Shown here: in pieces, positions 1 through 62,390 of the stretch | Layout of the letters: every line of letters starts with the position of its first letter | Numbering within the stretch: position 1 is the first letter of the stretch | NCBI GenBank assembly: GCA_030753015.1 | Contig: JASMDC010000023.1 | Coordinates: 1 to 62,390, forward strand | Length of the DNA stretch: 62,390 nucleotides | Source of the DNA: Candidatus Undinarchaeales archaeon | GTDB taxonomy: Archaea; SpSt-1190; JASMDC01 | Direction of reading: 5' to 3' | Translations under genes and position numbers: made by a program | Notes under the pieces: model-generated | Told to the model about the DNA's origin: nothing | Database searches by the model: none | Seen by the model: the letters and a program-made list of their open reading frames with translations, nothing else

Positions 1-55
1 AACAGATAGACAGAGGACCAAACCCCCGGCAACGGCTCCGGAGGCACAGGCCCCA

Positions 56-82
56 AAGGCCTATTTATAAAGGGTAGGCCTT
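56..82. repeat. Inverted repeat AAGGCCTA-N11-TAGGCCTT (hairpin or protein-binding site)
   Basis: Perfect 8-bp arms at 56-63 and 75-82, extendable by G-U pairs, enclosing TTTATAAAGGG. Confidence 0.5.
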
Positions 83-95
83 CCTTTGAGAAATG

Positions 96-129
96 TTTAT
101 ATATTAGTAACTACTATATAGTAGTAACT
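96..129 (+). promoter_or_regulatory. TATA box (TTTATATA, 96-103) followed by palindromic operator-like site ACTACTATATAGTAGT (110-125)
   Basis: Perfect 16-bp palindrome between the TATA box and the ATG at 141; extends to 106-129 with one mismatched pair. Confidence 0.6.
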
Positions 130-140
130 GGTGTTATATC

Positions 141-833
141 ATGGCCTATGAGTTCACGAACCTCACCGATGCCTATCAAGCCCTGGGAGTCAAGTCCGGG
201 GCAGGTGAGAAGGATGTGAAGGACGCCTATCGCTCCCTGGCCATGCAGCATCATCCCGACAGGGGCGGCGATGCCAACATATTCGACGTGATCACCAAGG
301 CCCGTGATTACATCAATGACAACGGCTACGGAGCCGGCCCTGGTGTGGAAAAGCTCATCGAGGGCGAAAAGGGCGGCAATATCGTCCCCTATCAGGCTCC
401 CACGCCATCCTACGGTGCACGCGGCGCTCATATCGACGAGCTGGAGCGGGGGCTCGCTGAACAGCGGTACGATGCTGCCGGAACCAATCCTTACGCGGAT
501 AATCCTCAGGAGACCGCTGAGCGGAGTGCGAAGCTCGGCAAGTACTGGGAGGGTGCCAAGGAGTTCGGAAAGGGTGCACTCGACCTTGGTGGTCGCGCCG
601 TCAAGGGCGCCGGGAACGCCATCGAGAGCGGCATCGGCTACGTCGGTGCCACTTACAAGAAGGACTCCGCTTCACGCGCTCATGATCTCTATGAGACCTC
701 AAAGACACTCGGAGAGGCCCGGGACGTCTACTACCAGGGCATCCTCAAGAACAAAGCGCAGATGCAGAGCACCATAAACCAGATCGAGGAGATCACACCT
801 AGTACGATGGAGCTCATGTTCGACTGGCTCTAG
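141..833 (+). CDS. J-domain (DnaJ N-terminal domain) protein with unknown C-terminal region
   Basis: N-terminal AYQALGV...DVKDAYRSLAMQHHPDRGGD with the HPD motif; no Cys-rich zinc finger or canonical DnaJ C-domain. Confidence 0.8.
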   Translation: MAYEFTNLTDAYQALGVKSGAGEKDVKDAYRSLAMQHHPDRGGDANIFDVITKARDYINDNGYGAGPGVEKLIEGEKGGNIVPYQAPTPSYGARGAHIDELERGLAEQRYDAAGTNPYADNPQETAERSAKLGKYWEGAKEFGKGALDLGGRAVKGAGNAIESGIGYVGATYKKDSASRAHDLYETSKTLGEARDVYYQGILKNKAQMQSTINQIEEITPSTMELMFDWL

Positions 834-840
834 GCTCTGG

Positions 841-1134
841 TCAGAACCACTGATTCAAGCCGGTCTGTCCTTTCTTCGGCGGCTCATCATCAGCAGATAC
901 AGGTTCAGGTATTGAAAGAGCATCAGGATCGCCCAGCGGAAGGGTCTCCTGTACTTGGTTCGCTGACTCCACATGCAGGCCCTTCACTATGTCGAAGAAG
1001 GTCTTCCGCTTCCCGTCCCGGTAGGACACGAAGTTGGCACAGATACCGACGCTCCTCGAGAGGGGTACAGGGTCCGAGGCAAGGAAGGTACAAGCGCCGT
1101 TGCGGGCGTGAAGGCATTCAGGACAAGTGGGCAT
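841..1134 (-). CDS. Small Cys-rich protein with C-terminal PIP-box-like motif
   Basis: CPEC...C...C at the N-terminus; ends QTGLNQWF (QxxLxxWF); starts 5 nt after the upstream stop on the same strand. Confidence 0.65.
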   Translation of the reverse strand: MPTCPECLHARNGACTFLASDPVPLSRSVGICANFVSYRDGKRKTFFDIVKGLHVESANQVQETLPLGDPDALSIPEPVSADDEPPKKGQTGLNQWF

Positions 1135-1139
1135 CCGGC

Positions 1140-2210
1140 TCAGGACCTCCTTACAAAGGAGTGGTCGCCGAGCACGAACTCAACGGTGTGCGAGGACAGG
1201 TTCCCTACTCCAACAGAGGCCGCACGCCCAAGGATCGAGTTGACGAGCTTGATCGGGTAGTCGATCTTGCACTCGTCCATCATGATGCTCTCCTCAATGG
1301 ACGTGTTCTTCACGGTGACGTTGTTTCCGATGGATACGTAAGGGCCGATGATACAGTCCGGGCCGATGGTGCAGCCCTCGCCGATGGTCACGGGCCCGCG
1401 GATGATGACATCCTTGCCGATGGTCGAGCCTTTTCCGATGGCCACTACACCACGGACCACCGCTTCCTCGCTCACGGTACCACGAATGTCAGTGGTGAGC
1501 TCGTTGAGGATGAACCGGTTGCCCTCAAGAAGGTCTTCGGGCTGCCCCGTGTCCTTCCAGCTACCCTTCAGCTTGACGGCGTTGACAGGCCTCTTCCGTT
1601 TGAGGAAGGTCTCGATCGTGTCCGTCAGCTCGTACTCTCCTCTTGCTGAGGGTTTGAGCTTACCTATGATGTCCCACACCTCGGGGCCTGAGAAGAAGTA
1701 GATGCCCGCTATAGCAAGGTTGGTCTTCGGCTCCTTGGGCTTCTCGACCACGCGAAGGATAGTGCCATCGTCCACCTCGGCGACACCGAACTTCTCGGGA
1801 TCGTTGACGGGGAACAGGGCGACTGAGCATGGTGCACCGCTGGCCTCATGCTGGCCGACCATGTCCTTGATGGGCATGTTGAAGATTATATCCCCCAGGA
1901 GCACGATGAAGGAGTCGTCGCCCACCCATTCCTTGGCGATGCTTACCGCGTGAGCGAGCCCCTTGCGTTCCAGCTGGTCGCGGTAGGTGATCTTTACACC
2001 GAAACCCGAACCGTCTCCCAGAAACTCCATCAGGGGCGCCTTCATGTACCCGACGATAAGGCACAGTTCGCTAATACCCGCATCCCGGAGCTTCTCTACT
2101 ATGTACTGGATGACCGGCTTGTTAGCGAGCGGGAGCAGTTGTTTAGGTCCCGTATGGGTAATGGGTCTCATGCGTGTGCCGAACCCGGCGGCGAGGATGA
2201 CGGCCTTCAT
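1140..2210 (-). CDS. rfbA: Glucose-1-phosphate thymidylyltransferase, long form (sugar-phosphate nucleotidyltransferase with C-terminal LbH)
   Basis: KAVILAAGFGTRMRPITHTGPKQLLP, VEKP, SARGEYELTD, WKDTG, C-terminal hexapeptide repeats. Confidence 0.85.
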   Translation of the reverse strand: MKAVILAAGFGTRMRPITHTGPKQLLPLANKPVIQYIVEKLRDAGISELCLIVGYMKAPLMEFLGDGSGFGVKITYRDQLERKGLAHAVSIAKEWVGDDSFIVLLGDIIFNMPIKDMVGQHEASGAPCSVALFPVNDPEKFGVAEVDDGTILRVVEKPKEPKTNLAIAGIYFFSGPEVWDIIGKLKPSARGEYELTDTIETFLKRKRPVNAVKLKGSWKDTGQPEDLLEGNRFILNELTTDIRGTVSEEAVVRGVVAIGKGSTIGKDVIIRGPVTIGEGCTIGPDCIIGPYVSIGNNVTVKNTSIEESIMMDECKIDYPIKLVNSILGRAASVGVGNLSSHTVEFVLGDHSFVRRS

Positions 2211-2276
2211 CACATCGCTCTAGGACAGCCGGTTTTTTATTGTTTGTCCGTGTGCGTGGGCCGCGAGGTCGTACGC

Positions 2277-3713
2277 GTGAACTATCCGAGTCGCCAAGGG
2301 AAGTACGCCGTGGCGGCAGCGCTCCTCGTGGCCCTCGTTTTCAGGCTGAGCATAAATGCGGCGCTGTTATCCGCCAATCCCCTGCCCGTGGGTAATGATG
2401 GCTCCTGGCACCTGGCCCGTCCGGCCAACATCGGTATCGAGGGTCGCGTCCCCGACGGGAGCGTACCGGATCCCGTGGAGAAGCGGTTCTACGAATATCC
2501 CGTCCCTTATCATCTCCTTATCCTCGTGCTCAACTGGTCCACATCGCTCGGGCGGCTCACGCTCTTCCGTCTCCTCCACTTCGTCCAGCCCCTTGTCCAC
2601 GTGCTCCTCGTGTACGCCCTCCTGCGGCCATCCCTGGGCAGACGGTACGCATCCCTGGGCGCGATCATGGCAGCGGGCACCGTGTCCACGGGCCATTACC
2701 ACGGTCTCCTCTTCGCCTATCCTTCGACGCTCGGTCTCCTCCTTCTCCTGGCATCGATGCTGCTCCTGCGTCACGGGAGGACCGGGATGGCTGTCGTCGT
2801 CCTCCTGGCCGGATTCCAGACCCATTACGCTGTGGCCACCATGGGGCCGATCATCTACCTTCTCCTTGCTATCGAGCCCATGGACCGACGCCCCGCCCTG
2901 ACCGTGCTCACCGTGGCCCTAGCGGCCTTTGTGGTACTGTGGTTAATCCCCACCTTCGCCACCACGGGCCACCTGCCCAAGGCCCAGACGGTGCGCAATG
3001 CCGCCGATATGGTCCCCGGGGCCCGTTCACTGCTCGAGCGATGGTTCCCCACACCGCCGGCAGAGGACCGTCCGGTCGAGCGGTACATCCAAGTGGAATC
3101 GGTGGCCTATCCCAAGCTGAAGAACCTCCTCCTCCTCAATCCCGTGCTCATCCTGCTCGCCCTCGCCGGTCTATCCTGGCGCGATCATCTCCGCCTGATA
3201 TGGCTTCCCGGCGCTCTCCTGTTCCTCGCAGGATTCCCCGGTTCCTACCGACTCATGCTCTTCGCAGCCCAGCTCCTGCCACTGGCCGCCGCCCCCGCCC
3301 TCGCTCAGCTGATCCGTGAGGTGAGGAACGGGTATCCCCAGGCATTACTCCTCGCACTTGTCCTCATCCCGGGCCCGCTGGTCGAGACCCATCTGGCCAT
3401 GGAGTGGAAGCAGGTGTACACACCCGTCGAGTACACCGACGCCCTGCAGGTCCACGACCAGCTCCGTGCGGGAGATGTGGCCGCGTGCGATCCTGTTGTA
3501 TACTCGGTGCTCGCTATGACGGGTGAGAATCCCGGGTACCGGATAGAGCGTCATGACTGCGATCCCCCCTCGACGTACCTCGTGCTCCACGAGCGATGCG
3601 AGTGTACCGACTGCCGGCGTGCCCAGGCGCCGTGCACGCAGGTACTGCCCGAACGTAAGGAAGTGCTGCGGGTCGGATCGTATACCGTGTACGGAAGTCG
3701 GACCGCCGGGTGA
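2277..3713 (+). CDS. Polytopic membrane protein, GT-C-like glycosyltransferase candidate
   Basis: Many hydrophobic segments; first loop GNDGSWH and YPVPYH motif; start moved to GTG 2277 (GAGGT upstream) because the longer ORF overlaps rfbA; lies in a glycosylation cluster. Confidence 0.55.
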   Translation: MNYPSRQGKYAVAAALLVALVFRLSINAALLSANPLPVGNDGSWHLARPANIGIEGRVPDGSVPDPVEKRFYEYPVPYHLLILVLNWSTSLGRLTLFRLLHFVQPLVHVLLVYALLRPSLGRRYASLGAIMAAGTVSTGHYHGLLFAYPSTLGLLLLLASMLLLRHGRTGMAVVVLLAGFQTHYAVATMGPIIYLLLAIEPMDRRPALTVLTVALAAFVVLWLIPTFATTGHLPKAQTVRNAADMVPGARSLLERWFPTPPAEDRPVERYIQVESVAYPKLKNLLLLNPVLILLALAGLSWRDHLRLIWLPGALLFLAGFPGSYRLMLFAAQLLPLAAAPALAQLIREVRNGYPQALLLALVLIPGPLVETHLAMEWKQVYTPVEYTDALQVHDQLRAGDVAACDPVVYSVLAMTGENPGYRIERHDCDPPSTYLVLHERCECTDCRRAQAPCTQVLPERKEVLRVGSYTVYGSRTAG

Positions 3714-3747
3714 ACCTTCTTAAAGGTTGGAGACGCTGACCGCCCCG

Positions 3748-4743
3748 ATGGAGCTTCTCCCGCTGGCGGCCCTCTCTTTCGGTACCGCACTGGCCTCCAG
3801 CCTCGCTCTCACACCCCGTCTGGCCGCCGCCATCAAGGACCGGGGCCATACCGTCCCGGACCGGTACAAGCTCGACCTTCCTGAAACGCCCACCCTAGGC
3901 GGAGCGTGCGTGCTCACAGGCTGCTTCCTCTCCATCATCCTCTCCATCCTCCTAATAAAGAACGTTCCCACAACACAGGGTGTCACCCTCCTGGAGAAGA
4001 TGCTCATCTACTACATCATCATGTTCTTCTTCGCCATCTTCGGCATCATGGACGACATCCTGGTGCTCAGCCGTCGCATCAAGCTCGTGGTCCCCATAAT
4101 CCTGGTCATCCCATTCGTCCGGCTGGTGGACCCCATGGTCCGGTTCCCGCTCATGGGGCAGATCGACCTGCCTCCGGTGGCCCTCTACTTCTTCCTGGCC
4201 TTCTACGTCATGGTGGTCGCTAACATGACCAACTTCCACGCCTCGTACAATGGGCTCTCCACGGGGCTGTCGGCCATTCTTATGGCGGCGATGATGCTCA
4301 AGAGCTACCTCATGAACCGGCCTGACGGTGTGCTCATCCTCGCACCTCTGTTCGGCGCGACGGTAGGATTCCTCTGGTTCAACTTCCCACCATCACGCAT
4401 CTTCCCCGGGAACTCCGGGACCTTCCTCTACGGAGGATGTATCGGGTTCTTCCTCATCCTTCAGGAGCTCAAGACCTTCGGGCTCGTAGCCCTGGCCGCC
4501 CACATAATCAACTTCCTGCTGTTCCTGTTGTACATGAAGACCAAGATCATCCCCTGGGTGCGAGGCAAATACGAATATACCAACTTCGGGAAGGTCGACG
4601 AGGACGGGTTCCTGGTGCCCCCCCATCGAGGGCTCCTGAAATTCCTGGTGGCGTCCTTCCGCCCGACAACGGAGCGCACCGCCGTGCTGACGCTCTATGC
4701 GCTCACGGCCCTGTCCTGCGCGGCGGGGCTTGTGCTGACCTAG
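3748..4743 (+). CDS. Polyprenyl-phosphate N-acetylhexosamine-1-phosphate transferase (GPT/AglH/MraY superfamily)
   Basis: PETPTLGG, FGIMDD, ANMTNFHASYNGL, FNFPPSRIFPGNSGT; about 10 TM segments. Confidence 0.85.
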   Translation: MELLPLAALSFGTALASSLALTPRLAAAIKDRGHTVPDRYKLDLPETPTLGGACVLTGCFLSIILSILLIKNVPTTQGVTLLEKMLIYYIIMFFFAIFGIMDDILVLSRRIKLVVPIILVIPFVRLVDPMVRFPLMGQIDLPPVALYFFLAFYVMVVANMTNFHASYNGLSTGLSAILMAAMMLKSYLMNRPDGVLILAPLFGATVGFLWFNFPPSRIFPGNSGTFLYGGCIGFFLILQELKTFGLVALAAHIINFLLFLLYMKTKIIPWVRGKYEYTNFGKVDEDGFLVPPHRGLLKFLVASFRPTTERTAVLTLYALTALSCAAGLVLT

Positions 4744-4791
4744 CGGCCGCGGCCCCAACGAATAAATACCTTCACGTGTCCCCATCCCGCG

Positions 4792-5832
4792 ATGAGGACC
4801 CTCGTGGACATCAACCACCCTGCCCATGTCCACTTCTTCCGATGCGCTGTCAAGGAGCTCCGGGACCGGGGACATGAGGTGCTCATCACCGCCCGGAACA
4901 AGGAGTGCGAATACGCGCTCTTGGACGCCTACGGTCTCGAGTACACTGACCTGGGAACCCACTACAAGGGACTTGCGGGCAAAGCCGTGGGCATGCTGGC
5001 CATCGACGCACGGCTCGCCAAGGTTGCGCGTCGCTTCCGCCCCCACGTGCTCACGGGCATCCACAACACATACGCGGCCCACGTGTCCCGCCTTACTCGG
5101 GCCAGGTCGGTCGTTTTCACCGATACAGAGCACGCACGGCTCGCCAACACCATCACCTTCCCCTTCGCGCACCGCATCGTCACCCCTGCATGCTTCCGCC
5201 TCGACCTCGGCCCCAAACACAGGCGATATCGTGGCTACCACGAGCTGGCCTACCTGCGGCCGGAACGGTTCACACCCGACCCGGTCATGATAGAGCGGAC
5301 TGGCGTTGATCCTGACGAGCCCTTCGTCGTGGTCCGGCTCGTGTCCTGGGGGGCCAGCCACGATGTGGGACATCGTGGGCTCGGACAACGCGAGAGCCTA
5401 CGCCTCGTCCGTGCCCTCGAGAAAGAGGCGCGAGTCGTGGTCACTACCGAGGAGGCCGCAGGGAGGGAGCTTGCGCGTAACGTGGTCAGTATCCCCCCGC
5501 ACGAGATGCACCACCTCCTGGCGTTCGCCTCACTCTACATCGGAGAGGGGGCGACCATGGCCTCAGAGGCCGCCGTTCTCGGGACGCCTGCGCTCTACGT
5601 GAATCCACTGGACCTGGGCTACATGGCCGAGCAGGAGGAGCGGTACGGGCTCGTCCACCGCTTCCTGGAAAAGGGGACAACGGCGGACGACCTCCTCGAG
5701 GCAGCACTCCCGCTCCTGACCGAACCGGACGCACAAAAGCGTACGGCAGCTGCACGCGAACGCCTCCTTGAGGAGACCGAGGATGTCACTGAGGTCATCT
5801 GCGAGCATCTGCTCGACACTGCTGACATGTGA
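4792..5832 (+). CDS. DUF354 family GT-B-fold glycosyltransferase-like protein
   Basis: DINHPAHVHFF, FTDTEHA, YRGYHELAYL, SWGASHD, GATMASEAAVLGTP. Confidence 0.85.
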   Translation: MRTLVDINHPAHVHFFRCAVKELRDRGHEVLITARNKECEYALLDAYGLEYTDLGTHYKGLAGKAVGMLAIDARLAKVARRFRPHVLTGIHNTYAAHVSRLTRARSVVFTDTEHARLANTITFPFAHRIVTPACFRLDLGPKHRRYRGYHELAYLRPERFTPDPVMIERTGVDPDEPFVVVRLVSWGASHDVGHRGLGQRESLRLVRALEKEARVVVTTEEAAGRELARNVVSIPPHEMHHLLAFASLYIGEGATMASEAAVLGTPALYVNPLDLGYMAEQEERYGLVHRFLEKGTTADDLLEAALPLLTEPDAQKRTAAARERLLEETEDVTEVICEHLLDTADM

Positions 5833-5899
5833 GGGTGCCGTCGTCCCAAACGAGCACATTAAAGCTTTTTGGGAGGAAGCGTGAGCAGGCTGATCCACC

Positions 5900-7615
5900 A
5901 TGCACATCCTTGGTATCCATGACGGGCATAATGCCTCCGCCTGCCTCATCACCGATGGTGAGACCATCATCGCGCTCCAGGAGGAACGTTTTACCAACAC
6001 GAAGAACATCTCAGGCTTCCCTGCCAAGGCCGTCACCGAGATACTCAAACGGTCCGGGCTGTCGCCCGACGACATCGACCTTGTGGCCGTGGCAAGTACC
6101 CACACTCCCACTCCCTTCACGCGGGATAACATCCTCCAAGGATACAGGCGCGACACCAATCTCACGGCCAGGCTGAAAGAGCTCGTGAAGAAGACCCCCG
6201 TCTACACCATGTACAAGGCCAAGCGTCGCAAGGAACGTGAAAAGACGCTGATGGACGCAGGGTTCGATCTCTTACGGGTCAAATACGTCGACCACCACCT
6301 CTGCCACGCTGCCTGCGCATACTACGGTGCACCCTGGCGTGACGAGCGGGTGCTCGTGCTCACCAACGACGGCTCCGGCGACGGATTATGCGCCACGGTG
6401 TCCGTTGCTGAGGGCGGTGTCATCAAGCGTATCGCGGAGACGGAGAAAGGCCACTCGATCGGTAACATCTACTCGCGGACGACCTTCATGATGGGGCTCG
6501 TACCACTGGAGCATGAGTTCAAGATCATGGGGATGGCTCCCTACGCCTCCCCCGCCGGCGCCGAGAAAGGGTACGAGGCCTATGCTGATCTCATCGATGT
6601 CAATCCGGACGATCCCCTCACCATCAAGAGGGCCATCCCTGAGCCCACGCACCTCATCTACCAGCGCCTGCGGGAGCGCACGGAGTTCTTACGGTTCGAT
6701 TGGATCTCCGCCGGGCTCCAGCGGATCACCGAGGAGGTCATCAGCCGATGGGTCGAGGCCGCTGTGAAAAAGACCGGTATCTCCACCGTTGTGATGGCCG
6801 GTGGCGTGTTCATGAACGTGGCGGCCAATAAGCGCGTCCTCGAACTTCCGTGCGTGGATAAGCTCTTCGTGTTCCCCTCGTGCGGCGATGACACTACCGC
6901 GATCGGCGCCGCCTATCAGGTGTACGCCGACGTTTGCCGTGATGAGGGCCGCGAGATCGACATCCCGCCCATTGAGGGATTCTATCTGGGCGACGATTTC
7001 ACGGACGCGGACGTATCGATCACTGTGGACGCTGCACGAGAGCGGTTCACCTTCGACGCAGAACGTGTGAAGGACATCGACGGCGAGACCGGCGCGCTCA
7101 TGGCCGCTGGCGAGGTAGTGGCACGATGTCAGGGCAGGATGGAGTTCGGGGCCCGGGCGCTCGGGAACCGCTCGATCCTGGGCGATGCCTCGGACGCCAA
7201 CTGCGTGCGGACCATCAACATGATGATAAAGAAGCGGGACTTCTGGATGCCCTTCGCCCCCGTGATGCTCGACAGACGAGCGTCCGACTATATCATCAAT
7301 CCCAAGGAGATGCCGGCGCCATACATGATCATGCTCTTCGACACGACCAAGAACCATGAGGACCTCATCGCCGCCGTCCACCAAGCGGACCTCACGGCCA
7401 GGCCCCAGGTCATCCGCAAGGACTGGAACGGCGGGTACTACCGCGTCCTCGAGAGCTTCGAGAAGGAGACCGGTCGCGGGGTCGCCCTCAATACGTCCTT
7501 CAACCTTCACGGCTACCCAATCGTCCACGGTCCCGAGGAGGCGCTGTGGGTGTTCGAGAACTCCGGGCTCACGCATCTCGCCTTGGGGGATATGCTCCTC
7601 TCAAAGAAGGCGTAA
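5900..7615 (+). CDS. Carbamoyltransferase (NodU/CmcH family)
   Basis: ILGIHDGHNASAC, EERF, HHLCHA, DGSGD, MAGGVFMNV, GRMEFGARALGNRSIL, RDFWMPFAP, NTSFNLHG. Confidence 0.93.
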   Translation: MHILGIHDGHNASACLITDGETIIALQEERFTNTKNISGFPAKAVTEILKRSGLSPDDIDLVAVASTHTPTPFTRDNILQGYRRDTNLTARLKELVKKTPVYTMYKAKRRKEREKTLMDAGFDLLRVKYVDHHLCHAACAYYGAPWRDERVLVLTNDGSGDGLCATVSVAEGGVIKRIAETEKGHSIGNIYSRTTFMMGLVPLEHEFKIMGMAPYASPAGAEKGYEAYADLIDVNPDDPLTIKRAIPEPTHLIYQRLRERTEFLRFDWISAGLQRITEEVISRWVEAAVKKTGISTVVMAGGVFMNVAANKRVLELPCVDKLFVFPSCGDDTTAIGAAYQVYADVCRDEGREIDIPPIEGFYLGDDFTDADVSITVDAARERFTFDAERVKDIDGETGALMAAGEVVARCQGRMEFGARALGNRSILGDASDANCVRTINMMIKKRDFWMPFAPVMLDRRASDYIINPKEMPAPYMIMLFDTTKNHEDLIAAVHQADLTARPQVIRKDWNGGYYRVLESFEKETGRGVALNTSFNLHGYPIVHGPEEALWVFENSGLTHLALGDMLLSKKA

Positions 7616-7637
7616 GACCTCTCCCAGGGGAAGTCGC

Positions 7638-9353
7638 TCAGTTACCGCTGCGCCTGGAGCACCATAGAGGCTGCTCCTCCAGGCCCCATGCTCGGGTGGC
7701 GTACTCCTTCACCATGCGATGCGTGTTGAAGTAAGAGCCCAGGCCGATAGCATGCTTCATGCGTGAGATCCAGCCAGCGCGGTTGTCGTAGTAGAGCGGG
7801 AGTATCTCGCGCTCCAGCCGCTTGTAGATGTTCGCGGCCTCCACATCGTCGTTGTTCTCCTCGCATCCCTTCTCACCGGGCCGGGGCCCGAGCGGCCAGC
7901 CCGACATGGGGTCCATCTCGTACCCCTCGATCCACCATCCGTCCAGCACCGATAGATTGGGCACTCCGTTGAGGGTCGCCTTCATACCGCTTGTACCCGA
8001 CGCCTCGAGGTAACGGAGAGGATTGTTGAGCCAGATATCGACACCGCTGACCATGAGGTGCGAGAGGTCCATGTCGTAGTTCTCCAAAAAGACGACCCTC
8101 ACGCGGTACTGGTCCCAGATGTGGTCTGATACCTCGTTGATGCGTCGGATGAAGTTTTTGCCCTCGTGGTCACGGGGATGGGTTTTGCCCGCGAACACGA
8201 ACTGGACCTTGCCCTTGCAGAGCTTGCCCAGGCGATGGAAGTCACGGAACACCAGGGTGGGTCGCTTGTACCCTGTTATGCGGCGAGCGAATCCGATGGT
8301 GAGCAGCTTCTTGTCCAGAAGCACCCAGGAGTGTGACTTTGCGTAATCGTGGAGCGCGCTCTTGGCCTGCTGATGCGCCTTCCACAGGGCCTTGTCGTTG
8401 ATCTCCTCCGCATGCTTCAGCAGCTCGGGCCTGTGGCGCCAACCTGGGAAGCTGCGATCGTAGAGGTCCTGCATGGGAGGGCATACCCAGAAGCTCGGGT
8501 GCACCCCATTGGTGATCGAGTCGATCTGGTGGTCAGGGAACATCCGGGCCGCCACCTCACCGTGCTTGCGCGCTACTGCGTTGGCATAGCGGCTGAGGTT
8601 GAGGGCGAGCATGGACATGTTGAGGGCGTCCTTGCCACCGAACTGGCGGAACTCCTTGTCTTCAGGTGCCAGATCACCCATGAAGGGTGCGGCCATCTCG
8701 TAGGGGAACACGTCGTGGCCTGCTCCCACGGGCGTATGGGTCGTGAACATGCAGCTCTGCTTGGTACGATCGACATCACCCTTGTTCTCCCTCAAGAGCT
8801 CGAGGGTAAGAAGCGCAGCGTGCCCCTCGTTCATGTGGAAGGTCTCGATATCGTTGTAGCCCAGCGTCCGTAGCATCTTGACGCCGCCGACACCCAGGAT
8901 CATCTCTTGGACTAACCGCTGGTGGGGGGTGGCGTCATAGAGCACATGAGTGTAGGCCCGTTGTTCGGGGGTGTTCTGCTCGACATCGGTGTCGAGCAGG
9001 AGGATGGGTACCACGTGACCGGTCTCCCCGACAACATCGTACTTCCAGGCACCCACATGGATGGTCTGGCCGCGAACGTTGAGGGTGATGACAGCAGGGG
9101 ACTTTTCCAGCTCGGAGGCGAACTCCCATCGGATCTCCTTCTCCACCTGATTGCCGGAGGGATCTATCATCTGGTAGAAGTACCCGGCGTTGTAGCACAG
9201 GGTCACGCCCACCAGGGGGATCTCCAGGTCAGCGGCCGAGCGCACGGTATCGCCGGCGAGCACACCTAGGCCTCCGGAGTAGGTTGGGATGTCCGAGTGG
9301 AGCCCAATCTCCATGCTGAAATAGGCGATACGCCTCTTACCGTTCCGCGTCAT
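7638..9353 (-). CDS. glgP: Alpha-glucan (glycogen/maltodextrin) phosphorylase
   Basis: AYFSMEIG, YSGGLGVLAGD, HMNEGH, FTTHTPV, ITNGVH, GFARRITGYKR, EASGTSGMK (PLP lysine), DGWWIEG. Confidence 0.95.
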   Translation of the reverse strand: MTRNGKRRIAYFSMEIGLHSDIPTYSGGLGVLAGDTVRSAADLEIPLVGVTLCYNAGYFYQMIDPSGNQVEKEIRWEFASELEKSPAVITLNVRGQTIHVGAWKYDVVGETGHVVPILLLDTDVEQNTPEQRAYTHVLYDATPHQRLVQEMILGVGGVKMLRTLGYNDIETFHMNEGHAALLTLELLRENKGDVDRTKQSCMFTTHTPVGAGHDVFPYEMAAPFMGDLAPEDKEFRQFGGKDALNMSMLALNLSRYANAVARKHGEVAARMFPDHQIDSITNGVHPSFWVCPPMQDLYDRSFPGWRHRPELLKHAEEINDKALWKAHQQAKSALHDYAKSHSWVLLDKKLLTIGFARRITGYKRPTLVFRDFHRLGKLCKGKVQFVFAGKTHPRDHEGKNFIRRINEVSDHIWDQYRVRVVFLENYDMDLSHLMVSGVDIWLNNPLRYLEASGTSGMKATLNGVPNLSVLDGWWIEGYEMDPMSGWPLGPRPGEKGCEENNDDVEAANIYKRLEREILPLYYDNRAGWISRMKHAIGLGSYFNTHRMVKEYATRAWGLEEQPLWCSRRSGN

Positions 9354-9469
9354 GCTCTCACTCTCCCTCGCGGCTCTCGCGATGATGGGACGTACCCGCC
9401 CTGCGGAGCGGTGATTAAGGTGTCAAGCGGTCATTTTATATTTCTAGCTGGTCCGGGCCCGCTCGCCAA

Positions 9470-11770
9470 TCACTTCCTCCCTTTCTTTGGAGTGTCCTCC
9501 GCTTGTTCGAAGGTGAGCTGTCCACTCTTCTCCCCGAAGGTCAGCCGGGTCGTAGAGCCCGTGCTCACGCTCGAGGCGACGATGACTCCGGCCCTCGCCT
9601 CGACCACCATCTCGGCGATGCCCTTGAGCATGGCGACCGTCTCTTCACCACAGATCGTCGAGTCAGCGGCGATGATGAGGGTTGCGTCGTACTTATCACA
9701 CATTGCCTTGATGTGGAACACGAACTTGTAGAGCATGGTGGTGGCCTCCTTGATGGCGGAGACCGGGAGCTCGACGACAACGATGATGGAACTGACAGGG
9801 AAGTCATCCAGTGCTCGCTTCAGCTCGTACGAGAGCTTGTTGAAAGTGACGCCGATGGTACGACAGCCCTTGGTAGCCTCCTTGGAGTCCTCGATATTGG
9901 GATCCATGGAGAGCAGGAGAAGACGGTCGTCCTCAAGGAGCGCGTCCACATCCACCCCCTCAGAGAGCAGGTGGCGGGTGATGCCATGTCGGGCCTGGGC
10001 CACCCAGACGGCGTTGCGGTATGCGCGCAGGTTCGCGGTGAGGAGTCCCGAGATGAACTGCTCCTTGGGGAACTCCGGCTCGTACGTCACGAGGAGCGTA
10101 TACTTGTTCGGAATCTTCCCGATGGTACGGTTCAAGGGGCCGAAACCCCATGGGTGGGAATCGGCGAAGAACGCGTTCACCATGATGTCGGATACTCCTG
10201 CAGAGCGGTAGAGAGGCTTGGATGCGACCTCTTTGACGTTCTCCATCAGGATCTCGCCCACCTTGTCACGGGACATCACGTTCTTGAACGGCTCAAGGGC
10301 CAGGCGATGTGCCCGTAGGTAGAGCCGGGATATATAGCGGACCATGTCCTTCTCTGTGGCGCCCTTGTCCTTGCAGAAGGTCAGGAAGGCATCCCCGTCG
10401 AAGGCGATGCGGCCGCCTTCGGAGCGCACGAACTCGCCGCCCCAGACACCATCGATGGCGTTTATCACCACCTTGGTGAAGCCGGCCTCCAGCGGGATGG
10501 AGCCGAGGAACTTGTTCATGACCTCCGATACAGCCTGGGCAAGGACCAATGTCTTGGGGAGGATGTAGCCCTCTACACCGGGTGGAGGACGTTCCTCGGT
10601 GGTAGCGAAGTGGATCAGGATATCTCCCTTCATGCTGTCCTCTGTGTACTCCTTGTCTATCTTCGGCGGCTCCAGCTCCTTAAGGAGGTCGATGAGCGCG
10701 AAGAACAGGTCGGACACCCCTCGCTGCACATCGGTGTCGGACAAGTCGACCTCGCTCAGGTCGAAGCTCCGCTTTTCGGGATTGAACGTAACGTCCTGCA
10801 TTGCCTTGTTCTCTCGCAGGATGCGTCCGACCGCGCTCTCGAGCTCGTTGATCTTGAGGAACTTGCCAGCAAGATAGTCCAGGATATCCGCTGAGATGTG
10901 GACTTCCTCGCTTTCCTTGCGGGGACCCTTACGCGGGCCGATCACGAAAGCCTTTGTGAAGATCATCAAAGCCCTCAGTTTGTAGATATATCCTACGACA
11001 AGGAAGAAGAGACCTGCGAAGGAGTAGAACAGGGTCTCGGGGAAGATCATCTGACGCAACTGCTCGGGATACACCCAGAATTCGTATACGAGAATGCCTA
11101 GGAACGTCGTGACGAACAACGAGTCGGCGATCATCCACTTGAAGCGTCGGAACACCGGGCTCTCACGTACGATGAGGATGCCCGAGAGCGTGAAGTAGAG
11201 GTTGGCTACCAAGAAGGCCGCGATTCCAACGATGGGAAAGATATACACTCGTTCCTCTAGCATTATATGCGGGTTGAAGAACATTGGAACCACAGTCCCC
11301 GCCCCTGCGATGATTATAGAGAACACCGCATACTTCAGGTTCGATGGATCTAGCACCGTTGGTTGTAGCTCGAATACCTTGCACCAGTCCGCTAGGAAGA
11401 GCACCAGCACGAACACCGTCATGAACAGGAGCGACATCTTCACCTGGGGGAGCACGTTTGGCACATGAACCGACGCTTCGGCCAAGAGCTGGAGGGGGAC
11501 CACGAACACCGATGCTTGAAAGAGGATGAGGCCGATAACGAAGAGCACCATACCTGATGTGAGCGTGTCCCATGCCTCGGAGCGAACGCTTGTCCGGATT
11601 GTGAACCCATAGACAAGGGTCAAGTAGATGACCGCGGCCCAGAGGATGGTACCAAGACCCAATGAGGTCTTGCTCTGGATATCGATGAAGCGGGCTTCGG
11701 AACCCAGGATCGGCTGTGCGATGAGGATAGTAACGAGCGCTGCCAGGAGGAGAAGACGTCGGACGCTCAT
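9470..11770 (-). CDS. Multi-TM membrane protein with cytoplasmic helical region and C-terminal degenerate KaiC/RecA-like domain (receptor A)
   Basis: Signal-like N-terminus, about 7 TM segments, C-terminal WGFGPLNRTIGKIPNKYTLLV.YEPEFPKE resembling the KaiC-domain start without an intact Walker A; ATGA overlap with the upstream gene; paralog of 14572-16803. Confidence 0.65.
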   Translation of the reverse strand: MSVRRLLLLAALVTILIAQPILGSEARFIDIQSKTSLGLGTILWAAVIYLTLVYGFTIRTSVRSEAWDTLTSGMVLFVIGLILFQASVFVVPLQLLAEASVHVPNVLPQVKMSLLFMTVFVLVLFLADWCKVFELQPTVLDPSNLKYAVFSIIIAGAGTVVPMFFNPHIMLEERVYIFPIVGIAAFLVANLYFTLSGILIVRESPVFRRFKWMIADSLFVTTFLGILVYEFWVYPEQLRQMIFPETLFYSFAGLFFLVVGYIYKLRALMIFTKAFVIGPRKGPRKESEEVHISADILDYLAGKFLKINELESAVGRILRENKAMQDVTFNPEKRSFDLSEVDLSDTDVQRGVSDLFFALIDLLKELEPPKIDKEYTEDSMKGDILIHFATTEERPPPGVEGYILPKTLVLAQAVSEVMNKFLGSIPLEAGFTKVVINAIDGVWGGEFVRSEGGRIAFDGDAFLTFCKDKGATEKDMVRYISRLYLRAHRLALEPFKNVMSRDKVGEILMENVKEVASKPLYRSAGVSDIMVNAFFADSHPWGFGPLNRTIGKIPNKYTLLVTYEPEFPKEQFISGLLTANLRAYRNAVWVAQARHGITRHLLSEGVDVDALLEDDRLLLLSMDPNIEDSKEATKGCRTIGVTFNKLSYELKRALDDFPVSSIIVVVELPVSAIKEATTMLYKFVFHIKAMCDKYDATLIIAADSTICGEETVAMLKGIAEMVVEARAGVIVASSVSTGSTTRLTFGEKSGQLTFEQAEDTPKKGRK

Positions 11771-12261
11771 CGCCAATCGTCCCCCTCTCCCATCTTCGCT
11801 CGCGCCCTCTCATATGCATGCATGAGGGTCGCTACGGCCTTGGGCGCCCGAGTGAACCTGTACAATTCGACAAACGCCATGAGTATGAAGATCCCCTTGA
11901 ACACAGCGAAGTAGTGCTTACCGGTCTTTAGCATATAGAACACTGTGTTCTTATGTGCGTACTCCTCCACTGTCCGTTCCGAGATGGTGCAAACTGCGTC
12001 AAGTGTGATAAAAACGATCGCGAAGTAGATGAGCAGCGTCATCTTGCCGAACCTCGACTCCTTGAGGTAGGAGTAAAGGAGCCAACAAACATACACAGCA
12101 AGGATCTCGGCAGCCGTCTCGAATGTCTTGGTTACAAGTAGGATGTAGAAATCGTACTCATCCAGGAAGCGTACGGGGCGGAGCCATGAGATCAGGCCGA
12201 TGATGATGAAGAAGCCCGCGAGCGATGTGATGAACAGTACCTTAAGGTGTTTCTCTTCCAT
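11767..12261 (-). CDS. Small 4-TM membrane protein
   Basis: Four hydrophobic segments; overlaps both neighbours (translational coupling). Confidence 0.7.
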   Translation of the reverse strand: MEEKHLKVLFITSLAGFFIIIGLISWLRPVRFLDEYDFYILLVTKTFETAAEILAVYVCWLLYSYLKESRFGKMTLLIYFAIVFITLDAVCTISERTVEEYAHKNTVFYMLKTGKHYFAVFKGIFILMAFVELYRFTRAPKAVATLMHAYERARAKMGEGDDWR

Positions 12262-12632
12262 TAGAGGATCTCCTGTATACGGGACGCCGATCGGCCCATC
12301 TCTAAGAGCACGGTGCCCAGAGGCGCCTCGGGGCCGGTCAGCACCACCAGCACGGCGGTGGAGCCCGCTCCTATGGCGATGAGGCGACCCGTGGACGTCT
12401 CGACGATGAACCGATTAACGTGTCCCTTCCTAAGTTCGATGAGAGCGGTCTCGGCCGCGCCCATCATCGTGGCAGACATAGCGGCGAACACAGCAGGATC
12501 GGTCCCCTTGAATATGTCCGATGCAATAAGGAGGCCCTCAGTAGTGACGATTGCCGATGCATCGATGACACCACACCGCTTGAGCATGGACAAGCATGTA
12601 TCGAGCTGCTCCTTCTTGTACATATCGGACAC
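12261..12632 (-). CDS. Roadblock/LC7 (MglB-like) protein
   Basis: ASAIVTTEGLLIAS...FAAMSATMMGAAETA...LGTVLLEM. Confidence 0.92.
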   Translation of the reverse strand: MSDMYKKEQLDTCLSMLKRCGVIDASAIVTTEGLLIASDIFKGTDPAVFAAMSATMMGAAETALIELRKGHVNRFIVETSTGRLIAIGAGSTAVLVVLTGPEAPLGTVLLEMGRSASRIQEIL

Positions 12633-13805
12633 CTATACCTGGATTATCGAGTCCACCAGCGTTTCGAACGCTAGATAGACACCTTCTCCCTCCTTCGCTG
12701 CTACTGGGATGATAGGGATTTCTTCGGGGATTGTCATTTGTTTTCGGATCTCATCCACGGAGATGGCATCGGCACGGTCCTGCTTGTTGGCCACGACAAC
12801 AAAGGGCAGGTCGTAGGTCTTGGTCGACTCGAGCATCTGCTTCGCTCGGGAAAAGCCTCCAGGATCGGTCGAATCTACCACAAGGAACACTCCCAGGGCC
12901 TGGCCTCCAAGAAGTTTCAGGATGGGATCGAACCTCTCCTGGCCAGGAGTACCGAATATATCGGCCGAGAACTCCTTATGGTCTATATGGCCGAAGTCAA
13001 GGGCAACGGTCGTTCCAAGGCGGTCCACTGACACCGATGCGTTGGAGAGGGCGTGTACGAAAGTTGATTTTCCCGCGTTGAACGGTCCGGTGACGAGAAG
13101 CTTCGGGATGTAGACCTTGACTCCGCCTGGCCGCGACACCTTGAACAACAGGGTTCGCTCGTTCTGGCTGTCCAGCCAGTCCGCTCGTAGCACTCCGTAG
13201 TACTGGCCGAACATCACCCGTTCACCCACACCCCCGACTCGGACCACGGCATTGAAGATCTTATCGCGGATCCGGGCGACGGTATCCTCCGCATAGGGCC
13301 AGGCCGTGAAGTTGGCGATTACAACACAGTCGTTGAGCCGTGCCTGCTTCAACCAGCGATGCACGAACTCCAGTGATCGCTCCTCACCGCAGAGGTCCAT
13401 GATTGTCGAGAGGGACTCGAAGAACAGTAGTGCACCAGTGGAGTCATCGATGGCCTTGGTCATCGTGGCGTCGATGCTCTCAAGGTCCTCAGGATCATCA
13501 ACCACATGTTTCGCGTCGGAAGGGGCCTTGGTCAGCCCGGAGTGAAGGTCGATTATGTTGAGCCGATCCTTGATTACGTCGAAGTCCCAACCGAAGCCCT
13601 CAACGTATTCCTGAACTTTCGATGGATGAGTGGTCGATACAACGAACACTCCTTGCATGCCATTCTCAATGTTCTTGACCGCGGTCTGGAGCCCGAACAC
13701 GCTCCCGTCGATACCGGGTTGTATAAGGTAGAGAAGGGACCGACCGCCAGGAACACCCCCGCTAAGGAGGGTGTCGAGCTTGGGGATGCATGTGGGAAGG
13801 ATCAC
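12633..13805 (-). CDS. Degenerate KaiC/RAD55-like domain fused to an MglA-like small GTPase
   Basis: N-terminal TCIPKLDTLLSGGVPGG with no Walker A lysine; C-terminal G1 GPFNAGKST, TTVALDFG, G3 GTPGQERF, G4 NKQD. Confidence 0.9.
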   Translation of the reverse strand: MILPTCIPKLDTLLSGGVPGGRSLLYLIQPGIDGSVFGLQTAVKNIENGMQGVFVVSTTHPSKVQEYVEGFGWDFDVIKDRLNIIDLHSGLTKAPSDAKHVVDDPEDLESIDATMTKAIDDSTGALLFFESLSTIMDLCGEERSLEFVHRWLKQARLNDCVVIANFTAWPYAEDTVARIRDKIFNAVVRVGGVGERVMFGQYYGVLRADWLDSQNERTLLFKVSRPGGVKVYIPKLLVTGPFNAGKSTFVHALSNASVSVDRLGTTVALDFGHIDHKEFSADIFGTPGQERFDPILKLLGGQALGVFLVVDSTDPGGFSRAKQMLESTKTYDLPFVVVANKQDRADAISVDEIRKQMTIPEEIPIIPVAAKEGEGVYLAFETLVDSIIQV

Positions 13806-14515
13806 GGACCTTCCTCCAAGAACTGGATGTTGCCTTTCTGGACGTTATACTTGTACCATTCGGACGGAGTGGATTGAAGGCCCACCACGCGCATTGCCTT
13901 GGCATCGTTGTCCTTACGTACCTCAATGACTCCCTGAACTAGCTGGTTTATTGTTACCATGCTCTGCTCATCATGCATCCCTTCCTCGACTAGGAACATA
14001 CCCATGGCATCTATCTTCCTAACGGTGCTGGTGAGCACGTGCAGGAAGCGGAACACCGTGGGGAGCTTGGCGTACATGAGGATTATGGATAAGGAGTCCA
14101 CGAAGACCCAGACTTTCGAGATATTCTGCTTCCGCCACAGGGTATTGAGGAGGTCTGTGACCTCGATCGTTATGCCTGCCATATCCATTGGACCGTTGAC
14201 CTGACGGATGGATGGGTGGATAGGACCACTCAGACCGACGTTCACAGAGGCCGATACACAGTCGATGATACCGAAACGATCGCCATGAGGCTCCAGATCG
14301 AGGCCATTGCTATCGAACCAGTCGAGGAGCTTCTCACCCGTATCGTTCGTACTGATGTAGATTACACCTTCCTCACGCTCCAGCGCCCGGTGCATGAGGA
14401 TCTTTGCTACTTCGGACTTGTGGCTCATGGGGGGGCCCAGGATGACCACGTTCGAGCCACCCGGCACCTCACCCACGACAGCATCGAGCGGGCCCAAGCC
14501 CAAGGTATAGCTCAT
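13802..14515 (-). CDS. KaiC/RAD55-family ATPase, single domain
   Basis: LGLGPLDAVVG, variant Walker A GPPMSHKS, Walker B VFVDSLS, FRFLHVL; start set to ATG 14515 because a TATA box lies 24 nt upstream. Confidence 0.85.
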   Translation of the reverse strand: MSYTLGLGPLDAVVGEVPGGSNVVILGPPMSHKSEVAKILMHRALEREEGVIYISTNDTGEKLLDWFDSNGLDLEPHGDRFGIIDCVSASVNVGLSGPIHPSIRQVNGPMDMAGITIEVTDLLNTLWRKQNISKVWVFVDSLSIILMYAKLPTVFRFLHVLTSTVRKIDAMGMFLVEEGMHDEQSMVTINQLVQGVIEVRKDNDAKAMRVVGLQSTPSEWYKYNVQKGNIQFLEEGP

Positions 14516-14538
14516 CGGCCCTGCCAACGAGGACATAT

Positions 14539-14546
14539 TATATAAA
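14539..14546 (-). promoter_or_regulatory. TATA box of the KaiC/GTPase/Roadblock operon
   Basis: TTTATATA on the minus strand about 24 nt upstream of ATG 14515. Confidence 0.6.
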
Positions 14547-14571
14547 TATACGGCGAGGGGTCCGGCGGCCG

Positions 14572-16803
14572 TTAAAGGGTGAGGGAAACGTACGACTCCT
14601 TGGTTGTCCCCACCAGTTGAGCCTTGATTCGACCATCCCGTTTTGCCTCGATCACGACCTCGCTGAGGTCGGACAGAACGGCGAAGGACCGGTCATCGCA
14701 CAGTTCGTTGTTAACCTCAAGGATGAAGGTGACATTGTAGGTCTCGCTCAAGCTCTTGAGGGCGCTAGCGAACCGGTAGAGCGCCAGAGGATGATTCTGG
14801 AGAAGGGGTATCGGTAGCGAGAGGACAGTGCATACACCGGAAGGAGGAAAGCTCTCTAGAGCCTTCTTTACGCTCCACTCCAGATCTGCGAACCTGTCGC
14901 CTACTCTGGAGACGTTGGTACCAACATCGGTTACGCCCTCGATAGTGGCATCGATGCGCATCAGCTTTAGGGCATTCTCCTCCAGCAGGGCCTCAGCAGG
15001 GAGATAGGCGGAGATGAACTCGGTCAGCACTGCGTGCTTCGCCTGTGTCACCCATAGAGCATTACGGTAATGCTCGAGGTTCTCAGCAAGAAAGGCTGCA
15101 CAGAATCGTTCTTTGGGGAAGCCCGAATCGGCTGCCAAGAGCGTAAGATAGCCTGCATGCAGCCTTCCGATTTCTTTCTCCAGTTCCTGGAAGCCCCACC
15201 CGTGATTACGTGCGAAATAGGCGTTGAGGAGGATTTCTGAGACATCAGCGGCCCGATAGAGCGGTTTCTCGACAACCTTACGAACATGATCCTCGAGGAG
15301 AGCGTTCAGATGCTTGTGGTCGATGAGCTTTGTGACAGGTCCGAACATTACGCGGTGCGCTTTGAGATACTTCTGAATGGCAGCGTCCACAAGCTCTTCC
15401 TCATCCAGCTCCTCCTCTTCGAGCTCTTTGAAGAAACCGTCGGCATCGAAGGCAAGACCGCTGTCCACATGTTCGAAGAACTCGCCCCCCCATGCTTCAT
15501 GTGCCTTGTTGGCCACGACTTTGCTGAATCCCGCCTCAAGAGGAAGGGCGGAAAGAAGAGCATCCATGGTCTCCTGGAAAGCGGTCTTGAGCACACGAGA
15601 GCGGGGTAGAAGGTGCCCTGTGACCTTGGGAGGGAGATCCTCTATCTGGTCGTCGAAACGCTTCAGAAGGCGAGCCTTCAATGAGTCTTCAGTATAGTCC
15701 TCGTCCACAACCGGCGGGTGGAACCTGACGATGCTCTCGAACAGGGTAGTGTAGAGGTCAGTGAGCCCAACAAGGACCTGTTCGGAGGACGTGTCCAGAT
15801 CCTTGGTCTTCAGACGACGCTTGTCCCGGTCGTACTTGAGCGGTGCGAGAGCGGGCTCGTCCCGGACTGCTTTGATGAGCATGCCCTCTATCGGAGCCTC
15901 GCTGATAAAGCGACCCACCAGGAACGTGACGACCTCAATCGCGAGCTCACCCTCGACCTCGGAGACCTCCAGTTCGGTGCTCTCAGGGAGCAGGGCCTTG
16001 ACGAAGAGCTGCATAGCCTGAAGATGGAGCACGTAGCCTATGAGGAGGAGGAGGATGCCTGTAAAGAGAGGGAAGAGGATGGGCGCGTACACGTCGACAC
16101 GCATATCAGCGGGGGTTGCCACGTACTCGCCAACCATCACGATCATCAGGCAGGTGAGCAGGACCGAATAGCCAACCATCCACTTGAACCGCGAGAGAAC
16201 GCGGACACGCGTCAAGAGGAAATACCCCGTGAGGGTGAAGTAGGCGTTCAGGGCAAGGAACGCCGCGCACGCGATGATGGGGAAGGTCATGGTCCGAGGC
16301 TCGATACCGACGTTCGGGAGATCAAGGAAAGGGAACGCGAAGGCCAGGGACGCCAGCACAATGGCAACGGGGAGGAAGCCCAGGTTGCGTGTGGCCATGA
16401 TGCGGGGCGAGAGCGAGAATATACGTGACCACTCAACGAGGAAGAGGAAGCCAGATGTGACAACTGAAAAAATGAACAGGATCCTAACGGCGGTCGGGAT
16501 GGGATTGAGGGCGAGCCAGGGCTCGTATGCAGTCAGTGGTACTGACAGATAGGAGGCTTGAACAATCGTAAGCCCAACAAGGAACAGTACCTGGCCGCTG
16601 GTGGCGAGCGTCCACACACGAGCGAGAGTGGCACGGCGGATCTCGTCACACTAGACAAGCACTAGGAAGAACACCAGCACCCAGAGCACGAATACCGCCA
16701 CAGACGAGGTGGGGGGATAGATGTTGATAGCGTACTCCTCTGCCACGACGGGGCTCATTACCAAAAGGAGTACTATCATAAGGAGGAGAGCTCGCGTTCG
16801 CAT
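14572..16803 (-). pseudogene. Paralog of receptor A (receptor B) interrupted by an in-frame TAG at codon 51 (16651-16653)
   Basis: ATG 16803 gives MRTRALLLMIVLLLVMSPVVAEE...LWVLVFFLVLV*CDEIRR...WTLATSG, aligning without gaps to receptor A LWAAVIYLTLVYGFTIR...WDTLTSG; shared YTEDS, PLEAGF, WGGEF, KPLYR, NA.FA..H.WGF and FPKE motifs downstream. Confidence 0.75.
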
Positions 16804-16858
16804 CGTTCACGCCCCCCCTCCACATCTTTTTATCTTTATCCCGATATGGTGGTATATC

Positions 16859-17212
16859 ATGGACTCAGAGGATACCTATCGTAAGCATCCGTTCGAGCTC
16901 GTCATCAAGACTAATGGTCTTTCGGTCAATGAGATGCTCGACGTCGCCGAGGTCATCGACTCCTTCGAGATCACCGAGGACGTAGAGGAGTATATTGTGG
17001 TGGACGTTATCGAGGCCACCTGCGAGAACATACTCGTCGTGGTCACCCCGAAAGACGCCCTCACCTATGATATGATGAAGCAGGTCATCAACAGCATCCT
17101 TAAGAAGGTGAAGAGCGTCATCGGGAATAAGTTCATCCACCTCGAAGCCATCCGCTGGCGTGTGGAGCGAACAGGCATCTCCTCGACCCTGCATTCACAA
17201 AGGTTCGCTTAG
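16859..17212 (+). CDS. Hypothetical protein (about 117 aa)
   Basis: ATG 16859 (MDSEDTYRKHPFELVIK); codon usage like neighbouring genes; ends just before aroE. Confidence 0.65.
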   Translation: MDSEDTYRKHPFELVIKTNGLSVNEMLDVAEVIDSFEITEDVEEYIVVDVIEATCENILVVVTPKDALTYDMMKQVINSILKKVKSVIGNKFIHLEAIRWRVERTGISSTLHSQRFA

Positions 17213-17223
17213 GATTGGCCGGG

Positions 17224-18060
17224 ATGACCGGCTACGTGTTCATCATCGGCGATCCCGTGGAGCACTCGCTCTCACCGGACATGCACAACGCGGCCTTCGC
17301 CCATCTAGGGCTGGACCTGCGATACTTGCGGTTCCGGGTACCCCGCGAACGTCTTGAGAACGCCGTGCGCGGCCTGAGGGGTTTGGGTATCGTCGGAGCC
17401 AATGTCACAACCCCGCTCAAGCGAGATATCATCAAACATCTCGACAGGTTGGCACCATCGTCAGCTGAGACCGGTGCAGTAAATACGGTCGTCGCTGAGG
17501 AAGGGGAGCTCGTTGGTCACAACACCGATGGCGAGGGCGCTATCTCCGCCCTCGAGGAGGCCACCACTCTTGACGGTCGCTACGTGGTCGTGCTCGGTGC
17601 CGGCGGCACGGCGGCTGCCGTGTGCTATGCCTTGGCGTCCAGGGACGTGTCCCTTCTTATCCTGAACCGCACACCGTCGCATGCAGAGGAGCTCGCTGCC
17701 TCCTTGAATCCCGCCCGCGGTGTCGAGACCGGATCCTTGTTGGACAGGGACGCAGTACGGCGTGTGCACGCCAGTGATGTTGTTGTGAACGCCACCACGG
17801 TTGGTATGGGAGAGGACCGGTCACCCCTTCCCTCCGATGCCTTCCATCCAGGGATGACGGTACTCGACTGTGTGTACCATCCACTCCACACTCGGTTACT
17901 GCGTGAGGCCGAGGGTGCGGGAGCTGTCACTATCCCGGGCACTCGCATGCTTATTCACCAAGGGGCCGCATCGTTCAGGCTATGGACCGGGAAACCCGCT
18001 CCGCTCGATGTGATAGAGGGCGGGCTCGTGAGGGCTCTTGGAAGGAGAGGTCAACTGTGA
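17224..18060 (+). CDS. aroE: Shikimate dehydrogenase
   Basis: GDPVEHSLSP.MHN, GANVTTPLK, GAVNT, GHNTDG, LGAGG, NRT, NATTVGM, MLIHQG. Confidence 0.95.
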   Translation: MTGYVFIIGDPVEHSLSPDMHNAAFAHLGLDLRYLRFRVPRERLENAVRGLRGLGIVGANVTTPLKRDIIKHLDRLAPSSAETGAVNTVVAEEGELVGHNTDGEGAISALEEATTLDGRYVVVLGAGGTAAAVCYALASRDVSLLILNRTPSHAEELAASLNPARGVETGSLLDRDAVRRVHASDVVVNATTVGMGEDRSPLPSDAFHPGMTVLDCVYHPLHTRLLREAEGAGAVTIPGTRMLIHQGAASFRLWTGKPAPLDVIEGGLVRALGRRGQL

Positions 18061-18920
18061 AGGTCAAGGCGATCACTCATGGCTCGGCGACCCTAGTGAA
18101 CGCTATCCCTTGTGGCCGCGGTGCGGCATTCTCCCTCGACCTTCCTGTGGCGGTGACCGTGGAGCTCACGGACATCGACGCTCCAATAGAAGTCACATGC
18201 GAAGCGGACCCGGGCCTTGTCCGTCGGTGCGTGTCCGAAACGTTCGCGCGGGCGGGGTGCCTGTCGGGTGCGAGGGTGGAGGTGACCTCTTCGGTCCCCG
18301 TGGCCCGCGGGCTGTCCTCTAGCTCGGCCGTCTCAAACGCCGCGGTACTGGCGGCTACTGTGGCGGCCGAAGCGGATCCCGATGATTCTGCTGTGCTTGA
18401 TGCTGCGATCGATATCTCGATCGCGATGGGAGTATCGGTGACCGGAGCCCTGGACGACGCTCATGCCTCGTACTTCGGAGGCGCTGTGGCCACGGACAAT
18501 CTGCAGCGTAAGATAGTGATGGCGCTAAATATCCCTTCCGATGCTGTGGCCGTCGTGCTCATCCCCCCCGAGCCGAGCCCAACGGCAGCAACTGACGTGG
18601 AGGCTCTTCGCCGTTTGGCATCCCGGGCACGGACCGCTTGGGACACCACGCTCACGGAACCCGCTCGTGGTATGATCCTCAACGGCCGCCTTGTGTGCGA
18701 GGCCCTGAACATCGATCCGGCACCCATGGAGGAAGCTTTGAACGCAGGAGCCCTCGGTGCAAGCCTGAGCGGAACGGGTTCGGCCTTTGTCGCACTGGCA
18801 CGGGAGGAGGGGACCCACAAGGTATTTGAGGCGTTCCGTGCGTATGAGGGTGAGGCCAGGGTGGTAGCAATCAACTACAAGAAAGCCAGAATTGCGGCCC
18901 CGTCATCGAAACTTTTTTAA
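18057..18920 (+). CDS. aroK: Archaeal shikimate kinase (GHMP family)
   Basis: HGSATLVNAI..GRGAAF, PVARGLSSSSA, SVTGALDDA, SLSGTG; GTGA overlap with aroE. Confidence 0.92.
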   Translation: MKVKAITHGSATLVNAIPCGRGAAFSLDLPVAVTVELTDIDAPIEVTCEADPGLVRRCVSETFARAGCLSGARVEVTSSVPVARGLSSSSAVSNAAVLAATVAAEADPDDSAVLDAAIDISIAMGVSVTGALDDAHASYFGGAVATDNLQRKIVMALNIPSDAVAVVLIPPEPSPTAATDVEALRRLASRARTAWDTTLTEPARGMILNGRLVCEALNIDPAPMEEALNAGALGASLSGTGSAFVALAREEGTHKVFEAFRAYEGEARVVAINYKKARIAAPSSKLF

Positions 18921-18961
18921 ACTCGCCGCATCTAGGCTCCAAAACCGTTACGGTGTCAACA

Positions 18962-19429
18962 ATGGCTACCGAGTTCAGACATATAATCAGGATCGTCAGC
19001 GTGGATGTCGCAGGGGACCGTAAGCTCATTCCCGCCCTCATGGGCATCAAGGGGATTGGCCACGGGTACGCTACTGCGGTCGTCCATGTCTCTAAGCTCG
19101 ACAAGGATATCAAGGTCGGTGACCTCTCCAACGAGCAGATCGAGAAGATCGAGGAAATTATCAAGAACCCCACCAAGTATGGCATCCCGGATTGGATCCT
19201 TAATCGGAACCGGGACTTCGCCACGGGCGACAATATGCACTTGGTGACCTCCGATCTCGATCTCAGGAAGAGAGAGGACATCAACCGTCTCCAGCGCATC
19301 CGTTCTTACCGCGGGAGCAGGCACCGCTTCGGCCTCCCATGCCGGGGCCAGCGGACCAAGGCCTCCTTCCGCAAGGGTAAGGCCATCGGAGTCGTCCGGC
19401 GCAAGCAACAGCCGGGCGTGAAGAAGTAG
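18962..19429 (+). CDS. rps13: 30S ribosomal protein S13 (uS13)
   Basis: FRHIIRI, IKGIG, IPDWILNR.RD..TG, YRGSRHRFGLPCRGQRTK. Confidence 0.97.
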   Translation: MATEFRHIIRIVSVDVAGDRKLIPALMGIKGIGHGYATAVVHVSKLDKDIKVGDLSNEQIEKIEEIIKNPTKYGIPDWILNRNRDFATGDNMHLVTSDLDLRKREDINRLQRIRSYRGSRHRFGLPCRGQRTKASFRKGKAIGVVRRKQQPGVKK

Positions 19430-19439
19430 GTGACAGACC

Positions 19440-20000
19440 ATGGGCGATCCCAAGAAGACAAGGAAGATGTACGAGACCCCTCAGCACCCTTGGAAGAAGG
19501 GAAGGCTCGAGGAGGAAGCCCAGATCAAGCGCACTTACGGGCTCAAGAACAAGCGCGAGGTCTGGCGTGTGCAGACCATGGTTCGACGCCTGAGAGCGCG
19601 AGCACGTAACCTCATTTCCGCCCGTGGTGAGAACGCCAAGCGCCTGGAGAAGGAGCTGTTGGGCACCGTCCTCAAGCTCGGCCTCGTGGGCGATGAAGCC
19701 ACGACAGACGATATCCTTGCTCTCACAGCAGAGAGCGTCATGGACCGCCGTCTCCAGACAGTCGTTTACAAAAAAGGGCTTGCACGCAGCATGAAGCAAG
19801 CGCGCCAGTTCATCAATCACGGCCATATCACTCTTTACGGTCGACGCATCACCAGCCCCGGTTATCTCGTGCAACGTGATGAGGTGGCCAAGATTGGTTT
19901 CTACCACACGTCCGCGATGGCCGACCCTAACCACGTCGAGCGTGTCGTCCAAGCCGTGTCCAAGCCTGAGAGCGAGGCACCCGAGGAGGTGAGGGACTGA
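19440..20000 (+). CDS. rps4: 30S ribosomal protein S4 (uS4)
   Basis: [32 protein letters not shown]...GLARS..QARQFI.HGHI. Confidence 0.97.
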
Positions 20001-20395
20001 TGGCGGGCGAGAAGGAGCGCTGGGCTGTCGCCCACATATTCGCTTCGTTCAACAACACCATCATCACCATCACCGATCTCTCAGGTGCCGAGTCCCTTGC
20101 GAAGGCCTCGGGAGGCATGGAGGTCAAGGCCGACCGGCTCGAATCCTCGCCTCATGCTGCCATGATGGCTGCTCGCCGTGCCGCTCTTGCGGCCAAGGAG
20201 AAGGGTGTCACTGGCGTCCATGTCAAGGTTCGAGCTCCCGGAGGCCACCGGTCAAAGAATCCCGGTCCCGGAGCTCAACCAGCGATTCGGGCCCTTGCCC
20301 GCGCGGGCCTGAAGATCGGTAAGATCGAGGACGTCACTCCCATCCCCCATGACGGAACAACGAAGCCCGGGGGCCGACGGGGGAGGCGGGTCTGA
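20000..20395 (+). CDS. rps11: 30S ribosomal protein S11 (uS11)
   Basis: [37 protein letters not shown]...GGRRGRRV. Confidence 0.98.
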
Positions 20396-20396
20396 G

Positions 20397-21200
20397 ATGA
20401 AGATCGAGATCGTCTCCAAGGACGAGCGCAAGCTCGTCTTCATCCTCAGGGACAGCGACCCCGTGTTCGCGAACACCCTCCGACGCATCATGAAGTCCGA
20501 GGTCCCCACGATGGCCATCGAGGAGGTCAACTACCTACAGAACTCCTCCGCCCTCTACGATGAGGTTCTTGCTCTACGCCTGGGTCTCATCCCGCTCAAG
20601 ACGGACCTCGCGGCCTACGTACCACCGGATGAATGCCAGTGCGGCGGCGAGGGCTGCCCGAACTGCTCGGCCTTCCTCACGCTGAAGTCCAAGGGCGAGG
20701 CCGAGGCCAAGATGGTCTATTCGGGCGACCTCGTCCCCACGGACCCCACCGTGGCTCCGAGCACGGCCACCATCCCCCTCATCCCTCTCCTGAACGACCA
20801 GGAGCTCGAGCTCGAGGCGGTTGCTCGCCTCGGGAGGGGCCGGAACCATGTAAAGTGGCAACCTGGCCTCATCGGGTACAAATACCTCCCGACCATCGAG
20901 GTCGACGCAAAGAAATGCGATGGGAAGGTCGAGACCATTATCGACGCCTGCCCCCGCAACATCCTCGTGGCCAAGAAGCGTCTGCCTGCCTTCAAGAACG
21001 AGGCGGATTGCTCCCTGTGCAAGGCGTGCGAGGAGGTCTCCGAGGGAGGAGTTACGATCAAGGGCGATCCGACGGCTTTCGTGTTCACCGTGGAGTCTTT
21101 CGGACAGCTCCCTCCCGAGAGCATCGTTCTCGAAGCGGCACGCATCCTAGAGAAGAAGGCTCTGGAATTCGAAGACGGGATCAAGGCGCTGGAGGAGTAA
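20397..21200 (+). CDS. rpoD: DNA-directed RNA polymerase subunit D (Rpo3)
   Basis: FANTLRR...EVPTMAI, NSSALYDEVLALRLGLIPL, CQCGGEGCPNC, H.KWQP, ferredoxin-like CP...CSLCKAC. Confidence 0.96.
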   Translation: MKIEIVSKDERKLVFILRDSDPVFANTLRRIMKSEVPTMAIEEVNYLQNSSALYDEVLALRLGLIPLKTDLAAYVPPDECQCGGEGCPNCSAFLTLKSKGEAEAKMVYSGDLVPTDPTVAPSTATIPLIPLLNDQELELEAVARLGRGRNHVKWQPGLIGYKYLPTIEVDAKKCDGKVETIIDACPRNILVAKKRLPAFKNEADCSLCKACEEVSEGGVTIKGDPTAFVFTVESFGQLPPESIVLEAARILEKKALEFEDGIKALEE

Positions 21201-21232
21201 TAGAACCAACAAGGTAGCAACAATCACCCTGT

Positions 21233-21317
21233 GCGGGGGTACCCCAGCTGGCCAAAGGGGCAGGGTTGAGGGCCCTGTGGCTTAGTGCCTGCGCGGGTTC
21301 GAATCCCGTCCCCCGCA
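21233..21317 (+). tRNA. tRNA-Leu(GAG)
   Basis: GCGGGGG acceptor stem pairs with CCCCCGC-A; anticodon arm CAGGG-TTGAGGG-CCCTG; long variable arm; GGTTCGAATCC; CCA not encoded. Confidence 0.96.
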
Positions 21318-21394
21318 CTACTCTTTTCTGATTAGAATGAGTGCTCGGCGACCAAGTCCCAAGGTTTAAATTGATGAACCCGGTCGAAGGTTTC

Positions 21395-22072
21395 ATGGTA
21401 CTCGACTGGTTGGCCTCCAAGAAGGAAGCGGAGGAAAAGGAGAAAGGATCGGAGCCCCTCAAGGTGCCCGAGCCACCTAAAGCGCCGGAGACACCGAAGC
21501 CAAAGCCCATCGCGGTCCCAAGACCACCCTCGCCACCGGAAGTGCCGAAGCCAAGACCTATCGCGATCCCAAAACCACCCTCGCCACCGGAGACACCGAA
21601 GCCAAGGCCTATCGCGATCCCTAAACCACCCTCGCCACCGGAGGTGCCGCGAATCCCCAAGCCGCCCATCCCTGACGAAGAGCCAAAGAAGGGGACGGAC
21701 GCTCCGAAGGAGGAAGAGCTTCGCAAGAAAGAGGAACCGTCCAAGAAACCTGAAGAGGCAGAGAAGGAGGAGGGCGAGCCTATCGGGGCGCTCAGCAAGC
21801 TTGTGAGCAGCGTCAAGGAGGAGATTAGCGACATCCGAAGCCGTGTCAAGGATCTCGAGGATGAGGTTGACGCGAAGAAGACAAAGATCGCAGAGCTTGA
21901 GGACGCACTCAAGAAGAAGGAGGAAGGGGACGCTAAGCGCATCAAGAACCTCGAGGACGACCTCAAGAAGAAGGAGGATGACGCTAAGAAGCGCGAGAAC
22001 TCCTTCGAAGCGACCATCAGAGAACTCAAGGAAGCCCTTGACGCCATCGAAAAGGACCTTAAGGGCGCCTAG
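21395..22072 (+). CDS. Proline-rich repeat plus charged coiled-coil protein
   Basis: MVLDWLASKK start; three PKPxPIAxPxPPSPPE units; C-terminal Lys/Glu heptads; TTTAAA box upstream. Confidence 0.8.
   Translation: MVLDWLASKKEAEEKEKGSEPLKVPEPPKAPETPKPKPIAVPRPPSPPEVPKPRPIAIPKPPSPPETPKPRPIAIPKPPSPPEVPRIPKPPIPDEEPKKGTDAPKEEELRKKEEPSKKPEEAEKEEGEPIGALSKLVSSVKEEISDIRSRVKDLEDEVDAKKTKIAELEDALKKKEEGDAKRIKNLEDDLKKKEDDAKKRENSFEATIRELKEALDAIEKDLKGA
21485..21649 (+). repeat. Coding tandem repeat, 51-nt unit, about 3.2 copies
   Basis: Units begin CCGGA at 21485, 21536, 21587 and 21638. Confidence 0.9.
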
Positions 22073-22595
22073 TCGCAGAACCGTGCAAGACCTGGGGCGG
22101 AGTCTTTGCTCCGCTCCCGGTCACGCGTGTCATTCTCGTTTCATTGATGCCCCTGTCAGTAGGGCCGAGAGTGAACAGCACAAGAAAAAGCGAGGAATCA
22201 GATGCTCTTTGGGCTAGTCATCAACTTCCTCAGGCTGATGACCATGATGAGCGCCAGTGACGGTAGCACAGGATCCATCAGGAGGCTTCGCGTACCAACA
22301 TTATATATAAATCTACCGAATAAGCGCTATTTGACGTTAATAAATATTATTAGTGAATATTCGCACTCAATTCATAGAATCACATACAATCCAGTCGTTT
22401 CTCGGGGAATAACTAAAAATTCTTTGTTTAATAAGTACTTTGAGAAAGGAATATCTTCTAAACAAAAAAATGACACTCGGGCCCAGAGATTAGGGAAAAC
22501 GAAGGATTATTAGATCCAACATCCTTCCCTACAAGCACAGCCCAGTTCCAAAGCGGGCCTGAGGATCATAATCCAAAGAACGTGGTGAGCGACAG

Positions 22596-23033
22596 ATGAC
22601 GACATCCTCGGACCCTGTTATCGAGGAGGCGGTTTTCGAGCACGAGAGCGGTGCTGTCCGGACAATCCTTATCATCGTCGGTACAATTGCCGTGATCGTC
22701 GGCGTAGTTGGCATATTCCTCCCTCTGCTCCCAACTACGCCGTTCCTCCTGCTCGCGGCCGCCTGTTATGCCCGTAGCTCACGCAGATTCTATACTTGGC
22801 TTCTGACCAATCCGTGGCTCGGAGCGTACATTAGCGACTACCGGGCCGGACGCGGAGTGCCTATGAAGGTGAAGGCCTCGATCCTCGCTCTTCTCTGGGC
22901 CACAATCCTTGTCTCTGCGGGGTTCTTCGTTGAGAGCCTCATTATCAGAGCAATGCTCCTCATTATCGCGCTCGCGGTCACCATGCATGTCCTTTCCATC
23001 AAGACACGCGTCGAGGAGGTATCCGAGAAATGA
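22596..23033 (+). CDS. YbaN/DUF454 family membrane protein
   Basis: GIFLPLLPTTPFLLLAAACYARSS.RFY.WL. Confidence 0.92.
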   Translation: MTTSSDPVIEEAVFEHESGAVRTILIIVGTIAVIVGVVGIFLPLLPTTPFLLLAAACYARSSRRFYTWLLTNPWLGAYISDYRAGRGVPMKVKASILALLWATILVSAGFFVESLIIRAMLLIIALAVTMHVLSIKTRVEEVSEK

Positions 23034-23524
23034 GCGGACCGGGAGCCCTATATGAAGAGGAGGTGTCCTCCTACTGGATATCGGGCATCCTGGGTGCTGT
23101 CGCTCTACTTTTCCTAGCTCTCGAGGTCCAGCGCTCGATGATGGTCCCTCTATCCCCGCCAGCAGGACTGTTCCCAGGGATGTTCTTGCTTTTCCTGGCG
23201 CTTGCCCTGGTATTCCGCCGACTCACGATCAGTATCACGAACGAGGGGGTGAGCGTCACCTACACCCTGTTCAGGTACGATGTCGCCTGGGATGATATCG
23301 TTGACCTGGCCGTGGACGAAAGGTCAGCGTTCTGGTATCGTGGGTACGGTGTACGCATCGCCCGTGGTGGTGATGGGTGGGTGCTGGTCTTCAGTACCAT
23401 CGGCCCCGCACGGGTAACGCTCGTGCTTAAAGAAAGGTGGTTCAGCCACTTCGTATTCTCCACACGTCGACCGGACGAGGTAGTGAAGCTGGTGCGTGAG
23501 CGGATGAGCAAGGAGAGCGAATAA
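23030..23524 (+). CDS. Two-TM membrane protein with C-terminal bacterial-PH-like domain
   Basis: Two TM segments, then LTISIT..GV.V.Y...V.WDDI, YRGYGVR, FVFSTRRPDEV. Confidence 0.65.
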   Translation: MSGPGALYEEEVSSYWISGILGAVALLFLALEVQRSMMVPLSPPAGLFPGMFLLFLALALVFRRLTISITNEGVSVTYTLFRYDVAWDDIVDLAVDERSAFWYRGYGVRIARGGDGWVLVFSTIGPARVTLVLKERWFSHFVFSTRRPDEVVKLVRERMSKESE

Positions 23525-23591
23525 ACCGATTCCTTCGGTCAACCCAGCGGCCACCAGACGGTGTCGTTCTTATTCCTTAAGGTTGCGTGAT

Positions 23592-24395
23592 ATGTACATG
23601 AAGGGTGTCATCTGCTATTATTCAAGCGCCGGTAACACGCGTCTAGCATGCAAGTACATTGAGCGTAAGGTCTCAAGCTGCTCGTTCGACCTCTTCAACA
23701 TCCACAAGGACGGTGCTCCCGGTCTGGACGCCTATGATGTCGTGGGATTCGCCACCTTCACGGACTTCATGACTCCCGCGCTCCGCATGCGGCAGTTCAT
23801 CCTGGATCTCAAGACGCAGGATGGGAAACCCGCGTTCGTGTTCAACACCTTCGGCTCAAACGCCTCAGGCGGGACGCTGTGGCACATGAGGCAGCTCGTT
23901 GGAGGAAAAGGATTCACGGTGATTGCCGGTCATACCCTTCCTTGCCCCGAGAGCTTCCCCCCGCTCATCGCCGAAGGGAAGGGGTTCGAGGAGCATCCCC
24001 TGCCCGACGAGGTGGCAGCATTCGACAGGTTCATTGAGGATCTCGACCAGAAGCTTGCTAGAATCACCGAAGGGTGTGAGCCCGAAGAGGATGACTTGGG
24101 AATCGGCGTCCTCACTCGCCTCATGTCAGCCCCACCGCGGTTCTTTGCTCGCCGGATGATGGGTCAGAACAAGGTCGACGCTGAGCGGTGCACATCGTGC
24201 GGTACGTGCGAGCGCAGCTGCCCCTACGGTGCGATCACGGTGGAAGGTGTGCCCTCGTTCGATGAGGGTAAATGCCAAAGTTGTTGGGCGTGCTACAACC
24301 ACTGTCCGACCAAAGCGATCTTCACATCGAAGTTAAAGGATGCTGGCCACTACCCGCGGCCGAACGATCACATGAAGCACGTTCTCGGGGAGTGA
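23592..24395 (+). CDS. EFR1-type flavodoxin-like plus 2x[4Fe-4S] ferredoxin protein
   Basis: YYSSAGNT flavodoxin loop; CTSCGTCERSCP and CQSCWACYNHCP. Confidence 0.88.
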   Translation: MYMKGVICYYSSAGNTRLACKYIERKVSSCSFDLFNIHKDGAPGLDAYDVVGFATFTDFMTPALRMRQFILDLKTQDGKPAFVFNTFGSNASGGTLWHMRQLVGGKGFTVIAGHTLPCPESFPPLIAEGKGFEEHPLPDEVAAFDRFIEDLDQKLARITEGCEPEEDDLGIGVLTRLMSAPPRFFARRMMGQNKVDAERCTSCGTCERSCPYGAITVEGVPSFDEGKCQSCWACYNHCPTKAIFTSKLKDAGHYPRPNDHMKHVLGE

Positions 24396-24467
24396 GGCCC
24401 CAAAGCATCGATTTAAAAACCGGGTACTATGCCGGGCCCAATCCGACTGGAAGGACGGGCACTGACA

Positions 24468-25439
24468 ATGGACCTTGAGTACTCACATGAGTGGTTCGAG
24501 TTCACGCGGGAAATGAACGCGCTGGACCGTCGTCTCTATAAGGAGAAGATGGACCACGATACCGAGGAGACCGTTCGCTCTGAGTACAGGACCTGCTTGT
24601 ATAAACGCTACGAGCACCGCAGCGAGTTCATCGGGGAGCGAAAGAAGGAGCTCGTGGAGGACATGGAGGAACTGACCGGGACGCATCTGGAGTTCCATCT
24701 CCAGTACCAGCCCACCCAATATGTGACCGTCAGGTGCCCCAAGGACAAGCTAGCCTTCGATGTCGTCGACGAGGTTAGAGTGTCCTCCGCCGCAAAGCGC
24801 CATTTTGAGTCTCAAGGCTACGACGTGGCCATCCTAGCAAAGAGCTCGAGCTCACGTGGGATGGTCCGCATCGCCGACATATACGGAGAGTTACGGGGCG
24901 CTGATGCCGAGGGCCACGAGGCGACTCATCTCATTTTGGATGGGACTCCCCTTCAGAACGCTTACCATCAGGATGAAGCACGGATCATCTGCGACACCGC
25001 TTGTGACATCGTGGGCGCCGAGCGGTTGCAGTACTACGTGGAGAAGCACTATTCCAGTGACGAAAAGATGGTCGAAAGAATGGACCACCTACTCCACTTC
25101 AAGGAGAATTCAGTCAAGCTCATCGGAGAGGCACGGGACGAGATCCTGCCCTTCATCGAGGCGGGCGACAAGAAGGGTGCCGATGCCGTGGTGGAGAAAT
25201 ATTCAGCTCTCAGCGACGAGGTCCTCGGGCAGCATCTGGAGATCAACCGCTGCATCATGGCCGTCGCCCATATCTACTCAGGGAATAAAGAGGTCAAGGG
25301 TGCTCTGGAGACGCTCAAGGACGAGCGAGGTGTGGCTGGCATGCTCGAAGCTGTTAAAGAAATCACCACGATCGACGAGCTCCTCGATGAAGCGTACGAT
25401 GATCCGGGCATCGCGAAACGTGAGGAGCCTGAGTCATGA
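24468..25439 (+). CDS. Hypothetical acidic protein
   Basis: Long ORF with genome-like codon usage; ATGA overlap with the next gene; no family recognised. Confidence 0.7.
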   Translation: MDLEYSHEWFEFTREMNALDRRLYKEKMDHDTEETVRSEYRTCLYKRYEHRSEFIGERKKELVEDMEELTGTHLEFHLQYQPTQYVTVRCPKDKLAFDVVDEVRVSSAAKRHFESQGYDVAILAKSSSSRGMVRIADIYGELRGADAEGHEATHLILDGTPLQNAYHQDEARIICDTACDIVGAERLQYYVEKHYSSDEKMVERMDHLLHFKENSVKLIGEARDEILPFIEAGDKKGADAVVEKYSALSDEVLGQHLEINRCIMAVAHIYSGNKEVKGALETLKDERGVAGMLEAVKEITTIDELLDEAYDDPGIAKREEPES

Positions 25440-25942
25440 GCCTTGCGGTCAGGAAGGTCCGTTCCGAGGACGCAGCTGCGATCGTTGATATCCTCAATCC
25501 CATCATCAGTGACGGCAATCTGAGCGTGCTCGACACACCCTTATCCGTCGAGGACGAGCAAGAGTATATCGAGCGGTTCCCCGCTCTCGGCGTGTTCCTC
25601 GTCGCCGAGGACCGGGAGGGAACCATTGTAGGTTTCCAGAGCGTTGAACCGTTCGCCACCTACACACATGCTTTCGACCATGTGGGCACCATAGGTACGT
25701 TCGTCGGGCTGCCCTACCGACGCAAAGGCGTCGGGACTGTGCTCGCAAAAGCCACTTTCGCATCGGCGAGGGCCGTTGGTTTCGAGAAGCTCTTCACCTA
25801 TATCCTGGCCACTAATGATGCTTCGCTGGTCTTCCACCAGCGGCTCGGATTCACTGTAGTTGGTACTGCTCGGCGGCAAGCGCGTCTCGGCGGCCGGTAC
25901 GTGGACGAGGTGCTCATCGAACGGTTCCTCGACGATATGTGA
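25436..25942 (+). CDS. GNAT family N-acetyltransferase (Pat/YncA-like)
   Basis: RRKGVGT acetyl-CoA motif, N.ASL.FH.RLGF..VG, GRYVD. Confidence 0.9.
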   Translation: MSLAVRKVRSEDAAAIVDILNPIISDGNLSVLDTPLSVEDEQEYIERFPALGVFLVAEDREGTIVGFQSVEPFATYTHAFDHVGTIGTFVGLPYRRKGVGTVLAKATFASARAVGFEKLFTYILATNDASLVFHQRLGFTVVGTARRQARLGGRYVDEVLIERFLDDM

Positions 25943-25960
25943 AGGTCCGGTCCCACGCCA

Positions 25961-27130
25961 TCATCCAAGCTCGAAGGTCCCGTAACGCCCACCGCCCCCT
26001 GGGAGAACGGTGAGCGCCCCCTTCCGGAAGGCCAGGACCCATAGGGCGACTTTCTCACCAGCGACGCGGGCGATGTCCTCCACCGACAGGTCCACAAGCA
26101 CTGCGATCTCACTCTCACCGGCGGCTACCAGCTGTCGCCATACGCGCACAACACGCTTCGAGGTCACCCCTTTCACGCCAAGGGAGAACGCGATGAGTTC
26201 TGCCAGTGGCATGATGCGGAGGTAGGGCGGGCGCCCTGTAGGGTGACGACCTTCAGGCAGGTCAGCGAGCCGGGCCACCCGCTCGCTCACACCGAACCGC
26301 ACAGCACCACCGCAGGAGCAGCGCCGGTCATCAGGGATCGCGCTCGGGGCGAAGAGACGATCACACGAGTTGCATGAGGATAGGTGGTACTTACCAAGCC
26401 GAGGGTCCAGGCCTACGTTCAGCTCCACATCGCTTCGTTCGATAGCGTGGCGTAGGGCGGGGAACGAGAGCTCGTCCATCCGTAGCCTCACGAACTCCCG
26501 ACCGATACGATGGGGCTGGGGCCCATGAGCGTCAGAGCACGAGAGGAAGGTTAGCTGGTGGAGCGACGAGATCGTGTCCGCCATGTCGGTGTCCGCAGAG
26601 AGCCCCAGTTCCAGGAAGCGGACGTCTGCGACACGGTCCCGGTAACAGGCTTCTACCGAGGTGAAGGCGCCCTCCCGAAGGAGGCTGCGGTGGGGAGTGA
26701 ACGCATGGGCGGGGCCGATGATGCCGCCCACATCCCGTACTATCTCCGCGATCCCTGCACCGTCCATCCGCAGGTGTGGGCGAGCGTTCGAGGTGACGTT
26801 AGCTCCCGTTGCAGCGATGCGTTCGCCAAGGTCCTCGGCAGCGTCGAGGGAGGGCAAGATGACGAGGTGGTGCACCATGTCCTTGTCCTCCAACTCCGTC
26901 TGTGCCACGAAGAGGGTGCCGTTCGCTGCGCGATAAAGGCCATCCTCCTCCTCAATGAGATGCTCGCGCAGATGGGCGATCCATCCCGGGTGCTGTGCAT
27001 CCCCGGTCCCCATGAGCGTAAGTCCCTTCTCTGCAGCGTGATGCGCTAGGGTGGGAATGTCCATGTAGCGGGATACGCCTATTGCGTGGCGTGAGTGGAG
27101 ATGGAGATCGGCGTCCAGCACCGTCGACAT
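25961..27130 (-). CDS. PHP-fold endonuclease Q family protein (TIGR00375-like)
   Basis: DADLHLHS, GTGD..HP.W, PAHAFTP, ELGLSAD..MA, SDAH, GREF, GKYH..C..C...C.CGG, PGGGGRYG. Confidence 0.88.
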   Translation of the reverse strand: MSTVLDADLHLHSRHAIGVSRYMDIPTLAHHAAEKGLTLMGTGDAQHPGWIAHLREHLIEEEDGLYRAANGTLFVAQTELEDKDMVHHLVILPSLDAAEDLGERIAATGANVTSNARPHLRMDGAGIAEIVRDVGGIIGPAHAFTPHRSLLREGAFTSVEACYRDRVADVRFLELGLSADTDMADTISSLHQLTFLSCSDAHGPQPHRIGREFVRLRMDELSFPALRHAIERSDVELNVGLDPRLGKYHLSSCNSCDRLFAPSAIPDDRRCSCGGAVRFGVSERVARLADLPEGRHPTGRPPYLRIMPLAELIAFSLGVKGVTSKRVVRVWRQLVAAGESEIAVLVDLSVEDIARVAGEKVALWVLAFRKGALTVLPGGGGRYGTFELG

Positions 27131-27133
27131 GGT

Positions 27134-28093
27134 CTATCGCCCCAAGGGTGTTGTCTCGATACCGAACCGGTCCGCAACCGCCTTGGCAAGTCGTTTGTTG
27201 GAGCCGTGGACGGTGTACACATGACGGGGCGATGTGGCGGCGACCAGGTTCATGAGCCCTTGGAAGTCAGCGTGATTGCTGAGGGGGAAGCAACGGTGAC
27301 GGCGACTTCCCCAACCCGTGACCAGGGCTGTGACCACGGGACGGTGTGTGAGCCTGGCATAGGCCGCCCGGGCGGCATCCAGTGTCCGGGGTGGTGTCAC
27401 CAGGACGAACGTGTCCATGGCCGCCTCCTGACCCTCGGGAGAGCTTGCCGAGACTGCGTCGCCAACGGATACACCATGACGCTCGCACAAGGCATTGAGC
27501 TGGGCGATGTCCTCATGTACCAGTACGGGGACGCCCGTCTCCTCCGTCAGGATACGCACGAGCTCCTGGGCCTTACCGAAGGTGTATGCTCCAAACACCA
27601 CCGAGCCGTGCATCTCTCTGGTGACCCGCTTGACCCACCGCACGATATCAGCACGCACATCCTCCCTGCGAGGGAAGCGATGTCGAGGATCGCCATAGGT
27701 CGAGTCCATGACAAGGACATCGCATGCCACATGCTCGGGCGAAACACCGAAGGCGTTCTCCTGGTCGCAGTAGTCGCCAGTGAATGTCAGCGCAAGACCG
27801 TCCCCCTCCACATGGAGCATCGTCGCGCCCGGTGCGTGACTGGATGAAAGGAAGCGGCATGTGTAGGGGCCGAACCGGGTCCGTTCCGCGGGGACGTGGT
27901 CACGACCGGTACGAGCGCGCATCACATCGAAGGTGAGCGGCGAGGCCAGCACTGGGGCCGAACGCCGTCGTGGCACATGGTCCATATGTGCATGGGAGAC
28001 GAACGTGACGTCCGCCCGGGGCGTGGAGCGATCAAGGGAGAGCACCTCCCCGTCGAGCTCGAGCTCCAGATCAGATATGGAGGAGAGCGGCAT
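27134..28093 (-). CDS. Metallo-beta-lactamase/beta-CASP nuclease
   Basis: SHAHMDH, FTGD, DSTYG.P, YTFGKAQE, PLSNHADF, TVHG; start at MPLSSIS with a TATA box upstream. Confidence 0.88.
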   Translation of the reverse strand: MPLSSISDLELELDGEVLSLDRSTPRADVTFVSHAHMDHVPRRRSAPVLASPLTFDVMRARTGRDHVPAERTRFGPYTCRFLSSSHAPGATMLHVEGDGLALTFTGDYCDQENAFGVSPEHVACDVLVMDSTYGDPRHRFPRREDVRADIVRWVKRVTREMHGSVVFGAYTFGKAQELVRILTEETGVPVLVHEDIAQLNALCERHGVSVGDAVSASSPEGQEAAMDTFVLVTPPRTLDAARAAYARLTHRPVVTALVTGWGSRRHRCFPLSNHADFQGLMNLVAATSPRHVYTVHGSNKRLAKAVADRFGIETTPLGR

Positions 28094-28179
28094 GGATCGG
28101 TGGACACCCCTTCGGTCCCGTATGTGGCTCTGGCCGGTATTTTTATATATGTGCATCGCCCCCATCCCGAGGGAGTAGT

Positions 28180-29136
28180 ATGGGGTTTCTTGATTGGGTG
28201 CGTCTCTACACGTCGGCACTCATGTATCGACGCGACTCCTCCCGTCTCATGCAGATGAGCCTTGCTGTGTCGACCCTTTGGCTCACGCTCTTGCTCCTCC
28301 CGTACATCCCAAATGCGGCCACGCTACCCCGAATAGGACCCCTCTACCGTTTCGCCACATTGCCCATCCCCGTTATCGGGACCACGGTGGGCACGGTCAT
28401 CCTCCTCCTCGTCCCTCCGCTGATGGGGATCGTCGTGGTCTCGCTCTCTTTGTTCCAGGAACAGCACGGCTACATGCCGCGTACCCCTACCGAGAGCGCC
28501 GAAGCGTTCGGGACCTTCAGGGGGTTCCTGGACGACGCGTCCGCAATCGACGTCGGCCTCGTGGTGTTCAGGGGGCTGGCGGCCATGTTCCATTGGCTAG
28601 GTGTGAGCATTCTGCTAATATTCTCCACTGTCGTAGGCGCGCTCCGCTCTGTCATGGGCGCAGAGGTAGAGGACGTGTTCTACATCCCTGCTCGCCCCAT
28701 GACCCTTGACGGTCTCACTGATGCTCTCGCCGATGGTATGCGTGCTACCGGCACACCTCCGCTCTTCATTGTGGCCAGCGAGCGCTCTAAGGAAGCACCG
28801 TCGACCGTCATGCGAGTGGTGGTGGCCTTCCTGGGGAGAGCCCTGGGGCCCATTGTGCTCATCAGTGCCGAGCGCCTCCGCATCCTCGTGACAGGTGGCG
28901 ATATCACGGCCCTGGGCGGGATGCAGGCTGTTCGCCAGCTCTATCTCCAAGCCTCGCCCCGGATCGGCCCCCACATTATCGCATCCGAGCACCCACTGGC
29001 ACGGAAGCTGGAAGCGTCCCTGAACGATGGCCAAATGACATCCTGGAATGAGCTCAATGACCTCCTCTCTCAAGAGGGAGTTACACTGCGTGAGGTGGCG
29101 TTGCTGGCCGACAAAGCCGGTCAATCCCGCTCGTGA
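28180..29136 (+). CDS. Hypothetical membrane protein
   Basis: Several hydrophobic segments; divergent from the MBL gene with TTTATATA at about 28142. Confidence 0.65.
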   Translation: MGFLDWVRLYTSALMYRRDSSRLMQMSLAVSTLWLTLLLLPYIPNAATLPRIGPLYRFATLPIPVIGTTVGTVILLLVPPLMGIVVVSLSLFQEQHGYMPRTPTESAEAFGTFRGFLDDASAIDVGLVVFRGLAAMFHWLGVSILLIFSTVVGALRSVMGAEVEDVFYIPARPMTLDGLTDALADGMRATGTPPLFIVASERSKEAPSTVMRVVVAFLGRALGPIVLISAERLRILVTGGDITALGGMQAVRQLYLQASPRIGPHIIASEHPLARKLEASLNDGQMTSWNELNDLLSQEGVTLREVALLADKAGQSRS

Positions 29137-29147
29137 GGTGATATGTA

Positions 29148-32100
29148 GTGGGGGATGATCTCATGGCCGCTGTGGTGCTCGTGCTCGTGCTCACCTCGGC
29201 GACAGCGATCCCTGAGCTCGATGAGCTTGAACGCGCTGTCGTTCAACTGAGTGCCGGAGGTGCTGCCAGCGATTTCAGGGGTTGCGGCATGGGCGGTGAC
29301 GGAAAGGCGGACCTCGGTGACGATTGGGTGTGCACCGGCATCGAGGAGACACAGCTCCCCATGTTCAATGGGTACATGGACGCCTGCGAGACGCTGGGCA
29401 GCGCAGCGTATTGCTCCGCCGCTAAGCTTCTACTGGAGGCCGGGTCCACCGAGCGGGAAGGATGCAGTAGCTGCGGATGTGGCCCAGCTGAGCCTTTGTG
29501 CACGTATCTCGATACACAGACCGGCCTGGTACTGGCCGCGGCCCGGGCCTGCCGCGCCTTTGGTGGTGAGTACTGCAACACTACGCTCCTGTACGCATCA
29601 ACCCTCATAGTGAAGTGTGAGCAGTACGATGAGTGCTCCCGCAATGCGACCGTGGGTGCTGTCATGTCCGCTCTTGGTGAGGCATGCACAGCCACTGAGA
29701 ACAAGGAGGTGTGCAGCAACCTCTTCAAAGTAGTGGACGACCATATCGCCAGCACATCAGGTGCGGGCTTCCCCTCCATCGATCACCACTCCGCCCTCAT
29801 ACAGGGCCTTGCCCAGGCATGTGACCGGGGTTCCGTGGACGCTTGCGGGGTTCTCAAGGCGGCCGCCGCTGAGCCCCAGGACACCAACGATCCCCGCGAG
29901 CTTGTTTCCCTTCTGGATGCGTACACGGATGCATGTAACGTGCTCGATGGGAACGACACAGCCGGCGAGCACTGCCAACGTCTTTTCGACCTGATCACTC
30001 TTACAAAGCCCGTGTGTGGCCTAGAGGCGTGTGCGCAGGGCGATGTGGCCGGTCAGCTCATGCGAGCGCTTTTCCCCCTCTGTAGCGCGTTCGGCAAGGG
30101 GTGTGAAGAAGCGGAGTATATCGCCCGCCTCAAGGACACTCCGTGCGGCATCGGCCCGAACGGTAAAGCATCTCGCCACGACGACATATGGAACTGTGGT
30201 TCGGACAAGATCAGGGATGCTGGTTTTCTCATGCAGGGTTACGCTGCAGGCTGCCGCGCTAAGCCTGAGGAGCAATTCTGCCTAGCGCTCTCCCTGATGG
30301 CGGACACCGGGGCCGGGAGCGAGTCGGGCAGATGTGGCATGGAGGACGGCACCTCGGATGACGACGATGATTGGGACTGTGGCGGCGCCTGGGAGCAGGC
30401 TTCCTCCGCCATCGCCATGGTCAAGGCCTGCGAAGTGCTCGATCCCATGGTGAGGGATCCCTCATGCGAGGCGTCCAAGCGCCTCCTGCACGGCTACTCA
30501 ACGGTCTATGGCTGTACGGACTGCGGGTGCGGTATGCGGGATGACACTTCAGAGGGGTTGGACGATTGGGAGTGCGACACTGATTTCGCTCAGGGCACTA
30601 TGATGGTGATGTATGGGCAAGCCTGCCGAATATTTGGTTCCGAGTCGGAATATTGTACCGCGCTCAAGTACATGGCAGAGCGAGCAGCGGCCTTGTTCGT
30701 ACCTGATGAAAGCCCGGAAACGCATGCCATGCTCGCTCTTGGTTTTGCCGAGGCCTGTGAGCTCCTGGACAGTGGGCGCAGGGACGGCGCATTCTGCACG
30801 CATCTTTCCACGGTGCTCAAAGCAAACGATACGCTCGACTGTTGGCGCACACAGATAGGGCTCTGGTGCCGCGACGAAGTCGCTCAGGGCCTGCTCATGC
30901 TTTCATATGCACGAGGGTGCGATCTCCTTGAACTCCCCCGTGTCACGGGACCTTTCTGCACCCAGCTCCGCGACCTTGGATTGGGTGGGATTGACGAGAT
31001 CGTGACCAGTCAATTGGAACGTGAGGTCGTTTCAGTCATCGGGCTCTCAGACGTCTTCACATCCTCGGAGTTCGTGCTCACACTTGCATATGCCCGTGCA
31101 TGCGAGCTCACAGAAGTGCCATCTGAGGGGCCGTTCTGTCAGGAGTTCCTTATCCGGGGCGCAAAAGGCTCTGTGGACCGTATTAATCCGCTGTTCGGAT
31201 GCGGCCCTGCTTCAGCCGAGCGTATTGAGGGCGACTGGGATTGCGATCAGCCAGCCGCGCAGGGGGAGGCCATGATGGCCTATGCAAAGGCCCTCGAGCT
31301 GTGCTCTAGGGAGTTCACCATCCCCTGGGAGCTCTGCGAGATGCCGTTTCGACGATACCTACTCAGTCTTACGGAATCGTCATCGTGTGGACTTGGGGGG
31401 GCATCGGGAAAGGGTGCTTGGAACTGTGAGAACGGTGGATCACAAGGCATGGCCATTCTTGGCTATCTTGCCGCGTATGACGTGATCGATGACCTCCTGT
31501 TCACCTCCCCTTATCCCCTCTTCGGGCCGGTGCCCGATGCAAGCGAGCGGGAGAACCCTCTCTGCGATGATGGTAACAACTGCACGCAGGAGCGATGGAG
31601 CGGGACCGCATGTGTAACTGAGTTCCTGGAGTGCGGTCATGCTTGCGGCAAGGGGGGCGTATGCGATGGCGAGGGTAGATGCGAGGTGCTCGGACAGGTG
31701 AACGCCTCGTGCATATGCCCTGAAATGTGTGCATCAGGGCTGATATGCGCAGAGGGAACGTGCGCGTCCTCAATATGTGGTGATGGACTATGCGAGGACG
31801 AATGCACTAGCTGCCCGGAGGACTGCGTTCCCGATGACTGTCTGGGGGACGGTAATTGTGAACCGCCGATGGGAGAGACATGCGCCGTTACCGCAGAGGA
31901 TTGCCTATGCTTGCGAGGATTCATCTGCAAGCCCAAGCGAAAGCACTCAAGTGCGTCAGGATGCTATGAGATCAAATGCGGGGACAATTTCTGTGACAGC
32001 CCTGATGAGAGTTCAGTGACCTGTTGTGAGGACTGCCGATGCCCCCCCGATTACCAATGCAACACGGCGACCCACTCATGCACGCTCTCATGTGGTGATG

Positions 32101-32759
32101 GTACGTGCAATTCTGAAGAATGCGGAAAATGCCCCAAGGACTGTGCTCCCGGCGACTGCGAGAATGGTGTGTGCGAGACGGATATAGGCGAGAGCTGCCA
32201 GAACACTCGTGATTGCATTTGTCGTACCCATATTGATGCGAAGCCTGAGGAGATCTCCAAGGAAGGGGATCCCCTTCGTGTGTCATTCCTCATCGAGAAC
32301 CAAGGGAACATGAAAGAAACCTATGATATCAAGCTCAGGTCCTCGATCAACGGTGAAGATAAGGACAGGACCATCGAGCTATCCCCGGGACTCAACTACG
32401 AGATCGATACATCGGTCACCATGGCACCTGCGGGAGAGTACAGGGTCACCCTGATGGTGTCCCCCAGGAGCGTCAAACGCCCCCTCACCGAGACGACGCT
32501 CGTTATAGTGAGCGCTAAGAGCTTCCTTTCACGCGTTCTTGAAGACAGCCCTCTGCGGGTGCTCCTCGACCTCAAGGACACCATTGAGATCATGCTGTTA
32601 CTAGGGATGGCAATGTTATTCATCAATAGGGCGGTGAAACGGCATCGGCGGCCACGCTATCCGCAGGACTCTTACTTCCTCTACAACTACTATCCCCCTC
32701 AATGGTACACCCGGGAAGGCTATTACCAGTACCAACAACAGGGCGGACACGGTAGATAG
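29148..32759 (+). CDS. Large Cys-rich membrane-anchored surface protein
   Basis: Signal peptide; repeated CG...(D)W.C and A.AC..L...C motifs; CGDG.C...C..CP.DC repeats; Ig-like domain (V.F.IEN.GN..ETY); C-terminal TM and Tyr/Gln-rich tail. Confidence 0.85.
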   Translation: MGDDLMAAVVLVLVLTSATAIPELDELERAVVQLSAGGAASDFRGCGMGGDGKADLGDDWVCTGIEETQLPMFNGYMDACETLGSAAYCSAAKLLLEAGSTEREGCSSCGCGPAEPLCTYLDTQTGLVLAAARACRAFGGEYCNTTLLYASTLIVKCEQYDECSRNATVGAVMSALGEACTATENKEVCSNLFKVVDDHIASTSGAGFPSIDHHSALIQGLAQACDRGSVDACGVLKAAAAEPQDTNDPRELVSLLDAYTDACNVLDGNDTAGEHCQRLFDLITLTKPVCGLEACAQGDVAGQLMRALFPLCSAFGKGCEEAEYIARLKDTPCGIGPNGKASRHDDIWNCGSDKIRDAGFLMQGYAAGCRAKPEEQFCLALSLMADTGAGSESGRCGMEDGTSDDDDDWDCGGAWEQASSAIAMVKACEVLDPMVRDPSCEASKRLLHGYSTVYGCTDCGCGMRDDTSEGLDDWECDTDFAQGTMMVMYGQACRIFGSESEYCTALKYMAERAAALFVPDESPETHAMLALGFAEACELLDSGRRDGAFCTHLSTVLKANDTLDCWRTQIGLWCRDEVAQGLLMLSYARGCDLLELPRVTGPFCTQLRDLGLGGIDEIVTSQLEREVVSVIGLSDVFTSSEFVLTLAYARACELTEVPSEGPFCQEFLIRGAKGSVDRINPLFGCGPASAERIEGDWDCDQPAAQGEAMMAYAKALELCSREFTIPWELCEMPFRRYLLSLTESSSCGLGGASGKGAWNCENGGSQGMAILGYLAAYDVIDDLLFTSPYPLFGPVPDASERENPLCDDGNNCTQERWSGTACVTEFLECGHACGKGGVCDGEGRCEVLGQVNASCICPEMCASGLICAEGTCASSICGDGLCEDECTSCPEDCVPDDCLGDGNCEPPMGETCAVTAEDCLCLRGFICKPKRKHSSASGCYEIKCGDNFCDSPDESSVTCCEDCRCPPDYQCNTATHSCTLSCGDGTCNSEECGKCPKDCAPGDCENGVCETDIGESCQNTRDCICRTHIDAKPEEISKEGDPLRVSFLIENQGNMKETYDIKLRSSINGEDKDRTIELSPGLNYEIDTSVTMAPAGEYRVTLMVSPRSVKRPLTETTLVIVSAKSFLSRVLEDSPLRVLLDLKDTIEIMLLLGMAMLFINRAVKRHRRPRYPQDSYFLYNYYPPQWYTREGYYQYQQQGGHGR

Positions 32760-32812
32760 AGATATCCAGCATAGAAAAAGTACTGCCGGGATACTAGGAA
32801 AATAAAACAAAA

Positions 32813-32839
32813 TACGGGCCCCCTGAGAGGGGGACCCGT
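32813..32839 (-). terminator. GC hairpin between convergent genes, followed by a T-rich tract on the minus strand
   Basis: ACGGGCCCCCTGAGAGGGGGACCCGT; minus-strand downstream sequence ATTTTGTTTTATTTT. Confidence 0.55.
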
Positions 32840-32864
32840 TGTTAGTACCCCGGATCGTGTCGTC

Positions 32865-33041
32865 CTACGAGTGGTCTTCCATGATGTAGATCACGGCCAC
32901 GCCCATGACCAGCAACATGACCATTGCCTCGATGCTTCCTGTCCCGAAGGGAATGATCTGATCAGCGCCCGGGCTCGTCATGAACAGTATCATGACGATA
33001 ACGATGGCGATGATTCCCGTAATCTTGTTCGACATTGACAT
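32865..33041 (-). CDS. Small two-TM protein (58 aa; absent from the ORF track)
   Basis: MSMSNKITGIIAIVIVMILFMTSPGADQIIPFGTGSIEAMVMLLVMGVAVIYIMEDHS*; ATG 2 nt after the upstream TAG, with a GGTGA ribosome-binding site. Confidence 0.75.
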   Translation of the reverse strand: MSMSNKITGIIAIVIVMILFMTSPGADQIIPFGTGSIEAMVMLLVMGVAVIYIMEDHS

Positions 33042-33043
33042 CT

Positions 33044-33358
33044 CTAGTCACCACCCATTCCTGTGGCCATGCTCGCCACAAGGTACATGGACACGATCGC
33101 GAACAGCACGATGCCCAGGCGTGGCATGAAGCTGCCCAAGAGCGCCGCCAAGTCCAGGTAGTTGGCCGCATAGTACATGGTGTAGAACGCCGCCACTACC
33201 GCGATGATCGCACCCAACGCGTCCGTCTTCTCACCGAACACACGGGACTTCACGAATGATCCGTAGTACACGGCGAAAATTAAGAGATAGGACAGGAAGA
33301 AGTTGAAGAACCCTACCTCCTGAAGTTTTTCTACCATGTATCCAAAGCTTGCTACCAT
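33044..33358 (-). CDS. Three-TM membrane protein (family A)
   Basis: GFFNFFLSYLLIFAVYYG...SRVFG motif; paralog of the N-terminal part of 33362-33886. Confidence 0.8.
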   Translation of the reverse strand: MVASFGYMVEKLQEVGFFNFFLSYLLIFAVYYGSFVKSRVFGEKTDALGAIIAVVAAFYTMYYAANYLDLAALLGSFMPRLGIVLFAIVSMYLVASMATGMGGD

Positions 33359-33361
33359 AAT

Positions 33362-33886
33362 CTATACCCCCTGTCCTCCAGCACTCGGACCCTCGCCGGC
33401 CAGCCACGATACCCCGTATATCACCATGATGACGATGAAGAGGCTCGTAACGGTATCCTCATCGAGACCAGCACTATTAGGGAGTATTGCTTCCATCATA
33501 CCTGACTCCGCAGCGATCTTATGTATGAACATGAAAATCGCCATGAACATCAGTATGCGGAGGAGTTTACCCTCGATCTTCAGGCTGTCCATGATGTTGA
33601 ACAGGAAGGTCGAGACCATCCCCGCCAACAGGATGAACAGCAGGACAAGTCCTACGTTCGCAATGAAGGTCGCGAGCAGGTCCTGTAGCATCTCCATCTG
33701 GTAAGCGTAGTACAGGGTGAACGAGGCGGCAACGAAGGCGATAGTACCATTGATATTATCACGGTCAAACACCTGCGCCTTCCGCAGAACGCCGTAGAAG
33801 ACGGCGAACATCAGGATAAAAGGCAGGACATACTGGAAGAAACCGAATTGTTCCAGTATTCCGACCGCTTTGTCTATTTCCGGCAT
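33362..33886 (-). CDS. Five-TM membrane protein (family A)
   Basis: GFFQYVLPFILMFAVFYGVLRKAQVFD..NINGTIAFV motif; GGAGG ribosome-binding site. Confidence 0.82.
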   Translation of the reverse strand: MPEIDKAVGILEQFGFFQYVLPFILMFAVFYGVLRKAQVFDRDNINGTIAFVAASFTLYYAYQMEMLQDLLATFIANVGLVLLFILLAGMVSTFLFNIMDSLKIEGKLLRILMFMAIFMFIHKIAAESGMMEAILPNSAGLDEDTVTSLFIVIMVIYGVSWLAGEGPSAGGQGV

Positions 33887-33943
33887 CTTTCACATCCTCC
33901 TTGTTGCCGAGAAGGTACAGGGAGAGGGGAGGAGGGGTCGGAT

Positions 33944-34447
33944 CTATCTCTTCCGGCCCCTCTTCTTATCCTTGTCCTCCTCTCTTTCCAAGAGCTTGCG
34001 CTCTATGGATTCGATCTTTTCGAGCTCTTTCTCCTCTCTCTCAAGAAGCTCCTCTTTGTGCTTCTCGATCTTCTCAATCTTCTCGAGCTCTTTTTCCTCA
34101 CGTTTCTCAATCTCTTCGATCCGCTTGAGCTCCGTAAGCATACTCTCCAGCTCGAACCCGATATGGATTCCCTCCATATAGATCCGAATGAGCCAGAGCT
34201 CACGGGCGATCAGCAGGAGGGCAAGGGCGCCCGCCCACGGGATCACGTACTCGGCCGTCGTCTTGCTGATATTCGTGATCGGATTATCCGCTACCGAATC
34301 CCCGACCATGAGCAGATATGCTACATTGATCGCGATGAGCCCTGTGAACAACATTGACAGGACTATGAGCAGGTCTTGGACTGCCCGCTCTCCCATCTCG
34401 ATCCTCGATACCGCCTCATTGGCCCGGGTCGATCGTATCTCAGACAT
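33944..34447 (-). CDS. Two-TM protein with ELW motif and repetitive charged coiled-coil tail (family B)
   Basis: TM-TM-LLIARELWLIR, then repeated REEKELEKIE units. Confidence 0.78.
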   Translation of the reverse strand: MSEIRSTRANEAVSRIEMGERAVQDLLIVLSMLFTGLIAINVAYLLMVGDSVADNPITNISKTTAEYVIPWAGALALLLIARELWLIRIYMEGIHIGFELESMLTELKRIEEIEKREEKELEKIEKIEKHKEELLEREEKELEKIESIERKLLEREEDKDKKRGRKR

Positions 34448-34513
34448 ATTCGTTACCTCTACCGACGGCCTATTGTTACTGCTTTATATATACTATCTCA
34501 AGCGAGCGAGCAC

Positions 34514-35122
34514 CTACTGCCCGCGCCCCTCTATGGTACGCCCGACCTCTGAGAGGTACTGGATGGCGTTCTTGCTGTGCAGGATCTGCCTGTTCAGGTT
34601 GAATCCGTACAGGATGTGCCCGAGAGTCCACCAGAAGATCATCATGGTGAACAGCAGACTGATCATGGCGACCAGCGTGTCGTTGAACAGCGACGTCAGC
34701 TCAACCGCAAGGTTGAAGTACGCACCTGTCCGCGCGGCGAAGATCGCCAGACAGAACGCAATGACCTGAGCCGTCCACTTCCGCATGAAGCCCATGAAGA
34801 GCAACATGTCATACAGGATGGCGAACATCAGGATGGCCGGGATCAGGAAGAAGAACAGCATCAGGGGGAAGTCCCTGCACGAGCCGTTCATTATGTAGCC
34901 CGACCTTTCCAGAGCGTTGCACTCATACCTGGCCTGGATAAAGGTCTCTTCGCCAAAGACAGCCTCGGCGAACTCTTCGAACACGTCCGCGATCTTCTCG
35001 AACGCGTTGTTTCCGCCGCCGCGATTCCTACTGGCGTAACTGGTCCCTCGGACCGCTGCGGTTCCGAGGGTGTTCATTAGCAGCAATGCGATTAGCACCA
35101 CTGCCGCTATATTTTTCGTCAT
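34514..35122 (-). CDS. Signal-bearing multi-TM protein (family A-related)
   Basis: Signal peptide, Cys-pair loop, FLIPAILMFAILYDMLLFMGF...TAQVIAFCLA, tail SKNAIQYL.EV. Confidence 0.8.
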   Translation of the reverse strand: MTKNIAAVVLIALLLMNTLGTAAVRGTSYASRNRGGGNNAFEKIADVFEEFAEAVFGEETFIQARYECNALERSGYIMNGSCRDFPLMLFFFLIPAILMFAILYDMLLFMGFMRKWTAQVIAFCLAIFAARTGAYFNLAVELTSLFNDTLVAMISLLFTMMIFWWTLGHILYGFNLNRQILHSKNAIQYLSEVGRTIEGRGQ

Positions 35123-35611
35123 GGTGCATCCACCTCCTATAGACTATTCCGTCTGTAGGCATTAATGGCGAACGTGTTATATAAAGTTTGCCGGGTAAAT
35201 CAAGGAAGTACCGTTCATTACCGAGGATTTTATCCGTAAATTTTAGTCATTTCGGTTCAAAACGGTTCAATCGTCAAATTTAGGGTTAATAGAGGATCCA
35301 TTAACCACTTAAGATCACATGCGAGACGAGTGTCTGTTCAACCGTTGAACGGAGGATGTGAGCGAAGGTCACTTCTCTATACCATTTCCTAACAGAATTC
35401 CCCCCCTTAGCCACCCCTCTCACCGCCCCATCATCTTTTCTGGTCGCTCAAGGATCGAATAAAGGACCTCTTTGGACGCTAATAGAGAAGAATATTGCTA
35501 GAGAGGCCCACTAGGGGTGGACATCATCCTGTCGTCACACCGCCAACAACCACCGTATAGGTGGCAAGGTTTATATAACGGGTCCGGCACTAGAAACAAA
35601 GGGAGAGGACC
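35123..35611. promoter_or_regulatory. Divergent promoter region with two TATA boxes, palindromes and a direct repeat
   Basis: TTTATATAA on the minus strand (~35177-35185) and plus strand (~35570-35578); CGGTTCAA twice (35253-35270); GGTTAAT-N9-ATTAACC (35284-35306); GTTCAAC-C-GTTGAAC (35336-35350). Confidence 0.6.
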
Positions 35612-36355
35612 ATGGACCGAAAAGCCATCATCGTCATCGTACTGATATCCCTGTTGCTTCTGGTGCCTGCGCAGGCACCGCCATTGGCGGATAAGCTCGC
35701 CAAGGACGGGGGCGTATCCAATCGAGCAACAGACCTATTGGGCAAGATAACACGGTCGCTCTTCGGCTCGGGGAACGAGTACATGGATCAGGGGGACTGC
35801 GAAGGATGGTTCGGGATTCAATCGGCCGACAGCGAGCGGTCCACCTATATCAATCTCGTGTGCGGCCAGATCATTTGCCCGCAGCAGGCGCACAACACCA
35901 TCAAGGGGGAGACCGACATCGCCAGCGTACCGAGGGTCAGTTGCAGCGGCGCGTCCTCGAAGGAGTCGAGGCTCAAGTTCTACTTCCTCTACGGTTTCAT
36001 GCCCTTTATCGTGCTGATGTATATCTTCAAGGACATGATGCTCCTATTCACGTTCCTTACCCCAAGGACATCGAACATAATCTCGCTCTGCCTTGCAGCG
36101 TACGCGGTGTTCCTGTCCCACGGTATCTTCTCGGTGGTTATGGGGCTGATGAACTTCCTGGGCGGGCCCGGGAGCAGCTTCGACTTCACGCAGATCTTCT
36201 TCAGCGTGCTGTTCTTCAGCCTGATATTCGGGTTCTTCTTCGACTCGATCTTCAGGTTCTTCATCGAGACGAGCCGCGTGTCCAAGGCAATCCAGTACCA
36301 GATGTACGAGGTCGCTGCCGAGACCCAGCTCGGTAAGTGGAGGGCAGGATACTAG
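35612..36355 (+). CDS. Signal-bearing multi-TM protein (family A-related), paralog of 34514-35122
   Basis: Signal peptide, Cys-containing loop, YGFMPFIVLMYIFKDMMLLFTF...TSNIISLCLA, tail SKAIQYQMYEV. Confidence 0.8.
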   Translation: MDRKAIIVIVLISLLLLVPAQAPPLADKLAKDGGVSNRATDLLGKITRSLFGSGNEYMDQGDCEGWFGIQSADSERSTYINLVCGQIICPQQAHNTIKGETDIASVPRVSCSGASSKESRLKFYFLYGFMPFIVLMYIFKDMMLLFTFLTPRTSNIISLCLAAYAVFLSHGIFSVVMGLMNFLGGPGSSFDFTQIFFSVLFFSLIFGFFFDSIFRFFIETSRVSKAIQYQMYEVAAETQLGKWRAGY

Positions 36356-36398
36356 GGTCCCCCACGCCCGGCCGGGAGGACATGCAGAGGTAGAGATA

Positions 36399-36737
36399 AT
36401 GGATGATGAAACGCTCAAACACTTCTCGAAGGCCGAGGAGGTCGTACTGGTCCTTCTGGCCTTTGTAATCGTGTTGGTAGCCTTTATCGGGACGATGGTG
36501 CTCATCATCACCGCCCTTGCTGTGCTCAACGGCATCGAGATAACTACCATGGAACAAGCCCATCTCGGCCTGATACGCGAGTCCTACGTGACGGCCTTCG
36601 CCTTCATCCTGCTCCTGGGACTACTTATCCTTCAGAAGGAGCTCTGGATTGCGCGCAAGCGCCTGGAGGTCGCCTCCCGGACCCACGATATAGGTAGGCT
36701 CCTGGATGCGGTCAAAGGGGGCGACGGGGTGCGATGA
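36399..36737 (+). CDS. Two-TM protein with ELW motif (family B)
   Basis: TM-TM-LLILQKELWIAR; GAGGT ribosome-binding site; paralog of 33944-34447. Confidence 0.78.
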   Translation: MDDETLKHFSKAEEVVLVLLAFVIVLVAFIGTMVLIITALAVLNGIEITTMEQAHLGLIRESYVTAFAFILLLGLLILQKELWIARKRLEVASRTHDIGRLLDAVKGGDGVR

Positions 36738-37516
36738 GATATACCGTTCTCATCGCGATTGTCATCATCTTTCTCCTGACACCTGCTACTGCGCCGACGG
36801 GTGCAGACGTCCTCCAGACACTCTACCGCAACAACATGTACCGCGGTCTGGTCACGGCATGGTCCACGATCATCAATCCCTTCGGCGTCAACATCATGGA
36901 GACAGACGAGACAGCCTACACGTACCTTCTGGCCCTCATCATCATGTTCTTCTTGATTTCGGAGACCTTCGGTCATAGCGATGCCATCAAGATCAACGCC
37001 ACGCCGGGATCGTTCTCCCTCCTCAAGCCCCTCACCTCGGGAGCGTCTATCAGTATCCTGATGGTCTCGAACTGGATTCTTGGATTCATCATCAAATACC
37101 TCGGATGGTTCCCCAACGAGACGTTCATCATGAACTACATGTTGCCTTTCGGCCTCATCTATTTCATGCTCTTCGACCTTATCTCATTTGTCAAGCCGGC
37201 CTTCATCAAGGTGCGGACCCGTAAGGCCATCGTCTTCCTCACCTCCCTCTATGCCGCCGATCTGGGGCTTCTGACGCCTGTGATGGACTCGATCAAGGAC
37301 ATCATGATGGCAGAAGGTGCTAATTGGTACGGTGGCACGACGTGGGTGATGTACGCCATGGCCGTATGCTTCATGATGCTCGCGAAGTTCCTCCAGCGTG
37401 CTCAGGCCTCGTTCATGACCTCACAGCGCGACTACATCCAGGCCCAGGTGGCCGAGGCGCGCTACCAGATGTACAAAACCCTTGCCGACCAATCCTTCGG
37501 TGGGGGAGGTTCATGA
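36734..37516 (+). CDS. Signal-bearing multi-TM protein (family A-related)
   Basis: NYMLPFGLIYFMLFDLISF motif; tail ARYQMY; ATGA overlaps at both ends. Confidence 0.78.
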   Translation: MRYTVLIAIVIIFLLTPATAPTGADVLQTLYRNNMYRGLVTAWSTIINPFGVNIMETDETAYTYLLALIIMFFLISETFGHSDAIKINATPGSFSLLKPLTSGASISILMVSNWILGFIIKYLGWFPNETFIMNYMLPFGLIYFMLFDLISFVKPAFIKVRTRKAIVFLTSLYAADLGLLTPVMDSIKDIMMAEGANWYGGTTWVMYAMAVCFMMLAKFLQRAQASFMTSQRDYIQAQVAEARYQMYKTLADQSFGGGGS

Positions 37517-37989
37517 CCATTCTAGCCTACCTGCTCGACAGGCTCTTCGATACACTGCTCATGCGGTACGCTCACGATCTGCATCATGAGGTCGCGGAGG
37601 AAGAGGAGGTCATCGATCCTGTGCTCGGCACGGCAGTGAACCAGTTCTCCCGCTCCTTCATGGGGACCGAGGTGGACGTGACCGGTGTCCAGGGGCCCTC
37701 CGAGGATTTAGCGCGGGATGGGGACATCAAGGAGGCCGAGGTCGTGTACGAGAGCGCCCAAGTACTCGAGCAGTCCCTGCGTAACGCATACGAGGCCCGG
37801 ATCGCCCTCCCAGGGATATCCCATCCGTCCCAGGTCGAGGTGCGCGAGCTCCCCCACTCACTCGAGGTGAAGGCACACCTCCCTGACGAACGAACCGGGT
37901 ACTTCGCCATCGTACGGAAGCCCGCCCGGTTCTCGAGCAGCCCCTCCTCCCATGTCGAGGAAGGCTCCCTCGTCCTGCGGTGGGAGTAG
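37513..37989 (+). CDS. Hypothetical protein with possible degenerate Hsp20/alpha-crystallin-like C-terminus
   Basis: ATG 37513 with GGAGGT ribosome-binding site; VEVRE....LEVKAHLP...HVEEGSLVLRW pattern. Confidence 0.55.
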   Translation: MTILAYLLDRLFDTLLMRYAHDLHHEVAEEEEVIDPVLGTAVNQFSRSFMGTEVDVTGVQGPSEDLARDGDIKEAEVVYESAQVLEQSLRNAYEARIALPGISHPSQVEVRELPHSLEVKAHLPDERTGYFAIVRKPARFSSSPSSHVEEGSLVLRWE

Positions 37990-38056
37990 AGGGCCCGGAG
38001 CGAAAGTATTTAATCTGCTCTACTAAGAGATTCATATCCCCCGGGAAGGGTCCACT

Positions 38057-38560
38057 ATGCTCCTCACAAAAGTGCCTGTGCTGGACCTCATCGCAGATTG
38101 GGGTGGCATCCGCGCGATCGAGATAGTCAGATGTCTGGATGGGTCGAACGAGATCGCCGAGACTGAGCTGGCGACACGGCTCAACATGGACATGCATGTG
38201 GTCCGCGGCACGCTACAACGCTTGTACGAGAGCAGGCTCGTTAGGTACCGTAAGGAGAGGGGCCAGGATGGATGGTGGATCTACTTCTGGTCTTTGGACC
38301 CCCTACGTCTGGTCGAGCTGGTGGACAGGGACCGTCTACGCACCATATCTCTTCTGAAGCGGAAGCTGATCTTCGAGCGTGAGAACCACTTCTTCCGTTG
38401 CACGAGAGGATGCATCAGGGAGGCGTTCGACCTGGCCTTCGAGCACGATTTCTTGTGCCCCCGTTGTGGGATGCCCTTGGTCCAGGTGGACAACGCGTTC
38501 CACGTCGAGGAAATTCATTCATATATAAATACGTTAGAGTCGCTGCCCATCTCATGCTAG
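38057..38560 (+). CDS. tfe: Transcription factor E (TFIIE-alpha homolog)
   Basis: Winged helix ELATRLNM...VRGTLQRLYE.RLV.Y.KER...GWWIYFW; zinc ribbon FFRC..GC...AFE.DFLCPRCG. Confidence 0.9.
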   Translation: MLLTKVPVLDLIADWGGIRAIEIVRCLDGSNEIAETELATRLNMDMHVVRGTLQRLYESRLVRYRKERGQDGWWIYFWSLDPLRLVELVDRDRLRTISLLKRKLIFERENHFFRCTRGCIREAFDLAFEHDFLCPRCGMPLVQVDNAFHVEEIHSYINTLESLPISC

Positions 38561-38583
38561 CATCGAGCGACGGGGAGCCAGGA

Positions 38584-39579
38584 ATGCAGCTGAAGAGCGT
38601 CCTATCCATCCTCGCGATTCTATTCATCCTCTACGTCCTCAAGCCCCTTGTGGACGTCGTGGTGGCCGGTGCTGTGCTCGCCTACGTGCTCCGCCCCATG
38701 GACGAAGCGATCAGGCGCAAGGTCCATTCCGAGACCCTTGCCGCCGCAATCACCACCTTGTTGCTCGCCGCACCCCTCATCTTCCTTGGTCTCTACGCAG
38801 CCTACTCCATTGTGGTCGACGTAGGCGAGATGATGACTGAGATTGGATCATCCTCGGCCAGTGAGGTTGTGATGCGCCGGTTCCTCCCCCTTAAAGTGGT
38901 GGCGGGCCTTACACCCATTCTAGGTACTATCGAAGAGAGCGTCCAGAGCATCTCTCTGAGCCTTCCTCTCGCGCTCATTCAGCTGTTGATGATGTTCGCT
39001 ACGATGTTCTACTACTTTATCTCGGGACGCGAGGCTGAGCGCTATGCGTGCTCCCTCATCCCCCCCCACTTGATGCCGTGGCTTGAGACCATCTGGGTGC
39101 CGGTCGGGAACGTGCTCCGGGGGATGCTTTACGGACATCTTATCACATCGATATTCATCGGTGTATTGGCCGGTATCGGATACGCCATCCTGGGTCTATC
39201 CCATGCAGCACTTCTCGGTGCGATGACCCTGGTTGCTTCCCTCCTCCCCATCGTCGGGCCCTACGCCGTGTTCGCACCAGTGGCCATCGTGGAGTTCATG
39301 ACCGGGAGCGCCCTCAAGGCCGTAGCCGTGTTCGTATACGGGTTCGTTGTGCTCACCGGGTACGCCAACCTCTATCTCTACCCTAAGATAGGGGGCAGCT
39401 ACGCTGGGATCCACCCTCTGCTCGTGCTTGTTGCTTTCATCGCCGGACCGCTGACGATGGGACCTGTAGGGCTCATCTATGGACCGCTCGCCATGGGCAT
39501 TGGACTTGGATTGGCCGAGAGCGTGCGTCACGGGCGCTGTCAAGAGGGCAATCAGAAGGTGGAGATGGACGATGCGTAG
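38584..39579 (+). CDS. AI-2E family transporter
   Basis: LAYVLRP, YYF..G, SLLPIVGP, LYP.IGG....IHP.LVL.AF..G...G..GL.YGP. Confidence 0.88.
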   Translation: MQLKSVLSILAILFILYVLKPLVDVVVAGAVLAYVLRPMDEAIRRKVHSETLAAAITTLLLAAPLIFLGLYAAYSIVVDVGEMMTEIGSSSASEVVMRRFLPLKVVAGLTPILGTIEESVQSISLSLPLALIQLLMMFATMFYYFISGREAERYACSLIPPHLMPWLETIWVPVGNVLRGMLYGHLITSIFIGVLAGIGYAILGLSHAALLGAMTLVASLLPIVGPYAVFAPVAIVEFMTGSALKAVAVFVYGFVVLTGYANLYLYPKIGGSYAGIHPLLVLVAFIAGPLTMGPVGLIYGPLAMGIGLGLAESVRHGRCQEGNQKVEMDDA

Positions 39580-41602
39580 GGCAACGCTCCCCCTTGTCCT
39601 CTTCCTGCTCCTGGCAGTCCCGGGATTGAGCGAGGACGGAAATAGCACCACTAACACAACTACCCCCGCACCCGCGTTCACTACGGACTTCGACGCAGAG
39701 CTCGAGATAACCGCAGCGAGTATGAGCGATGCCAAGTCCCTCGTGCTCTATATCAACGAGACCGTCAATCGCCTCAACGAAACGATAAACCGTACCGATG
39801 CATGGGCATCGCTCAGCGAGGCGATGAGTGAGCTCGATACGGCCCGATCCTATCTCACAAAATCCGCCGATTATCGCGAGGTATCCGACGATGTGTTCAT
39901 GGGATATCATACACTCGCCCGTTCCCATGTTCAAGAGGCACGCGCCTTGGCCCAGGATGCGAACGACACGGCCATGTCCCTACAGCGGTCCTTCCAGGAC
40001 CGGGAACGGCTGGGCGAACAGGTCGGCGACCTTCTGCTCTCTGCGACCATACTACACCAGACCGTGGAAGGGATGATAAGCCTCTCTCGGGACCGGGTCC
40101 AGGAGGCACGCGACATCGGCCTGGACATGACGATCGCCGATGGCGAGCTCCTCCTCGCCCAAGGAAAGGTGGATGCCGGTGTCACGGTGCTCGAATCCGC
40201 AGAGACCGCTGCGAGCTCAGACGACCCCATCTTGGCCCTCTCTCACCTCAGCGAGGCAGAGAGCAAGTTCCTGGACGCTCAAGGCCATGCCGATGCCGCA
40301 CAGAACATCGCTCTTGAGGCCATGGGGCGAAGTCAAGAGCGTACCGCGGGGCTCCGCACTCAGGTAGAAGCCGTCGGGAACCTCACCACAGAGACCGCTG
40401 CTCAGCTCACCACTACCGAGGCCATAATCACCTACTTGTCGGAGAAGGGACTGACGACACAAAAGTACAACGACCTGCTCTCTCGGGCACGAACCCATCG
40501 CGAGCAAGCCGCAACGGCCCTCACGAGTGCCCTCAACCGGCTGGATGCCGGCTTGGCGGACGAGACCCAGGATTTCACGCTCACAGCGCTGGACAACGCG
40601 CAGCAGGCTCGACGCAGCACCACGCTGGCCGCTGAGGAGGCACGTGCCGACATAGACACGATGGTATCCTCTGCGTACACCTCCGCCTCCCTCATTCTTA
40701 ACAGGACCCTGGAACTGAAGAGCTCGATGGCCGTCTCCCTGAACGTCACAGCCGCTGTGGAGGTTGAGAAGGGCATTCTTGATGTGCGCTCGCAGTTGGG
40801 GATTGCCGAAGGATTCCTAGACCGGCTCAAGGCATCACAAGTGCTGCCTGAGCGGTCACGGGTGGAGGCGGCACTGGATGCTTGTTCCGTGGCAAGCGAG
40901 CTCGCTACCACGCTCAGGAAGAACCTGGAAGCCATCAAGGACGATCATGATTCAGCACAGGCCTCCCTCGTTACAGCGTCCCGTATGCTGAACACGGCCA
41001 TGCCCACGTTCATCGGAGCCGAAAACGCCGTCCAAAAGCGATACCATGGTGAATACACGCGGCTCACGGAGGAGTACGTGAGCTTGGAAACACGGTTCAA
41101 CGGCTCGTCATATGGTAGTGTGGTCGATCCCGCACGCGAGCTTGCGATACAGGGCGCCGTACTGGAGACGCGTATCAAGGGTTATACTGATTGCCTGACC
41201 GCTATAGCATCGGCCGACGTGGCACTGGAGGAGCTTCGGAACGCTGCCAATCAAAGCCTCTCCGGTGTCGGGGCAGAGAAGGTCCGGGAACTGGAGGAGC
41301 TACTCGATACCGCACGAACTAACGCCCGCTCAGAGGCATTCAACGTCTCCCTAGAAGCTGCCGTGTCCACTAAGGAGCATGCCCTCGACCTTGCCCTCAC
41401 TGCGGAGCGTAACCGTGATGACCGGATACGAGTGGGAGTGCTCGCAGGCTTCACGTTGTTCCTCTTCCTCATTGGTAGCGTCGTTGACAGGCGAATAGCA
41501 GGCACTGGGCGTGGGGATATATCCACGGATGAGAATGGTGAAGGGCTAGATGGCGCGGTCAGCCCCACTCCCAACGTCGACGATGAGAAAGCCAGCCATT
41601 GA
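39572..41602 (+). CDS. Secreted long alpha-helical/coiled-coil protein with C-terminal TM anchor
   Basis: Signal MRRATLPLVLFLLLAVPGLS; Ala-rich helical repeats; N-glycosylation sequons; TM VGVLAGFTLFLFLIG. Confidence 0.8.
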   Translation: MRRATLPLVLFLLLAVPGLSEDGNSTTNTTTPAPAFTTDFDAELEITAASMSDAKSLVLYINETVNRLNETINRTDAWASLSEAMSELDTARSYLTKSADYREVSDDVFMGYHTLARSHVQEARALAQDANDTAMSLQRSFQDRERLGEQVGDLLLSATILHQTVEGMISLSRDRVQEARDIGLDMTIADGELLLAQGKVDAGVTVLESAETAASSDDPILALSHLSEAESKFLDAQGHADAAQNIALEAMGRSQERTAGLRTQVEAVGNLTTETAAQLTTTEAIITYLSEKGLTTQKYNDLLSRARTHREQAATALTSALNRLDAGLADETQDFTLTALDNAQQARRSTTLAAEEARADIDTMVSSAYTSASLILNRTLELKSSMAVSLNVTAAVEVEKGILDVRSQLGIAEGFLDRLKASQVLPERSRVEAALDACSVASELATTLRKNLEAIKDDHDSAQASLVTASRMLNTAMPTFIGAENAVQKRYHGEYTRLTEEYVSLETRFNGSSYGSVVDPARELAIQGAVLETRIKGYTDCLTAIASADVALEELRNAANQSLSGVGAEKVRELEELLDTARTNARSEAFNVSLEAAVSTKEHALDLALTAERNRDDRIRVGVLAGFTLFLFLIGSVVDRRIAGTGRGDISTDENGEGLDGAVSPTPNVDDEKASH

Positions 41603-42959
41603 GGAAACGTCGGAGCCCGTCGTTCCCGGTGAAGGTCTCCTCCAATGCCCCCTCCGTGACCATGCTACCGCTCGTCGCTACTGTTGAAGCGAGACCGCGG
41701 GGACAGCCAGCGCGTACCAATCCTCGCTCGTCCGTGATGACCGCTCCCTCGATGAACGTGTCCACGAGTGTGTGTTCGCGGGGGAGCACGACCTCCCACC
41801 GGCGGTTGTGGATCCGTGGGGAGAAGGCCCGGTGTTTCTCTAGAAATGCCTTCTGGTGGTGCTCAGGAGCATCCAGCAAGGGGCCATGATGTACCCGTGT
41901 CGGTGCCAATCGATAGGTGGACACCCTTAGCGCCACAACCGCCAGTTTGTCTTCATCGGACCACACCTCTTGCGCCCTGACGACGAATCCCTCACGCTCG
42001 GCCTGTGTCAGCAGGGAGCGGGCGAACCGACGTAGCTGTGGCCAGAGCTGGTCAGGGACCACGTCGGGGGGCTCGAAGGTCACCAGTACTAGTCGATCAC
42101 CGGACAGCTTGCCGGGGAGATCTTCCCATGTCATATCTGGGATCGGGGACGGGAAGAAGAATTGTCGGTTGGGCTTCCCCAGGAAGTCGCGTGCTGCTAA
42201 GGAGAAGATGTGGAGGTTCTCTGATGAGAGGGCAGCAGCGACGTTCCGGCGGGGATCTACGGGATCGATGACCAAAACCGGCTCTGAGAACCGTATCCCT
42301 TCGTCACGGTGGTCCTCGATATCGATGATGACCGGTGGCTCCCAAACGGCCACAGCCTCTAGCACATCTATGAATGAGCCATAATGGAGCACGAGCAGCT
42401 CGCACAGATACCCCGAGAGCCCCTGCGTCCTCGTGTCTGCACCGTAGAGGTCACAGCCGGTGCAGAAACGCTTGAGAAGGCGCACCTCGCCCCGCTGTGA
42501 CTCGCTGATGCGCCCACACACGAATTTCGTGTGGAAAGGAGTGCGCCCCACACTGGACACCTTCTTCGTAGCAGCGTCCACCTGATAAGCGGGTACCAGG
42601 TCGACAGCGAAACCGTCCACTTCCCCCTTCACATAGGGATGTTCAGCATAGGCCACGGTGGCGGTCCCACCCAAGGCTCCCACAACCGCTTGGCCAAGGG
42701 CAAGTCCATGTTCACGCAACGCCTCGCGGGAGAGCTCTTGTGGGAAGAGGAGGAACACGTCCACGTCACGGGCGCCTGGAAGCCAAGTACCCTTCGCGAC
42801 CGAGCCCACCAGCACGGGGCGGGCAGACATCCCCAACTGGCTCGCCTGATCGATTCCGGTGGCCAGCACACGCTTCGCAAGGGACCGTATACGCTCGGCC
42901 TCTAGAGGCTCTGGTACCAGTTCGCTCCGTATCTCAGCTACGAGCTCGTCCACGTCCAC
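41559..42959 (-). CDS. cca: Archaeal (class I) CCA-adding enzyme
   Basis: LVGSVAKGTWL...DVDVF, YAEHPY, VDLVP, RTPFH, VRLLKRF, SGYLCELL, DPVDPRRNVAAA; GTG start after GAGGT. Confidence 0.95.
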   Translation of the reverse strand: MDVDELVAEIRSELVPEPLEAERIRSLAKRVLATGIDQASQLGMSARPVLVGSVAKGTWLPGARDVDVFLLFPQELSREALREHGLALGQAVVGALGGTATVAYAEHPYVKGEVDGFAVDLVPAYQVDAATKKVSSVGRTPFHTKFVCGRISESQRGEVRLLKRFCTGCDLYGADTRTQGLSGYLCELLVLHYGSFIDVLEAVAVWEPPVIIDIEDHRDEGIRFSEPVLVIDPVDPRRNVAAALSSENLHIFSLAARDFLGKPNRQFFFPSPIPDMTWEDLPGKLSGDRLVLVTFEPPDVVPDQLWPQLRRFARSLLTQAEREGFVVRAQEVWSDEDKLAVVALRVSTYRLAPTRVHHGPLLDAPEHHQKAFLEKHRAFSPRIHNRRWEVVLPREHTLVDTFIEGAVITDERGLVRAGCPRGLASTVATSGSMVTEGALEETFTGNDGLRRFLNGWLSHRRRWEWG

Positions 42960-42975
42960 AGTACCTCGGACGGTC

Positions 42976-44253
42976 CTAGGCGCGGAAGTCCCTGCCCGGG
43001 AACACGGCCGCGTCGCCCAGCTCCTCCTCGATGCGCAGCAACTGGTTGTACTTGGCGTTCCGCTCGCTGCGACAGGGGGCGCCGGTCTTGATCTGGCCGC
43101 AGGCCAGGGCCACGGCAATGTCGGCAATAGTCGTGTCCTCCGTCTCACCGGAGCGGTGCGAGACCACCACGCCGTACCCGTTCCGGAAGGAGAGGGTAGC
43201 AGCAGCAAAGGACTCGGTGAGGCTCCCGATCTGGTTGACCTTGAGCAGAAGGGCATTGGCTGCGCCGAGGTCAATACCACGCTGAATCCGCTCCACGTTG
43301 GTAACGAATAGATCGTCGCCCACGACCTGGATATCGAGCTCCCGGGTCATGCGAGCATAGGCCTCGTAATCCTCCTGGTCGAAGGGATCCTCGATGGAGA
43401 CGATGGGATAGCGGGAGCAGATGTCCGCGTAGAGGGCGAGGAGCTTATCGCTGGAGATGGGCTTGCCGCCGACGATGTAAGCCTTCTTCTTGGTGTCATA
43501 GAACTCAGCAGCGGCGCAGTCCATAGCTATGACGATGTCCTCGCCGGGAACGTAGCCGGCGTTCTTCACAGCGGCCATCAGAGCATCAAGACCCTCATCC
43601 ACGGTCTTGCAGGGCGGGGCGAAGCCACCCTCGTCACCCACGTTCACAGCGTCCCCGCCGTACGCCTTCTTCAGGTACGCTTTGAGCGAGTGGTAGCACT
43701 CCGCACCCATGCGCAGGCCCTCGGCGAAGTTACTGGCACCAACAGGCATGAGCATGAACTCCTGGAATTCGATGGCGTTACCGGCATGGACACCACCGTT
43801 CAGGACGTTCATCATAGGAACCGGGAGGACGTTTGCCGATGTCCCACCGAGATAGCGGTAAAGGGGGAGATCCACAGAGTCCGCAGCGGCGTGGGCGCAC
43901 GCCAGGGACACACCGAGGATGGCGTTGGCCCCGAGCTTGCTTTTATTCTTCGTCCCGTCCAGTTCGAGCATGAACCGATCGATGGCTACCTGATCACGGA
44001 CATCCATCCCGATGAGCTCGGAAGCGATGACCTCGTTGACGTTTGTGACGGCCTTGAGCACACCCTTGCCGAGCCACCCCTTGCCCTTGTCGCGGAGTTC
44101 AAGGGCCTCATGGGTCCCCGTTGATGCGCCGGAGGGGACAGCGGCCCTTCCGAAACCGATGCCGGCCGCAACGTCCACCTCGATGGTGGGGTTACCGCGA
44201 GAGTCGATAATCTGACGCGCAGTTATTTCGGTGATCTCAAAGGTATCGCACAT
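42976..44253 (-). CDS. eno: Enolase
   Basis: [82 protein letters not shown]. Confidence 0.98.
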
Positions 44254-44316
44254 TATCTTCGCCGGTGGCCGTGTGGAGGGATAAGACATAAAAACGTAGC
44301 TGCGGGGCTTGTGCGC

Positions 44317-45813
44317 TCACAGGTAACCCAAGCGTTCCATACCCTCTTGGAGCCGGACGGCCGGATCTTCCCCAGAGGCGGCCAGGTTGATGGCCAAACT
44401 TACTAGCTCTCGCTTCTTCTCCAGGGTCACGGTAAAAGCCCCCGAACGCTCACGTGCGATGAAACGGGCGAATACCTTCAATGTCGGGCGCGGGTCCCAC
44501 TCGGCCTCCAGCAGCTCGGTCGCCAAATCACCGTACCACACGACGTCGTCGGCCCCGGAACCGTCGTCAGCAAGTATGGGGAGGATGAAGCGTGTAAGGA
44601 AGGAACCTATCTTAAGCGGTTCCTCGGGTTCGGTCCCGTTGTAGCTCTTCATTGCCGCCGAGCTCTTCACCATGCTCGAAACCACGGCCCGTGCCTGCTG
44701 CATAGGGATGATGTTCAGCGCGCCTTCCAGCCGTTCGAACGCCGTGGGTTCGAAAACCTTCTTTGCCCGGTCAAGGAACCGTGTGACGGTCTGGTCGTAG
44801 GTGCCCCGGACGCTACCATACTGGAGTCGGGTTGGGGACGCAACGGTGACCTTCGCACTCGGGGGGGTATCCTCTTTCGGGAGCGGTGATTCGTCATCGA
44901 GGATTGATTCAGGGGCTGTAATCTCCTCCGATGGGAGCTCCTCCTCAGCGGGTCCTTCGATCCCATCAGACTCCTCCTCCTCAGGAATCCCCCGTAGCTT
45001 TCGGATGTAGCCGGTGATGCGGTTACCGTAGCTCCTATTCCTATCATTCTTCGCATCACTCTCGCTTTGCACGATGCCCGGCGTATAACGCGTGTCCACA
45101 CTCTCCTTCTTGCCGCCGAGGAGCTCGCGGGGGTCGTACCGAGTGATCCATAACCGGTAATCCCGTCGCTGATGCCCGTCAGGACGGGGGATATTGCCGT
45201 ATCCTCCAATCCGAGCCGTGTAGGAGCCCCCTCGATCCTCCTTGCGGGAGCCCAGCATATTGTGGATGTTTTTGTAAACGGTCTCAGCGACCGATGAACC
45301 GATCCATCCACCCAGGCTTCCACCAACAAGAAAGATGGGGATGATGAAAGCCTTGGGGAACGTTTCTGGAACGAAGAGGACTATGCCGCCGAGGGTGAGT
45401 GCTCCGCCGACAAAAGTCCCTGCTGCCATTTCTCGCACTTTGTTGCGTTTAGCATTCGCCGTGACGTACTTGAACAGATAGACGGTCCATAGGACGACTA
45501 CGATGGCATGTCGTGCCATGAGCGGAAGTTCCTGTGCGCTCTCCACGCCCACGGTCAAGGAAAGGAGAATGAGAAGAACTGCGATCTCGGCCTCCCATCC
45601 CTTGGTATTGAAGAACTGCGTGTTCTTGAGCACCTGGCCCATGATGATTGCTGACAGTCCCATGGCTACAACTGCGACGGGATTGGAGATCACTTCAAGG
45701 AACGTCTCCCCTATCGGTTCGGACATGCGCGCAAGGAGGTCCAGGTCCTGTGGACCAAGAGAAGGTCTGAGTGACGGGATTGCGGTCGCGGCAAGGGTGG
45801 CGTTGTCTGCCAT
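44317..45813 (-). CDS. Hypothetical protein: N-terminal about 5 TM segments, acidic linker, C-terminal helical domain
   Basis: Hydrophobic N-terminal third; Glu/Pro-rich linker; overlaps no other credible gene. Confidence 0.7.
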   Translation of the reverse strand: MADNATLAATAIPSLRPSLGPQDLDLLARMSEPIGETFLEVISNPVAVVAMGLSAIIMGQVLKNTQFFNTKGWEAEIAVLLILLSLTVGVESAQELPLMARHAIVVVLWTVYLFKYVTANAKRNKVREMAAGTFVGGALTLGGIVLFVPETFPKAFIIPIFLVGGSLGGWIGSSVAETVYKNIHNMLGSRKEDRGGSYTARIGGYGNIPRPDGHQRRDYRLWITRYDPRELLGGKKESVDTRYTPGIVQSESDAKNDRNRSYGNRITGYIRKLRGIPEEEESDGIEGPAEEELPSEEITAPESILDDESPLPKEDTPPSAKVTVASPTRLQYGSVRGTYDQTVTRFLDRAKKVFEPTAFERLEGALNIIPMQQARAVVSSMVKSSAAMKSYNGTEPEEPLKIGSFLTRFILPILADDGSGADDVVWYGDLATELLEAEWDPRPTLKVFARFIARERSGAFTVTLEKKRELVSLAINLAASGEDPAVRLQEGMERLGYL

Positions 45814-45835
45814 TTTTTCGTACTCTCCGCGGTCG

Positions 45836-46210
45836 TCACTCGTTATTGCCCAAGGTCAAGGGATCCTCACCCCGGCGGGCAATGGTAATGGAGGGTTCCT
45901 TACGCTCGATTCGCCTCTCGAGCACTTTAATAGCGAGTTCGTCCACTTTCCCCATCAGTCGCCCTCTGGACACGATGAGAATGAGTGTGTCCTCTATTGT
46001 CCTTGCCAGTTCAGGCTTGGACGTACGTATCCTTCCAAGGTACTTTTTTCCCGAGGGCGCGAGTATCTCCTTGAGTAGCTGATTGCGGCGCGCACCGATC
46101 AGAGCCTCATACTGCTCTTCCTCCTGTTTCTGCGCCTTATCCTGCTCGATGCGTTGTTTCATTTCTGCAAGCTTCCGCGCTTTAATACGCGAGAGCTCAT
46201 CGTCGTCCAT
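45836..46210 (-). CDS. PDCD5-like double-stranded DNA-binding protein
   Basis: DDELSRIKARKLAEM...L.EIL......L.RIR..KPELA..IE..LI. Confidence 0.85.
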   Translation of the reverse strand: MDDDELSRIKARKLAEMKQRIEQDKAQKQEEEQYEALIGARRNQLLKEILAPSGKKYLGRIRTSKPELARTIEDTLILIVSRGRLMGKVDELAIKVLERRIERKEPSITIARRGEDPLTLGNNE

Positions 46211-46257
46211 TGGAACAACAATGTGTTTCTTGTTTTAAGAAACTATCCCGACCCTCT

Positions 46258-47157
46258 TTACCAATGAGGAACGGGGAGCGTACAGCATCCCGTGGCCTTG
46301 ATGACCTCAATCCCCAGACGGCGTGCAGCTGAGTGCACCTCAAGCGAGGGCATGGCCATTCGTTCAAAACCGTGCTCCAGTGCCAACCGCTCGATAACCC
46401 TGCCCTCAGGACCCCGGGGTCGCATGCAGCCAAGGGCAAGCTCGGTCTCTGGTAAAAGCTCGCGTGCGGATGCGAATACCTCGGTCACGGCCTCCGACGA
46501 TGGAGGTTCGACATCGGCCATTCGAGTTCCCGGAGTGGGGAGTAGCACAAGGAACACGACCAGGGGTGCGTCCATGGACGCCGCCATCTCGAGAGCAGTC
46601 CGTTCTCCCCGGACCATACCGAAGTGGAGGCCGATGGTGATGTGCGGTACTACGGGAATGCCTACAGAGATCAGGCTCCGGTAGCTACCAAGATAGTCCT
46701 CCGGGCCACGGTCGAGCCCGTACACCTCCCGGGCGGTCGAGCGGTCACCGATAAGGTCCAGGGAAACCACGTCGACATCGGTCGTTGCTAGGATCCGGGC
46801 GTCCTCTGCGTTCACCAGGCCACAATGGACGTTGAGCTGCAGCCCAGTGGTCCGCTTAGCCTCTGCTAGTACTGGTAAGAAGGGGCGAAGTGGGACGCGC
46901 CCATCACGATCACATCCTCCAGACACAAGACAACCTGCGCCGCCCCGGGCCCAGAGTTCGTCAAGAAACGAGGATAAGCTCTCCGGCGTCGTAGCTGCAT
47001 GCATGTGACGGAGGAAGGTCCGACCGCAATGAGCACAGTCAAGGGAGCAGCCTGCACCGGTCACCGAAACCGATGGAAAAGAGGAGCGGGTAAGGGCATT
47101 GCAGCAATAGTCGTAGACGGTGAGTGTCCCGCTCTTCGTCCCGGCCCCTTGTGACAT
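46258..47157 (-). CDS. Radical SAM protein, LipS1-like (archaeal-type lipoyl synthase subunit)
   Basis: CSLDCAHC (CxxxCxxC), LVSGGC..DG.VP, PHI..GL..G, GCMRP and a C-terminal CC motif. Confidence 0.75.
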   Translation of the reverse strand: MSQGAGTKSGTLTVYDYCCNALTRSSFPSVSVTGAGCSLDCAHCGRTFLRHMHAATTPESLSSFLDELWARGGAGCLVSGGCDRDGRVPLRPFLPVLAEAKRTTGLQLNVHCGLVNAEDARILATTDVDVVSLDLIGDRSTAREVYGLDRGPEDYLGSYRSLISVGIPVVPHITIGLHFGMVRGERTALEMAASMDAPLVVFLVLLPTPGTRMADVEPPSSEAVTEVFASARELLPETELALGCMRPRGPEGRVIERLALEHGFERMAMPSLEVHSAARRLGIEVIKATGCCTLPVPHW

Positions 47158-47216
47158 CGTATTCGCACCGCGCGGCCGCTACAAACAATATAAGCTTTTA
47201 GCAGGAAGGATGGCAG

Positions 47217-49241
47217 GTGATGTCCCACCGCGGTGCCGCCATTCTTGCGCTCCTCCTCGTTCTTTCGGGCCTGGCCGAGGACGATTTGGCCATCCAGCTT
47301 TACGATCCGGCCATTCAACACATGGTCGTGTCATCGGCGGAGCTTCCCGTCAACATCACCAACGGTCCCTTTGCCTTCCTCAACCTCGGCTCTCCCCAGA
47401 ACGTCACGCTCCTTCCCTCCGGGGACCTGGTCAATGTCACGAACATCACCGAAGTATCCATACGCTCCAAGAGCTCCGTAAAGCGAATGTCTTGGTTCGA
47501 GAACACCACGTTGCTTCTGGATCGCGATCGGGAGCTGCGGATCGAGCGAATGAGCTTCAACATCACGGACCCGGGGCTATGGGAGGGTGGTATCTCCATC
47601 CACTACTCCAACCGTTCATTCACCTTCCCCATCCGGATCCGTGTGGAGGAGCAGCGTTACATAGCTTATATGGCTACCAGTATCCGGCACACTGCAGACC
47701 TTCTGGAGGACGAGCCCCGGACAATGCGTGATGCGGCCTACTCCTATATCGAAGCCGCTAAATATTACAGACTGCTGCTAAACGTGGCCAACGAGGATTA
47801 CTGCAGGCGGAAAGCGACAGGGATCCTCGACCGGGTGGTTGCCCAGGATTCGGCTAACAAGACCCGCTGGAACGACCTCAGGACCCTTGCCGAGCAGTAC
47901 CAGCTCCTTGACGACACTGAAGAGCTGTCCTCCATCCAGAACGAACTTATCCCCTGGTACTCGGACAAACTCTCTGCGGACCTCACCTATTACGCACCTC
48001 TGGCCCAGGCCTTCACCGACATCGGTGCCATTGACAAAGCGGAGCGTACCCTTCAGCTCTACGCCCAGCGTCTTGACGAAGTGGCCAACGCTACGGAGGG
48101 GATGCGACGTGCTGAGGACCTTGAAGCCGCCGCTCGCGTGTACGAACGCCTGTGCGATCGCAAGCGAGTGCAGGAGCGATACCTCGCTGCCGCTGAGGCC
48201 TACAGGAAGGCAATCCCTACAAGCGGTAATGTGCCCGACAATACTTTGGCCTTATGGTCCTTCGACATCGCTGAGCTTTACAAGAAGGCCGGAGAGCCCG
48301 TGAGGGCAGATCAGTACTACCTCTCGAGTCTGGACATCATTCTCAACATCATCAGGACGCGAGAGCTCCAGCACATCCCCCTTACCTTCAAGGCCGTCCG
48401 TATCTATGGTCGGCTTGAGAACGACCGGGCCGGTGAGCTCCTCGATCTCCTCGCCAGCCCCTATGTATCGGCCAACCAGACCTGGGAGAAAGATTTCCAA
48501 GTGCTCATGGGGCTGGAGAGCGTGTATCGATGGGCGTGGGAGTCCAATCACACAATGCTCGTGAACAAGACCTGTTCTCTGGGCACCACCCTCTCGACGA
48601 CCCTTGGTGACCAATACCACCTGAGCATGTACACTGCATGCCATCCTCCCGTTCCGGACGAGGTATGCATCAACCTCCTCCCTCTCGCTCTGGAAGTATG
48701 GATCGACACGGACGTCCAGCGTTTGATTACCAGTCTCTCAGAGACCTCCAAGACCCGTGAGCTCGCAGATGCTCTCGATGGGGGGGAAATGGTGCTAACA
48801 ACGGACATAATCGCAAATGCATCGGTCACAGACCGTCTCGTACTCGAGGCAATCAGGGATGTATGCCGGCAGCGTATGTCCCCCATGCTCCCCGGACCCT
48901 TCAATGCGAGCCTGACCACTATCAATGGATCTCTAGTGTGTTTCACACAGCTTGCAGAGACGTCGGTCAATGGGACTCGAGTCGCATCGCCGACTCCCGG
49001 TAACGTCACAACTACGGCCCGCCCCGATCCGACGGGGAAGGTGCTCAAGAGCCTCCTAATCATGGTCCTTGTCATCGCGGTCGTGATCGTGCTCCTAACG
49101 TACCATAGCCCGCCGCAGGAACCCGAACCAGCACCACGACAACCCAGCCCGGAGAAAACCGAGATACCGCCTCCCGAGCCCCCTGACGAGGATGAGGAGC
49201 TCGAGGACGACGACGATCTTAATCACGAGCATGAGCATTGA
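47217..49241 (+). CDS. Membrane-anchored surface protein with TPR/SNAP-like helical repeats
   Basis: Signal peptide, many NxS/T sequons, repeats such as AAYSYIEAAKYY and YLAAAEAYRKA, C-terminal TM and Pro/acidic tail. Confidence 0.75.
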   Translation: MMSHRGAAILALLLVLSGLAEDDLAIQLYDPAIQHMVVSSAELPVNITNGPFAFLNLGSPQNVTLLPSGDLVNVTNITEVSIRSKSSVKRMSWFENTTLLLDRDRELRIERMSFNITDPGLWEGGISIHYSNRSFTFPIRIRVEEQRYIAYMATSIRHTADLLEDEPRTMRDAAYSYIEAAKYYRLLLNVANEDYCRRKATGILDRVVAQDSANKTRWNDLRTLAEQYQLLDDTEELSSIQNELIPWYSDKLSADLTYYAPLAQAFTDIGAIDKAERTLQLYAQRLDEVANATEGMRRAEDLEAAARVYERLCDRKRVQERYLAAAEAYRKAIPTSGNVPDNTLALWSFDIAELYKKAGEPVRADQYYLSSLDIILNIIRTRELQHIPLTFKAVRIYGRLENDRAGELLDLLASPYVSANQTWEKDFQVLMGLESVYRWAWESNHTMLVNKTCSLGTTLSTTLGDQYHLSMYTACHPPVPDEVCINLLPLALEVWIDTDVQRLITSLSETSKTRELADALDGGEMVLTTDIIANASVTDRLVLEAIRDVCRQRMSPMLPGPFNASLTTINGSLVCFTQLAETSVNGTRVASPTPGNVTTTARPDPTGKVLKSLLIMVLVIAVVIVLLTYHSPPQEPEPAPRQPSPEKTEIPPPEPPDEDEELEDDDDLNHEHEH

Positions 49242-49334
49242 GGGCCGGGGCGCTCTTTTCTTCCAAAAGGTTTAAAACGATTGGGAGAAGACGTGCCGCC
49301 ACCATCAGTGGCTGATGTTCTTCAGGTGAACAAG

Positions 49335-49883
49335 ATGAGCATGTACAAGCACATGGCACTCGCATGGCGCAAGACCAAGACGTCCCCATTCAAGGACGCC
49401 CAAAGGGAGCGCTATATTAAATGGCGATCGGAGGGTTCCTTGGTCCGCGTCGACCGCCCGACCCGCCTCGATAAGGCACGATCCCTTGGCTACAAGGCCA
49501 AGCAAGGCATCCTCGTGGTACGCTCCCGCGTCAAGAAGGGTGGTCGCAAGCGCACTCGCCCGGTCCATGGTCGCCGCCCGAAACGAGCTGGTGCGATTAA
49601 GTTCTCACCTGGAAAGAACCTTCAGACCATCGCTGAGGTGCACGCTTCGCGGAAGTATGCCAATCTTGAGGTCCTCAACTCCTACATCGTGGGGAACGAC
49701 GGCGTCTCTGCTTGGTACGAGGTCATCATGATTGACCCGAACCATCCCGTGATCAAGTCTGACCGACAACTTTCCTGGATTACTGAGGGATCTCATCGTG
49801 GTCGTGCATTCCGTGGTCTTACCACAGCAGGCAAGCGTGGTCGGGGTCTGGCTAACAAGGGATGGGGCACAGAAAAGGTTTGA
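49335..49883 (+). CDS. rpl15e: 50S ribosomal protein L15e
   Basis: RPTRLDKARSLGYKAKQG, NLEVLNSY, YEVIMIDP.HP.IKSD, RGRAFRGLT. Confidence 0.97.
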   Translation: MSMYKHMALAWRKTKTSPFKDAQRERYIKWRSEGSLVRVDRPTRLDKARSLGYKAKQGILVVRSRVKKGGRKRTRPVHGRRPKRAGAIKFSPGKNLQTIAEVHASRKYANLEVLNSYIVGNDGVSAWYEVIMIDPNHPVIKSDRQLSWITEGSHRGRAFRGLTTAGKRGRGLANKGWGTEKV

Positions 49884-50314
49884 GGTTCTCCTCCCTCTCG
49901 GCTAGAGCATTCTGCCAGGCAACTGAGTCGGTGGAGAAGGTACGGGCGGCACTCCGCACGTTCATTCCCGATGATACCGGACTGAGCTTACGCTCCGCTT
50001 CCGGTCACTTCGGCAATCCCATTACTATCATAGAGGGGCGTATCGAGAGCGCCCGGGCCATCCGGGAGGTCCTTTCACGCGTCCCGGTAGAAGTCCCCGC
50101 TGTTCCTACCTCTCGCGGATCTGCTTTCGTGCTCCGCTTCGACAAGGCTTCAGCACTCACGGGTGCCCTTGTTTCCGGAACAGACGATCCTATTCTCGTC
50201 AGAATCGCAGTAAACATGTGGGGATGCTCCTTAGAGTGGGATGAAGTCATTTCCGAAGTAAGAAAAAAGGGCACGGGAAGCCATTCTTCACCAGAAGTGG
50301 ATTCATCTGAATAA
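49862..50314 (+). CDS. Archaeal RNA-binding protein (PF01877-like)
   Basis: FCQATES.EKV..AL, GHFGNPI, LRFDK..A; usual position after rpl15e; true start may be TTG 49880. Confidence 0.8.
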   Translation: MGHRKGLRFSSLSARAFCQATESVEKVRAALRTFIPDDTGLSLRSASGHFGNPITIIEGRIESARAIREVLSRVPVEVPAVPTSRGSAFVLRFDKASALTGALVSGTDDPILVRIAVNMWGCSLEWDEVISEVRKKGTGSHSSPEVDSSE

Positions 50315-50553
50315 TCTATAAAATAAGAAAGAAGAGAGAAAGGAAGGGAGACAAGTGCAATATAGAGAAGTCGCTCACGCTTTATTAATCCTTCTGCTAA
50401 CGGCAGTTAATGGTTAGTCTAAATCGGAAGAATTGGCCGTTATATTTGGTTTTAATATTCATTTATGTTCATCTATGTTAATAGCGCGATAATTTCGGTT
50501 TAAACACGCAAATAGGAAAGATATATATGGTAAAAAAGATAATGAATGATTAG

Positions 50554-51489
50554 ATGGGATTTCGCACGAATGCCCTTATCGTGTTCATCCTACTCGCTCT
50601 CGCTAGCGGACGCATCATAGAGGAGCAAGTCGTCACCGTCTCCGTTGGTGACAACCTCGCTTGCCACTTCCAAATCGCACTGAACAAGACCATCGAGCAG
50701 GGAGAACCGTATCGCCTCATCGGCATCAACCATGTGCTCCCCAAGGGGGTCCAGCAGGTGAGAGTGTACGATACCGGAGGGCCGGTGGAGTATAGCCAGA
50801 CTGCTCGTGAGTCCGATACGCTTTTCCATATCCCGTATCGAGAACCATTAGTCGAGCGGGACTCAAAGATCATTTATATCGAGTACGATCAGTCAGATTG
50901 CGTTCGCCAAGCTGATGACTCGTATGAACTATCCACCCGGTTCTCTCTGCTCTCCGACACAGCCCTCTTCCGGCTCACGTTGATCCTTCCTGAGGGTTAT
51001 GTCCTTCCAGTAGAACTGGACAAAGAACCTTCACAGCTGCGTCCTGTAATCAGCCCCAACGCCATTATCCGCACGGACGGTAGGAAGCTTGAGTTCGAGT
51101 GGGAGCGACGCGACCTAGCCAGCGAAGAGAGCCTGTGGTACTTCGTCCGTTTCAATCCAATAGCACGAAACAGCACGCCGTATTGGGCCGTAGCAGCGGT
51201 CATCGCCGTAGCGGCAGCCTTCCGCATTGGGCAGTCATTCCCGCGCACGGTCCGTAAGCCCCGGACCTTCGGATTCGTGCTCAGGGACGATGAGAGAAAG
51301 GTGGTTGATGCCCTTCTTGAATCCGGAGGTGAACTGAAGCAGAGCGATCTTGCGAGGGTCGTGGGGTACTCAAAGGCGAAGGTTTCCTACATGGTCCGGG
51401 ACCTGGAGAAGCGAGGCATTCTGAAGAAAAGCCCGTTGGGGCGCACCAACCGCATCACGTTGCTGGTCGAGCGCGAGGACCTGGAGTAA
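50554..51489 (+). CDS. Membrane-anchored protein with extracellular domain, TM and C-terminal winged HTH
   Basis: Signal peptide, TM YWAVAAVIAVAAAF, DERKVV..L...GG...QSDL....YSKAKVS..V.DLEKRG......GRTN. Confidence 0.85.
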   Translation: MGFRTNALIVFILLALASGRIIEEQVVTVSVGDNLACHFQIALNKTIEQGEPYRLIGINHVLPKGVQQVRVYDTGGPVEYSQTARESDTLFHIPYREPLVERDSKIIYIEYDQSDCVRQADDSYELSTRFSLLSDTALFRLTLILPEGYVLPVELDKEPSQLRPVISPNAIIRTDGRKLEFEWERRDLASEESLWYFVRFNPIARNSTPYWAVAAVIAVAAAFRIGQSFPRTVRKPRTFGFVLRDDERKVVDALLESGGELKQSDLARVVGYSKAKVSYMVRDLEKRGILKKSPLGRTNRITLLVEREDLE

Positions 51490-51516
51490 GGAGGGAGGGG
51501 CACGAAGCCCCCCCCA

Positions 51517-51591
51517 TGGGCCCGGCAGGATTCGAACCCGCGACCTTCTGGTCCGAAGCCAGACGTCATATCCAGGCTAGACCACGAGCCC
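51517..51591 (-). tRNA. tRNA-Arg(TCG)
   Basis: Minus strand GGGCTCGTGGTCTAGCCTGGATATGACG-TCTGG-CTTCGGA-CCAGA-AGGTCGCGGGTTCGAATCCTGCCGGGCCCA. Confidence 0.95.
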
Positions 51592-51650
51592 GCAAGTTCG
51601 TACGGCTGCTGTAAACCTATAAAGCTTGTGGGGACGGCCCGGCTCCGACC

Positions 51651-52484
51651 TCACTCATCATAGATGAAGACCGGTTCAGGATAGTGACGTATCTTTTGGA
51701 GCTTCCAGCGGTTCCGGGTCTCCTCGCACAGGATCCGGTCCATCTGTTCCGCGGTAAGGTCCGAACGAAGGATGCTAAGTGGGATGTCGAGCCGGAGTGG
51801 CCGGCCCGGGATGACGTGACGTGTGGACTTGGGAGGGAATAGCTTGTCCGCCAGTGCTCGCTCCACCACCTCCTGCTTGCTGTATACGGGGCGAAGGAGA
51901 AGGAGAACACACAGAGGATCTGCAGCAAGAATCTTCTCGCAGGGCTCGTCACCCACAAGGCGATACGTGATCCCGTGCTCCTGAATCTCCTTGAGGACCG
52001 CTTGGTCCATGTTGATGAACCGTTCAAGATCGAAGCCGTCTTTAGGCGTATACACGTGCACGTTGCCTTCACCCCGTGCAAGTACGCCGAACGATGCGGT
52101 GCGCTCAGCCATCTTTTTCTGGGCCTCAGCCACGGGAAGTTCCTGTCGCTCGAGATGGGGTGCCGTCCGTTCTATGATTGCGCATAGCTCGTCCGAGCTT
52201 AAGTTGTCAAGGGACAAGTACCAGCCCTTGAGCTCGATGCTATCGTCGAAGTAATCAACTATACAGGCCACGATCCCTCTGCAATTAAGGCGTTTGAGGG
52301 CTGCGAACCGGTGCATACCGTCGATGACGATGTACTCCCCATCCACTTCAGTAGCGATAATGGGATTACGCTGGAGGCCCGAGTGAGCGATTAGGTCTGC
52401 GATACGGCGCGCTGGCTTATCGAGAGTGAGTTCGTGGATGTGAGTCTGGGATAGGGGGATGATCCTAAGGTTTGGCAGTTCCAC
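51651..52484 (-). CDS. ParB/Srx-fold protein, SerK-like free-serine kinase candidate
   Basis: HE, NPII...YIVIDGMHRF.AL, C-terminal K.EVV..A...LFPPKSTRH. Confidence 0.7.
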   Translation of the reverse strand: MELPNLRIIPLSQTHIHELTLDKPARRIADLIAHSGLQRNPIIATEVDGEYIVIDGMHRFAALKRLNCRGIVACIVDYFDDSIELKGWYLSLDNLSSDELCAIIERTAPHLERQELPVAEAQKKMAERTASFGVLARGEGNVHVYTPKDGFDLERFINMDQAVLKEIQEHGITYRLVGDEPCEKILAADPLCVLLLLRPVYSKQEVVERALADKLFPPKSTRHVIPGRPLRLDIPLSILRSDLTAEQMDRILCEETRNRWKLQKIRHYPEPVFIYDE

Positions 52485-53055
52485 GACGTATCTCCATCCC
52501 TGCCTCGAAGGCTACGATGTTAGTAGCGGCGAACCGCTCGGGCGAGCCTTCAGTTATGCTCTTTTTAATGCTTTTCGTCTCCACGGGGATTCCGTCCGCG
52601 AGGTATCCCAAGGCCACGACGTTGGCGAGGATCGACCCGCCCAACGGGATAGCGGCTGCGGTAAGGTCCACTACTTCCAGACGTTTAGTATAACGTCCCA
52701 GGCACTCGAGAATGTCCTTCCGAGAAGGGTACTCGGCAAGTCCGAGCGTTACGGGCAATGGAACTATCCGAAGATCGTTCACAACCACCCTGCTCTCATT
52801 AGAAAGGAGTGCCGTCTGCCGCATGGGTTCGAGGAGCTCAAAAGAAACCATGAGGTCGCAGGCCCTGTCGGGCACGAGAGGTGCGATCGCATCCTCGTCC
52901 GTTCGAAGGTGCGTCAGGAGGAAACCCCCGCGCTGGGACATACCGTGGGTCTCTGCGCAAAGGACAGGTCTATCCTCCAGAAGGAAAGCGCCTGCCAAGG
53001 TCTTTGAGGCGAAGAGCACACCCTGGCCACCGACACCACAGATGTTGATGTTCAC
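52465..53055 (-). CDS. iorB: Indolepyruvate:ferredoxin oxidoreductase beta subunit
   Basis: ICGVGGQG, ETHGMSQRGG, FELLE; GTGA overlap with iorA. Confidence 0.93.
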   Translation of the reverse strand: MNINICGVGGQGVLFASKTLAGAFLLEDRPVLCAETHGMSQRGGFLLTHLRTDEDAIAPLVPDRACDLMVSFELLEPMRQTALLSNESRVVVNDLRIVPLPVTLGLAEYPSRKDILECLGRYTKRLEVVDLTAAAIPLGGSILANVVALGYLADGIPVETKSIKKSITEGSPERFAATNIVAFEAGMEIRRGTAKP

Positions 53056-54836
53056 GCGTCCCCACCTCCCGGGAGTACGAACGCTCCATGTGGACATATC
53101 TGTACGCATACGCCGCAGGACGTGCACAATGCCTCGTCGATGGCGACTCCACCTTCGATCCGGACGATGGCGGGGCATCCGAATGTGTTGATACAGACCT
53201 GGCAATCATTGCACCCGTCCACGACCGGGACGAGCTTCTTACGCTTGGCTTTGAACACACAGGGGCTACGGAGGATGACCACGGACACGCCGTCGTGAGC
53301 ATTGGCCTCTTTGAAGACCGCAATGGCGGCCGAAATGTCCTGAGGGTCCGTGATCTGCACGAACTCGACACCACAGGCACGCACCAAGGCCTCCATGTCG
53401 ACTGCGGGCGCGGGTTCGCCGGTGACGAGCCGTCCCGTGCCGGGATTTTCCTGGTGACCGGTCATCGCGGTGATGCGGTTATCGAGGATGACGACCGTGA
53501 TACGGGCCTTGTTGTACACGGCATTGATGAGGCCTGTGATACCTGAGTGAAAGAACGTTGAATCACCTATGACCGCGGAGGGGCGTTCATCAAGACCGGC
53601 AAAGTCCATACCGGACGCTTTTCCTATACTGGCACCCATGTCGAGGCAGGTGTCGATCCCCTTGAGAGGTGGAGCGAGCCCCAGCGTATAGCAGCCGATA
53701 TCGCCCGCTACAACTCGGCACTTGGCCCTTTTCATGGCATAGTAAGCTGAGCGATGGGAGCAACCCGGGCACAGTACGGGGGGGCGTGGAGGGACGGTCT
53801 CCGCGACAGGGGCGGTCTGCTCCCGTCCCAGGGCGGTCATCGCTCGATCAACGGTCATCTCCCCGTCATGTTGTACATGACCAGAGACCTTCCCGCGCAC
53901 CTCATGAGTGCATACGCGCAGGGCGTCCTCTTCCAGGAAGGGATCTCCATCCTCGAACACATAGATACGCTCCACTCTGCTGTCGAGCTCCTTGATGAGC
54001 GCTAGCGGGGGCGGGTAGGTGGCCACAGTGAGAAGGACCGCTTTCAGCCCGACCCTGGCCACTGCCTCTTTTGCGTATCTAGCTGCGGGGCCGGTGGCGA
54101 TGACGCCGATATCGCCCTCACCCTCTAGACGGTTATGGGGGAATGCGTCGATAGCCGCCATTATGTCAGGCTGCCGGTCCAAGAGCTGGCGATAACGCCT
54201 GCGAGCGTTGGCTGGAATCATGATGAACCGCCCCGGGTCCTTTGTGAACGAGCCCTTACGCTCTGGGCGAGTGTCCGGTCCGAAGGTCACCGGACCACGG
54301 GTATGGCACACCCGCGTGGTGAGGCGGAGGATGACGGGGATCTCGAACCGCTCAGACAGCTCGAAACCGGCCACGACGAAGTCCTTGGCCTCCTGCGGAT
54401 CTGCGGGTACGAGGGTGAGGGTCTTGGCACCCTTCACGTACATTCGTGAGTCCTGCTCGTTCTGCGAGGAATGCATCCCCGGATCATCGCCTACGGCAAC
54501 CACAAGGCCGCCCACTGTGCCTGTGTTGGTCAGAGACATGAAGGGATCCGCTGCGACGTTGAGCCCAACGTGTTTCATAGTGACAAGTGCTCTAGCGCCG
54601 GCGTAGGAAGCACCGGCTGCGACCTCGAGCGCCACCTTCTCATTGATGGACCATTCCACGTGGATGTCACGGGCCGTGGCCACAGGGGCCAGTGTCTCGA
54701 TAATCTCACTGGACGGGGTACCCGGGTATCCCGAGGCAACGGTCACTCCGGCCTCAAGCGCACCACGGGCAACCGCCTCGTTCCCCATGAGGAGGACCTT
54801 TGCACCCTCAGTCGCCTCGATCCTGACCTTGCTCAT
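53052..54836 (-). CDS. iorA: Indolepyruvate:ferredoxin oxidoreductase alpha subunit
   Basis: GNEAVARGA, YPGTPSSEI, MKHVGLNVAAD, SSQNEQD, RPPVLCPGCSHR, GDIGCY, GDSTFFHSG, C-terminal 2x[4Fe-4S]. Confidence 0.96.
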   Translation of the reverse strand: MSKVRIEATEGAKVLLMGNEAVARGALEAGVTVASGYPGTPSSEIIETLAPVATARDIHVEWSINEKVALEVAAGASYAGARALVTMKHVGLNVAADPFMSLTNTGTVGGLVVAVGDDPGMHSSQNEQDSRMYVKGAKTLTLVPADPQEAKDFVVAGFELSERFEIPVILRLTTRVCHTRGPVTFGPDTRPERKGSFTKDPGRFIMIPANARRRYRQLLDRQPDIMAAIDAFPHNRLEGEGDIGVIATGPAARYAKEAVARVGLKAVLLTVATYPPPLALIKELDSRVERIYVFEDGDPFLEEDALRVCTHEVRGKVSGHVQHDGEMTVDRAMTALGREQTAPVAETVPPRPPVLCPGCSHRSAYYAMKRAKCRVVAGDIGCYTLGLAPPLKGIDTCLDMGASIGKASGMDFAGLDERPSAVIGDSTFFHSGITGLINAVYNKARITVVILDNRITAMTGHQENPGTGRLVTGEPAPAVDMEALVRACGVEFVQITDPQDISAAIAVFKEANAHDGVSVVILRSPCVFKAKRKKLVPVVDGCNDCQVCINTFGCPAIVRIEGGVAIDEALCTSCGVCVQICPHGAFVLPGGGDA

Positions 54837-54946
54837 GGGAGCGGAGGTAGGAAAGCGGCTTAAAAACCTTGGGGAAGAACCGCGGGTGTCACTGTCAAGC
54901 ATTCCCCGAAAACTTATAAAACCGGCCTCGCGTCCGTCCATCCGCT

Positions 54947-57016
54947 ATGGGGCACACCCTTATCATCGCGGAGAAACCTCGGGCCGCCGCCCGAATTGCT
55001 GCGGCCTTGGCCGACGGTGAGGTGATCAAGAAAGGAAGTAAGGGCGTCTCATCGTATTCGCTCACTCGAAAAGGCCAGAAGATTGTCGTTGCTGCCGCCG
55101 TTGGCCACATCTACTCCCTCCGTCAGAATGATAAGAAGGGCTGGGTGTACCCGGTGTTCGACGTGGACTGGGCCCCTGCGCACGAGGTTCGCAAGGATGG
55201 GGCATACACGAAGAAGTACCTCACTGCCCTCAAGGCGGCGGCCAAGGGTGCCGAGCGCTTCGTAGTGGCCTGCGACTTCGACATCGAGGGTAGCGTTATC
55301 GGGTTCAACGTACTGAGGTTCGCCTGTAAGAAGAAGGACGGCGCCCGGATGCACTTCTCCACCCTCACCAAGCACGAGCTTGAAGAGGCTTTCGAGAAGG
55401 CTAATCCTTCTCTCGATTGGGGTATGGTGGAAGCGGGGCTCACCCGCCATGTAGCCGACTGGTTCTTCGGTATCAACCTCTCACGGGCTCTTACACTGGC
55501 CATCAAGAACGCTGTCGGGATGTTTAAGGTCATGAGCACAGGCCGCGTCCAAGGCCCCACGCTCGCCATCCTGTGCGAGCGCGAGCTCGAGATCAAGGCT
55601 TTCGAGCCCACGCCGTTCTGGCAGCTCGAGCTCCATGCCTTGGTGGACGGGGCTGAGATCGTGGCGCTCCACGCTGCCGACAAGTTCTGGAAGGAGAATG
55701 AGGCCACGACCGCCCACTCACGCTCCCAGGCCGATCCCGGTATCGTTCAAGACGTTTCCCGGAAGAAGTTCGAGCAGGCCGTACCGCCGCCCTTCGACCT
55801 CACTTCGCTCCAATCCGAGGCATACAAACAGTTCAGCTTCGCCCCCACACGCACTCAGGAGCTTGCTCAGACACTCTATGAGTCGGGGCTCATCTCGTAC
55901 CCCCGTACATCGAGCCAGAAGCTCCCCGAACGCATCGGATTCAAAGAGATCCTCAAGGGACTTGCCTCCCTCTTTCCCAAGGAGGTCGAGCTCCTCTTGG
56001 GCATGAAGAAGCTCGTCCCCAAGGAGGGGAAGAAAGAGGATTCTGCCCACCCCGCCATCTACCCCACTGGCGAGAAGCCCAAGATGCTCACCGATCAGGA
56101 GCGAAAGCTCTTCGATCTTATCGCCCGCCGTTTCCTTGCGGTCTTTGGAGAACCCGCCGTTCGGGAGAGCCTGAAGGTCACCATCCGCGTGGGCGAGGAA
56201 GACTTCATCGCAGAGGGGAAGCGCACGGTGGAACCGAACTGGCACACACTCTATGGACCCTTTGCTAAGTTCGAGGAGGTGCTCCTCCCGAACATGGACA
56301 AAGGGCAGGAGGTCAGTGTACAGAGCATCGACCTTCTTTCGAAGGAGACGCAGCCCCCCCGGCGCTTCTCGCCCGCGTCACTTGTCAAGCGGATGGAGAA
56401 AGAGAACATCGGCACCAAGGCAACGAGAGCATCCACGGTGGACACCCTTTCATCGCGAGGGTACGTGACCGGGGATATTATCGAGGTCACTGAACTAGGT
56501 CTTCAAGTCTACTCCATCCTCACCAAGTACAGCCCGCGTATCCTCGATGTCGAGCTAACACGCCAGTTCGAGGATGACATGATCCGCATCCAGGAGCGAA
56601 AGACCGACCGGAAAGAGGTGCTCGAGCGACTGCGTTCCAAGCTCGAGGACATCCTAACGGAGTTCAAGTCCAACGAGGACAAGATCGGAAAAGAACTTGC
56701 TGATGCTATCAGAGCCACCAACCGTGCAGCCCTGGTCATAGGCCCCTGTCCGGTATGCGGGAAGGGCGACGTTCGCATCATCCGTAGCAAGAAGAGCGGT
56801 AAGCGCTTCGCGGGATGTTCGAACTACCCCGAGTGCTCCAACTCTTACCCCCTACCCCAGCGCGGGAACATCATCGGTAGTAAGAAACCATGCCCGACAT
56901 GCAATCACCCCAGGATTACGGTGAAGGGCGGCGGCAGGCGACCTTGGAGGATGTGCCTGAATATGGAATGCCCGAGTCGGGAACGGAAAGAAGAAAACGG
57001 AGGGAATAATCCGTGA
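54947..57016 (+). CDS. topA: DNA topoisomerase I (type IA, archaeal)
   Basis: [56 protein letters not shown]-terminal zinc ribbons. Confidence 0.97.
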
Positions 57017-59793
57017 GCGGTTATGACCACGCTCGGATCGAGCAGACATGGCAGAAGCGTTGGGAGGAGGCCGGTATCTTCAAGGTCTCCGAGGATCCCG
57101 CTAAAAAGAAGTTCTACTGCCTCGAGATGTATCCCTATCCATCGGCGACCCTCCACGCCGGTCACCTGCGTAACTACGCCCTTGGCGACACCCTCACCCG
57201 CTTCAAACGCATGCGGGGATACAATGTGCTCTACCCCATGGGCTACGATGCGTTCGGCCTACCCGCGGAGAACGCTGCCATCAAGCATAGCACCGATCCT
57301 GAGACGTGGACCTGGGACAACATCAACGCCATCAAGGTCCAGCAGAAGCGCATGGGACTAAGTTACGACTGGGACCGTCAGATCCAGAGCTGTACTGAGG
57401 ACTATTACCGCTGGAACCAATGGATCTTCCTCAAGCTCATGGAGAAGGGTCTGGTGGACCGACGCGGAGCCATCGTTAACTGGTGCCCGTCGTGCGCCAC
57501 CGTGCTGGCCAACGAGCAGAACATCAACGGCAAGTGCTGGCGCTGCTCCTCCACCGTGGAGTATAAGGACCTCACCCAGTGGTACTTCAAGATCACCGAG
57601 TATGCCGAAGAGCTGCTGTCCGGTCTAGAGGGCCTTGACTGGCCAGAGCGTGTCAAGATCATGCAGCGCAACTGGATCGGGCGCAGCGAGGGCACCATCA
57701 TCGAGTTCGAGGTCAAGGATACCGGTGAGACCGTGCCCATCTTCACAACCCGCGCCGACACCCTCTACGGCGTCACCTTCATGGTGTTCGCTCCCGAGCA
57801 TCCTTGGGTGCACACATGGGTGAAAGGCACCGAGTACGAGGAGGAGTTCAACGCCTTCCTTGCCGAAGTGCAACTGGAGGACAAGTTCGAGCGAACCGAC
57901 GCGGAGCATGAGAAGAAGGGTATGTTCATCGGGAAGCACGCAATACACCCCATCCTCGGGACGGAGATCCCGATCTACGTGGGTAATTTCGTTATCTACG
58001 AGTACGGTGCCGGGGCCGTTATGGCAGTTCCTGCTCACGACCAGCGCGACTTCGAGTTCGCTAAGAAATTCGACATCCCGATCATCGTGGTCATCCAGGC
58101 CCGTGGCTACAAGCTGGAAGCGGATAAGATGCACCGCGCATACATCGAGGACGGCGACCTGGTCAACTCGGCCGAGTTCGACGACTGGGAGAACCGCGAC
58201 GCGATCGACGCAATCGGGAAGAGGCTCAAGGAGATGGGTAAGGGAGGCCCCACGGTGAACTACCGACTCCGTGACTGGCTGATCTCACGTCAGCGCTACT
58301 GGGGCACACCGATCCCCATTATCTATTGCGACAAGTGCGGTATCGTCCCCGTGTCAGAGGACCAGCTGCCCGTTTTGCTTCCCAAGGACGTCACGTTCAG
58401 CGGGGGTGGGAATCCCCTGGAGACCTCCAAGGGATTCGTGAACACTACCTGCCCCACATGCGGCAAGCCGGCTCGACGCGAGACGGACACAATGGACACC
58501 TTCGTGGACTCGTCCTGGTACTTCCTGCGGTACTGCTCCCCTCAAGAGAACGCTGCTCCTTTCGCTCGGGACGCGGCCCAGTACTGGATGGCTGTGGACC
58601 AGTACATCGGTGGTATCGAGCATGCGGTGTTGCACCTGTTGTATGCTCGCTTCTTCACAAAGGCACTCCGGGACATGGAGCTCCACAGTATCGACGAGCC
58701 CTTCTCGGCCCTCCTGTGCCAAGGCATGGTGAACAAGGAGGCACCGTTCTGTGAGACGTGCGATATCCACCTCCAACCAGGCAGGCACGAGAATAGGAAA
58801 TGCGTCGAGTGCGGGAATCCCTATGTCATGCGCACGGCCAAGATGTCCAAGAGCCTGGGGAACACCGTCAACGTCATGGAGCTCATCGAGCGGGCGGGCG
58901 CCGACGCCTCGCGCTTGTTCATCCTCTTCGGCTCGAATCCCGAGAAGGAGTTCGAGTGGGCAGACCAGGGGCTGGAGAACGCGAGCAAATTCCTCCATAG
59001 GCTCTACCATACACTTAGTGAGCATCCCTCCGACGTGCGCGAGGACATCATCTCAACAGACGATCATATGCTCTTCCTGCTCCACCGCACCATCCGCAAT
59101 GCTACCCGCAACTACGAACAGTTATTGTTCCGTTGGGCAATCCATGAAGTGATGGCATTCACCAAAGAGCTCAGCCGATACAAGCTAGGGAGCGTCAACC
59201 GCAAGGTGTACGAGGAATGTGTCCGTAACCTCGCACTGCTCGTGGCCCCCATCACACCACACCTTGCTGAGGACGTGTGGGAGCACCACGGGAGGGGGGG
59301 ATTCATCTCGCTGGCATCGTGGCCCGAGCATGATCCGAAAGTGCTCACGCCCGAGTCAGAGTACCAGTGGGGCCTCTACAGCGCAATCTGCGACGATGTG
59401 GTAGAGATCCAGGGCATCCTGGGCAGCAACAAGCACGAAGCGATCACGCTCATCGGAGCTGCCGACTGGAAGTTCGACTTCATGCGGCGGTACTCGGAGG
59501 TCTCTGGCGACGAGCGCGATCAGGGCACGCTCATGAAGGCCGTCATGGAGGTGGACACCCTCCGCCGGTACGGGAAGCAGGTCTCACAGCTCATCCCACG
59601 TCTCCTGAAGAATCCCTCGTGGGTACCGTCACTCGTGCTGTCTGAGGATGACGATGCGCAGGCTCTGGAGCTAGTTGCCCCCATGGTGTCCAAACGTTTC
59701 GGATGCGCGGTGGAGGTCGTCCGCGAGACCCTCTCGAAGGACGCGAAGGCCACCCGGGCATTGCCGGGGAAGCCCGCGATCGTGGTACAATAG
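57013..59793 (+). CDS. leuS: Leucyl-tRNA synthetase (bacterial-type core, archaeal-type C-terminus)
   Basis: [90 protein letters not shown]. Confidence 0.97.
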
Positions 59794-59794
59794 C

Positions 59795-60472
59795 TCACTC
59801 GACCGGTCGACAGGGAGCCCCCCCCGGGAGCCCCATCCTCAGTCGCACGTTATCCAAGTCTGCGAGCTCTTCAGCTGTGAGCGCCACCTCTCCACCGAGC
59901 CGTCGGGCCCTGTACACCGTCTCTGCAAGATGCTCCACCTCCTCCAGGCGGTGATAAGCCTCCTCGAGGTCGCCACCGAAGGTCACGACACCGTGATTTG
60001 CCAGGAGCACCGCGTTGGCATCAGCAAGGAACGGTGCCACCGATTCCGGGACCTCCCACGTCGAGAGGGTCGCATAGGATGCCAAGGGTACGGCGCCCAC
60101 GGTGAGCACGCTCTCGGGTAGAACGGCGCGGTCCAAGGGGATGCGTGCCGTAGCGAAGGCCGTGCAGAATGGAGGGTGTGCATGGACCACCGCCGCCACA
60201 TCAGGTCGTACGGTGTACGCAGCCAGATGGAGCCTGAACTCGGAAGATTGCCTGTAGAGGCAATCCTGGCGAACGAGCTTGCCGGCACCGTCCACAAGCA
60301 CTATCTGTTCAGGTGACATCTCACCCTTGCACACCCCGGAAGGTGTTGTGAGGAACAGGTCATCCCCGCATCTGGCGGATATATTTCCCGACGTCGCCAC
60401 GACGTAGCGGTGATCGTACATCCGTCGACCTATGTCGCAGATACGCTGTCGCAACCAGTCGGGATTGGCCAT
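59795..60472 (-). CDS. Class II aldolase/adducin family protein (fuculose-phosphate aldolase-like)
   Basis: ICDIGRRMY...SGNISAR, TPSG..KG, SSE..LH, VVHAHPP, LLANHG, EEVEH.A. Confidence 0.92.
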   Translation of the reverse strand: MANPDWLRQRICDIGRRMYDHRYVVATSGNISARCGDDLFLTTPSGVCKGEMSPEQIVLVDGAGKLVRQDCLYRQSSEFRLHLAAYTVRPDVAAVVHAHPPFCTAFATARIPLDRAVLPESVLTVGAVPLASYATLSTWEVPESVAPFLADANAVLLANHGVVTFGGDLEEAYHRLEEVEHLAETVYRARRLGGEVALTAEELADLDNVRLRMGLPGGAPCRPVE

Positions 60473-60478
60473 TGGAAG

Positions 60479-61891
60479 CTAGTTACCTTCACCGCTCTCG
60501 GCGCCTTTAGTGATGGCGACGGAAGCGGAGGCTCCGATACGGGTCGCTCCCGCAGCGATCATGGCCTTGGCGGTCTCGGTATCACGGATCCCACCTGATG
60601 CCTTTATTCCCATGTCGGGGCCGACGGTGGTCCGCATGAGCGCGATGTCCTCCACAGTGGCACCCGAGGGCCCGAATCCTGTTGAGGTCTTGACGAAGTC
60701 GGCGCCGGCCATCTTGGCCAATAGGCAGCCGCGCACCTTCTCATCCTTGCTCAGGAGCGCGGTCTCAAGGATTACCTTGACGATCGCTTGGCCTTGAGCC
60801 GCTTCGACCACGGCCTCTATATCGCGACGGACGAGATCGTCGTCCCCGGACTTGAGCGCACCTACGTTGATGACCATGTCTATCTCGTTGGCGCCATTTG
60901 CGATGGCATCACGGGTTTCAATACCCTTGGTCGTGGGTGTTGTGGCACCCAGTGGGAATCCGATGACAGTAGTGACCTTCACATTGGATCCCTTCACCAG
61001 GTCGGCGGCTTGCTTGACGTTTGTGGGATTGATGCACACCGAGGCGAAGCCGTACTGGACGGCCTCCTCGCATAGCTTGCGGATCTGCTCGGTGGTGGCG
61101 TCGGGTTTGAGCAGAGTGTGGTCGATCGTCTTGGCGATCTCCTTGTCCTCGATCCGCGTTCCCGCCGCTGCGCCGATGCGGTCGGCACCAGCAGCGAGTA
61201 TGCCACGGACACTATCGGCGTTGTTGATCACGCAAAGCCCGCATGCCAGGCACTCCTCACCCTTGCCCTGTGCGCACACGAGGGATACCTTCTTCCCTCC
61301 GGCGATATCGGCCAGGTCGACCAGTGTGAGCCCGAGCTCCTCCAAGCCATCGAGCATGCCCTCCAAGCGTTTACGGGCCCCATCAGGTACCTGCTCCAGG
61401 GGGATACATGCGGAGGGGATACCGTCACGTGCCGCTACGACGGTCTTTCCCTGAAGAGCTGCGAACACCGCGAGCTTGACAGGTAGTGTGTCTGTTACGG
61501 TGTCAGCTATCTTCGATGCCGACGCAAGGTCCAGAAGAGGGATGAATACCACAGATGCACCTTTGAGAAGGTTGAGTACATCAGGGCCATCGCTCTCGGT
61601 GAGAATAGTAGCTCCGGGCGCTGCCACGGAGAGCCTCGAACTCGGGAAGAGCGCCTCTGCCCCGTTCGCGAGCACGATGGTGGCGTCGGATGCCTCGGCA
61701 CAGATGCACCGCACCTGGTCGAGCACGGCATCCACATCGCCGCGGTCCCCTGCGAGCACAACGAGCACTCCTCCTGGGGGAGTCGAGGGAGCAAAGGATT
61801 CGGGACACGCTTTCTCAGGCGCTTCCATTCGCTTCATGACCTGCTCCGTGACCTTCTTAACAAGCGATTCGATGTCGGTGTCCTGAACCAT
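60479..61891 (-). CDS. deoC: Deoxyribose-phosphate aldolase with N-terminal encapsulation-peptide-like helix, flavoprotein-like domain and Cys linker
   Basis: C-terminal [64 protein letters not shown]; N-terminal [17 protein letters not shown]; GAGGTTGA ribosome-binding site. Confidence 0.93.
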
Positions 61892-61896
61892 TGTAA

Positions 61897-62187
61897 TCAA
61901 CCTCTGACCAGTGCTGGGTCGGGTATGTTCACTCCCTCTACATGGCCAATTATTGCTAGGTCCACGGGGAGAAAGTGGCCCTCGAATGGGTGGGTGGCCT
62001 CCTTCTTTGTGGCAAGATATACCAGTTCACCAGGCCCGGTCGTGCCTAGTGCGTCGACCGCGACCTCATGACGGCCAATTACCTCTCCGGCCTCATTGAC
62101 GCGCTGCACAACAAGGAGCTTGATGCCCGTGAGATGGGGGTCCTTTTGTGTACATACGACATTGCCCACCACCTGCGCGAGGAGCAT
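61897..62187 (-). CDS. eutN: EutN/CcmL family microcompartment vertex (BMC-P pentamer) protein
   Basis: [28 protein letters not shown]...[14 protein letters not shown]......EA.......[11 protein letters not shown], 96 aa. Confidence 0.92.
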
Positions 62188-62209
62188 GGCGGGAAGGGAG
62201 CGCTGCAGC

Positions 62210-62217
62210 TTTAAATA
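62210..62217 (-). promoter_or_regulatory. Archaeal TATA box of the eutN-deoC-aldolase operon
   Basis: TATTTAAA on the minus strand, 22 nt upstream of the ATG at 62187, matching the spacing of other leaderless genes in the window. Confidence 0.65.
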
Positions 62218-62247
62218 GGTTGTCACAGGGTTTAGAATAAGAAGATG

Positions 62248-62273
62248 GGGGCCCCGGCCATGGCCGGAACCCC
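62248..62273 (-). terminator. GC-rich hairpin followed by a pyrimidine tract, downstream of the partial gene
   Basis: Minus strand GGGGTTCCGGCCATGGCCGGGGCCCC followed by CATCTTCTTATTCT. Confidence 0.5.
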
Positions 62274-62311
62274 TCCAGCCCGTTCTCTATCTGTTTGCGA
62301 TCTCTGTAAGG

Positions 62312-62390
62312 TTACACGACCTGGTGCGATACCTTGAATCCGCTGGGCAGGTTCAGACCAATGATGATGCGCTGGTCCTTCACATCCCCG
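62312..62390 (-). CDS. 3' end of an unidentified gene running off the window
   Basis: Minus-strand frame ...GDVKDQRIIIGLNLPSGFKVSHQVV* ending at TAA 62312-62314. Confidence 0.55.
   Translation of the reverse strand, partial: GDVKDQRIIIGLNLPSGFKVSHQVV

Follow-up and report, generated by a model that had tools for sequence, protein, structure and literature searches.

A probable sugar-phosphate-utilising microcompartment locus in an Undinarchaeales genome, recognised from three genes at the end of a contig

Sugar-phosphate microcompartments in Archaea and Bacteria

Sugar-phosphate microcompartments of the kind considered here are already known from Archaea through a November 2025 preprint (Du et al., bioRxiv 2025.11.08.687404; PMC12747264), before which protein-shelled metabolic organelles were not known in that domain. 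The same kind of locus is described there in Hodarchaeales and, more briefly, in DPANN-affiliated and Thermoplasmatota lineages, and these archaeal loci make outdated the premise of the original prediction for the DNA analysed here, namely that bacterial microcompartments (BMCs) are purely bacterial. Hodarchaeales shells were assembled in vitro and in E. coli with helix-dependent recruitment of cargo, and 58 of 66 Hodarchaeales operons were found to encode a P2 protein with a K/R-rich, disordered, DNA-binding tail. The preprint (PMC12747264) also describes a DPANN-affiliated SpSt-1190 variant with an extra Tdp, and reports that PTAC is absent from SpSt-1190 and JASLWR01 and present in Myxococcota loci.

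The window, which is the whole stretch of DNA analysed (62,390 nucleotides), comprises one entire contig (C33; JASMDC010000023.1) of a Candidatus Undinarchaeales archaeon (SpSt-1190). With a probability of roughly 85%, three genes at its end form the 3′ end of one complete sugar-phosphate-utilising (SPU) microcompartment locus that is selectively maintained in an archaeal genome. As an independent instance outside the Asgard archaea, such a locus confirms the report of Du et al. (PMC12747264). Like the microcompartments called AMCs there, it combines Flav-DERA, an aldehyde dehydrogenase (AldDH), MNdh together with a CPGK-motif Ts protein, RPI, three P and two H proteins, and a DUF protein with a putative encapsulation helix. 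As in AMC type II, TPI and a class II aldolase are present beyond the type I set and the DERA is fused to a flavoprotein-fold domain; as in the SpSt-1190 variant, there is an extra Tdp and PTAC is missing. Myxococcota are the nearest bacterial relatives, as they are for the AMCs. The locus differs from Hodarchaeales AMCs in its P2, which has no K/R-rich tail (the Pfam domain spans residues 1-84 of 96), and from AMCs as described in encoding neither citrate synthase nor acetate kinase within the locus. The pilin-like genes that lie between RpiB and P3 are not among the AMC features given in the available text (PMC12747264).

Bacterial counterparts were drawn from nine loci of uncultured Myxococcota (L011, L012, L014-L017, L019, L020 and L022). 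Identity to these SPU loci is 49-55% over full-length Flav-DERA and approximately 40-54% for TPI and Ts, and in six of them a class II aldolase gene (42-50% identity) follows Flav-DERA. What sets the present locus apart from them is its archaeal host, its apparently TATA-type promoters and the absence of PTAC, which the Myxococcota loci possess according to PMC12747264. No Tdp was found in the flanks of the nine loci (up to 10 kb per side, less at contig ends), and the sole other Tdp match among the fetched loci is in an Anaerolineales locus. In a closed Heimdallarchaeota chromosome, BMC-H/T genes adjoin a Flav-DERA gene.

The three-gene block and its neighbours

The ORF list and profile searches place three minus-strand ORFs at 59795-62226, encoding a class II aldolase, a 473-residue DeoC/DERA fusion and a BMC-P vertex protein. 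The matches to PF00596, TIGR00126 (deoC) and PF03319 (EutN_CcmL) fall where the original prediction had put these genes, and the tight spacing, the 1-nt gap to leuS and the leuS/topA overlap that it described are all found in the sequence. The aldolase and DeoC genes are 6 nt apart, and the DeoC gene, when read from its TTG start, overlaps the BMC-P gene by TTGA. On the plus strand, leuS (57013..59793) ends 1 nt from the end of the aldolase ORF at 59795, with the two stops convergent, and its start at 57013 overlaps by 4 nt the end of a gene for an archaeal-type topoisomerase I (topA; 54947..57016, plus strand). The topoisomerase scores 742 bits against TIGR01057 topA_arch (cut-off 458) versus 275 bits against topA_bact, and a TTATAAAA box lies approximately 30 nt upstream of its ATG. 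Rfam finds two tRNAs and nothing else in the window; among ten of its large ORFs, seven have no NCBIfam family at E <= 1e-10 and eight no Pfam family at E <= 1e-4.

The final gene of the locus (59795..60472, minus strand) encodes a class II aldolase/adducin-family enzyme of 225 amino acids (PF00596 Aldolase_II, 2.4e-51) that scores below the cut-off of every NCBIfam equivalog. The best of these are 3-oxo-tetronate-4-phosphate decarboxylase (122 bits, cut-off 250) and fuculose-phosphate aldolase (114 bits, cut-off 264). Its sequence has no recognisable N-terminal encapsulation helix.

At the other end of the block is the gene for the vertex pentamer protein P3 (61897..62187, minus strand; 96 amino acids). 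The PF03319 EutN_CcmL match (5.1e-22) was obtained on ORF 61897-62226, which is open to a GTG at 62226. The start is most likely the ATG at 62187 and not this GTG, because the long ORF enters the Pfam domain only at its residue 14 and because only from the ATG is the TATA spacing leaderless. Alignments of P3 with solved CcmL/EutN pentamers extend from query residues 1-86 to 1-93 of 96, with a best E of 1.9e-12.

The TATA-box-like sequence TATTTAAA (62210..62217, minus strand) occupies -30 to -23 relative to ATG 62187, which bears out the earlier claim of a TATA box at leaderless spacing. It is the sole exact copy in the window, where 0.18 are expected, and at least one copy arises in 16 of 100 shuffles; the exact 8-mer is by itself statistically weak. 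The 45 nt before ATG 62187 are identical in a congener (a second genome of the same genus) and the sequence farther upstream has diverged. Across the genome, A+T content upstream of start codons peaks at -27/-28 (1306 ORFs). TATTTAAA is a putative internal promoter of a sub-operon made up of P3, Flav-DERA and the aldolase, and since pilin-like genes part this block from the other genes of the locus, the block probably has its own archaeal TATA promoter and would yield a leaderless mRNA. The conserved spacing and the genome-wide peak also agree with the suggestion that the genes may be under native archaeal transcription.

Upstream of the putative promoter, the window holds the 3′ end (26 codons and the stop; 62312..62390, minus strand) of an archaeal type IV pilin-like gene that starts on contig C51 and continues across contig C14. 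The pilin-like genes of the locus match TIGR02537 (arch_flag_Nterm) above cut-off, and the intact congener orthologue (8852-9589 of contig L010) scores 37.6 bits against a cut-off of 20. A 52-residue ORF open at its 5′ end (62232-62390) was discarded as spurious, since another frame holds the 3′ end of the pilin-like gene.

The Flav-DERA fusion

The middle gene (60479..61900, minus strand) encodes 473 amino acids from a TTG start, with an alternative ATG at 61891, and was delimited by TIGR00126, an AF2 model and an alignment. It had been described as a DeoC carrying an encapsulation-peptide-like helix; the helix is present, and the N-terminal extension holds more than the helix. In order, the protein comprises a predicted amphipathic helix at residues 7-26 (61823..61882, minus strand) resembling an encapsulation peptide, a disordered linker (27-41 in the AF2 model), a flavoprotein-fold domain of HFCD/UbiX-like type at residues 44-200 (61301..61771, minus strand), a four-cysteine motif, and the DERA (DeoC) catalytic domain at residues 255-464 (60509..61138, minus strand; TIGR00126 deoC 285 bits, cut-off 117.3). 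The N-terminal helix is kept in 13 of 13 aligned Flav-DERA fusions, and the DUF242, AldDH and TPI proteins of the locus have N-terminal sequences or helices that resemble it.

Pfam gave no match above cut-off for the N-terminal 250 residues of the DeoC, for DUF242 or for the pilin-like proteins, and BLASTP found no match between DUF242 and the DeoC N-terminus. Fold search, profile-profile comparison (probability 98.9, E 2.9e-17) and TIGR02537 resolved the DeoC N-terminus, DUF242 and the pilin-like proteins. The AF2 model of the flavoprotein-fold domain has a block-mean pLDDT of 82-94 over most of its length, with one block at 69. Foldseek against the PDB places PPC decarboxylase (1mvl) at the top, with E 2.8e-07 and probability 1.00, followed by UbiX, EpiD and MrsD, and for the matches listed to E 1.5e-05 the TM scores by target are 0.54-0.74. 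By this structural model, the DERA is fused to an HFCD flavoprotein-fold domain.

The linker before the DERA domain contains C209, C217, C220 and C223 (61232..61276, minus strand), each kept in at least 90% of the 13 fusions in the alignment and lacking from the Heimdallarchaeota row; this motif is a possible Fe-S site. The DERA domain retains the conserved stretches KVILET and DFVKTSTG, with V376, I377, E379, T380 and D401-G408 invariant in the 13 fusions, and we take these stretches to hold the catalytic lysines by reference to E. coli DERA. A quick maximum-likelihood tree unites every Flav-DERA fusion in a single clade (SH-aLRT 94), inside which a long-branch row (L024) falls; the archaeal and Myxococcota lineages within it form a polytomy, so that neither a donor nor a number of transfers is claimed.

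Linkage to the shell and core enzyme genes

It had been cautioned that BMC-H/T shell genes, an aldehyde dehydrogenase and PduL are missing from the window. A search of the whole genome recovers the first two on a linked contig: all five PF00936 matches and the two other PF03319 matches fall at C51:146-152 kb, and these together with the PF03319 match at the end of the window account for the co-located BMC-H/T and BMC-P genes (five PF00936 and three PF03319). C51 carries a BMC-Tdp, two BMC-H, a BMC-Ts and two BMC-P genes alongside genes for an acylating aldehyde dehydrogenase, an RnfC-like NADH dehydrogenase, TPI and RpiB. The Ts protein contains VCPGKY, and P1, P2 and P3 are 104, 96 and 96 amino acids long. 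AldDH matches PF00171 and PRK15398 (642 bits, cut-off 403), and would be CoA-acylating judging by its family; MNdh scores 306 bits against rnfC, RpiB matches PF02502 (6.3e-48) and NF004051 (156 bits, cut-off 135), and TPI matches PF00121 (1.9e-92). DeoC/DERA, the signature enzyme of the SPU class, is present in the locus together with RpiB, its usual companion, and the acylating AldDH. The phosphotransacylase (PduL/PTAC) of this class is missing from the window and from the genome as a whole, in which there is no PF06130 match at an estimated completeness of 98.9%. The class name is said to come from Sutter and colleagues in 2021.

The contigs are linked by short overlaps. The final 77 nt of C51 are 100% identical to C14 1-77, and C14 561-637 is 100% identical to the reverse of window positions 62314-62390. 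C14 is a 637-bp collapsed two-copy repeat contig, whose other path (C28 to C14 to C84) is contiguous on a different congener contig. Reading from C51 through C14 into the reverse of the window gives the order Tdp, H1, the flavoprotein-like DUF242, P1, AldDH, MNdh (RnfC/NuoF-like), Ts, H2, P2, TPI, RpiB, two pilin-like genes, P3, Flav-DERA and the aldolase. In this genome the join rests on the 77-nt overlaps and on synteny in the relative. In the same-genus genome, assembled independently, a single 134-kb contig (L010) carries the entire locus together with leuS and topA; its positions 1-8542 correspond to C51, 8951-9587 to C14 and 9515-21395 to window positions 62386-50515. The shell genes appeared to be missing because the contig stops at a repeated pilin gene, beyond which they lie.

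Selection on the locus

The 14 genes of the locus have dN/dS values of 0.013-0.10 against the congener, including 0.053 for P3, 0.047 for Flav-DERA, 0.058 for the aldolase and 0.10 for TPI (after alignment), and leuS has 0.077. Purifying selection acts on all 14 just as strongly as on leuS, and in both species the reading frames of the whole shell set (Tdp, two H, Ts and three P) and of every enzyme are open. These data largely refute the idea of a decaying relic of horizontal transfer, an orphan pentamer with a few enzymes whose compartment has been lost. That idea could appeal to the missing PTAC, a classical core enzyme, to the pilin-like genes that interrupt the locus and to the restriction of BMC domains to 2 of 17 species genomes of the phylum; against a complete set of intact frames and leuS-like constraint, it is very improbable. 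The full shell set in both genomes also speaks against the specific concern that this genome and its relatives might have no BMC-H/T genes.

A different objection is that the three genes might form a cytosolic operon for deoxyribose phosphate or other sugar phosphates, with the shell genes irrelevant to them or unassembled. The block has its own putative promoter, one or two pilin-like genes stand between it and the shell genes, the genome's single DERA, Flav-DERA, must also cover any cytosolic need, and a shell would have no PTAC with which to recycle CoA. The first gene of the sub-operon is nevertheless that of a BMC-P vertex protein, the N-terminal helix of Flav-DERA is of the same type as those that the shell block's AldDH, TPI and DUF242 carry, the order P, Flav-DERA, aldolase recurs inside Myxococcota BMC loci, and purifying selection on every shell gene is strong. 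A cytosolic operon is on this evidence distinctly unlikely, and the three genes are better read as the end of the microcompartment locus.

The host genome

Several independent signs identify the host as an archaeon. The genome has four TBP genes, and a search for sigma-70 region 2 gives no match in 3.85 Mb, whereas bacterial controls match in 10 of 10 cases. The window encodes, besides topA, an archaeal-type CCA-adding enzyme (Pfam, among the ten large ORFs). The pilin-like genes inside the locus and the genome-wide A+T peak at -27/-28 are further archaeal signs. GC content is unimodal, with contigs of 56-64% GC holding 97% of the bases; the assembly contains neither archaeal nor bacterial SSU rRNA.

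These signs, with the congener, largely refute the proposal that bacterial DNA was misbinned or chimerically assembled into an archaeal genome. The closest homologues beyond the genus do come from Myxococcota at 49-55% identity, TPI, the core of leuS and MetK (the last on C51) are of bacterial type, contamination is estimated at 5%, and the genome is 3-6 times larger than all others of the phylum (3.6-3.85 Mb in the genus, against 0.6-1.2 Mb in the otherwise DPANN-type phylum). The archaeal topA and CCA-adding enzyme are, however, on the same contig as the three genes, archaeal pilin-like genes lie within the locus, the bin has no sigma-70 and a unimodal GC content, and the conserved TATA-box-like sequence sits at the genome's typical -27 position. 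The junction of the locus with leuS and topA recurs at 89% nucleotide identity on the 134-kb congener contig, and the same leuS-side neighbourhood on that independent assembly counters the possibility, raised earlier, of a chimeric junction near 59794. Very little credence is left for a bacterial contaminant, and the compartment genes are taken as fully domesticated in their archaeal host, with putative TATA promoters at leaderless spacing, interleaved archaeal genes and purifying selection of leuS strength.

Proposed function

The sequences show the gene content, its linkage, the archaeal host, the intact frames, the purifying selection and the folds; shell assembly, the substrates, electron export and promoter use are what we infer in the following scheme, which is modelled on Du et al. 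(PMC12747264) and on bacterial metabolosomes. The locus would serve the breakdown of a DNA-derived sugar phosphate. Deoxyribose 5-phosphate would enter the shell and be cleaved by Flav-DERA into glyceraldehyde 3-phosphate and acetaldehyde; the trapped acetaldehyde would be converted by the aldehyde dehydrogenase into acetyl-CoA with formation of NADH, and electrons would leave the shell through MNdh and the CPGK-motif Ts trimer. RpiB, TPI and the class II aldolase may interconvert or cleave further sugar phosphates, the aldolase by its family yielding DHAP and an aldehyde, with DHAP passing to TPI. Cargo would be recruited by the similar N-terminal amphipathic helices of Flav-DERA, DUF242, AldDH and TPI. 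The archaeal metabolosome for deoxyribose phosphate that had been proposed from the window gains support from the full shell set, AldDH and RpiB linked to it and from the archaeal host.

A more elaborate history is tentative and, taken as a whole, rather unlikely: that the genus gained its microcompartment by a route separate from that of the Asgard lineage and later rewired it, with a Tdp-bearing shell, no PTAC, leaderless archaeal promoters and pilin-like genes fixed in the locus. The pilins might tie the catabolism of deoxyribose phosphate to the capture or uptake of DNA from outside the cell, in parallel with the DNA-binding P2 tails of Hodarchaeales, and the flavoprotein-fold paralogues Flav-DERA and DUF242 might replace the missing cofactor-recycling step.

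The shell proteins can also be compared with the model BMC shell of Haliangium ochraceum (PDB 5v74 and related entries), whose cargo differs and to which the likeness is one of shell-protein homology. The 215-residue Tdp resembles HO-5816 of that shell, CcmP and CsoS1D, the match to HO-5816 covering residues 8-212 (E 1.6e-66), and P3 aligns with the BMC-P of H. ochraceum (E 4e-08).

A locus divided by an assembly break

Three closely packed minus-strand ORFs occupy positions 59795-62226 of the window. The first (61897-62226) encodes a BMC-P/EutN/CcmL vertex protein (PF03319, 5.1e-22), whose alignments with CcmL and EutN pentamers of solved structure take in almost all of the query (1-86 to 1-93 out of 96 residues). 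It is followed by a 473-aa DeoC fusion (60479-61900), residues 255-464 of which form a deoxyribose-phosphate aldolase (DERA; TIGR00126, 285 bits against a cut-off of 117.3), and by a class II aldolase/adducin-family protein (59795-60472; PF00596, 2.4e-51) for which none of the listed NCBIfam models reached its own cut-off. A single base separates the aldolase stop from that of the convergent leuS (57013-59793, plus strand), and leuS overlaps by 4 nt a topoisomerase I gene of archaeal type (742 bits to TIGR01057 versus 275 bits to the bacterial model). Gene content and flank are as originally predicted. LeuS itself looks hybrid, with residues 4-779 matching the bacterial-type TIGR00396 above its cut-off (966 bits) and the C-terminal part, approximately residues 605-926, matching the final stretch of TIGR00395 and PRK12300, the models for the archaeal type.

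The original prediction cautioned that shell genes, an aldehyde dehydrogenase and PduL were not in the window. The MAG (3.85 Mb, 117 contigs, 98.9% completeness, 5.0% contamination) holds five PF00936 and two further PF03319 matches, every one of them at 146-152 kb of contig C51 (154.8 kb long), which speaks against an orphan pentamer. The genes of the locus at this contig end all lie on one strand and encode, in order, a CcmP/CsoS1D-type shell protein (Tdp; E 1.6e-66 to H. ochraceum HO-5816), a BMC-H, a 242-aa protein without a Pfam family (DUF242; C51:146795-147523, or 11796-12524 of the fetched stretch L009), a BMC-P, an EutE/PduP-like aldehyde dehydrogenase (AldDH; PRK15398, 642 bits), an RnfC/NuoF-like flavo-iron-sulfur protein (MNdh), a tandem-domain shell protein with a VCPGKY motif (Ts), a second BMC-H, a second BMC-P (P2), a TPI of bacterial type that is extended at its N-terminus, and RpiB. 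The missing shell genes and AldDH are thus on C51; PduL/PTAC is absent from the whole genome, as is acetate kinase. The two citrate-synthase-family matches are on contigs other than those of the locus, and the fusion is the genome's sole DERA. Approximately 9 kb upstream of the locus, this archaeal genome encodes a MetK of bacterial/eukaryotic type (PF00438, PF02772, PF02773; C51:135553-136716, L009 554-1717).

After RpiB come a 266-aa pilin-like gene (C51:153510-154310) and a second one that runs from C51:154529 off the contig end, via the 637-bp contig C14, to window positions 62312-62390. C51 and C14 share 77 identical nt, at the end of the former and the start of the latter, and the final 77 nt of C14 recur in reverse complement at 62314-62390 of the window, which comprises contig C33 in its entirety. 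The ends of contigs C28 and C84 overlap C14 in the same manner, and C14 is therefore a collapsed two-copy repeat; the break that hid the shell genes arose because two near-identical pilin-like copies collapsed into it. A 134-kb contig of a same-genus genome (the congener) is collinear with C51:144749-153291, C14 and C33:62386-50515, in that order, at ~89% nucleotide identity, and another congener contig aligns to C28, C14 and C84, resolving both paths through the repeat. Since the overlaps and the congener contig alike run C51-C14-C33, the window's three genes appear to form the end of a single locus. Their junction with leuS and topA, near position 59794 where a chimeric join had been raised as an alternative, is reproduced in this independent assembly. 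At least four copies exist of the pilin-like gene, which belongs to an archaeal type IV family with a class III signal peptide and exceeds the TIGR02537 cut-off; further members lie at the C28/C84 ends and at C40:74159-74671, and inside the locus there are two tandem copies here and one in the congener.

The other alternative raised was an orphan pentamer left by a decayed horizontal transfer. All 14 locus genes have open, collinear frames relative to the congener, with dN/dS of 0.013-0.10 at dS of 0.11-0.59 (leuS, 0.077).

Architecture and relatives of the fusion

The original prediction described an encapsulation-peptide-like helix on DeoC. Modelled with AF2, the first 258 residues (mean pLDDT 72.5) have a helix at 7-26 and a disordered stretch at 27-41, consistent with this, followed by an alpha/beta domain that the prediction had not included (block-mean pLDDT 82-94 across most of residues 44-200, one block 69). 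In a Foldseek search the domain's neighbours are HFCD flavoproteins and UbiX (1mvl at E 2.8e-07 with probability 1.00; the listed matches as far as E 1.5e-05 have a TM by target of 0.54-0.74), hence Flav-DERA for the fusion. Thirteen full-length homologues align end to end, with the N-terminal helix conserved, the linker variable and a ~160-aa domain shared. A four-cysteine motif (C209, C217, C220, C223), likewise not in that prediction, occurs in at least 90% of the 13 rows but is missing from that of Heimdallarchaeota. The DERA part is nearly invariant, including the KVILET and DFVKTSTG stretches, which we take, from E. coli DERA, to hold the catalytic lysines.

DUF242 is a stand-alone paralogue of the helix and flavoprotein-fold module (hhalign probability 98.9, E 2.9e-17, 236 columns); its C-terminal end has a weak likeness, below cut-offs, to PduM and TIGR02536 (eut_hyp). 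The N-termini of AldDH and TPI carry similar acidic-then-amphipathic helices, and all of these fit putative encapsulation peptides.

Among the best 80 of 482 confirmed relatives of Flav-DERA, 12 have a match beginning no later than residue 45: the congener (96%), nine Myxococcota/Deltaproteobacteria/Polyangia MAGs (48-55% full-length identity), an 'uncultured archaeon' (52% full-length, 49% best segment) and a closed Heimdallarchaeota chromosome (48% and 46%). The congener and the latter two genomes carry BMC-H/T, directly beside the fusion in the closed chromosome; the 5.5-Mb 'uncultured archaeon' has five BMC-domain matches scattered over short contigs. In a quick maximum-likelihood tree of 26 rows (the window, the 12 loci and 13 shorter DERAs and outgroups hand-picked from the best 80), all fusions group in a single clade (SH-aLRT 94) that also includes one long-branch Bacillota row and whose internal branching order is not resolved. 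The class II aldolase directly follows Flav-DERA in six Myxococcota loci; within the fetched flanks, TPI is found in all nine and Tdp in none.

An archaeal host with putative archaeal expression signals

That the chromosome is archaeal, as first proposed, is borne out by four TBP genes on four contigs, the absence of any sigma-70 region 2 match in the genome (controls: 10/10 bacterial and 0/4 archaeal matching), the presence in the window of topA_arch and of a CCA-adding enzyme whose second and C-terminal domains (PF09249, PF21133) are of archaeal type, and archaellin/type IV pilin N-terminal domains in the genes between RpiB and the window BMC-P (TIGR02537, 37.6 and 34.2 bits; cut-off 20). 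The assembly contains no rRNA genes. GC content is unimodal (contigs of 56-64% GC hold 97% of bases), which, together with the lack of sigma-70, argues against a mixed bin. Among 17 species genomes of the phylum, BMC domains occur in this genus only. The other 15 genomes are of 0.6-1.2 Mb (72-94% completeness), and those of the MAG and the congener (3.6 Mb) are 3-6 times the size of these DPANN-like genomes.

The Pfam domain of BMC-P does not begin until residue 14 of the long ORF, which makes ATG 62187 the most likely start codon. A TATTTAAA box (62210-62217) lies at -30 to -23 from this codon; it is the sole exact copy in the window, yet a single copy is not rare by chance (16/100 shuffles). 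Ahead of 1306 ORFs (out of 2314 ATG-start ORFs of at least 250 aa, those whose preceding 60 nt contain an in-frame stop), A+T rises from ~0.42 to 0.52 with a maximum at -27/-28, the pattern expected of TATA boxes before leaderless mRNAs. The box falls on this peak, in keeping with the predicted TATA box at leaderless spacing. The 45 nt before the ATG are the same in the congener, with divergence further upstream; topA carries TTATAAAA at the same distance from its start, and GGAGG-like stretches precede genes inside the operon.

Relation to described archaeal microcompartments

Full-text searching found a sole report of microcompartments in Archaea, a preprint by Du et al. (bioRxiv 2025.11.08.687404; PMC12747264), plus one preprint citing it. 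The accessible text of Du et al. describes SPU-type microcompartments in 66 of 111 Hodarchaeales genomes. These combine a Flav+DERA fusion with AldDH, RPI and a DUF and relay electrons through MNdh-Ts, with a CPGK motif; type II adds TPI and class II aldolase, and the donor is given as Myxococcota. Shells were assembled in vitro and in E. coli, and cargo recruitment depends on the helix. It also reports operons with an extra Tdp and without PTAC in DPANN ('mainly SpSt-1190') and one Thermoplasmatota order, exactly the composition found here. Unlike the Hodarchaeales loci so described, this one is without the disordered K/R tail on P2 and without CS, PTAC and AK, and it embeds pilin-like genes of which that portion of the text makes no mention. 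Genomes assigned to SpSt-1190 have been reported at ~4 Mb elsewhere (PMC10936187); no connection of that study to this MAG is claimed here.

A microcompartment locus in an archaeal genome that may build a metabolosome, as first inferred, is thus supported, the junction and the genome-wide BMC-H/T content both having come out in its favour. Novelty is low because the kind of system, and very probably its Tdp-bearing, PTAC-less variant, is already described, though the biology is remarkable.

Elsewhere in the window, seven large ORFs of 498-1203 aa (1848-3713, 9470-11776, 14572-16617, 29148-32759, 39479-41602, 44317-45813 and 47217-49241) have neither a Pfam match at E <= 1e-4 nor an NCBIfam one at E <= 1e-10. 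A 390-aa ORF (12633-13805, minus strand) joins a KaiC/RecA-like ATPase (residues 4-142) to an Arf/Ras-type small GTPase (235-388).
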